Part shown: positions 1 to 30,305 of the stretch, one piece after another
How the letters are laid out: the number at the start of each line of letters is the position of its first letter
Position numbering within the stretch: the stretch's first letter is position 1
IMG/VR virus record: IMGVR_UViG_3300012232_000038
Location: 1-30,305 of that record
Length of the DNA: 30,305 bases
DNA from: a virus
Lineage: Duplodnaviria > Caudoviricetes
Direction: 5' to 3' (one strand)
Position numbers and translations under genes: made by a program
Notes under the pieces: model-generated
Databases searched by the model: none
What the model was told of the DNA's origin: nothing
The model's input: the letters and a program-made list of their open reading frames with translations, nothing else

Positions 1-144
1 GGCATGCAGGCGCTCTACCACTGCAATCAGTTGATTCTGCTGCTGGAGAACGATCTGGCTCCGAAGTCGGATTCGTTTGCTGCCGGCATGGATCGGTTGG
101 TCGGGTTGTGGAGCGAGGTCCAAGCAGGGAGCCGGGTCAGGTAA
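1..144 (+). CDS. 3' fragment of a phage protein, possibly the C-terminus of a ParB-like protein
   Basis: Open frame from base 1 (GMQALYHCNQLILLLENDLAPKSDSFAAGMDRLVGLWSEVQAGSRVR) ending TAA 142-144. The GM..LY..NQLI.L.ENDL pattern recalls C-termini of phage ParB-like proteins (from memory, weak). Confidence 0.5.
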   Translation, partial: GMQALYHCNQLILLLENDLAPKSDSFAAGMDRLVGLWSEVQAGSRVR

Positions 145-248
145 GGCCTGGCACGGCATGGCCGGGCATAGCGAGGTAGGGCAGGGAGCGTGGCGATGCC
201 TGGCGTGGCCGGGCATGGCCGGGCATGGCGAGGCAGGGCGAGGCAGGG
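130..248 (+). repeat. GGY-NN pentanucleotide array in two tracts (VIPR-like guide array candidate)
   Basis: Strict 5-nt phase. Tract 130-186: AGCcg GGTca GGTaa GGCct GGCac GGCat GGCcg GGCat AGCga GGTag GGCag GG. Tract 187-248: AGCgt GGCga TGCct GGCgt GGCcg GGCat GGCcg GGCat GGCga GGCag GGCga GGCag GG. Confidence 0.85.
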
Positions 249-256
249 GTTGTACG

Positions 257-284
257 GCCCCTAAGTAATCGGGGCTCCAGGGGC
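257..284 (+). terminator. GC hairpin between the array and the convergent leftward genes
   Basis: GCCCC 257-261 pairs with GGGGC 271-275, or GCCCCT with AGGGGC 279-284. No U-tract. Confidence 0.35.
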
Positions 285-300
285 GGGTGTGGTGGCTGGT

Positions 301-504
301 TCAGCGATCGTTCCGCCCCTTATTCTTGGCCGTGAACATCAACCAGGCGGCTCGTTCTATCCATCTCGCCTGGACCTCACGGCGCTTATTCACAGGATAA
401 CCGGCCAGGAACCCTCGGTTATTCATCCCGAACAAGCGGTAGAAATCGAGGAGCCGTCTTATTCGCCAGACAGACTGGATCTGCTCAGACGTCAGACCGA
501 TCAT
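301..504 (-). CDS. hypothetical protein
   Basis: 67 aa ORF overlapping the end of the upstream minus-strand gene. Confidence 0.5.
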   Translation of the reverse strand: MIGLTSEQIQSVWRIRRLLDFYRLFGMNNRGFLAGYPVNKRREVQARWIERAAWLMFTAKNKGRNDR

Positions 505-775
505 TCTGTTTCATCTGGTAGAAGGTGGCGACGGCGAAGCGTTGGCGGGAGGGATCGAGGTAGCCGAGGCCGAGCCAGAAGCCACAGTTGCGGGCTTCGA
601 AGTTGCGCTCCAGGGCCCCGGCCAGCTTCCCTTCTAGGTGAAGTTCGCGCAGGGCGACCAAACGCTCTTTGGCCTGATTGTGCTCTTGCTGGAACTCGGG
701 CAGCAGGTTCCAGACGCCGAGTTGTTCGGAGATGTGGACGATCGGCTTCCAGTTCTCGCCACTCAGGTGATCCAT
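485..775 (-). CDS. hypothetical protein
   Basis: Protein-like ORF. ATG at 775 (MDHLSGEN...) is better spaced from GGAGG than ATG 784. Confidence 0.6.
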   Translation of the reverse strand: MDHLSGENWKPIVHISEQLGVWNLLPEFQQEHNQAKERLVALRELHLEGKLAGALERNFEARNCGFWLGLGYLDPSRQRFAVATFYQMKQNDRSDV

Positions 776-885
776 GCTCGGCATCCCTCCAGGGCAGCCT
801 CATCGAGTTGGATCTTGCCCGAGTCCTGGAGGTAGATCGGCCATCCCACTGCTCCCGCCAGACCAGCGAAAGAGGCGGTTTTCAC
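763..885 (-). CDS. small hypothetical protein (40 aa)
   Basis: GTG directly after the stop of 886-1200. MKTASFAGLAGAVGWPIYLQDSGKIQLDEAALEGCRAWIT fills the gap in the operon. Confidence 0.45.
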   Translation of the reverse strand: MKTASFAGLAGAVGWPIYLQDSGKIQLDEAALEGCRAWIT

Positions 886-1200
886 CTAGAGGTCCAAAGA
901 TGCTTGGGGCAACGCTTTGGGGTGGGCTTTCTTGACCATCGGCTTCCTGGTAGCCCGCTTTTTCAGGAGAATCTCGGCGTTTTCAAAGGCTTCCTGAAAG
1001 GTTTTGCCGCGCGCCAACACCCGAGAACCTATGCCACGAGGCGGATCATCCTCTCGGATTCCAACCACCGCCCAGGTCACATACTTGCCAAGGGCCTGGC
1101 TGTAGATCTTGTCCCACCGCGCCCAACCTCCCCACACCGCCCAGCGTCGCTTCGCTTCCGACCTGGCTAGTTTTAGTTCTTCTTGTTCAGCGCTTGTCAA
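886..1200 (-). CDS. hypothetical protein
   Basis: 104 aa ORF with a basic C-terminus, first long gene of the leftward unit. Confidence 0.6.
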   Translation of the reverse strand: MTSAEQEELKLARSEAKRRWAVWGGWARWDKIYSQALGKYVTWAVVGIREDDPPRGIGSRVLARGKTFQEAFENAEILLKKRATRKPMVKKAHPKALPQASLDL

Positions 1201-1408
1201 GCTGGGCCCCCTGCCTAGGATTGGGCTAGCTTCGCTCGTCTAGTATCATACTCAGTAGTGTAATATAAGACAGAAGAAGAAGATACACCCCCAGGCCCAC
1301 CTAAAAGCCAGGTTGTTTCCGCTTCGCGTAGGTGTCAAGGGGTCACGGCGAAGATTTGACAATCTCGACGGGTTTTCCGAGAGTCACGACGGCGGCTTTC
1401 ATGGCCGG

Positions 1409-1437
1409 ATTCTACCCCGAAAATAATCTCCTTGCAA
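1409..1437 (-). promoter_or_regulatory. sigma70-type leftward promoter TTGCAA-17-TAGAAT
   Basis: -35 at 1437-1432, 17-nt spacer 1431-1415, -10 TAGAAT at 1414-1409. Confidence 0.7.
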
Positions 1438-1460
1438 CGCCCACGTTGGTGCATTATGGT
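1432..1460 (+). promoter_or_regulatory. sigma70-type rightward promoter TTGCAA-17-TATGGT
   Basis: -35 at 1432-1437, spacer 1438-1454, -10 at 1455-1460. The first hairpin of the structured region begins at 1466. Confidence 0.6.
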
Positions 1461-1465
1461 TGACT

Positions 1466-1618
1466 CATCCCCCAGCGATAGGGGCGATGGGAACCCGTTC
1501 ACGCACGGGTTCGACGTGCCGAGACCCCGGAGGTGAGCCGAAAGGACGCGGCCTCCCTAGGCCCCTTCGGGGCTCTCGGTTAAGAACCTTTAAGACCGGC
1601 GGGCTTATTAAAGGCCGG
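1466..1618 (+). ncRNA. structured non-coding RNA or 5' leader, family unknown
   Basis: Consecutive stems 1466-1489 and 1491-1512, a multibranch 1519-1579 with GAAA and UUCG loops, and stem 1587-1614. Lies directly downstream of a promoter. Confidence 0.6.
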
Positions 1619-1619
1619 C

Positions 1620-1650
1620 TTGACGACACAACGTAGCGGGTATACGTTGT
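1620..1650 (+). promoter_or_regulatory. promoter TTGACG-17-TACGTT with overlapping inverted repeat
   Basis: -35 at 1620-1625, -10 at 1643-1648. ACAACGTA (1628-1635) and TACGTTGT (1643-1650) are a perfect inverted repeat. GGAGG RBS at 1655-1659. Confidence 0.6.
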
Positions 1651-1664
1651 CATCGGAGGTCCGC

Positions 1665-1838
1665 ATGGCTGGCTACGCGAAGCGCCCCGCTCCGAAGCGT
1701 AGACTCCCCGTCGTTGAGCCCCGCTCCGACGCAGGATTCCTCGTCACCCGCGACACCACCACCGTCAAGCCCCCATCAGCGGAAGAACTGCGTCGCATGA
1801 AAAAGCGCGAGTACCAGCGCCGGAGGAATGTGATCTGA
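1665..1838 (+). CDS. small basic protein (MAGYAKRPAPK...)
   Basis: GGAGG RBS before ATG 1665. Stop overlaps the next ATG. N-terminus shared with 15436-15645. Confidence 0.7.
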   Translation: MAGYAKRPAPKRRLPVVEPRSDAGFLVTRDTTTVKPPSAEELRRMKKREYQRRRNVI

Positions 1839-1984
1839 TGCCGCTTAAAAAGGGCTCCAGCAAGCAGACCATCAGCCAGAACATCAAGACCGAGATGGCC
1901 CACGGTAAGCCGCAGAAGCAGGCGGTCGCGATCGCCCTCAACACCGCCCGCAAGTCCGGGGCGAAGATCCCTCGTAAGAAGTAA
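1838..1984 (+). CDS. small basic phage protein, DUF6496-like (48 aa)
   Basis: MPLKKGSSKQTISQNIKTEMAHGKPQKQAVAIALNTARKSGAKIPRKK. The KQAVAIAL motif is widespread near phage packaging genes. TGATG and TAATG overlaps. Below the ORF-track cutoff. Confidence 0.8.
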   Translation: MPLKKGSSKQTISQNIKTEMAHGKPQKQAVAIALNTARKSGAKIPRKK

Positions 1985-2196
1985 TGGCCCGCGCTCAAGC
2001 CAGAATCTTCCGCATCAACAACCCCGCCGGATGGGCGTGGTCGTTCGATCGGCTCGACACTCCGGACGCCGGGATCGACAACTTCGCCACCGCCGTCAGC
2101 CCCAACGCGGCCCTCGATGCCATCAAGCCACTGATCCAGGTTATGCCCGGCACGCTGTCCAAGATCGACTTCGTCGCGGACACCTTCGAGCCATGA
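1984..2196 (+). CDS. hypothetical protein
   Basis: 70 aa, coupled by TAATG overlap, GC3-rich codons. Confidence 0.7.
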   Translation: MARAQARIFRINNPAGWAWSFDRLDTPDAGIDNFATAVSPNAALDAIKPLIQVMPGTLSKIDFVADTFEP

Positions 2197-2393
2197 TCCT
2201 GTTCTACGACGACGACATCGACGTCATCGTCAGAATCGGCCGTCCACCAGAGTTGGCGGCGGCCATGACGCAGAGCAAGGTCGCTCAGTCATGCGTCGGG
2301 GAAGGAGGCGATAGCAATGTTCTGGTTGCTGGTCCTCATCAACTTCACGGACCTGGGGAGGCCGAGCACCGTACAGTCGATTCCGGCGGATGA
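2193..2393 (+). CDS. hypothetical protein
   Basis: ATGA overlap with the previous stop (MILFYDDDIDVIVRIG...). The 3' part overlaps the next candidate. Confidence 0.4.
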   Translation: MILFYDDDIDVIVRIGRPPELAAAMTQSKVAQSCVGEGGDSNVLVAGPHQLHGPGEAEHRTVDSGG

Positions 2394-2478
2394 GGTCGTT
2401 CATACGACTCCGATGATCGACTGGGATGCCTGGAAGGGTGGTGACCGAAACCCCTACCAGTACAACGACAGACCGTAA
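2317..2478 (+). CDS. small hypothetical protein (53 aa)
   Basis: AGGAGG at 2303-2308 before ATG. Sequence MFWLLVLINFTDLGRPSTVQSIPADEVVHTTPMIDWDAWKGGDRNPYQYNDRP. Confidence 0.45.
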   Translation: MFWLLVLINFTDLGRPSTVQSIPADEVVHTTPMIDWDAWKGGDRNPYQYNDRP

Positions 2479-2579
2479 ACTCCAAAACTGACGGTCCGAT
2501 CACAGCAGGGCGGGGGCGAGGGTTGTTACGAGGGGGAACCTGAGCCAACGCCCTGACTATTTCCAGGGAAGGAGCGGCG

Positions 2580-3005
2580 GTGAACTGGCTGATCAGCTTG
2601 CGGATACTCTTGCGTATCCGCCGGGTCCCTGACAAAGTCGGTGCGATCAGCCTGCGCGCGGTGCTGATCCCGAAATCCTCCATATCGAAAGGGAGTTCGA
2701 TAATGGCCATCACCCCGATCACTTGCGACCTGGCCCACGATGTCCTCTACGCCGCCACGCCCACGGCTGGCGGGAATCCGGTCCCGGCTACCTTGGCCTG
2801 GGCCTCCAGCGACACCGCCATCCTCGAACTGATCGTCAGCCCCGACACCCTGGGATGCCTTGCGATCACCAAGGCGGTCGGCGTCGCCACCGTCACCGTT
2901 TCCAGCGGGTCGGTCTCCGAGTCCCAGGAGGTCACGGTGGTCGCGATCCCGCCGCCCCCGGTGGACGCCATCGGGCTGACCAGCACCATCGTGCCCAAGG
3001 CGTGA
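2580..3005 (+). CDS. Ig-like (Big_2-type) domain protein, alternative start at 2703
   Basis: WASSDTAI...G..AITKAVGVATVTVS...QEVTV matches the Big_2 pattern. RBS-like sequences precede both GTG 2580 and ATG 2703. Confidence 0.7.
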   Translation: MNWLISLRILLRIRRVPDKVGAISLRAVLIPKSSISKGSSIMAITPITCDLAHDVLYAATPTAGGNPVPATLAWASSDTAILELIVSPDTLGCLAITKAVGVATVTVSSGSVSESQEVTVVAIPPPPVDAIGLTSTIVPKA

Positions 3006-3044
3006 GGCTCACCATGCCTTGGAGCAAGGCGTAAACCCCCATCG

Positions 3045-3923
3045 ATGGCTCACGTCGAGTACGGCTGTCCGAACTGCGAATCCGTGATGTACCGCAGCCG
3101 GACGGCCGTTTCGTCGTTGGACTTCAAGCCGCTCCAGACCATCACCTGCAAGAACTGTCTGGCCCAGGTGCCGTGGTTCGAGATGATCCGTAAGTACCTG
3201 AGGACTGAATCGTTGGGGGGTGGCGGGGCGCAGTTTTCAGGCACTCCACCAACTGTGGTGGGATCGGGATCGTTCTACGACGAGACCCACAACACCACCG
3301 TCGTCACGATTCCGGCGGTGACCGCCCTAGCCGGGCAGACGATCCTGGTGGCGGCGATGATCTCGGATGATATCGGGGCTACCGGAGCGGTGATGTTGTG
3401 GAACGGACTCAATCCGGATGGAGCAGATGAGTCAACCACCGGAACACCCACCGCGGGGGGATCGTATTATGCCGCTATCGACGTGGTGTCGTCGGCAACC
3501 AGCGACGTTACGATCACCTGCAATAACCCATTTTCTACCATCAACTCGTGCGCCGCCGTGGCGCTCGTGGTCCCAAACACGAGAGCGCCATCAATGGACG
3601 CGGTGGCCGTTCGTAGCTCGTTCGGTAGCGGAACCGGGACCACGTCATCAACCAGCCAGGACGGAACGCCTAGCCGGATTCCAGCTATCGCCATCGCTGC
3701 TAATGGCACCCTGGGACCACTGGGCGACGTTGCGGGTTCCTGGACCGACTCTTTCATGGACTTAGTTCGGGTTGGCACGGCCGGGGCGACCGACACCAAG
3801 AACAGCACGATGTCGGTTGGATTCAAGTTCCTGACTAGTCAGATTCCGGTAAACGTCGGCAAGGCGGGGTTTACCAATCGTCAATGGTGCGTGATCCAGC
3901 GCCCACTGAAGCTGGTGGGATGA
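3045..3923 (+). CDS. Zn-ribbon N-terminus plus beta-rich C-terminal domain (putative virion accessory/adhesin)
   Basis: CPNC...CKNC, a Gly linker, then a Thr/Ser/Gly-rich beta-type domain. Confidence 0.75.
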   Translation: MAHVEYGCPNCESVMYRSRTAVSSLDFKPLQTITCKNCLAQVPWFEMIRKYLRTESLGGGGAQFSGTPPTVVGSGSFYDETHNTTVVTIPAVTALAGQTILVAAMISDDIGATGAVMLWNGLNPDGADESTTGTPTAGGSYYAAIDVVSSATSDVTITCNNPFSTINSCAAVALVVPNTRAPSMDAVAVRSSFGSGTGTTSSTSQDGTPSRIPAIAIAANGTLGPLGDVAGSWTDSFMDLVRVGTAGATDTKNSTMSVGFKFLTSQIPVNVGKAGFTNRQWCVIQRPLKLVG

Positions 3924-4669
3924 GCCATATCGAGTACCTGTGCGCCAAGTGCAAGAGCGTCCTGAACCGCGGCCTCAGCCTCTACTCCGACAAGAGCTTT
4001 CATCCGCTCCAGAAGATCCGCTGCCGTCGCTGCGGCTACACCATGAAGTGGTACGAGATGATCGAGCGCAAGACCCGGGTCAAGCTGGAGGGCGGGCCGC
4101 TGGTGATTCCAAGCCTCCAACAGACCCTGTTTGCTACGGGTGGCAGAGAGATCCTGATCGCCGATGACTTCGGCGGCGACTCGCTGATCGAGAACTTCGA
4201 TGTCAATACCGCCGCCGGAACCCACGATGGCAGCGATGTCACCCAAGACTCGGCGCACTGGCTAGATGGCTTCCTGACTGCCTCCAGCGGTCACGTCGAA
4301 GTCATTTATGCAATGGACCCGGTGACATTCACTGGCGCAATCGACTTCGTCCGCTGGCATCTCCGCGCCTGGTTCGAGGAGTTGAGCGGCACGGCCCATA
4401 TTCGGCAGATCAGCGGGGTCTGGGTGGTGGCAGGTTTTGGAGCGACCAATACGGTAGCGACCAGGAACATGACCGGCATCAACAGTCCGACCGGCATCGA
4501 CCTCGACGTGACCGTGAACCCCAACACCGGCCAGCCGTGGACTGCGGCGCAACTCAACACCCGGAGCTTTGGGATGCAGTTGGATCACTTTACGCTGGAC
4601 CCGGCCGGGACCGGAACCGAGACCTTCATGCGGTGCAGCGAGTTCTGGATCGAAATCTGGGGGCACTGA
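3920..4669 (+). CDS. Zn-ribbon N-terminus (paralog of 3045-3923) plus different beta-rich domain
   Basis: ATGA overlap. CAKC...CRRC. NPNTGQPWT motif in the C-terminal domain. Confidence 0.75.
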   Translation: MSHIEYLCAKCKSVLNRGLSLYSDKSFHPLQKIRCRRCGYTMKWYEMIERKTRVKLEGGPLVIPSLQQTLFATGGREILIADDFGGDSLIENFDVNTAAGTHDGSDVTQDSAHWLDGFLTASSGHVEVIYAMDPVTFTGAIDFVRWHLRAWFEELSGTAHIRQISGVWVVAGFGATNTVATRNMTGINSPTGIDLDVTVNPNTGQPWTAAQLNTRSFGMQLDHFTLDPAGTGTETFMRCSEFWIEIWGH

Positions 4670-5292
4670 TGAGCGATCTGACCATGGACCGAGATGTCAT
4701 GCTGGACCGAATGGAAAAGGCCAGGTCCAAACGCTTACCCGATAGGTCTATGCCGAAACCCGAACCAGAGAAGAAGCGCTTCACCGCCGATGAGATCGAA
4801 CAGTTCCTGCACGAAATCGCCGCCGATCCCAGCTCGGGAGCCGATCGGTTCCGCGCCATCAAGATGCTCCGCGGCCAGGGCGAGGCCGAAGGGGACGCTC
4901 TATTGGCTGACGAGGACGTGCAGAACTTCCTGACCATCGAGATGAAGGCGCTCGGCTCGGTCCGGGTGCAGGCGGCCTACAAGAAGGCTTTTCCGAGCCA
5001 GAAGGCCCCGGAGTTCTCTGAGCCCAGGATCGACGAATCCATGCTCTCCAAGGAGGCGATGGAGCGGGTTCGCCGTTGCCTCAACCTGAGGCTGCTATAC
5101 AAGATTTACCCACAGACCAAGCGCAGTGGGTTTCCACCCGGGTATCCGGTTGGCCGTGGGGTAGAAGTCATCAAGGAGTGGGCGCAGCGCATGGCCATGA
5201 AGATTGAGGTGGACCGCGAGATGGCCGTCATCGGACCAAGGAAGGTCAATGGGAACCCAGGGCTGGAGATCCAGCCAGACGCTCCACGGTGA
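4669..5292 (+). CDS. putative terminase small subunit
   Basis: TGATG overlap. Helical charged protein immediately upstream of TerL. EIEQFLHEIA...DRFRAIKML resembles the TerS oligomerisation region. Confidence 0.55.
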   Translation: MSDLTMDRDVMLDRMEKARSKRLPDRSMPKPEPEKKRFTADEIEQFLHEIAADPSSGADRFRAIKMLRGQGEAEGDALLADEDVQNFLTIEMKALGSVRVQAAYKKAFPSQKAPEFSEPRIDESMLSKEAMERVRRCLNLRLLYKIYPQTKRSGFPPGYPVGRGVEVIKEWAQRMAMKIEVDREMAVIGPRKVNGNPGLEIQPDAPR

Positions 5293-7006
5293 TCCCAAGG
5301 CCAGACGGGCTCTAATCCGCCACGTCTGCCTCAAGGACTTCTGGGCGTTCTTCTGCTACGGCTTCGGGGCCTACGTGAACCCCAAGGGCGAGCGCTGGAT
5401 CGACCCCGAGGTCCACGAGCCGATGGCGCGCTGGTTTCAGAAGCACGTCGATGATTGGTTCCAGAAGCGCGAGAAGGGCCGGGGCGAGCAGAAGCATCTC
5501 GCCATTCTGGTCCATCGCGAGGTCGGCAAGACCACCATGTTCACCCTGGCCGGGCAGGCATGGCTCCATCTTCGTGACCCGGAGATCAGCACCTACATAG
5601 GCTCAGAATCACTGAAGCAGTCCCAGGACATGCTGGCCGCGATCAAGGCCGTGCTCGATGGCTCGGACCCCTACGCTCTGTTCCCCAAGCTCTACGGCAA
5701 CTGGTCCAGTCAGGCGAGAACCTGGACCGGGGTTCAGGTGGTCCATGCTGCGAGGAAGAACACCGCGCGCCGCGACCCCAGCATCGGCACTTTCGCGGTC
5801 GAGACCAGCATCGTCGGTGCCCATCCGGACGCCATCTTCTATGACGATCCGATCAGCTATCCCAGACTCAGAAGCGACACCAACTGGCTCAATGCGGTCA
5901 ATGTTCAGGTCGACTCCCTGATTCCGGTCATCCAGTCGGACGGACTGGTCGTCTGGATCGGCACCCGCTACGACGACATGGATCACTTCGGCCGGGCGTT
6001 CCGCGAGCAGGGGGTGGCGACCCTGGAGGGCATGGAGACCGACTCCATCACCCCGACCGTGGATGGCATGTGGCACGCCTACTTCATGGCCGGACGAAAG
6101 CGGGAGACTAACCAGGAACACCCCAAGGGCATCCCCAGCACCCCCAAGGTCTGGTCCGAGCGCCGCATGGCGAGCTACGAAAAGACCAACCCGATTGAGT
6201 ACGCCTCCCAGGTCATGAACGATCCGACCAGCTCCGGCCACAATCCGCTGACCATCGAACAGACCAGGCAGAGGCTCGTCAAGGCTAGCGACGTGCCCTG
6301 GAGCAGTCTCCGCTACGCCATCTGCTGCGATACCGCCTTCTCAGACGGCCACCGCATCGTGGGCAAGGACGAGACGGTGATGATCGTCCACGGCTACCCC
6401 CGAAACGGCTCCGGGGACGTCTACGTCATCGAGGGCTACGGAAGCTCAACCTGGAGGGCGGAGGACTTCGCCAACCAGTTGATCGCCCTGGTCCAGCGCT
6501 ACCGCAGGATGGGAAGGCATGTGTTCGCAATCACCGACGAGGTCACCCACGCCGGCAAGAAGGAGGCATGGAACATGGCCCTGGTCAGCCGGTTCAACGA
6601 CGCCGGCATCCCGATGCCCAGAGGCAAACTGATGGAGTTCCGCCGCGGCGGAAGTCAGGGTCGGAAGGGGGGCAACGACGGGAGACTGGTCACCGCCGCC
6701 AGCTTCTGGGTGGACAACCACGTCTGGTGCGTCGAGGGAGCCCCCGGGATCGACCGGTTGATGAGCCAGATGGCCCAGATCGGCCAGTACCTAATCAACG
6801 ACAAGATCAAGATTGACTGGGCCGATGCGCACGCCGATGCGTTCCAGCCCGATCTTTACCAGCCCATGCTCCGACACGAACGCAAGGGCGGTCTGCTGTC
6901 CGGAGCAAGGATCATCGAGGAGGACGGCGTGGACGGGCGGATGTGGATGGACGACGAATACAGCCAGTGGCGAGACGAGAATCCGAGACCTCCGGAGGGC
7001 CGGTGA
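5249..7006 (+). CDS. terL: terminase large subunit
   Basis: Walker A HREVGKTT, Walker B IFYDDP, GTRY coupling motif, RNase H-like nuclease acidic motifs ICCDTAFS, DETV and DWADA. RBS before ATG 5249. Confidence 0.92.
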   Translation: MGTQGWRSSQTLHGDPKARRALIRHVCLKDFWAFFCYGFGAYVNPKGERWIDPEVHEPMARWFQKHVDDWFQKREKGRGEQKHLAILVHREVGKTTMFTLAGQAWLHLRDPEISTYIGSESLKQSQDMLAAIKAVLDGSDPYALFPKLYGNWSSQARTWTGVQVVHAARKNTARRDPSIGTFAVETSIVGAHPDAIFYDDPISYPRLRSDTNWLNAVNVQVDSLIPVIQSDGLVVWIGTRYDDMDHFGRAFREQGVATLEGMETDSITPTVDGMWHAYFMAGRKRETNQEHPKGIPSTPKVWSERRMASYEKTNPIEYASQVMNDPTSSGHNPLTIEQTRQRLVKASDVPWSSLRYAICCDTAFSDGHRIVGKDETVMIVHGYPRNGSGDVYVIEGYGSSTWRAEDFANQLIALVQRYRRMGRHVFAITDEVTHAGKKEAWNMALVSRFNDAGIPMPRGKLMEFRRGGSQGRKGGNDGRLVTAASFWVDNHVWCVEGAPGIDRLMSQMAQIGQYLINDKIKIDWADAHADAFQPDLYQPMLRHERKGGLLSGARIIEEDGVDGRMWMDDEYSQWRDENPRPPEGR

Positions 7007-8184
7007 TCGCTAAGCAGCGCTTCAACTGTCGGCTCTGTGATGGGACATTTCGCCCGGTGCTATCACTCGGCGACCAATACCTGGTCCGCTTCCCCGACAA
7101 GATCGACGAATCATTGCCCAAGGCCCCACTCAGCCTGGTCCAGTGCGAGTCCTGCCATCTGCTCCAGCTAGAGCACACCACCAACCCCGACCTGCTGTTC
7201 CGGGAGTTCTACTACCGGAGCGGGATCAATCAGACCATGCGGGACGCGCTCCAGGACGTGGTGGACGACGCCTCGCACTATGTCCGCAAGGGGGTCTGGC
7301 TCGACATCGGGGCCAACGACGGGTACCTACTTTCCTGTCTGCCCGATGGTTGGATCAAGATCGCCTGTGAACCGGCGCAGAACTTCCGGCCCAACCTGGA
7401 GGAGCACGCCGACCATGTCATCTCGGACTACTTCTCGGCGGACCACGACTGTCTCTGGGACAAAACCCGGGGCCGCTGCGACGTCGTTACCTCGGTGGCC
7501 TGCTTCTACGACGTGGACGATCCCAACGAGTTCGTGGCCGACGTGGCCGAAGTCATGGCCCCGGGCGGGGTCTGGATCAACCAACTCAACGACTCCCCGA
7601 CCATGCTCAAGCGCAATGCCTTCGATTCCGTGTGCCACGAGCATCTGGTCTACTACGATATCCACAACCTGGCCCAGCTTTACGCCAAGCACGGCCTGGT
7701 CATCACCAAGATCAGCTTCAACGAGGTCAACGGCGGCTCGGTCCGCATCTTCGCCCATAAAGAGGTCTCGGGCCTCCAGCCGATGAATCTGCTGGGGGTC
7801 CCCAGGGTGAGCCCGGAGGCGGCCGGCGCCTTCGCCAGTCGCGTCAAGCGCTGGAAGCAGGAGATGGGCAACTACCTGAACAGCCTCAAGACTGGAGTCT
7901 GGGGCTACGGGGCCAGTACCAAGGGCGCGGTATTGCTCCAGTATCTCGATTGCGACGACCGGATCGTTGCGATCGCCGACCGGAACCCGACCAAGCACGG
8001 CAAGATGATGGTCGGCAGCTGGGCTCCGATCGTCGGCGAGGCCGAGATGAGGGTGGCGACTCCGCCCCACGTCCTGGTGCTGCCGTGGGCGTTCAAGGAT
8101 GAGTTCACCGAGCGCGAAGCGGAGACCAGGGCCGCTGGTTCGGTGTTCATCTACCCGCTACCCCAGATCGAGATTCAGCTATGA
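7003..8184 (+). CDS. NDP-sugar C-methyltransferase (TcaB9/NovU/EryBIII-like, Methyltransf_13/14 architecture)
   Basis: Zn site CRLC/CESC, LDIGANDG SAM motif, FDSVCHEH, NGGSVR, YGASTKG, DRNPTKHG, LPWAF, YPLP. GTGA overlap with terL. Confidence 0.9.
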   Translation: MIAKQRFNCRLCDGTFRPVLSLGDQYLVRFPDKIDESLPKAPLSLVQCESCHLLQLEHTTNPDLLFREFYYRSGINQTMRDALQDVVDDASHYVRKGVWLDIGANDGYLLSCLPDGWIKIACEPAQNFRPNLEEHADHVISDYFSADHDCLWDKTRGRCDVVTSVACFYDVDDPNEFVADVAEVMAPGGVWINQLNDSPTMLKRNAFDSVCHEHLVYYDIHNLAQLYAKHGLVITKISFNEVNGGSVRIFAHKEVSGLQPMNLLGVPRVSPEAAGAFASRVKRWKQEMGNYLNSLKTGVWGYGASTKGAVLLQYLDCDDRIVAIADRNPTKHGKMMVGSWAPIVGEAEMRVATPPHVLVLPWAFKDEFTEREAETRAAGSVFIYPLPQIEIQL

Positions 8185-8894
8185 GGTGGCAGGGGGCCTT
8201 CTTTGACGGCCGGGTCAAGATGGTCAAGCCGGGAGAGGATCTGCCCGAGCACATCTCGGCCCCACGCAAAGGCCACCGCCCGTCCTACCCCAACGGCTTC
8301 ATCTCGTCCTGGGCGGCCGATCTTTTCCCCGAGGGGTACAAAGGTCATGCGATTGACGTCGGGGCCAGCGACGGCATCTCGATCTCCTCGACCTACGTGC
8401 TGGAGAAGTGGGCTGGATGGCATGTGCTTTGTGTCGAGGCCAACCCGTTCTTCAAGCCGTTTCTGAAGCAGAGCCGCATGTTTGTGGAGATGTGCGCCTG
8501 CGGCGCTGAGCCGATGGACGAAGCCACGTTTTACGTCAATGAGGTGCGTCCCGAAGCCTGGTCAGCGCTTCAGATCACGCCGGGATTTCGGGAGCGGGCC
8601 AAGGTGCTCAAGACCAAGGGCGAAGGAGTCGAGTGGTCCTCCCACAAGGTAAGAGTCGATACGGTGGATCGGCTCCTGACCAAGTGGGGGTTCCCCAAGC
8701 TCGACGTGCTGTTCGTGGACGTCGAGGGTCATGAGACGGCGGTGCTTCAGGGTGCGGCACTCGACAAGTGGAAGCCCAAGGCAATGGTGGTCGAGAACTG
8801 GAAGGCCGGATTCACCGACGACTACCTCAAGGGTTTCGGCTACAAGCGGGTGGCCCGATCGGTGGACAACGATTTCTATGTCAGAAACGACTAG
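8181..8894 (+). CDS. FkbM-family methyltransferase (Methyltransf_21)
   Basis: IDVGASDG, CVEANP, LFVDVEGHE.AVLQG. Confidence 0.9.
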   Translation: MRWQGAFFDGRVKMVKPGEDLPEHISAPRKGHRPSYPNGFISSWAADLFPEGYKGHAIDVGASDGISISSTYVLEKWAGWHVLCVEANPFFKPFLKQSRMFVEMCACGAEPMDEATFYVNEVRPEAWSALQITPGFRERAKVLKTKGEGVEWSSHKVRVDTVDRLLTKWGFPKLDVLFVDVEGHETAVLQGAALDKWKPKAMVVENWKAGFTDDYLKGFGYKRVARSVDNDFYVRND

Positions 8895-8985
8895 CCAGCA
8901 CGGAGAAGAACGCCTGGTCCGGGCGTATTTTCCACCCGGGTTCAAGGGTCACGCCTGTGACATCTACGTAAAGGAGACCGCATGA
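8878..8985 (+). pseudogene. internally deleted second FkbM methyltransferase (35 aa remnant)
   Basis: MSETTSQHGEERLVRAYFPPGFKGHACD|IYVKETA aligns with FPEGYKGHAID and the C-terminal FYVRND of the upstream FkbM. Confidence 0.7.
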
Positions 8986-9821
8986 GCGAGATTGTGTTCA
9001 CGTTTCCGGGCAAGGCGGGAGACGCGCTCCATCAGTGGCCAGTTGCTTACCACTGGGCCAAGCAAGCCGGCCAGAAGTTCACCTGCTGGATGGACGAGCG
9101 GTCGTGCAAGATCGTGGCCCCGCTGTTCGCGGCGCAGCCCTGCGTGGAGAAGATCGAGTTCAAGCCCGGGGTGGAGACCTATAGCTGTGGTGGTCAGCCC
9201 TTCCACTTCGACCTCGACACCAAGGAGTTCATCGGCAGGACGGTCTACCACCTGGGCTTGAGGAGCTTCCCCCAGCGCCAGCTAACCCTCCACTGCCTGG
9301 CCGACTCCGGGGTGCCGGTCAAGGTGGAGCCCAGCGTCCTGGCGGACGAGCCCAGCCTGGTCGTCAATCCGCAGGAGAAGCGGAACCGGGTCATTTTGCA
9401 TGGGCAGGCGGTATGCCCTCACACCCGGGCGACGCCGGGATTCTGGAAGTTCCTCTACTCCATCCGGAAAGACCTGGAGGAGCGCTTCGAGGAGATCGTG
9501 TTCGTGGGCAGCGAGCGGGATCGCGAGGTGGCCACCCGGACCTATCCCCAGTGGCAGACCTTCGATGACAAGGGCGACTTCTCGGTCCTGGCCGACTACA
9601 TGGCGGCCTCTGAGCTGGTGATCGGGGTTGGCTCCTCGGTGGTGGTGCTGGCCAGCCTGCTCAAGGTGCCCAGCATCCGGGTCCACGACCCGATCTCAGA
9701 CGCCCCCAAGGCGATCTGGGAGAACCTTCAGCGGGTCCATATGAACGACACCGAGAACGAGCTTCGCAAGCTCTGGCCAGCGTGGCGGGACGAGCATTTT
9801 CCGGTCAAGGTAGCTGTGTGA
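8982..9821 (+). CDS. GT-B glycosyltransferase, GT9 (heptosyltransferase)-like
   Basis: N-terminal GKAGDALHQWP and C-terminal LADYMAASELVIGVGSSVVVLASLLKVP resemble GT9 motifs. Confidence 0.75.
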   Translation: MSEIVFTFPGKAGDALHQWPVAYHWAKQAGQKFTCWMDERSCKIVAPLFAAQPCVEKIEFKPGVETYSCGGQPFHFDLDTKEFIGRTVYHLGLRSFPQRQLTLHCLADSGVPVKVEPSVLADEPSLVVNPQEKRNRVILHGQAVCPHTRATPGFWKFLYSIRKDLEERFEEIVFVGSERDREVATRTYPQWQTFDDKGDFSVLADYMAASELVIGVGSSVVVLASLLKVPSIRVHDPISDAPKAIWENLQRVHMNDTENELRKLWPAWRDEHFPVKVAV

Positions 9822-10075
9822 GTGGCGGTCAGCCAACGCTGGGGAGCCTCGTGGATCACCTGATCGTGGTCAGCATGAAGCTCTGGGCGGTCCAGGATAA
9901 GGTCAATCTGGCGGCCCGAACGGACCGGGGGATTGATCCAGTCACCACTCGACAGCTATTCGACCTGAACTTGGACAGAAATCAGACCATGACCGAGATC
10001 GACCAGCTTCTGGCCGAGTCGGTCAAAACGGGCACCGCCAAGGTGGACCCGAGGATCAAGTTGACTGGCGACTAA
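9818..10075 (+). CDS. DUF4254-like helical protein
   Basis: TLGSLVDHL....KLW..QD....LNLDRNQ...EID pattern. GTGA overlap with the GT9 gene. Confidence 0.65.
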   Translation: MSGGQPTLGSLVDHLIVVSMKLWAVQDKVNLAARTDRGIDPVTTRQLFDLNLDRNQTMTEIDQLLAESVKTGTAKVDPRIKLTGD

Positions 10076-10124
10076 AACCGCCTTAGCGTAAGACGTTGAT
10101 GAAGTTGGGGACAGGGAGGTCCCG

Positions 10125-12044
10125 GTGGCGCAAGGTAAGTACCCTTCGGGCGAGATACCGCTAGAGCGCCAGGCCGTTTCCGCGGCGCGCATCATCGAAC
10201 TGGTTGACAGTCGCCGGCAAGATAGTATCCGGTACAACGCCGGTCTGTTCAACAAGTTGAAGTCCTACTACGACACCTATCGGGGTCTGTGGTCGGGCAA
10301 GATCAACCAGTTCAGGAACCAACTTTCGATCCCCTTCACCTTCGCGATGATCCAGTCGGACGTCGCTCGCAAGGTTCAGACCAGCTTCGGGGCCTGGCCG
10401 ATTGTCAGCTTCGAGGGCTACGCCCCCGAGGATGTGGCCAGGGCCAAGAAGAACGAAGTCCTGATCTCGGCCCAGATGAAGGACTGCGACTCGATTGTTC
10501 GCGCCGTGGACTTCTTCCTCCAAGCCGACATCTGCGGCACCGGAATCGCCCGCTTCGGCTGGAAGAACATCTCCCGCAAGAACAAGTACCGGAAGATGGA
10601 GCAGATTGCTCCCGGCCTGAGCGTCCCGGTGGTCTACGAGGAGCAGGCCGAAATCTTCAACGGTCCGGTCTGGGAGGCGGTCGATCGGCTCGACTTCTGG
10701 CAGCAGCCCGGAATCAAGCGCATCGACGACATGGCCTGGGTGATCCATCGCTATTGGGCGGACCTCGATGATCTGGAGGAAGACGCCAACAGCGACAACC
10801 CCTACTTCGATCCCCGTGCCGTCCGGGCCCTGAAAGAGACCCCGCTGACCGGAGCTGGATACCGCGAGTTCATCGAGCGGCGGACCGCGTTCCGCAACGA
10901 GTTCGACTACATCGCCCGCCAGAACGAGCGCTTCGCCAAGCCGATCGAGATTTGGGAGATGCACGGTCTGGTGCCGTCCGAGTTCTCCACCGATGGGGTC
11001 CGGAGTCGATGCATCGCGATCGGCAACGGCCGGGTGGTACTGAAGAACCGCGAAGGGGCGATGGCCAACCAGCAGAAGCCCTTCCTGGCCTACGCCCCGA
11101 TGCCCGACCCCTACAGCTTCGATGGGATCGGTAAGGCCGAGATCGCCTACGGCCCGCAGCGCACCATCGACCGCATCGGCAACCAGAAGCTGGACGCCGT
11201 CGATCTCCTGATCGATCCGATGTACGTCGCCTCCGACTCCGCTCTCAACAATCAATCCCAGAACCTGTTTACCCGAGCAGGGCGGGTGATCCTGGTCAGC
11301 GGCCCAGCCGACGAGTCCAATATCCGAGCGCTCCAGCCCAACATGCAGGGCGTTCAGTTGGCCTACTCGGAGATGGCCCAGCTTCACCAGTTCATGCAGG
11401 TGGGGATGGGGTTGAACGACATCATCATGGGGATGCAGACCGGCGAGCGTGAAACCGCTCGGGGAACCCTGGCCCGCCAGGAAAATGCTCTGACTCGGCT
11501 GGGCATGGAGACCGCTCTGGCCGAGCAGGGATTCATCGAGCCCCTGGCCAACGCCTTCCGTCGCATGGACCAGCTTTGGCTGCCGCTACCCCAGGAACTG
11601 AAGATCCTGGGCAGCATGGCCTTCATCAACCCGATCACTGGACTCCCCTATCCGCAGGATTCGGTGCAGATCGACCACGACGATCTGGCCCCCGACTACC
11701 GGGCCCGGGCGGTGGGGGCCAGCCAGATGATGGGCAAGTCGGTCAAGCAGCAGAACTTCCTGGCCCTGTTCCAGTTCCTGAACAGCAACCCGGTCTTGAT
11801 GCGGATGGTCAACTGGGCCAGCTTCGCCCGCCAGGCGTTCGAGTTGTTCGACTTCAAGAACGTGGACGAGCTTCTGGTCCAGACCGTACCGATGATCAAC
11901 CAGTTGGCCCAGGACACCGGACAGAGCCCGATGGCAGTTGCTGGCATGGCGAGCCAGGACCTGCCGCAACTGAGCCCAGAGATTCTGGGCCAGATGTTCC
12001 AGAGCCAGGGACCGGGCAGTCTGCCGGCGCTGTCCGCGGCATGA
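10125..12044 (+). CDS. portal protein (P22/SU10-like)
   Basis: 639 aa in the expected position. GTGIARFGW, DFWQQP, IEIWEMHG, FDGIGKAE and ETARG motifs, Gln/Met-rich tail. Confidence 0.9.
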   Translation: MAQGKYPSGEIPLERQAVSAARIIELVDSRRQDSIRYNAGLFNKLKSYYDTYRGLWSGKINQFRNQLSIPFTFAMIQSDVARKVQTSFGAWPIVSFEGYAPEDVARAKKNEVLISAQMKDCDSIVRAVDFFLQADICGTGIARFGWKNISRKNKYRKMEQIAPGLSVPVVYEEQAEIFNGPVWEAVDRLDFWQQPGIKRIDDMAWVIHRYWADLDDLEEDANSDNPYFDPRAVRALKETPLTGAGYREFIERRTAFRNEFDYIARQNERFAKPIEIWEMHGLVPSEFSTDGVRSRCIAIGNGRVVLKNREGAMANQQKPFLAYAPMPDPYSFDGIGKAEIAYGPQRTIDRIGNQKLDAVDLLIDPMYVASDSALNNQSQNLFTRAGRVILVSGPADESNIRALQPNMQGVQLAYSEMAQLHQFMQVGMGLNDIIMGMQTGERETARGTLARQENALTRLGMETALAEQGFIEPLANAFRRMDQLWLPLPQELKILGSMAFINPITGLPYPQDSVQIDHDDLAPDYRARAVGASQMMGKSVKQQNFLALFQFLNSNPVLMRMVNWASFARQAFELFDFKNVDELLVQTVPMINQLAQDTGQSPMAVAGMASQDLPQLSPEILGQMFQSQGPGSLPALSAA

Positions 12045-12232
12045 GAAGCCCGGCGCATTACCGCAGCACCAGGCGATCCAGCTTCCGCCGCTGGCTGGCC
12101 GAGCCGTTGGGATGTTTGGTCTGTGGGGCGGAGGCGGTCTATGTTTTTCCCTGCAAGTTCACTCGAAAGGGAGGCGAGACTATTCTTCCTTGTCACCGTT
12201 GTGGAGCGCGGACCCTGGAGACGGTGTGCTGA
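12041..12232 (+). CDS. small CxxC-CxxC Zn-finger protein
   Basis: ATGA overlap with the portal stop. CLVC...CHRC. Confidence 0.55.
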   Translation: MRSPAHYRSTRRSSFRRWLAEPLGCLVCGAEAVYVFPCKFTRKGGETILPCHRCGARTLETVC

Positions 12233-12531
12233 CTCCAGAGCAAGCGCAGCAGGTTCAGATCGTGCTGTCACTCGGAGGATGGCGAGAGGTCATGAAGCCC
12301 GCCTTGCTGACGAGGCGGGACAACGCGAATCGGGCTCTGGTGATGACGCCTACCGAACGTATGGCCAAGCTCAAGGGCTCGGGTTTCGACCTGGCCGATG
12401 AGGACCTGAGGGCCACGATTCGCGACTGTGAGTGGCTGGTCACGATCTGGGACGTCGAGATTCAGGCGTACCAGCACAATCAGCAGCGCGACGAACTCGA
12501 CGCTGCCAATCGACCTCCGGCGAACCCGTGA
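12226..12531 (+). CDS. conserved small head-module protein
   Basis: GGAG RBS before GTG. Helical protein (GWREVMKPAL) in the typical portal-scaffold position. Confidence 0.7.
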   Translation: MLTPEQAQQVQIVLSLGGWREVMKPALLTRRDNANRALVMTPTERMAKLKGSGFDLADEDLRATIRDCEWLVTIWDVEIQAYQHNQQRDELDAANRPPANP

Positions 12532-12547
12532 GGAAGGAGACTCAAGG

Positions 12548-13246
12548 ATGAGCGAACCGACGAACATTCCTGATCCGGCACCCGACCTGGCGGGATATCC
12601 CAGCACCGACGCTTTGGTGCATGGCTACCGTCAGTCTGGAGCCGAGGCCCAGCGCCAGAAGGCGAGGGCGGACGCTGCCGAGCAGCAGTTGGCCATGCTC
12701 TCTGCGAACCAGAAGCAGGCCCCTCAGGGCAATCCGTATGATCCGGCCAGCGAGCTGGAGACGCTGGGCATCCCGCTCCGCGCCCTCGATGCCTACGTCG
12801 AGAGCAAGGTGCAGGGCAGGATCGCTGAGGCGTTCCAGCCGATTGCGGCCGGATTCACAGCCCGGGGCAAGGTGGCGGCCGAACACCCCGACTACCTGAA
12901 GTACGAGCAGGACGTCGCTTCGTTCATCAACTCTGACCCACAGACCGCGCAGGCGTACAACAAGATGTTCAGCGCCGATCCGGTGGGAGCGATGGAATAT
13001 GCCTACCTCAAGTTCGGTGATTCTCGCCGACGGGCCAGACCCTCCCCGAACGGGAGCCCGGAGCAGGCCGTCCATGCCAGCATCCCGAGCGCGAGGCACG
13101 GCGATAGCCGTCGCGCCCCGGATCATGAAGATTCCGTTCGTGCAGCCTACGAGCGGTATCAGCAGACGGGCAGTCCCCGTGACGCTGTGGTGTACGCCAA
13201 GGCGCGGTTGAGAAACGTCGTCACGGATGAGTTCCTGAACCAGTAA
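12548..13246 (+). CDS. capsid scaffolding protein
   Basis: Coiled-coil start, HPDY motif, C-terminal YERYQQTGS.RDA. Directly upstream of the MCP. Confidence 0.75.
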   Translation: MSEPTNIPDPAPDLAGYPSTDALVHGYRQSGAEAQRQKARADAAEQQLAMLSANQKQAPQGNPYDPASELETLGIPLRALDAYVESKVQGRIAEAFQPIAAGFTARGKVAAEHPDYLKYEQDVASFINSDPQTAQAYNKMFSADPVGAMEYAYLKFGDSRRRARPSPNGSPEQAVHASIPSARHGDSRRAPDHEDSVRAAYERYQQTGSPRDAVVYAKARLRNVVTDEFLNQ

Positions 13247-13270
13247 TCAGGACTCGGAGGCCATAAGGAT

Positions 13271-14212
13271 ATGGCTGGCTCAACCACCTATGACGTCGGC
13301 TTTTGGCCCTCAGCCACTGCGCCGACTCACGAGGACCTGGTCGATATCGTGACCATCCTCGATTCGTTCCAGACGCCGTTCTTCTCCTCGGCTCCGAAGA
13401 ATCGAGCCCGGGACGTCATCCACTCGTGGACCGTCGATACCCTGGCGGCTACTGCGACAGCGGGTGACACGGAGACCACGGCCTTCGTTGCCGACACTCT
13501 CACCGCCCCGACCCGTCTGTTCAACGTCACCCAGATTTTCCGGCGTGACGTCGAGGTGTCGGACCGCGAGCGGGCATCGAATGTCGCCGGTATCCGCGAT
13601 ATGTACGAGCATCAGATCATGAAGGAGTTCAAGGTCCTGGCCCGGAACGTCGAGGCTCGCATCTTCGCGAGCACGCTGGCGTCTACTGGCACGGCCTCGG
13701 GCGACAACACGACTGCGTCTCGTATGTCCGGTATCCGTGGCTTCGCCATCATCACGGCAAGCTCGGCCTCCGGCGGTGTCACCACCGCGGACATCGTCAC
13801 CCTCTCGGAGGCGTTGTTCAATGCCGGTGCCGAACCGGACAGCATCTGGTTCGCGCCGGCCTCGAAGCGCCAGTTCGTCAATGCCACCGTCTCCAGCGGT
13901 TCGGGCAACGTGCGGAACATCGCGGCGACCGACCAGAAGCTGGTGGCGAACATCGACGTGTTCGAGACGCCGTTCAACCAGCTCTACGCCGTCATCACCG
14001 ATCGGTTCATCCCGATCAGCACCAACTCGGCGTCGGGTGCTTACTTCATCGGTGACCGCTCGATGGCCAAGGTCAGCTTCTTCCGGCCGCCGCAGCACAA
14101 GCCGATGGGCAAGGTCGCGGATAGCACCCGCGGCCTGGTTCTGATGGAACTCACGCTCCAGCTCGACCATCCGTCGTCTTGGGCGGCCATGACCGGAGTG
14201 ACCAACGCTTAG
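13271..14212 (+). CDS. major capsid protein (DUF5309/SU10-type)
   Basis: EDLVDIV...TPFFS, HSWTVDTL, NVTQIFRRDVEVS, RMSG, ELTLQ motifs. Confidence 0.9.
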   Translation: MAGSTTYDVGFWPSATAPTHEDLVDIVTILDSFQTPFFSSAPKNRARDVIHSWTVDTLAATATAGDTETTAFVADTLTAPTRLFNVTQIFRRDVEVSDRERASNVAGIRDMYEHQIMKEFKVLARNVEARIFASTLASTGTASGDNTTASRMSGIRGFAIITASSASGGVTTADIVTLSEALFNAGAEPDSIWFAPASKRQFVNATVSSGSGNVRNIAATDQKLVANIDVFETPFNQLYAVITDRFIPISTNSASGAYFIGDRSMAKVSFFRPPQHKPMGKVADSTRGLVLMELTLQLDHPSSWAAMTGVTNA

Positions 14213-14227
14213 TACCCCGTCGCGGAG

Positions 14228-14253
14228 GGGGCTGGGGGCTCGTCCCTGGCCCC
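14228..14253 (+). terminator. GC-rich hairpin after the MCP (terminator or stabiliser)
   Basis: GGGGCTGGGGG-CTCG-TCCCTGGCCCC, 11 bp with G-U pairs. No U-tract. Confidence 0.5.
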
Positions 14254-14276
14254 TGAAGCGATGGAAGGAGGACAAA

Positions 14277-14498
14277 GTGGCGCAAGGACCCGACGTCATC
14301 GGCGCGGTCGAAAACGCCAGTGATCCCACCGCGTCCGGTCTCGACTGGACCGATCCTGAGACGTGGAGTCATCCGACCGATACGAGCAACCAGCCGCTGC
14401 GGACGGGTGGCGGGCCGGACGCCACCGCTCCGGTCGGTGGCCAGGCCGTAGTGAAGGTCAGATGGAACACGAACAAGAACGACGAGAAGGAGGACTGA
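14277..14498 (+). CDS. hypothetical low-complexity protein
   Basis: AGGAGG RBS before GTG. P/T/D/G-rich. Confidence 0.7.
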   Translation: MAQGPDVIGAVENASDPTASGLDWTDPETWSHPTDTSNQPLRTGGGPDATAPVGGQAVVKVRWNTNKNDEKED

Positions 14499-14499
14499 T

Positions 14500-14811
14500 A
14501 TGGCTGGCGGCCAGAGCCACGCGCTGATCATCGTCAGCAAGGCCAAGGGCTGGGACCCGACCGTGATTCCGGCCCGCGGCAATAAGCCGGCCCAGAGCAT
14601 CGCCAACTTCGACAAGGATCAGGCGCTCGATCCGATGACTCACAAGACGACGGGGACTCTGCCTCAGGGCACTCCGCTGAACTTCTCCGAGGATCACGCC
14701 GACCCGGGCAAGACCGCTGCGCCGTGGGAGCATCCGGCCCACAGCGACGGCAACACTCCGGCGCGGCGCACCAGCGGTGCTGATCCAACGCCCGGGATGC
14801 CGGGAGCCTAA
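14500..14811 (+). CDS. hypothetical low-complexity protein
   Basis: AGGAGG RBS. P/T/D/G-rich. Confidence 0.7.
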   Translation: MAGGQSHALIIVSKAKGWDPTVIPARGNKPAQSIANFDKDQALDPMTHKTTGTLPQGTPLNFSEDHADPGKTAAPWEHPAHSDGNTPARRTSGADPTPGMPGA

Positions 14812-14820
14812 GGAGGCGCC

Positions 14821-15075
14821 ATGCCCAACGATCAGATCGTCTGGACCAAGAGCGGCAGCGGGACGCACGGAAATACCGACCAGCGGGCGCAGGTGCCGGA
14901 ATACGGCACGCCCCAGCCGGTGCTGGATACTGACACCAACACCATGACTTCGTTCGGAGTGCAGTTCCCCGAGAAGCGTGGGACCCACCCGTTTGATCAG
15001 GGAACGGCCGACTTCATGCCTGAGGGCGGCACCATTCCCGGGGATTCTTCGGACGTGTCGGACCAGGGCGCATGA
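14821..15075 (+). CDS. hypothetical low-complexity protein
   Basis: TAAGGAGG RBS. P/T/D/G-rich. Confidence 0.7.
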   Translation: MPNDQIVWTKSGSGTHGNTDQRAQVPEYGTPQPVLDTDTNTMTSFGVQFPEKRGTHPFDQGTADFMPEGGTIPGDSSDVSDQGA

Positions 15076-15476
15076 GCAGTTTCTTCATAGCAAAGAACGA
15101 AAGCATCGCAGACGTCCTGATGGACCCGGACCTGCTGATGGCGGTGGCTCCGGAGTATTACGGTCCGAGGTTCGACGCCATCAAGGAGCTTCGGGACGAG
15201 GACGACGGCACGCTGCACAAGGGGATGGGGTTCCGGCGGGTGGCCAGCTTCGTCAACGTGCCGCTGGCCAACGCCATCTCCACCGTGTTGGACCCGGAGT
15301 TCATGAAGGACAAGCGCAAGTTCTACGCTTGGTTGCGGAGAAACAAAGAATACTGCACTTATCAGATCAAGAGCCTCGAAACGATGGCAGCAATCAACCA
15401 GCGAGACTTTGGTCATCTGGGAAAGGAGACTGACGATGGCGGGCTACGCGTCGAGACCAGCACCCAAGACCCGTGA
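15072..15476 (+). CDS. conserved phage structural-module protein
   Basis: FRRVAS..P...D..F..WL pattern seen near capsid genes of this type. ATGA overlap. Confidence 0.7.
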   Translation: MSSFFIAKNESIADVLMDPDLLMAVAPEYYGPRFDAIKELRDEDDGTLHKGMGFRRVASFVNVPLANAISTVLDPEFMKDKRKFYAWLRRNKEYCTYQIKSLETMAAINQRDFGHLGKETDDGGLRVETSTQDP

Positions 15477-15645
15477 GAAGAAGTTCGGCCAGGGAGCCTA
15501 CGGATTTACCGAGTCGGACAGCGCCTATTCTCCGGGCAAGCACAGCACCGGGGGGCCGAGCACTGCCCCGATCGACTGGCTGTCAACGATGGTTAAGAAG
15601 GTGGGCAGAAAGATCAAGCCCTTCATCGACAAGCACTACAAATGA
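15436..15645 (+). CDS. small basic protein (MAGYASRPAPK...)
   Basis: AGGAG RBS. ATGA overlap with the glycosyltransferase. N-terminus shared with 1665-1838. Confidence 0.7.
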   Translation: MAGYASRPAPKTREKKFGQGAYGFTESDSAYSPGKHSTGGPSTAPIDWLSTMVKKVGRKIKPFIDKHYK

Positions 15646-16952
15646 GCCAGAAGAACCCGATCCGGGTCTATACCTCGGTTCCGCAACGTCACACGGCATC
15701 GTTCTACTACCGGCTTCAGGTTCCCCTGCGAGCGGCGCAGGCGCTTCAGTTGCCGGTCAAGGCGGTGGTTGACACCGACTCGGCCTCGGTCTCGAACGAG
15801 GATCGGGTCCGCATCTTCTCCGAGTCCGACATCATCCTGCTCTATCAGCCGGTGGGGGAGTCGGCCAACCACAACGTTCGGGGGCTCCAGGGATTCCTGC
15901 CTAGCAAGCGGGAGGAAGGCTGGAAGTGGGCTCCATCGGTGGTGATCGAGACCGACGACAACCTGTTCAACGTCTCGCCGCTGAACCACGCCTTCAAAGG
16001 CCTGGGATTCCGCGACATGAATGGCACCGAGATTCCGCTTGGGCACCATGTCGGCGTGATGCGGGACGGCGAGCGCAAGGTATTGTGGAAGGACGGCGAG
16101 GGCGGTTTCTCGCTGGCTAAGAACCGTCAGGCAATCGCTGCCTATCGGGCGATCTGTGAGATGGCGGATGCGATTCAGTGCTCGACCCCAGACGTCGAGC
16201 AGGCAGTTAGGCGAGAGGTCACGCCGCGTCGGTCGCGGGTGTTTCCCAACTCCGTGCTGATGTCGGACTACGAGCAGGTGGACATCCGCACCGACCCCGA
16301 CCAGGTCAAGATTCTCTGGCAGGGCGGAAACGCCCATTACGAGGACTGGTATCCGCTGCGCGAGGCGCTGGGCAACATCACCAAGAAATATCCCCAGGTC
16401 CACTGGGTGATCTGGGGGGCCAGTTTCCCCTGGGTCAACGAACTGATCCCGGCGCATCGGATGACGCTTCAGCCGTGGTGTAACTATCCGGAATACAAGC
16501 TCCGGCTGGCGATGGTGGGCCATGACATCAACCTGGCTCCGCTGACCGATAACGTGTTCAACACCTGCCGCTCGGCGATCAAGTGGTACGAATCCTCGGT
16601 GCTGAAAAAGCCGATTCCAACCCTAGCCCAGAACACCGCGGCCTATGGCCGGGAGATGGTGGAGGGCGAGACCGGGCTGCTGTTCAATGACGCCAAGGAG
16701 TTTGAGTCTCAGTTGGGCCGGCTGATCGAGGACGCCACGCTGAGAAAGACCCTGGGCGAGAACGCCAAGGACTGGGTCCATGAGAACCGCGATGCGATGA
16801 AGCTGGTTCCCGAGATCGTGTCGTTCTGGGAGGAGATGCGGGAGGAGCGGAAGATCGAGCAGCCGCACGTCTCCGACGATGAGTGGCGGGAGATCGTGTT
16901 GCAGGCCGAAGCCGAGGAGATGCAGGAGCAGCCCATCGTTCCCGTGGGGTAA
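15642..16952 (+). CDS. GT-B glycosyltransferase (GT4-like)
   Basis: FYYRLQVP, VIETDDNL, ADAIQCST, VFPNSV, WQGGNAHYED, DINLAPL.DNVFN.CRSAIKWYE, TGLLF. Confidence 0.88.
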   Translation: MSQKNPIRVYTSVPQRHTASFYYRLQVPLRAAQALQLPVKAVVDTDSASVSNEDRVRIFSESDIILLYQPVGESANHNVRGLQGFLPSKREEGWKWAPSVVIETDDNLFNVSPLNHAFKGLGFRDMNGTEIPLGHHVGVMRDGERKVLWKDGEGGFSLAKNRQAIAAYRAICEMADAIQCSTPDVEQAVRREVTPRRSRVFPNSVLMSDYEQVDIRTDPDQVKILWQGGNAHYEDWYPLREALGNITKKYPQVHWVIWGASFPWVNELIPAHRMTLQPWCNYPEYKLRLAMVGHDINLAPLTDNVFNTCRSAIKWYESSVLKKPIPTLAQNTAAYGREMVEGETGLLFNDAKEFESQLGRLIEDATLRKTLGENAKDWVHENRDAMKLVPEIVSFWEEMREERKIEQPHVSDDEWREIVLQAEAEEMQEQPIVPVG

Positions 16953-16955
16953 GTC

Positions 16956-17870
16956 ATGGCGCTGAGCTTTGCCAGCACCAAGCCGTGGGTGACCGCAATC
17001 GGAGAGATCGCCGATACGGTCGGTGCCTCCGCTCAGGGGGCGATGACCGACCGCGCCCACAAGTCCCTGGTCGCAGCCTTCCAGTACTTCAACGGCCACA
17101 AGTGGGAGTTCCTGACCACCGAGGCGACGCCGATCGCCGTGCAGGGACCCTTTGCGGTCTCGATCACCGCCTCCTCGGGCCAGGTCACGGCAACTACGCT
17201 GGCGGGTCACGGGGTCAGAATCGATGATCTCCTGATCGGCAACGGCTTCACCGTCAATACCCGGGTCACGGCGACCGGATCGACTTCAATCGCCTTCAAC
17301 GTCGCGGTCTCAACGGCGGCCGGAGCCCAGAGCTACGACGTCTCCGCCCAGCGGGCGTTCTACGACCTCCCCGCTGACTTCAAGGTCGAGTATTCGGCCG
17401 AGCTGCTGAACAGCGGCTTCACCCTCCAATCGCTACGCCGGAGGATGCGGGTCCGGGGCGGGATACCGACCACGCAGGCCGGGCAGCCGGTCCGTTACGA
17501 CATCTTCTCGGTCGGCCAGAAGGGCAAGATCCGGCTGATTCCCGAGCCGGGAGCCAACGATACGCTCCAGCTTGGCTACTACCGTCGCATGGCGGTGGGC
17601 TCGGCCTCCGGTGATAGCACGACGCTCGATGTCCCGGCCGACTACGAGCTGTACGTCATCGCCTGGGCCAAGTGGCACTTCCTGATGGACAAGAGCGAGG
17701 GGCGTTCGGAACAGGGCAATACCTGGATGGCGCTGGCCAAGGAGGGCCTGGTGACGATGGAGTCCGATCAGACCAACCATCCTGACGAGGGGCTGGCCTT
17801 CACGCCGGGTCACTACACCGGCGATCCGACCTCGCCCAACGACGTGCGCCCGTACCTCAATGAGCCGTAG
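16956..17870 (+). CDS. head-tail adaptor / tail tubular protein A-like
   Basis: KWEFL, YDLPADF, GQPVRY, IRLIPEP, DVPADY motifs with an S/T-rich insertion. Position fits. Confidence 0.75.
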   Translation: MALSFASTKPWVTAIGEIADTVGASAQGAMTDRAHKSLVAAFQYFNGHKWEFLTTEATPIAVQGPFAVSITASSGQVTATTLAGHGVRIDDLLIGNGFTVNTRVTATGSTSIAFNVAVSTAAGAQSYDVSAQRAFYDLPADFKVEYSAELLNSGFTLQSLRRRMRVRGGIPTTQAGQPVRYDIFSVGQKGKIRLIPEPGANDTLQLGYYRRMAVGSASGDSTTLDVPADYELYVIAWAKWHFLMDKSEGRSEQGNTWMALAKEGLVTMESDQTNHPDEGLAFTPGHYTGDPTSPNDVRPYLNEP

Positions 17871-17872
17871 CC

Positions 17873-20437
17873 GTGGCCCGTCACGAGGAGCGCCTTAACG
17901 GCGGCCTGGTCACCAACGTTGATCCGGCATTCCTGGAGCCTGGCCAGCTCACCCTCACCAAGAACGCGGTCTACAAGTCGGGCAGCCAGTCGCTGCACCG
18001 CGCCAAGGGCCGCAACGTCTTTGGCACCGTCACCGCGACCGGGCACGACGTCGATGGGCTGAGGGACGCCCATTTCGACAACGGCGACCACTACCTGATC
18101 TCCCACTCCTCGGCGTTCTACTCCACCGCCACGGTGGGGGACACCGGCACCTTTGGAGTCGCGGCTTCTGGGTTGGGGGACGGCACCCAACTCGACGTCG
18201 TTCACTACCGGAACCGCTTCTATCTGTTCAACGGCGTTCAGACCGACATCACTGCGGCGTCGTCCAACCGTGCGTTTTATCTCAGCGCCACGGCGGCCGG
18301 CACGCCTCCGACCACCAGACTGCACGGTCTGCTGCCGGTGATCGCGGCTCCCGCGACCAGCACCACGGCCGTGACCTTCTCCCAGACCGTGACCGGCTAT
18401 TACGAATATTGGACCACCGAGGTGGCCAAGATCACCCAGGACGGATCTGAGTTCGTGATCGAGTCCACCTTCGATTCCAACACCGGCCCGACCACGGTGT
18501 TCGTCAGCAGCACCGGCATGTCCCCGATCCTGGAGATGCCGGCTCTCCGCAACCCCAGCGCCACCCACTGGCGCATCTACCGGAGCCCGAAGAAGGAGAA
18601 GGAGTCGGACAAGAAGTTCCCCTCCGGGTTCATGATCTCCGAGGTCGCGGCTTCGGGGGCCAGCGCCACCGCGTTTGTGACCGACACCTCGGTGACCGCA
18701 TCGGCCACGTCATTTCCCGCCAGCGTGGATACCACGGCGGGGTTCTTCGGCTTCGCCAGCGCCTCCAGCATCACCTCGGACAATGGGGTTTATGCCTCGG
18801 GGACGGTGCCGTCCATTCTGGCCCCGGTGGCCCAGGGAGCCTTTGGCTTCAACCTGGGCGGGTTCACCGGCACAGTGAAGGGTATCTCGGTCGAAGTGCA
18901 GGGCTACGTCTCGGCTGGCACGGGTCCGGTGCCAGTCCAGGTCACGATCGGTAAGCGCGATTCAACCAACGCCAAGTTCGTGACTCAGCTTCTGGTACCG
19001 CGCACCGCCTCCAAGTCTGGCACCATCACCAGCACCAGCTCGGCCTCACCGACCACGTTCACCGTGGGCAGCGCTACCGATCGCTGGTTTCCGAGCAATC
19101 TTCCCGGACTGGTGGCCGGAGACTTTGACGGCACCTTCATGGTGGTGCTGACGATCAGCAAGCCATCGGTCTCAGTCGGTATCGACTACGTCAAGACCAC
19201 GGTCTACTACGCCGCCACGGTGGACTCGGTGGTGCCCTTCCCGACCGTGGTTTACACCTTCGGCGACCAGACCATCCAGGTCGGCAAGAACGGCCCGCCG
19301 CCCAGCGCCGATACCGCAGACGTGTTCGAGGACTGCCTGGTCTGCAACGACGTGGCGTTCCCGAGCCTGCTCAAGTGGAGCTATCCCGGTGACCCGGAGG
19401 CCTTCCCAGCCACCTACTTTCTCGACTTCGAGACTCGGGATAACGACCGCATCCGCAACATCAAGGTGGTCAACAATGTCCTGGTGGTGGGGCTCGACAA
19501 CTCGATCTGGCGGGTCAAGTACCTGCCCAGCGAGCGCGACGCCAGCTTCGACCGAGGCAAGGCGATGGAGGCGATCTCGCGCACCTTCGGGATCGTCAAT
19601 CCGATGTGCTCCTGTGTCTACACCCCGGATGGATCGGCCACCGAACGGCTGGCCTTTGTCTCCAACAAGGGCATCCATTCGACGGATGGCTTCGACTTCT
19701 ATGACTTGACGGCACTCGACTGGCGGCAGGTGATCTCGACCACCAGCACCAGCACCCCGATCGCGCTGGTCAACGATCCGGAGGAATCAGAACTCCTGTT
19801 CTACTACCGCAACGACAGCAACGGCAACGAGACCTATCTGTGTCTGCACCTGAACTACGGCGGAGACCACCTGGTCCGCGACCCGGCCTCGGGGGCGGTG
19901 ATGTGCAAGGTCTCGGGGCCGGTCCACATGAGAAACTTCACCACGCCAAACTTTGCCAATCTGAAGTCGGCCTGGGTCGTCCCGCGCTCCTCCGGTGCTC
20001 ATGGTGTATATCTGGGATACGGCGGAACGGGGGCCGCTACCGCGGCAGGATCGGGCAAGGTCTACTTCGAGACCGGGAGCACGATACCCGCGGAGGACCC
20101 GGCTTACTCGTGGCGCACGCGACGCATGTATCTGGCGGGATTCGCCAACGAGTGGAAGCTGGACGAGGTCTACAACTACCTCGCTACCAGCGTCGGGGCT
20201 CAAGCCCTGCAATACACCCTGCTTAACACGCTGACCAATAACGCCTCAGGAGAGCAGTCGGTGAGCCAGCCGGTTTACTCTCTCAACGGCCAGGTGTTCC
20301 ACTTCCTGCCCTCCAACACCGGACAGGCCGAGGGGCTGAGAATCCAGATGTCGGTGACCGCCGGACACGACGACATCGCCGACGAGTTGATGGTGCTGGA
20401 AGGCCAGGGTTTTGGTATGCAGGATTCCAAGAAGTAG
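17873..20437 (+). CDS. tail nozzle / tail tubular protein B-like (stabilisation protein)
   Basis: 854 aa beta-rich. N-terminal GGLVT..DP....PGQ....NA, LKWSYPGDPEAFP, WRIYRS. Position fits. Confidence 0.78.
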   Translation: MARHEERLNGGLVTNVDPAFLEPGQLTLTKNAVYKSGSQSLHRAKGRNVFGTVTATGHDVDGLRDAHFDNGDHYLISHSSAFYSTATVGDTGTFGVAASGLGDGTQLDVVHYRNRFYLFNGVQTDITAASSNRAFYLSATAAGTPPTTRLHGLLPVIAAPATSTTAVTFSQTVTGYYEYWTTEVAKITQDGSEFVIESTFDSNTGPTTVFVSSTGMSPILEMPALRNPSATHWRIYRSPKKEKESDKKFPSGFMISEVAASGASATAFVTDTSVTASATSFPASVDTTAGFFGFASASSITSDNGVYASGTVPSILAPVAQGAFGFNLGGFTGTVKGISVEVQGYVSAGTGPVPVQVTIGKRDSTNAKFVTQLLVPRTASKSGTITSTSSASPTTFTVGSATDRWFPSNLPGLVAGDFDGTFMVVLTISKPSVSVGIDYVKTTVYYAATVDSVVPFPTVVYTFGDQTIQVGKNGPPPSADTADVFEDCLVCNDVAFPSLLKWSYPGDPEAFPATYFLDFETRDNDRIRNIKVVNNVLVVGLDNSIWRVKYLPSERDASFDRGKAMEAISRTFGIVNPMCSCVYTPDGSATERLAFVSNKGIHSTDGFDFYDLTALDWRQVISTTSTSTPIALVNDPEESELLFYYRNDSNGNETYLCLHLNYGGDHLVRDPASGAVMCKVSGPVHMRNFTTPNFANLKSAWVVPRSSGAHGVYLGYGGTGAATAAGSGKVYFETGSTIPAEDPAYSWRTRRMYLAGFANEWKLDEVYNYLATSVGAQALQYTLLNTLTNNASGEQSVSQPVYSLNGQVFHFLPSNTGQAEGLRIQMSVTAGHDDIADELMVLEGQGFGMQDSKK

Positions 20438-20532
20438 GGGGCGGTACGAGAGACTACACCGGTTCTCCGTTTGCCCGGCTCGACCCCGAGATCAGGGCCG
20501 CGCTTAGCCCGATCGATTACTTCCTTCGGGAT

Positions 20533-22617
20533 TTGAGCCGTGGGATGGCCCGCATCCAGAACGGCGAGACTCCGGACGGATCGGGTGATCCAATCCCCGG
20601 CTCGGTGGATATCCCGAACGATGTTGGTGCGGTCCTGTTCGTCGGCCCCGGCCCGGTGCTCGATACCGACGGAAGCGCATTCTTCTATGACGACACCAAC
20701 AATCGTCTCGGTCTTGGAACCAGTGCTCCTCTGGCGGTCCTGCACATAGCTCAGGCTGGCACGACTGGCATGGTTGCGGATTCCACCAAGCAGCTTGGGT
20801 CAGGGGCCAACGTCTGGGGCGTCCAGCTTTCCGGGTCTCCGGGAGGTACTGGGCACGGGAATACGGCGACCAACGACGGGGCCGCCTCGGTCGTGGTCAT
20901 CAATAATGTCGTCCCGAATGACTACGACTTGCAGCTGAGATTCGATGTCCAAACCCTCCCGGCCTCCACCCGCTACTGGACGGTCCGACTCATTGCCTGT
21001 CAGAGCAAAGAGTTCTCGGTAGGGAGCCTGGTTCCTGACGGGGCGCTGCTTACTGTCCGACTCACCAACCACTCCGGGACCACGGCCTATGCTGGTCCGG
21101 TTCTGAATCTGGACACCGTGGTGGTCAACGCGACGGGGACCCCCTATATCGCGCTTGATTTCCTGATCGACACCCAGGGCGCAGCGTCCGGGAGCCTGCC
21201 TGAGGCCGATCTCCTGGAACTTGCCTTCGATCCCAACCCAGTGCTGGGCTACGACATCACCTTCCGGATCACTCAGATTCAAATCTTTGCTGGAACCAGT
21301 GCGGGAAACGGAAGCGATCTGACTCAGTGGTACACGAGCACGGGCGCAACGCTGACTTCTTGGGTGGACGTTGATGGATTCGCCAACTTCCCCAGGCTGA
21401 ACCTGCTGGATGCCACCGGCGACAAGCTGACGATCGTCCCGTCTGCGGCGACCACGGCCCATACCCTGACCATGCCGGGCGCCCAGGGAGCCGCCAACAC
21501 CTTCCTGCTCAACAACGGATCAGGGACTTTGAGTTGGAGCACGCTCGGCGCAGTGGGCGGGGACTTCCTCGACTCGCTGTTCCGCATCGTAGACAACGGA
21601 GACCCCACCAAGAAGCTGGCCTTCGAGGTCTCGGCGATCACCGCCGCTACGACTCGAACGGTCACTGTGCCCAACGCCTCGGGGACTCTTCCGCTGCTGG
21701 AATCGAATCAGGTCTTCTCGGGGATTCAGACCTTCACGCGAAGCGTGGGCGGGTCTGGAACCGTCGTGATCGATGGCGCGAGCGGTGTCACGGATGGGGT
21801 GACCTACACGGACAGCCTCGGCAACATTCTTTTCACGACCGTGGATGCCGCTACTAGCGGGTTCCCCGCAATGGCTGCGGGGTTTGCTTTCTACCCCGAC
21901 GGCAGCGTCGGAACTGGCAACTACGGCACCTTTGCCTCGGCGGCCCTGACTGCGGTGCGGACTTGGACCTTTCCCAACGTCAGCGGGACGGTGGCATTCT
22001 TGACCGCGGCCCAGACCTTCACCCAATCGACGTTGGGCGTCTCGTCTATCCTGATCTCCAGCACAGCATCCTCGGGGGTCTCGTTCACCGACACCACGAC
22101 CTCGACCAAGAAGCTCCGCATGGTGCTGTCGGGGGCGGTGGGCAACAACTCGATCACCCTGACAAACACCGCTGCTCGAAACTACGGCCTCGGCAATCTC
22201 TCGGGATTCATCCCGGTGGTGGGAGATGATCCGCCCGCGGTGGCCTCGGGCGCGCTCGGCAAGGTCGATCTCGCCGGCCAGACCGCAGCGATCGGGTCCA
22301 CTAACCTCTCCAGCACTCCGCCCGCCGGCCTCTACCGGGTGGAGGTCTATGCCGCCTGTACCACCGTCTCGGGGTCGGGAGCCCCGACGCTGGATGTGAA
22401 TATCGCCTGGACCGATGTGGTCGGGGCCACCAACCGTAACGTGACGGCCGAGCCCGGGTCCACGGCCTTTCCGCTCTCTCTGGCCGCCACCGGCCGGGCA
22501 TCGGCCACCCTGCTCTGCCAGGTGGCCTCGGGGGACATCGCTTACACGACCACCATCAATGCTGCGGCCGGGACGCCGCAGTATGCCATCTACATCCGGG
22601 TTGTTGCGCTCGGCTGA
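20533..22617 (+). CDS. tail fibre / receptor-binding protein, true start probably upstream
   Basis: FFYDDTNNRLGLGTSAP, TLTMPGAQG...NNGSGTLSW, DNGDPTKKLAFEVSAIT..TTRT.TVPNASGT fibre motifs. Confidence 0.8.
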   Translation: MSRGMARIQNGETPDGSGDPIPGSVDIPNDVGAVLFVGPGPVLDTDGSAFFYDDTNNRLGLGTSAPLAVLHIAQAGTTGMVADSTKQLGSGANVWGVQLSGSPGGTGHGNTATNDGAASVVVINNVVPNDYDLQLRFDVQTLPASTRYWTVRLIACQSKEFSVGSLVPDGALLTVRLTNHSGTTAYAGPVLNLDTVVVNATGTPYIALDFLIDTQGAASGSLPEADLLELAFDPNPVLGYDITFRITQIQIFAGTSAGNGSDLTQWYTSTGATLTSWVDVDGFANFPRLNLLDATGDKLTIVPSAATTAHTLTMPGAQGAANTFLLNNGSGTLSWSTLGAVGGDFLDSLFRIVDNGDPTKKLAFEVSAITAATTRTVTVPNASGTLPLLESNQVFSGIQTFTRSVGGSGTVVIDGASGVTDGVTYTDSLGNILFTTVDAATSGFPAMAAGFAFYPDGSVGTGNYGTFASAALTAVRTWTFPNVSGTVAFLTAAQTFTQSTLGVSSILISSTASSGVSFTDTTTSTKKLRMVLSGAVGNNSITLTNTAARNYGLGNLSGFIPVVGDDPPAVASGALGKVDLAGQTAAIGSTNLSSTPPAGLYRVEVYAACTTVSGSGAPTLDVNIAWTDVVGATNRNVTAEPGSTAFPLSLAATGRASATLLCQVASGDIAYTTTINAAAGTPQYAIYIRVVALG

Positions 22618-22656
22618 TCGTCGTAGGCTTGCCCGGACCCAAGGAAGGGGGATTCA

Positions 22657-23235
22657 ATGGCCACCGCCACAAACGCTGGAGCGGCAGCCGGAGCGGCCGG
22701 GATGGGTGGCTTCTCCCCGATGATGTTGCCGTTTTTGCTTTCGTTCGCTCCCGCATTGCTCAACAAGATTTTCGGTAAGGACCCGGCCAAGGAGTTGCGC
22801 CGTCAGATCGCCAAACTGACCGGGGCCGCTAATGTCGGCAAGGTCACCGACCAGTTCTACCAGCAGAATCTGGGTAGCCCGGCCTTCTCTCAGGCCCAGG
22901 GCAATATCGCCGCGGGAGCCAATGCCGCTCAGGGTCAGTTGGCGTCCAGCCTCGGGGCTCGCGGGCTCGGCACCTCCGGTACCGGGGCCATCCTCGGAGC
23001 CGCGATCCCCTCAATGGTCGGTCAGCAGCAAGCCGGTCTCCGAACCTCCGCCTTCGGCTCGGCTCAGAATCAGGCTCAGCAGGCGATCCGTGCCCAGCTA
23101 GAAGGTCTCGTTGGAACTCAGGGTCCAAGCCCCACCCAGCAGTTATTCGCCGGAGGACTCGAAAGTTTCGCCCCCTATCTGGAGCAGTTCATGAGGAATC
23201 GATTCCCCACTCAGTTCGGAGCCCAGCAACGATGA
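22657..23235 (+). CDS. putative DNA ejection (internal virion) protein
   Basis: Gly/Ala/Gln-rich with a hydrophobic N-terminus and LGARGLGTSG. Position fits. Confidence 0.65.
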   Translation: MATATNAGAAAGAAGMGGFSPMMLPFLLSFAPALLNKIFGKDPAKELRRQIAKLTGAANVGKVTDQFYQQNLGSPAFSQAQGNIAAGANAAQGQLASSLGARGLGTSGTGAILGAAIPSMVGQQQAGLRTSAFGSAQNQAQQAIRAQLEGLVGTQGPSPTQQLFAGGLESFAPYLEQFMRNRFPTQFGAQQR

Positions 23236-24443
23236 GCCTCGGACCTCCCAACGTAGCCGGCGACATTCCCGGGATGATGGGCAATACGCTTCAGGGCATG
23301 AATGTCCTGACGATGATGGAAGCATTGCGCCAGCGTCAGCAGGAAGAACTGATGCGGCGCTCGCAGGAGGCCGAGCAAGCAGCGGCGGCGGCTCAACAGA
23401 GCTACCAGCAGGCCGCCGCTGCGCCTCCCCCGCAAGCTGGACCGATGGACGCCTTCGCTCCGGTCCTGCTCGGCAACATCGCCTCGGTGATCGCCCAGGA
23501 CCCGAGCTTCCGTCAGCGGGGGCAGGAGCAACGGAGGGCGAGCCAGGCCGAACTGTTCAAGGCGCGGCAGGACAATCTGACCGCTCTCAGAGACGTCTAC
23601 TCCCAGAAGGCACAAGAGGCGGAGAGGGCCGGAGACCTGGAGCAGACGGAAAAGTATCGCCGCCAGTTCGAGCTTCTGAGCAAGAACATCGACATGCTTT
23701 CCCAGAAGCAGGCCAACGCGATGTCGCTGGAGGGGCTACGTCATCAGAATCGCCTAGCCGAGATCGAAGCCAGAGCGGGGGCCACCGAAAAGAGCCGGGA
23801 GGGCGACGAACAAGACATCCTCGATGCCGCTGATTCTGTGGTCTCGGGCGAGACCCAGATCACCGACTATCCGGTCTACCATCGCCCCAAGATCAACGCC
23901 GCGATCCGTCAGTCGGGACGCAAGATCATTCCCAAGAAGGCCCGCGACACCATTCAGGCTCTGAACGCTGCGACCAGCGTGATCGACGATCTGGAGCAGT
24001 TGTCCCAGAAGATCAACACCGGTAAGGCGGGGGTTGGGCGCTTGGTCACCGGAGCCCAGAAGGCCGCTGGGGCCGCGACCCAGCTTGATCCTGATGCCGC
24101 CAACTTCCTGAGCGCCAGAAACGGATTTCTTGCCACCATCTCCCGGGCTACCGGAGAACGTGGCGTCCTAACCGATCAGGACGTGAGTCGTGCCCGCGGG
24201 CTTCTCCCCAAGATCACCGACTCCAAGCAGGTGGCTCAGGACAAGATTGCCAGACTCCGGAGATTTATCGCCACCCAGCAAGAGCGGACGGTCTCGACCT
24301 ATACCACCCCATCGGCTGGCCAGTCCGCGCCATCGGTCGAGAACGGTCCGATCAAGGTCAGGGACAAGAACGGCAAAATCTGGGTGATCGACAAGTCCGA
24401 GCTGAAGGAAGCGATCGCTCACGGGTGGACTCGTGCCCAATAG
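23232..24443 (+). CDS. putative DNA ejection (internal virion) protein
   Basis: Coiled-coil, Gln/Ala-rich, GVLTDQD....LLP motif. Confidence 0.65.
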   Translation: MSLGPPNVAGDIPGMMGNTLQGMNVLTMMEALRQRQQEELMRRSQEAEQAAAAAQQSYQQAAAAPPPQAGPMDAFAPVLLGNIASVIAQDPSFRQRGQEQRRASQAELFKARQDNLTALRDVYSQKAQEAERAGDLEQTEKYRRQFELLSKNIDMLSQKQANAMSLEGLRHQNRLAEIEARAGATEKSREGDEQDILDAADSVVSGETQITDYPVYHRPKINAAIRQSGRKIIPKKARDTIQALNAATSVIDDLEQLSQKINTGKAGVGRLVTGAQKAAGAATQLDPDAANFLSARNGFLATISRATGERGVLTDQDVSRARGLLPKITDSKQVAQDKIARLRRFIATQQERTVSTYTTPSAGQSAPSVENGPIKVRDKNGKIWVIDKSELKEAIAHGWTRAQ

Positions 24444-25686
24444 CGATTACCAGCCCAAGACCGCGGTCTCCGAGGAAGAATGGATGCCGTCCTCGGCCAG
24501 GATTCCGGTCTCCGAGCACTCCAGGGCGCGACCGCAACGCAAGCCCCCAGAGGGCTCTCTGGAGGCCCAGGGGCTGGCGGGAGCCCGGGCAGTCAGGGAG
24601 CAGGCCTTGGGCCGTGCTGGGGCCGTTCTGCCCGGCCTGGGGGGATTCGCCGGGGGCGTTGCTGGCGGCATCCCGGGAGCCACGATCGGCGGTATGATCG
24701 GTAAGGCGGCCCAGCTAGGAGTTCCCGGTCTCAAGGCTGCATCTGGCATCAGGCCATCCAAGGCCGAAGCCCAAATCGAGACCTCGGAGGCTCTGCGTCA
24801 GATCGCTAGGGCGGGAGTCGAGCAGGGCCTGCTCCAGACCGGCGGCACCGCCGCAGTCAAGGTGCTGGGGGCAACCGGCAAGCTGGCCATGCGCGCCGCG
24901 CTCAAGGCCGATCCCCGCGTAGCCCAAACCGCGATCACTGAGGGAATCACCGCCACCAAGGCGGGGCTCCGTAAGCTGGGGCAGAAGATCGCCGAGTCCG
25001 GCGCGGTCACGACCAATCTGATCTCTCAGGCCACCCGATCGGGAAAGATCTTCAGCCCGGTCCAGATGGCTCGCGAAATCTTCCAGGAGCTTGGCCCGGT
25101 GGCCAGCAACCGGGCAGTCCCGATACCGGCCCAGACCGCGGTTCAGGATCTGACGCGGGCACTCATCAAGGGCAATCCCGGAGACAAGATCACGCCCGAT
25201 AAGCTTCAAGCCATCAAGCGCACTTCGGACGCAGCGTTGGAGCGCTACTATTCGAAGCTCGCTCCCGGCCGACCCCGGCCCGATCCTTCCAAGCTCCCGA
25301 TCCAGCTTCAGTGGCATAAGGCGGTTGCGGATAAGGCGCGGACCCTGTTGGAGACCATCCCCGGCGTCGCGACCCAGAATGCCCGCACCTCGTCTCTGCT
25401 CGAACTCCAGGGCCGCATGGCGCCAGCCCTCTCAGATCGATTGATGGTGAGGCTGGCTCTACAGGGCGCCCGCCCGGCGGCGGGGGCTCTGGCTGGGGCG
25501 ATGGTACCTGGCGATCGAGGAAGAAACGCGGCGATCGGAGCGGTGGCAGGAACGGCGGCGACTTCTCCGGCCCTGCTCTCCCAGCTAGCCCTGATGGCCA
25601 ACAACCCCATGCTGGCCCAGCTACTCCGCAATGCCCCCAACGCTTTGAGCATGTTGGCCACCGAGCCGGAGCCGGCCGCTCCCTAG
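24433..25686 (+). CDS. putative DNA ejection (internal virion) protein
   Basis: Glycine-zipper segments GGFAGGVAGGIPGATIGG and GAVAGTAA. Confidence 0.65.
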   Translation: MPNSDYQPKTAVSEEEWMPSSARIPVSEHSRARPQRKPPEGSLEAQGLAGARAVREQALGRAGAVLPGLGGFAGGVAGGIPGATIGGMIGKAAQLGVPGLKAASGIRPSKAEAQIETSEALRQIARAGVEQGLLQTGGTAAVKVLGATGKLAMRAALKADPRVAQTAITEGITATKAGLRKLGQKIAESGAVTTNLISQATRSGKIFSPVQMAREIFQELGPVASNRAVPIPAQTAVQDLTRALIKGNPGDKITPDKLQAIKRTSDAALERYYSKLAPGRPRPDPSKLPIQLQWHKAVADKARTLLETIPGVATQNARTSSLLELQGRMAPALSDRLMVRLALQGARPAAGALAGAMVPGDRGRNAAIGAVAGTAATSPALLSQLALMANNPMLAQLLRNAPNALSMLATEPEPAAP

Positions 25687-25746
25687 GCGGGCCGTGAAGG
25701 ATCACGCTGAGGCCACCAAGGACGGTGGCCCCGCCGAAAGGAATCC

Positions 25747-26151
25747 ATGAGCGCCAGGCTGGAGGATCTCGACCCCGACGTTCGCGCCAAAGCCGAGGCG
25801 CTGGTCGAACTCGCCAGGGAGGCGGGCTGCCCGATCAGGGTCACACATACCCTGAGAACCTGGGACGAGCAGGCCCACCTCTACGCCAAGGGCAGGACCC
25901 TTCCTGGAACCAAGGTGACCAACGCGCCACCGGGCTATTCCTGGCACAACTTCAAGCGTGCCTTTGATGTTTGTTTCGTAGGTCCGACGCCATACGAGGG
26001 GCCGTGGGAAAAGCTCGGGCCACTTGGCGAATCGGTGGGACTGGAATGGGGAGGGCGCTGGAAGAAGTTCACCGACCGGCCTCACTTCCAAGACACGGGT
26101 GGCATCTCGCTCGCACAGGCCAGGGCCAGCTACGCCGGAAATCTGGCATGA
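25747..26151 (+). CDS. endolysin, M15 family (L-Ala-D-Glu) peptidase
   Basis: RT.DEQ..LYAKGRT, SWHNF.RAFD, GLEWGG.W, DRPHFQ. Confidence 0.92.
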   Translation: MSARLEDLDPDVRAKAEALVELAREAGCPIRVTHTLRTWDEQAHLYAKGRTLPGTKVTNAPPGYSWHNFKRAFDVCFVGPTPYEGPWEKLGPLGESVGLEWGGRWKKFTDRPHFQDTGGISLAQARASYAGNLA

Positions 26152-26516
26152 CCGACAGGGGTTCATGTCCCGAGACTCGGGAATCATTAGCTCGGCTGGA
26201 CGAGCGGATCATCGCGATCAAGGACGAGCTGGAGCGGTTGGAGTCATCGGGAGAACGAGCGCTCAATCTGGCGTCGGCCGAGTTGGCTCGCAGGCTCGAC
26301 ACCCTGAACCACGCTCACGCGCAAGCGATAGAGGTGCAGGCGACCTACTTGACCCGAGAGGTCTTTGATTTGGCGATGAAAGAACTGACGAGCAGAGTCA
26401 CGTCGCTGGAGGGCGAGGCCCGAGAGTCCAGGGGCCGGCTCTACATTCCGATGGTAGCGATCGCCGCCATCGCCGCTGGATTGTCTGCTGCGGCAGTAAG
26501 GTTCTTGGTGCGATGA
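26148..26516 (+). CDS. coiled-coil protein with C-terminal TM helix (lysis-associated)
   Basis: ATGA overlap. LARLDERI heptads, TM segment IPMVAIAAIAAGLSAAAV. Confidence 0.7.
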   Translation: MTDRGSCPETRESLARLDERIIAIKDELERLESSGERALNLASAELARRLDTLNHAHAQAIEVQATYLTREVFDLAMKELTSRVTSLEGEARESRGRLYIPMVAIAAIAAGLSAAAVRFLVR

Positions 26517-26830
26517 AACTGCTCTCTTGGATCACCAGCTTTGAGCCCAAGGAACTGACCAAGCTGGCGCTCTTGCTCGGAGCGATCTTCGCCGGCTGTC
26601 AGGTCAACCGCCACGAGATTAACGAGGCTACCGCAGAATCCGATTCCAACTTCGTATACATCGACGAAGATTTGGCCACGATGCAGGAGACCATAACCAC
26701 CCTGACCCAGAGGGTAGCTGCACTCGAAGCCAAGAAGCCGGCGCGACGCGTGGTCAAGCGGCCGGCACCCAAGCCCAGGCCCGGATTGTTCTCCAGGCTG
26801 TGGGGTTCCATCCCGCTCATAGGAGGTTGA
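26513..26830 (+). CDS. putative lipoprotein or membrane protein, spanin-like
   Basis: LALLLGAIFAGC lipobox-like signal, coiled coil, Pro/basic linker. Confidence 0.55.
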   Translation: MKLLSWITSFEPKELTKLALLLGAIFAGCQVNRHEINEATAESDSNFVYIDEDLATMQETITTLTQRVAALEAKKPARRVVKRPAPKPRPGLFSRLWGSIPLIGG

Positions 26831-26831
26831 G

Positions 26832-27185
26832 ATGAAGTGGTTGCTGTGGGTTCTGATCTTCGCGGTCTTGTCGGTGGGGACCGCCTTGGCCGACCGATAC
26901 CCCGCCAAGCCGGAGTGCTCGCTGTTGAGCCAGCTTGCCCAGGGGTTCGAGGTCACTGGAGGTTTTCGCTGGGACTTCACCGAGGCTTGCCCGGTCCAGC
27001 GCTGCCGCAAGTCACACGAACTCGACAACGGTGATTCCAATGACACACCGTTCGCCGGTGCCAACCTGAGACTGCCTTATGGAGAGTACGGCGGTTTCTT
27101 CATCAGTGGTGATCGCGACCTGACGGACGCCCCACGCGGCAACCTGCGGGTGGGGATTTACTTCGCTCCGTGGAGGACTCAATGA
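26832..27185 (+). CDS. secreted beta-strand-rich protein
   Basis: Signal peptide ending ALA. Amphipathic strands FEVTGGFRWDF, FAGANLRLPY, LRVGIYF. AGGAGG RBS. Confidence 0.65.
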   Translation: MKWLLWVLIFAVLSVGTALADRYPAKPECSLLSQLAQGFEVTGGFRWDFTEACPVQRCRKSHELDNGDSNDTPFAGANLRLPYGEYGGFFISGDRDLTDAPRGNLRVGIYFAPWRTQ

Positions 27186-27499
27186 CTCCGGAAGCCATTC
27201 AGGCCATCTTCGATGCTAATGCCATCATCATCATGTTCGCGTGGGGCCTGCTCCACAAGTACCTGCCGTTCCTGAAGGCGGTGCCCAACACGCTGATCCC
27301 TTGGGTCAACATGGTGGGATACATCCTCGTCCGATTCGCGGTGCCGGATGCCCACGGGGCTGGACTCACGGACTCCATCCCGAGCCTGATCGGAGTGCTG
27401 ATCGGCGGATTCACCAACGCGATTTGGGCGCGGCAGGCCTACGAAGGATTCGGTCGCGGCCTGCTGGAGCGCTGGCTGAAGATCAAGAAGCCGGCGTAA
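27182..27499 (+). CDS. putative holin
   Basis: Two to three hydrophobic segments, K..P..K.VPN.LIP motif, basic C-terminus. Confidence 0.65.
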   Translation: MTPEAIQAIFDANAIIIMFAWGLLHKYLPFLKAVPNTLIPWVNMVGYILVRFAVPDAHGAGLTDSIPSLIGVLIGGFTNAIWARQAYEGFGRGLLERWLKIKKPA

Positions 27500-27500
27500 A

Positions 27501-27564
27501 CACGACGGCCCCCGGCGACGGGCGACCATCACTGGTCCCAGGCCGGGGGCCTTCGCCGTCCGTG
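27501..27564. terminator. long hairpin between convergent operons
   Basis: GGCCCCCGGC 27507-27516 pairs with GCCGGGGGCC 27542-27551, with inner GACCA/TGGTC stem. Confidence 0.6.
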
Positions 27565-27566
27565 GA

Positions 27567-27971
27567 CTACTCCTCATCCATCTTGGGGAAGTCGAGGTCC
27601 GGGCTGGATCGGAGGAACCGCGACCTAGCCACCTCGGTGCTCATGGCTTGGGCTACGGTGCGGGCCACCGCCGAGTAAGCCCTAGCAATCTCCAGATCAA
27701 TCTCCCCGTTGAGAATCCGGGTCGCCACCATGTTGGCTTGACCGGCAAACTCCCGGACGTTCTTCGGCTGTCTGAATCGCTTGATCGAGTCGCTTGATGG
27801 CCTTACGAAGGGTTTGGAGTTCCGGGACCCGACAACCAACCCGCTCAAGCCATCTGTGGACCCAGTCGCGTCGCTTGGCGGGGTTGCTTTTTTGGTAGGC
27901 GTCGACGGCAAGTCGGTGTTTTTCGCGGACTCCGGTTCGGGCCCGGTAGTCGTGTTGGTAGCAGGTGCCAC
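27567..27971 (-). CDS. hypothetical protein, start uncertain (only the last ~70 aa look coding)
   Basis: C-terminal ILNGEIDLEIARAYSAVAR helical domain. The 5' part overlaps 27697-28029. Confidence 0.5.
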   Translation of the reverse strand: MAPATNTTTGPEPESAKNTDLPSTPTKKATPPSDATGSTDGLSGLVVGSRNSKPFVRPSSDSIKRFRQPKNVREFAGQANMVATRILNGEIDLEIARAYSAVARTVAQAMSTEVARSRFLRSSPDLDFPKMDEE

Positions 27972-28029
27972 AGGTGTTGCCTCCGCGCTTGTTCAGGCTC
28001 CCGCACCGGGAGCATAGGTGGCCCTTCAT
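27697..28029 (-). CDS. Zn-finger protein
   Basis: ATGA overlap. CSRC...CGTC. Confidence 0.6.
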   Translation of the reverse strand: MKGHLCSRCGSLNKRGGNTCGTCYQHDYRARTGVREKHRLAVDAYQKSNPAKRRDWVHRWLERVGCRVPELQTLRKAIKRLDQAIQTAEERPGVCRSSQHGGDPDSQRGD

Positions 28030-28448
28030 TTCAGCATCGCCTCCATCGCTTGGACTAAGGCGGCGGCTTTCAACGCCGCCTTCACCTCGGCGGCCCGTTC
28101 GGGATAGGTTCTCAGCCACCACTCGATGAACTCGTCGGGATTGTCATGGCTCCAGCGATGGTGGGCAGCACATCCAGCCAGTGAGTTGGCGGGGAGCCAG
28201 CGCGTCGAGAGGTAGCGACGGCTTTTGATGTGCATCCACTGAAGCTGTGGCGTACAGCGCAGCGGCAGCCACCCCAGACTCTCATTCCAGGCCTTTCCCA
28301 AGCCGGCTAGCTGGCATTTGTAGCGGTCGCGCTCCATGACCAGCGCCCTTGTCTCCTGGTCTTTCTTGGCTTTCTCGGCTCGCGCCGATCGCTTGCGCTT
28401 CCGGGACTTCTTGGCGACTGGACGACGGGATAGCGGGCCGGGCTTCAT
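28026..28448 (-). CDS. NinG/HNH-like His-Me finger nuclease
   Basis: RDRYKCQ...C...LQWMHIKSRRYLSTRW...N...CAAHH. Confidence 0.75.
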   Translation of the reverse strand: MKPGPLSRRPVAKKSRKRKRSARAEKAKKDQETRALVMERDRYKCQLAGLGKAWNESLGWLPLRCTPQLQWMHIKSRRYLSTRWLPANSLAGCAAHHRWSHDNPDEFIEWWLRTYPERAAEVKAALKAAALVQAMEAMLK

Positions 28449-28636
28449 CGTCTCCGTTTGTCCTTCTCAACCTGTGGCCTCAGGTTGCGATGCGTGAACC
28501 CGATATGGGTGGAGATGTCCGCTAGTGCCAGCCCCGGCCACTGCTCGCCCCCGCTGCCCATGATCTGGAAGTCGCACTCCGGGCACTTGTAGCCCAATAG
28601 CGTGCCGTCCAGATCGCGGACCGGGATCGGCTTCAT
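28445..28636 (-). CDS. small C2H2-like Zn-finger protein
   Basis: YKCPEC...HIGFTH. ATGA overlaps. Confidence 0.6.
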   Translation of the reverse strand: MKPIPVRDLDGTLLGYKCPECDFQIMGSGGEQWPGLALADISTHIGFTHRNLRPQVEKDKRRR

Positions 28637-29040
28637 TGCCCGACGTCGTCCGGAGATGCCGGCCTGGTCAGGTCCCGCACCGCCTTGGCGTAGATGTTGG
28701 AGTAGCCGGAGATGTTAGGCACCTCGTCCAACACGCGGAGCACGAAGAAGTAGGTCTTGCCCTCCGGGAAGCCGGCCGCTGGCGCGATGGTCGTCGTCTG
28801 GAGCGTTCCAGAAGGAGCGGGCACGGGAAGTCCAGTGGCTCGGTTGCTGGTGGCCCACCAGGCATCGATGGTCTGTGGCGTCGGGGCATAGTTGTTCCAG
28901 CGCAACTGGTAGCTGGTCGCCGTGCCGGTCAGGCTATCATCTCCGGTCGCCGTCCAGCGCAGGGTGATGCTCGGAATCTGGGCATCAGCCTGGGTATATA
29001 TACCTAGGCTGATGAGTAGGGCGACGAGCGTGTATTTCAT
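28633..29040 (-). CDS. secreted fibronectin type III domain protein
   Basis: Signal peptide ending ADA. ITLRWTATGDD...TATSYQLR...TYFFVLRVLDE..N.S..SN. AGGAGG RBS. Confidence 0.8.
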   Translation of the reverse strand: MKYTLVALLISLGIYTQADAQIPSITLRWTATGDDSLTGTATSYQLRWNNYAPTPQTIDAWWATSNRATGLPVPAPSGTLQTTTIAPAAGFPEGKTYFFVLRVLDEVPNISGYSNIYAKAVRDLTRPASPDDVGQ

Positions 29041-29070
29041 GGTTCCTCCTTCTCCCAGGCGGTCGAGCCA

Positions 29071-29247
29071 TCATCGTTTCAGTTTCCGAGGCTGGAAAGC
29101 CTGGAGAGTCCAGGCCAGCATCCGACCGGCTACACCCTCGAACAGCCTGCGTGGCGGGTCGAACTGGGCGCAGAGACCCCCGAACATACGGGCCATTAGG
29201 TCTAAGGCCCTGGCCGTGTAGACAGGCTCAACTGTGGGCAGCCTCAT
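29071..29247 (-). CDS. hypothetical protein
   Basis: ATGA overlap with the upstream stop (MRLPTVEP...). Confidence 0.5.
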   Translation of the reverse strand: MRLPTVEPVYTARALDLMARMFGGLCAQFDPPRRLFEGVAGRMLAWTLQAFQPRKLKR

Positions 29248-29438
29248 GACTTTGTCCCGGCGTAGGCGCTGATAGCCTCCAACAGGCGATTGCGAGTGAT
29301 GAAGCTGCCTGGGTGTTCGTCGTCGCCCGCCTCGGCCACGATCATGTACTCGTGTTCTTTTAGTCGCAGCCTGACTAGCCCCCAAGAATCCAGTCCGGGC
29401 TCTAGGTCGGAACCAGAGATATACCGGGGCTCGGTCAC
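29244..29438 (-). CDS. hypothetical protein
   Basis: GTGA overlap, 64 aa. Confidence 0.6.
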   Translation of the reverse strand: MTEPRYISGSDLEPGLDSWGLVRLRLKEHEYMIVAEAGDDEHPGSFITRNRLLEAISAYAGTKS

Positions 29439-30025
29439 GACTTCACCTTCGGGGGTCGGCCCCGACGTTTCTTGAGCGGCGGGCCGCTTTCACCTGAACT
29501 AGCACCGGCCGCTTGACCGTCCTGCCGCGCGGCAGAATCGATTGCCTGACCGGCCCGCTGAGAACTCACCCGCCGCTTCCTCTTGGGCAGCCTCCCTGCG
29601 ATCTCTGCCTCCTGCTCCCGTATGGACCTCAAGATGGCCCTCAGGACGCAGTAGATGACCCGAGCCTGCTCCGAAGCCGTCAGCTTGACCTCTCGGCCCT
29701 GATAGGTCGCCATGCCATCCAGGACGATCAGTGACGCTTCGGCGTCTACCGGCGCGCGCTTTTCGGCAACCGGAAGGGTTTCACGTGCAACATGTTGGCT
29801 AACTCGTGTAATCAAAGGACTTGGGGCCAGAGTCGGCTCGTCCCTGAGGTCGTCCGGATCGTCTTCGTACACCGGCTCGATCGGATCTCCGTACATCTCC
29901 TTGGCTGACGGGATGGGTCCGGGGGCCGGCGGATCGTGGGGGCCGAAGCCGGCGATGACGTTGCCCGGCTGGATGACCTTGCCCTGAAGTGCAGCGATGG
30001 CGTCCAAGTCCTTTTGCAGACTCAA
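29435..30025 (-). CDS. hypothetical protein with C-terminal AT-hook
   Basis: GAAGGAGG RBS before TTG 30025. Ends KKRRGRPPKVKS. Confidence 0.65.
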   Translation of the reverse strand: MSLQKDLDAIAALQGKVIQPGNVIAGFGPHDPPAPGPIPSAKEMYGDPIEPVYEDDPDDLRDEPTLAPSPLITRVSQHVARETLPVAEKRAPVDAEASLIVLDGMATYQGREVKLTASEQARVIYCVLRAILRSIREQEAEIAGRLPKRKRRVSSQRAGQAIDSAARQDGQAAGASSGESGPPLKKRRGRPPKVKS

Positions 30026-30041
30026 GTTCCCTCCTTCGTGG

Positions 30042-30305
30042 CTAGAGGCATACCACGTTCTGATCGGCAAGGCACGAGATGTCGGTACGGCACGGGCCGT
30101 AGGAATAGAAGTTGGCCGTACCGGGTCGCTCCTGATCACAGTGGGTCAGCAACAGCTTGAAGGCGCCGCCGGAATCCGCGGCGACTCGCTTTCGTAGGTC
30201 GTTGTCCAGCGGCGCGAACCGCAACGGTCCCTGCCAGTGGTTCTCGTGGTTGGTGTTGTCGTGATGGCGACGACCGGCGCCCTCGCCCGACAGCACTCCG
30301 GCACC
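30042..30305 (-). CDS. C-terminal fragment of an adenylosuccinate synthetase (PurA)-like protein
   Basis: Frame open to the window edge: GAGVLSGE...DNTNHENHWQGPLRFAPLD...LLLTHCDQ...SYGP, matching the (TRH)GAG...N.WQG.LR...LD...LT..D...S.GP subfamily pattern. Confidence 0.65.
   Translation of the reverse strand, partial: GAGVLSGEGAGRRHHDNTNHENHWQGPLRFAPLDNDLRKRVAADSGGAFKLLLTHCDQERPGTANFYSYGPCRTDISCLADQNVVCL

Follow-up and report, generated by a model that had tools for sequence, protein, structure and literature searches.

The window, by which we mean the whole 30,305-nucleotide stretch of caudoviral DNA that was analysed, carries phage genes for a terminase, an SU10-like portal, a capsid and an adaptor protein, and begins within a gene missed in the preliminary description. 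The 3' end of this plus-strand gene occupies bases 1-144: frame 1 is open over bases 1-141 and then meets a stop codon at 142-144, inside the first of two repeat tracts. The 47 residues encoded here form the C-terminus of P0001, a protein of 218 aa recorded on a 41,715-base contig. A shorter contig (L029, 3,502 bases), found with close homologues, encodes residues 1-212 of P0001 at 100% identity, and L029:3380-3502 is identical to window 1-123. On a contig from run X1, window 1-1500 begins at base 3,380, so 3,379 bases precede it. We took L029 as the left flank because of the 123-base identity and because its other 3,379 bases equal the missing stretch; the join is defined by this identity and the matching lengths, and no single contig read across it. 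At window positions 6943-8894 and 15642-16952, two methyltransferase genes (C-methyltransferase-like and FkbM-like) separate terminase from portal, and the head genes include a glycosyltransferase-like gene.

The preliminary description had read two tracts near the left edge as the 3' end of a VIPR-like cassette with its effector outside the window, and had advised looking left of base 1 for a RAMP/Cas7-like gene. A Vipr gene of 189 aa is indeed found there, on L029. The orientation proposed at the time, opposite to the neighbouring genes, was wrong: the array shares its strand with vipr and with the gene for a ParB-fold protein, overlapping the last codons of the latter, and of its neighbours only the small ORFs on the right are encoded on the minus strand. 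A sigma-70-like site (L029:2184-2213, plus strand) is located ∼90 bases before vipr. The plus-strand order is thus promoter-like site, vipr, ParB-fold gene, two guides and hairpin, the whole locus from promoter-like site to hairpin spanning ∼1.4 kb:

L029:2301-2870, ∼1,080 to 510 bases left of base 1, plus strand: vipr, 189 aa, overlapping the vap start by GTGA
1-144, plus strand: ParB-fold accessory gene, candidate vap (P0001), last 47 codons and stop, 100% match to P0001
123-131, plus strand: junction motif RGYRRGG-AG before unit 1, within the vap coding sequence; recurs at 180-188
130-186, plus strand: putative vrRNA unit 1, 11 YNNGG repeats; predicted target an IS1-like transposase gene
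187-248, plus strand: 2-base AG linker and putative vrRNA unit 2, 12 YNNGG repeats; NN6-10 in common with unit 1
256-276, plus strand: 3' stem-loop, likely the array tail or end; counterpart in the relative L001

Two further features of the flank are recorded here as observations. The divergent promoter-like sites at L029:2184-2213 (plus), which precedes vipr, and L029:1178-1150 (minus) end in a common tail, TTGGTGCATACT, which the pattern used did not find in the window or in L001. The palindrome GTGTACAC occurs six times in L029:1654-1746, at spacings of 13-20 bases (chance expectation 0.03), ahead of an ORF of 63-66 aa without a Pfam match; the copies are possibly operators or origin iterons.

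Positions 130-248 contain two in-phase, adjacent tracts of 11 and 12 GGY-NN pentamers (parsed from 130 and 187), and parsing exactly reproduces the variable dinucleotides listed in the preliminary description: CG CA AA CT AC AT CG AT GA AG AG for tract 1 and GT GA CT GT CG AT CG AT GA AG GA AG for tract 2. The AGC start, the GGCAG-GG end and the common NN6-10 (at-cg-at-ga-ag) reported for both tracts are likewise seen. GGY triplets occupy 9 of 11 positions in tract 1 and 10 of 12 in tract 2, the exceptions being AGC (three times) and TGC. The best stretch of 10 pentamers has 9 GGY triplets, compared with no more than 5 anywhere else in the window and a maximum of 6 in 300 third-order Markov simulations, and no further GGY-NN tract was found on either strand of the whole window. 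In the published YNNGG notation tract 1 has 11 repeats (132-186) and tract 2 has 12 (189-248), with an AG linker between them.

A hairpin had been described behind the array. It is present at 256-276 (-10.5 kcal/mol), but its support is modest: the z score is -2.06 when it is folded alone and 0.45, not significant, in context, where a rival hairpin forms at 245-262. The closest complete relative, L001, has a terminal hairpin in the same place, with a stronger stem and a similar AAGTA loop, and in the two sequences compared (the window and L001) this single terminal hairpin is a candidate structured 3' tail, with none per unit. Searches of 16 loci returned no Rfam match at gathering score, including hammerhead ribozymes between units, and window 1-1800 gave one weak, unrelated Rfam match.

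The 189-aa protein encoded on L029 has as its best solved-structure match PDB ID 36pp, ‘SUSP1 Vipr protein’ (phmmer E 3.7e-7), and a profile of 65 Vipr sequences matches this SUSP1 Vipr structure with E 1.8e-23 (model positions 3-184 of 186). The glycines of the G-loop are invariant in the Vipr alignment. Structure prediction from the single sequence yielded no usable model (pLDDT 34), and neither PADLOC nor NCBIfam has a model for this Vipr. Relatives are numerous: a set of 50%-identity representatives contains 2,015 at E ≤0.001, and the cultured-phage records contain 154. In a Vipr tree, the protein is sister to that of L001 (support 100/92), on the opposite side from all loci in the tree whose units are offset by a -1 shift.

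P0001, the candidate Vap, matches the Pfam ParB_N family with E 2e-5 (score 25, just below the cut-off of 26.3) and PHROG 1033 with E 8e-12. Its predicted structure (pLDDT 93.9) comprises an N-terminal ParB fold followed by helical domains, and its best fold matches are ParB, Noc and KorB (E 2e-7 to 2e-5, TM 0.4-0.5), among them the KorB structure 8qa9 (E 4e-6). The GxxR motif (Gly-56, His-58, Arg-59) is invariant in 36 homologues. We found no HNH or other nuclease domain in P0001, no match to it in 50,697 cultured-phage records, and no viral relatives when P0001 was used alone as query. For ParB folds, a published study ties GxxR to nucleotide binding and holds that the choice of nucleotide is not predictable from sequence (PMC12704722). 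A role of Vap as a clamp-like co-repressor is conceivable, but we regard it as rather doubtful. In the available text of the VIPR papers (10.64898/2026.04.26.720920, 10.64898/2026.04.26.720927, 10.64898/2026.10.15.759431, 10.64898/2026.10.21.760802) and of the supplement PDF, figures excepted, the word ‘ParB’ does not occur; this Vap, possibly under the label ‘HTH-like’, or the transposase target discussed below could well appear in Fig. 5A, Figs. S16-S21 and Data S3-S4 of the discovery preprint. A ParB-fold helper beside Vipr in dozens of loci provides a testable idea of Vap function.

The association is seen throughout the family. Among 108 loci fetched with the ParB-like family, a GGY tract is present in 75 and a vipr-like gene within 2.5 kb in 85. 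Deduplication left 95 related ParB-like genes, of which 75 have vipr no more than 2.5 kb away and 60 have both vipr and a GGY tract; for the 50 with enough flank, the counts are 40 with vipr and 32 with both. L001 has the same gene order as the window (Vipr 72% and Vap 58% identical) and 10 units, whose NN strings differ from those of the window and between which the RGYRRGG-AG junction occurs nine times. This repeated junction is restricted to L001 and L030 among the 108 loci. The NN strings differ across 344 distinct guides of relatives. A -1 phase shift separates units in 26 of 47 loci scored, and the shift in the window is +2.

ParB-linked 5-base repeats with fixed triplets other than GGY occur in L011, L013, L107 and L004 (GTC 10/10, CGC 7, GGA 9 and AGC 6), and L064, L087 and L089 have long GGY-NN arrays on both strands of one locus, with up to 34 pentamers in phase. 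The best skip-1 sites (that is, with one target base skipped between dinucleotides) of guides L058:4398, L075:2106 and L080:1236 (17/20, 17/20 and 19/22) fall in the ParB-like gene of the VIPR loci L027, L007 and L048, respectively, and are at background overall.

VIPR is a CRISPR-like DNA silencer described in 2026, and the present locus resembles it in most respects. As in the published systems (10.64898/2026.04.26.720920; type II reference Escherichia phage SUSP1, PDB ID 36pp), a small RAMP gene of ∼190 aa and one accessory gene precede a phage-borne array of YNNGG repeats, 9-16 in number, in which GGY is conserved and NN varies, no self-target is seen in the DNA, and the one-base skip falls on the wobble position, here in silico, for guide 1 only and above the preprint's 80% bar. 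Staggered VIPR arrays with 1-nt overlaps (same preprint, Fig. S18 legend) likewise consist of tail-less head-to-tail units, but with a shift of -1 rather than +2. There are also differences. Vaps in the VIPR texts are WH-like, HTH-like, HNH, nuclease or helicase proteins, whereas the Vap here has a ParB fold. Each SUSP1 vrRNA carries a structured tail, whereas we find an AG linker, tail-less units and one terminal hairpin; VIPR ribozyme-vrRNA arrays (examples in types I and V) have hammerhead ribozymes between units in place of such a 2-base linker. The targets named in those texts are satellites, prophages, other VIPRs and REP elements, in contrast to the IS1-like transposase predicted here. 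On sequence grounds the locus appears to belong to the VIPR systems, as vipr, the accessory gene, the repeat form, the one-base skip of guide 1 and the lack of a self-target all indicate, and we conclude that the tracts are almost certainly the vrRNA array of a phage VIPR system. As the VIPR class is already published, the array itself is unsurprising; what the locus adds is the ParB-fold helper and the predicted transposase target.

Two other systems offer partial parallels. TIGR-TasA with tasParB (PMC12045711) is likewise a nuclease-free RNA-guided phage system with a parB-like gene in the operon, but its Nop-domain effector is unrelated and its guide form different. In KorB-KorA of plasmid RK2 (PMC11790492), a ParB-family clamp is made a repressor by a site-bound partner; this is the nearest functional parallel for the Vap but an analogy only, KorA being a protein that reads DNA directly, unlike the RNA-guided Vipr.

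Under the published target rule, NN dinucleotides are joined with one wildcard base between them (10.64898/2026.04.26.720920). Read in this way, guide 1 NN1-8 translates as R-Q/H-N/K-L-T-M/I-R-M/I (RQNLTMRM motif). This motif follows an invariant glutamate of IS1-like transposases, and the skipped base is the third (wobble) base of each codon. The gapped-pattern target search proposed in the preliminary description was productive for this stretch of guide 1: NN1-8 has 118 matches in viral contigs, 113 of which are to one family and read RQNLTMRM or a near variant in frame (best 20/22), compared with 15, 3 and 16 matches for three other 16-base guide patterns. The 9-unit patterns proposed gave 0 (guide 1 NN1-9, exact) and 2 matches, the latter at chance level. 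Guide 1 NN3-10, with 15 matches (best 18/22), five of them in one gene that we take to be protease-like, was rejected as being at chance level. Pfam DDE_Tnp_IS1 (PF03400) is found in all three of the NN1-8 matches tested, above the cut-off in two. A genome scan with 19 fixed bases over 29 of 64 parts returned at least 120 loci, 119 of them IS1-like (114 by pattern, 5 by eye), with a best score of 21/22 for two members of the IS1-like family and one unrelated gene (L264). The 120 loci represent 98 distinct sites with a median protein identity of 55%, and a glutamate precedes the footprint in 116. IS1 transposases are described as having a DDE triad (PMC12428005). Conserved D, D and E motifs are present in 49, 50 and 50 of 50 long target frames, respectively; from spacing and background knowledge we infer that the glutamate before the footprint is the catalytic one. 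The target family occurs in both the viral and the genome collections, and the matches span many phyla. Among cultured-phage records, the IS1-like target family occurs solely in Brevundimonas phage Gurke (ON529850.1:174821-175666, a segment without annotated feature), at 31% identity.

Across 401 genomes from a single class, guide 1 at full length has 11 matches with at most 2 mismatches in 9 genomes, all with the motif (10 matches in 8 genomes when the unpublished G391 is left out; the 9 also include the seed), and the reversed pattern has none. To lessen circularity, the family was also picked by protein homology (16 matches), and 13 genes were kept once the seed and two matches too short to reach the motif had been dropped; four of the 13 are from the seed's genome. 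The best guide 1 site is the in-frame motif in 10 of the 13, and the mean best score at skip 1, 16.0/22, exceeds those at skip 0 (13.0), skip 2 (12.4) and skip 3 (12.8). When nine-unit guides were drawn at random with the NN composition of the clade, 6 of 2,178,000 draws scored as high as observed. The resulting per-family p of ∼3e-6 needs correction for thousands of large gene families; with a guessed 1,000-10,000 of these and two guides, we roughly estimate a ∼0.5-6% probability of a chance match. In run X1, the possible source of this DNA, three IS1-like contigs occur, and 15/18 and 15/20 visible positions match.

Other observations bear on how far the match extends. No 22/22 site for guide 1 exists in the collections searched, and NN9 (GA) is matched by no family member seen. 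NN11 corresponds to a purine pair at all nine L001 junctions and is thus better regarded as scaffold than as independent support for the target. The target protein has IS1 as its best NCBIfam match (E 2.8e-18), at 66.6 bits compared with the curated cut-off of 100, and no clear pair of terminal inverted repeats surrounds the target gene in any of 6 loci; the target may for these reasons not be a working IS. Several diverged copies of the target gene are found in one genome. The 320 guides of relatives are not in excess on IS1-like genes, and 344 guides across related loci show no clear excess of ≥80% matches at skip 1 (103, compared with 87, 88 and 98 at the other skips). Within the 33.7 kb of the window and L029 (the contig that bears the same vap has 41.7 kb), no self-target rises above background at skips 0-3 (best 15/22 and 16/24). 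From these sequence comparisons, guide 1 is probably aimed at the IS1-like transposase family. In their available text, figures excepted, the discovery preprint does not contain ‘insertion sequence’ and the competition preprint contains neither that term nor ‘IS1’. Guide 1 would thus concern a target class not named in the VIPR texts, with a wobble-skipping code that spans a family of ∼55% protein identity.

No target for guide 2 was found in viral contigs, the 401 genomes or the IS1-like loci (best 17/24). The candidates examined were rejected: NN1-9 has two viral matches at 19/24, at chance level, NN3-10 has three at 18/24, and NN1-8 has 16, the best at 20/24, including three related genes (presumably dUTPase-like) but no family. 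In the 401 genomes there are 2 matches at 3 mismatches compared with 1 for the control. Guide 2 NN5-12 is made up of two doubled decamers; none of 342 guides of relatives has this form. At least five shared NN are found in 6 of 1,270 within-locus pairs of relatives' guides, mostly at 3' ends, and in 4 of 4,895 pairs between loci, these four probably being near-duplicate loci. From this within-locus sharing and the common NN6-10 of the window, guide 2 probably arose by copying of a 3' half between units. Its target may be a gene outside the collections, or the guide may have no activity.

Reports on other VIPR systems provide a framework for the mechanism. Vipr protomers coat the RNA, hide GGY and pair NN with two of three target bases (10.64898/2026.04.26.720927), VIPR represses transcription without cutting, on either gene strand (VIPR preprints), and in SUSP1 the accessory gene is required for protection (10.64898/2026.10.15.759431). 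We consider it quite probable that the locus is a VIPR operon (vipr, ParB-fold vap, vrRNA1, vrRNA2 and hairpin) whose guide 1 likely silences IS1-like transposase genes. A single transcript would start from the promoter-like site ∼90 bases before vipr and would be cleaved at the RGYRRGG-AG junctions to yield units of ∼57-62 nt. A Vipr filament parked by guide 1 would then block transcription of the transposase gene, whether this lies in the host chromosome or in a competing prophage, while the ParB-fold Vap may bind nucleotide and strengthen the block. Silencing might stop the element from hopping into the phage or competing with it. One guide would cover many variants, because wobble positions go unread and the codons that are read adjoin a conserved residue.

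The array could be genuine and the transposase match fortuitous, with guides directed against rival-phage genes outside the collections, or the locus being a worn two-unit remnant. The lack of a perfect site for guide 1 and of any match for guide 2 would agree with this, as would the 10 units of the closest relative compared with 2 here, the opening of unit 1 with an internal-type junction inside vap, as after a deletion, and the doubled decamers of guide 2 NN5-12 that the relatives' guides lack. Chance alone would nevertheless have to account for a conserved motif being matched at 16 of 16 informative bases, with the skip in wobble phase, across 98 distinct sites, and for the family-level p obtained on homology-picked genes, and we judge this reading unlikely. 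Less likely still is a cutting system in which Vap, as a ParB/sulfiredoxin-fold nuclease, is recruited to the guide-marked site: PHROG matches of P0001 do include ‘ParB-like partition nuclease’ and ‘nuclease’ families, and some VIPR types have predicted nucleases (10.64898/2026.04.26.720920), but the model resembles full ParB, Noc and KorB, with helical domains after the N-terminal fold, its invariant GxxR is of the kind linked to nucleotide binding in PMC12704722, and the search for HNH and other nuclease domains was negative.

The idea that the tract has no RNA function, being either a microsatellite formed by slippage or a coding frame of low complexity, has almost nothing left to recommend it. 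The first 15 tract bases are coding and guide 2 contains doubled decamers, but the vap frame stops at 144, inside tract 1, and variation is restricted to NN. The array moreover lies behind a Vipr gene, as in the 60 of 95 relatives with both Vipr gene and GGY tract, whose NN all differ. The vipr linkage largely refutes such a reading, and the preliminary description was right to set slippage aside.

Taken together, our analysis favors a VIPR operon with a ParB-fold Vap and a guide probably directed at IS1-like transposases. More speculatively, and with the odds against it, the locus may represent a widespread unnamed VIPR branch that pairs a Vipr filament with a ParB/KorB-like, nucleotide-switched clamp, and through which phages silence transposases at the codons beside the catalytic glutamate. 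If true, this would be phage-encoded, RNA-guided transposon silencing, in which one guide covers a whole diverse family.

What the first reader, a model, noticed from the sequence alone, without database searches (positions are those of the whole stretch)
1466..1618. Unassigned ~150-nt structured RNA at the head of the morphogenesis operon
Seen: hairpin CATC-CCCC/GGGG-GATG (1466-1489). Hairpin GAACCCGT/ACGGGTTC (1491-1512) competes with GCACG-GGTTCGA-CGTGC (1503-1519). Multibranch closed by CCGAGA/TCTCGG, containing GGAGG/CCTCC with a CC-GAAA-GG tip and a UUCG hairpin. Stem CCTTTAA/TTAAAGG (1587-1614) whose loop CCGG could pair with CCGG at 1615-1618 as a pseudoknot. GNRA and UUCG loops read on the plus strand, and the element sits between two promoters. 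Inference: standalone phage ncRNA (packaging, antitermination or decoy) or a conformational leader switch. I cannot match it to a known family.
Basis: partly seen in the sequence, partly recalled or inferred. Interest (0 to 1): 0.7.

Follow-up and report, generated by a model that had tools for sequence, protein, structure and literature searches.

The report
Hairpin-rich leader of phage late operon
About 150 non-coding bases between two predicted promoters at the start of an uncultured phage's virion-building genes are predicted to fold into a row of hairpins that match no Rfam family and no relative we could find, and they likely serve as a long untranslated leader of the late message, not as a ribozyme or packaging RNA.

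Summary
Its multibranch costs 12 kcal/mol over the best fold (a 16-pair stem), the pseudoknot is sterically implausible, and the tetraloop count is at chance level. Folding beats shuffles only modestly (z -2.0 to -3.3 by boundary, similar on both strands). Rfam finds nothing. No homolog turned up in the viral, metagenome, GTDB, phage or plasmid searches, so covariation could not be tested, and no transcript data were available. There is no U-tract terminator, ribozyme core or put signature. Relatives give the context: 13 of 14 hand-picked late-operon heads carry 82-307-nt GC-rich leaders of unrelated sequence, and one has the same promoter-RNA-promoter layout. Best reading (0.45): a long, self-folding 5' leader of the late mRNA that likely tunes its output. 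A standalone small RNA (0.22) or a functionless spacer (0.20) remain open. Side finding: relatives carry a covarying crossed-helix leader before their replication-initiator-like gene.

The parts
1409..1437 (-). Leftward sigma-70-like site, 9 of 12; shares its palindromic -35 with P1 and points away from the element
1432..1460 (+). P1, predicted promoter; +1 expected at about 1466-1467
   Evidence: own weighted scan; 8 of 12, so not listed; same -35 type and spacing at the late heads of L083 and L122
1466..1489 (+). Hairpin A, 8 bp with one bulged C; starts at the predicted +1
1491..1512 (+). Hairpin B, 8 perfect pairs, one unpaired G after hairpin A
1518..1580 (+). Domain C: 16-pair stem with one bulge; top poorly defined, a three-way junction with a GAAA tip and a hairpin at 1550-1563 is nearly iso-energetic
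   Evidence: z -3.09 on +, -2.21 on -
1587..1623 (+). Domain D: two mutually exclusive hairpins (1587-1614 or 1590-1623); no U-tract follows; the longer form overlaps the -35 of P2
   Evidence: z -1.72, 13 of 200 shuffles as stable; no + strand terminator
1620..1648 (+). P2, predicted promoter of the type found at most relatives' late heads; gives a leader of about 11 nt
1628..1650 (.). Perfect 8-bp inverted repeat across the spacer and -10 of P2: operator-like on DNA, or a fifth hairpin in a P1 transcript
1655..1838 (+). Shine-Dalgarno (1655-1659) and first late gene (1665-1838; 57 aa, basic, no family)
1838..1984 (+). Second late gene, 48 aa, phrog_2423 / DUF6496
5252..7006 (+). Terminase large subunit; portal (10125-12044), major head protein (13271-14212) and endolysin (25747-26151) follow on the same strand

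Best explanation
The stretch is non-coding DNA between two predicted promoters and is likely transcribed as the first 150 of about 200 bases of a long 5' leader on the phage's late (virion-building) message, where it is predicted to fold into self-contained hairpins that likely tune how much of that message survives and is translated. Steps. SHOWN: no gene-like coding signal; two promoter-like sites; no U-tract terminator; position directly before the plus-strand gene run to terminase, portal and capsid. INFERRED: lacking a terminator, polymerase runs on into the late genes. The folds keep the G/C-rich leader, including an anti-Shine-Dalgarno-like CCUCC at 1552-1556, paired within itself, so the ribosome site at 1655-1659 is not locked. 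P2 yields the same message with an 11-nt leader, so the phage would have two late isoforms of different stability or translation.
For: Non-coding: codon scores -0.33 and -0.35 for the overlapping ORFs against +0.19 to +0.52 for the next four genes; none of the three ORFs over the element is in the protein collection, while the genes at 1665 and 1838 are. Promoters: 2 sites in 1400-1665 against 0.022 expected; 5 of the 6 plus-strand sites of the whole window lie in 1194-1620. No plus-strand terminator in 1100-2100, and hairpins without a U-tract did not terminate mycobacterial polymerase (PMC3993855, abstract). Family context: 13 of 14 hand-picked late heads in terminase relatives have leaders of 82-307 nt. 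In the nine leaders of 82-95 nt the longest stem ends 15-29 nt before the start codon (6 of 9 at P<=0.05 against 60 base shuffles). The ribosome-site zone is less paired than in shuffled leaders in 13 of 14, the window included (Wilcoxon p = 0.0006). L122 has the same P1-RNA-P2 layout. A 5' hairpin can stabilise downstream mRNA (PMC3997798, passages).
Against: No transcript data. P1 matches only 8 of 12, and its -35 may be a by-product of the leftward promoter. Three further plus-strand sites lie upstream (1194, 1221, 1356), so the 5' end is uncertain. P2 would make the long leader dispensable. Only 3 of 13 relatives' leaders fold at z <= -2 (range -2.99 to +1.24), and ten short leaders give no consensus structure. 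A paired 5' end is not a family trait (8 of 14, p = 0.24). In the full-length equilibrium fold the window's own 5' end is unpaired (0.03 against 0.40 in shuffles) and its ribosome-site effect is small (0.52 against 0.59). Open ribosome sites are a general property of genes (own knowledge). The late heads were picked by eye, some may not be true operon heads (L127, L138), and some are related (L112, L113).
Confidence: 0.45

Rival explanations
1. A standalone small RNA cassette: P1 makes a 115-155-nt RNA whose 3' end is set by processing, Rho or polymerase bound at P2; it acts in trans (decoy, scaffold or antisense), while P2 alone drives the late genes.
For: P2 is the family-type late promoter and sits just before the first gene, so the P1 segment looks like an add-on. 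L122 has the same layout with a longer, unrelated RNA, and L085 has a segment closed by a long stem and a short T-run at its late head (read by eye). Compact core 1466-1580 at z -3.25. 5'UTR-derived small RNAs are reported in Pseudomonas phages (10.1101/2023.10.13.562163, passages).
Against: No terminator. No homolog in any search. No shared sequence with L083 or L122 beyond scattered columns. Folding is equally good on the other strand.
Confidence: 0.22
2. No RNA function: a G/C-rich spacer between tandem promoters whose inverted repeats are incidental or act as DNA sites.
For: Helix and tetraloop counts at chance level; blind-tiling z of -2.03, not among the 15 lowest of 189; strand-symmetric folding; no conservation found; operator-like palindrome at P2.
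Against: z -2.4 to -3.3 in four plus-strand tests, while two neighbouring non-coding stretches score +0.69 and +0.77; hairpin A begins at the predicted +1; long leaders recur in relatives.
Confidence: 0.2
3. A put-like, RNA-only antiterminator: the two promoter-proximal hairpins bind host polymerase and carry it through the 25-kb late operon.
For: Two stems split by one G at the predicted start, as in the earlier put model (PMC9378689, passages). No Q family PF06530 in 0 of 35 relatives, 14 of them near-complete, with the control ringing in E. coli. No antiterminator family among 91 proteins scanned.
Against: The hairpins span 47 nt, not about 70; the conserved 5' duplex and the -10-like element at +23 to +28 are absent. 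Terminator-like sites in 1400-20000 are no more than in shuffles (9 against 11.3, only 3 on the plus strand). P2 would bypass the element.
Confidence: 0.08
4. A ribozyme, ligand-sensing riboswitch or phi29-type packaging RNA.
For: Near-iso-energetic three-way junction with a GAAA tip; loop B resembles an HDV-like L3 loop; alternative pairings exist.
Against: No Rfam match down to E = 10 except four weak unrelated ones, best Pxr at 23.4 bits against a cut-off of 80. No hammerhead core or HDV-like descriptor match on either strand. No terminator or stable ribosome-site lock to act on. Conventional large terminase.
Confidence: 0.05

Closest known systems
Long structured 5'UTRs and 5'UTR-derived small-RNA candidates of virulent phages (Putzeys et al., 10.1101/2023.10.13.562163; passages read)
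   Same: Promoter-led non-coding stretch under 250 nt in front of phage genes, including structural genes; may give both a short RNA and read-through.
   Different: Those were defined by mapped starts and premature stops and are conserved among relatives. Here neither end is mapped, no terminator is predicted and no homolog was found.
5'-stem-loop mRNA stabilisers such as the ompA and aprE leaders (review PMC3997798; passages and reference titles)
   Same: A hairpin begins at the predicted +1 and the ribosome site stays outside the stable folds.
   Different: Four to five hairpins over 200 nt. The 5' hairpin holds in prefixes up to 1626 but weakens in longer equilibrium folds. Untested.
HK022 put RNA (PMC9378689; passages read)
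   Same: Two adjacent stems with one G between them, directly after a sigma-70-type promoter; no Q found in relatives.
   Different: 47 nt against about 70; no conserved 5' duplex, no -10-like pause element; a second promoter lies downstream.
Lambda late gate: PR' promoter, short transcript ending at tR', read through with Q (recalled, not from a call)
   Same: About 200 non-coding bases between a host-type promoter and the late genes.
   Different: No intrinsic terminator here, no PF06530 Q in 35 relatives, and a second promoter next to the first gene.

Membership tests
Any Rfam 15 family | Match at or above the gathering score | tested here: not met
   0 matches in the window; best weak match Pxr, 23.4 bits against 80, E 0.081
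HK022 put RNA | Two adjacent stem-loops with a G at their junction, just downstream of a promoter | tested here: met
   Hairpins A and B with G1490 between them
HK022 put RNA | About 70 nt with the conserved 5' duplex, and a -10-like element at +23 to +28 (putL) | tested here: not met
   47 nt; neither motif at those positions for a start at 1463 or 1467 (sequence; features)
HK022 put RNA | Binds the beta' zinc-binding domain and suppresses termination | not testable with these tools
   needs transcription assays
Hammerhead ribozyme | Conserved core around stem II | tested here: not met
   (motif recalled, no positive control); no Rfam hit
HDV-like / theta ribozyme | Nested double pseudoknot with the catalytic C first in J4/2 (PMC10879173, passages) | tested here: not met
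   (descriptor written from memory, no positive control); an L3-like loop at 1498-1504, but no catalytic C or P2 partner after the long stem
HDV-like / theta ribozyme | Adjacent tRNA (theta subgroup) | tested here: not met
   0 tRNA or tmRNA genes in the window
phi29-type packaging RNA | phi29-like packaging motor without a nuclease-bearing large terminase (recalled) | tested here: not met
   584-aa large terminase, phrog_38 at E 5e-42; Terminase_6C-type look-alikes
Terminator-bounded small RNA or attenuator | G/C hairpin followed by a U-tract | tested here: not met
   no plus-strand site in 1100-2100
Crossed-helix leader before the relatives' replication-initiator-like gene (model R2, built here) | Contiguous helix of 13-27 bp crossed by a second helix | tested here: not met
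   longest contiguous helix 9 bp; R2 finds no match in the window
Structured 5' leader of a phage operon | Non-coding, promoter upstream, same strand as the operon, no terminator | tested here: met
   the promoter is predicted only
Structured 5' leader of a phage operon | Transcribed and continuous with the first gene | not testable with these tools
   needs RNA from infected cells; host unknown
Conserved structured RNA of any kind | Compensatory base changes among homologs | tested here: inconclusive
   no homolog to align; the closest relative with upstream DNA is 69% identical in terminase

The most novel reading that the evidence does not exclude
A new kind of phage RNA device: in a large uncultured phage family with no detected Q protein, the head of the late operon holds fast-evolving folded RNAs, and this one is either a standalone small RNA between two promoters or an RNA-only switch that licenses late transcription. 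The motif GUUCRA, found in this leader and in both relatives with the same P1 type (4 in 14 leaders against 0.6 expected, noticed after the fact), would then be a shared T-loop-like contact.
Probability: 0.2. Interest if true: 0.7.

Novelty: new member of a known kind. Interest (0 to 1): 0.3.

Why it matters
As a leader it is a modest result: one more long structured phage 5'UTR, in a family where such leaders seem to be the rule but share no sequence. It would matter more if it were a standalone RNA or an RNA-only antiterminator, because put is the protein-free example known to me and no Q was detected in 35 relatives. The family-level patterns (late leaders of 82-95 nt with a stem ending 15-29 nt before the start codon; the covarying crossed-helix leader before the replication-initiator-like gene) are better supported than the element itself and can be tested with reporters.

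Tried and rejected
Known families: Rfam on the window, on ten relatives' loci and on the L122 leader: nothing at threshold. ARAGORN: none. Hammerhead and HDV-like descriptors: none. Likenesses to c-di-GMP-I, pistol, hatchet, SRP and T-arm motifs were considered by eye from memory and dropped: no Rfam support and the key bases do not line up.

Homolog searches, all negative: INPHARED blastn, 2 fragments at E 0.3 and 3; INPHARED tblastn with terminase, none; plasmids, 5 fragments at E >= 0.5; IMG/VR patterns, 0, 48 and 12 matches, none similar outside the pattern; GTDB pattern, 15 matches against about 17 expected by my arithmetic, none similar in the flanks. nhmmer and blastn on 81 and 109 loci. 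Model R1, built from one sequence (the window and the identical record L082), so insensitive: 100 loci (best E 0.054 and 1.4, many broken pairs), 8 loci (best E 0.15), 0 of 36 whole records with 4 more not held and no positive control. blastn on the same records: self found, 4 of 35 others with 14-21-nt fragments. The first gene has no homolog in the protein search (weak tblastn likenesses in L166 and L083), the leftward neighbour none in IMG/VR, and loci of the third gene gave no matching leader.

Protein-coding reading: rejected. Flanking direct repeats or a mobile cassette: none convincing. N/nut-like control by the arginine-rich first gene: its weak homologs lie away from any leader; not pursued. 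Family-wide 5'-end protection: not supported. Consensus fold of short late leaders: none; weak with seven sequences. My crossing-helix score was non-specific for the window and was replaced by contiguous-helix counts.

Expression: no RNA holder listed. The one DNA run covers 1-3000 in one contig with no differing letter in the element, and may be this DNA's source. Literature: 7 searches answered; none aimed at or showed this element. Supplements of PMC10690425: no hit for 6 short terms in 6 files, and 3 files were not searched, so that catalogue may still hold it.

Full report
SETTING. The window is a 30,305-base linear virus record, 71% complete by CheckV. Plus-strand genes for a large terminase (5252-7006), portal (10125-12044), major head protein (13271-14212) and endolysin (25747-26151) were found with PHROGs. 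The terminase has 197 relatives at E <= 1e-30, the best non-self one 80% identical, and none among 50,697 INPHARED records at E <= 1e-20; the host is unknown. The element lies in the gap between a leftward gene (886-1200) and the first rightward gene (1665-1838). One contig of the only listed run covers 1-3000 without a differing letter in the element; it may be this DNA's source.

THE OBSERVATION. All listed helices exist at the given coordinates. Hairpins A (1466-1489, with a bulged C) and B (1491-1512) are well defined. The best fold is a 16-pair stem, 1518-1533 with 1564-1580, whose top is undecided; a three-way junction with the GAAA tip and a hairpin at 1550-1563 is within 0.6 kcal/mol. 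The two cannot plausibly coexist as a pseudoknot: no base separates the two 3' strands and 2 nt would have to span about 11 stacked pairs (my geometric reasoning).

IS IT MORE THAN CHANCE? The other strand gives -2.28 and -3.20. Two neighbouring non-coding stretches give +0.69 and +0.77, one further gap -2.16 and another -0.69. In a blind tiling (189 windows, 25 shuffles each) the element scored -2.03 and was not among the 15 lowest. Helix counts and tetraloop counts are at chance level. The strand therefore rests on promoter geometry and a small G-U asymmetry in domain C (-3.09 against -2.21).

NON-CODING AND PROMOTER-FLANKED. ORFs over the element score -0.33 and -0.35 in a codon model trained on this phage; the next four genes score +0.19 to +0.52. 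The three overlapping ORFs are not in the protein collection, while the first two late genes are. P1 and P2 match 8 of 12 and are missed by the consensus scanner. My weighted scan finds both, against 0.022 expected, and finds six plus-strand sites in the window: five in 1194-1620 and one before the portal (threshold chosen after the fact). P1 shares a palindromic -35 with a leftward site of 9 of 12. No plus-strand terminator lies in 1100-2100.

NO FAMILY, NO HOMOLOG. Rfam gives nothing at gathering score and four weak unrelated matches at E <= 10. ARAGORN and my ribozyme descriptors give nothing (descriptors from memory, no positive control). Three IMG/VR pattern scans, one GTDB scan, blastn of phage and plasmid collections, and a one-sequence covariance model over 100, 15, 60 and 8 loci and 36 whole records found no homolog. 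The model is insensitive, and the nearest relative with upstream DNA (L083) is only 69% identical in terminase. Covariation, the decisive test, could not be run.

WHAT RELATIVES SHOW. Terminase-based scans gave 50 and 60 loci, overlapping and including the window's own record. Of 38 relatives mapped I could place a late-operon head by eye in 14; the rest were truncated or unclear and were left out. 13 of the 14 have 82-307 nt between promoter and first start codon; L087 has 20. Their sequences are unrelated to the window's, 3 of 13 fold at z <= -2, and ten short ones give no consensus structure. Two positional patterns appear. In the nine leaders of 82-95 nt the longest stem (8-13 bp) ends 15-29 nt before the start codon, 6 of 9 at P <= 0.05. 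The ribosome-site zone is less paired than in shuffles in 13 of 14 leaders counting the window (p = 0.0006). Against my first idea, a paired 5' end is not general (8 of 14, p = 0.24), and in the window's full-length equilibrium fold the 5' end is open, though hairpin A holds in nearly all prefixes up to 1626. L122 repeats the P1-RNA-P2 layout, and L083 has a P1-type promoter with a 132-nt leader and no P2. No Q (PF06530) was found in 35 records, 14 of them at least 90% complete, with the control ringing in E. coli; no antiterminator, reverse transcriptase or transposase family appeared among 91 proteins scanned against Pfam.

MECHANISM. Most likely (0.45) the element is the front of a 200-nt leader on the late mRNA from P1. 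It folds into local hairpins, does not terminate, leaves the ribosome site unlocked and likely tunes stability or translation, while P2 supplies a short-leader isoform. Shown: non-coding status, position, promoter-like sites, absence of a U-tract. Predicted: the folds. Inferred: transcription and function. Rivals: a standalone or processed small RNA (0.22), favoured by P2's position and by L122; a functionless or DNA-level spacer (0.20), favoured by the weak statistics; a put-like antiterminator (0.08), which fits the two-stems-one-G start and the missing Q but fails put's length and motifs; a ribozyme, riboswitch or packaging RNA (0.05).

COMPARISON AND NOVELTY. It works like a long structured phage 5'UTR and is a member of no catalogued family tested. 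Papers: PMC9378689, PMC10879173, PMC3997798 and 10.1101/2023.10.13.562163 as search passages; PMC3993855 as abstract and outline; PMC10690425 as listing plus a term search of 6 supplement files, with 3 files unread that could hold this element or the replication leader. The lambda late gate, phi29 packaging RNA and ribozyme cores are recalled. Earlier scan notes describe similar layouts in other phages; they are unchecked leads. None matched this sequence or genome.

SIDE FINDING. At least nine relatives carry a leader of about 115 nt after a promoter and before a replication-initiator-like gene (DUF1376 below cut-off in two of them). It has a contiguous helix of 13-27 bp crossed by a second of 7-13 bp. 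In three alignable copies 4 of 22 pairs change on both sides and 97% of cells pair (7 of 500 shuffles; slid controls 29-44%), which is suggestive with only three sequences. A model from these three weakly recovers other copies at the same position (E 0.035-0.055) and one new site in L134, and nothing in the window. Ten relatives' loci, four of which hold this leader, gave no Rfam match.

VERDICT. Interest 0.3.

Noticed in passing
L117:1788-1905+, L153:3167-3282+, L157:2665-2790+, L174:6734-6848+, L173:5288-5398-, L175:1846-1963+, L089:2300-2412+, L180:2289-2400+, L139:6061-6182+: Recurrent promoter-proximal leader of about 115 nt before a replication-initiator-like gene: two crossing helices (7-13 and 13-27 bp), a T-run in several copies; 4 of 22 pairs covary in three alignable copies; no Rfam match in the four loci scanned; absent from the window fragment.
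   Followed up: partly
L112:8534-8632, L113:8716-8812, L104:5814-5911, L138:3156-3254, L098:199-301, L153:4901-4993, L139:7500-7599, L084:7250-7340, L116:3267-3356: Late leaders of strikingly similar length (82-95 nt) with one long G/C stem ending 15-29 nt before the start codon, but no alignable sequence.
   Followed up: partly
L122:7603-7944+; L111:2348-2689+; L085:515-630+: Longer RNA candidates at the same position: L122 between two promoters with no Rfam match; L111 with 306 nt at z -2.1; L085 closed by a 9-bp stem and a short T-run.
   Followed up: partly
window 1509-1514; L083, L122 and L127 leaders: The hexamer GUUCRA occurs in 4 of 14 late leaders against 0.6 expected, including all three with the P1-type -35; none sits in a canonical T-arm; noticed after the fact.
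   Followed up: partly
window 1286-1329; L113:5927-5969: A 44-nt non-coding stretch 82% alike in L113, in the leftward leader near a minus-strand terminator-like site (1308-1287); the only non-coding match to a relative within the 1200-1665 gap.
   Followed up: no
window 145-248: Degenerate five-base repeat tract after the first gene; similar tracts in L113 and L099.
   Followed up: no
window 1320-1331 and 1673-1684: Perfect 12-bp inverted repeat pair, one arm in the leftward leader and one in the first late gene.
   Followed up: no
window 10061-10125: A further promoter-like site before the portal gene, kept at the same place in many relatives.
   Followed up: no
L084, L085, L103 late heads: A shared 9-base motif near the start of three otherwise unrelated leaders (by eye).
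   Followed up: no
P0018, P0072, P0097, P0113: Terminase relatives of 925-950 aa carrying PF14890, three also PF14528; by my recall intein and homing-endonuclease domains.
   Followed up: no
L001:1-2120; window 8181-8894 and 15642-16952: Tandem methyltransferase-like genes before terminase in L001 (by eye); a methyltransferase and a glycosyltransferase within the window's late operon.
   Followed up: no
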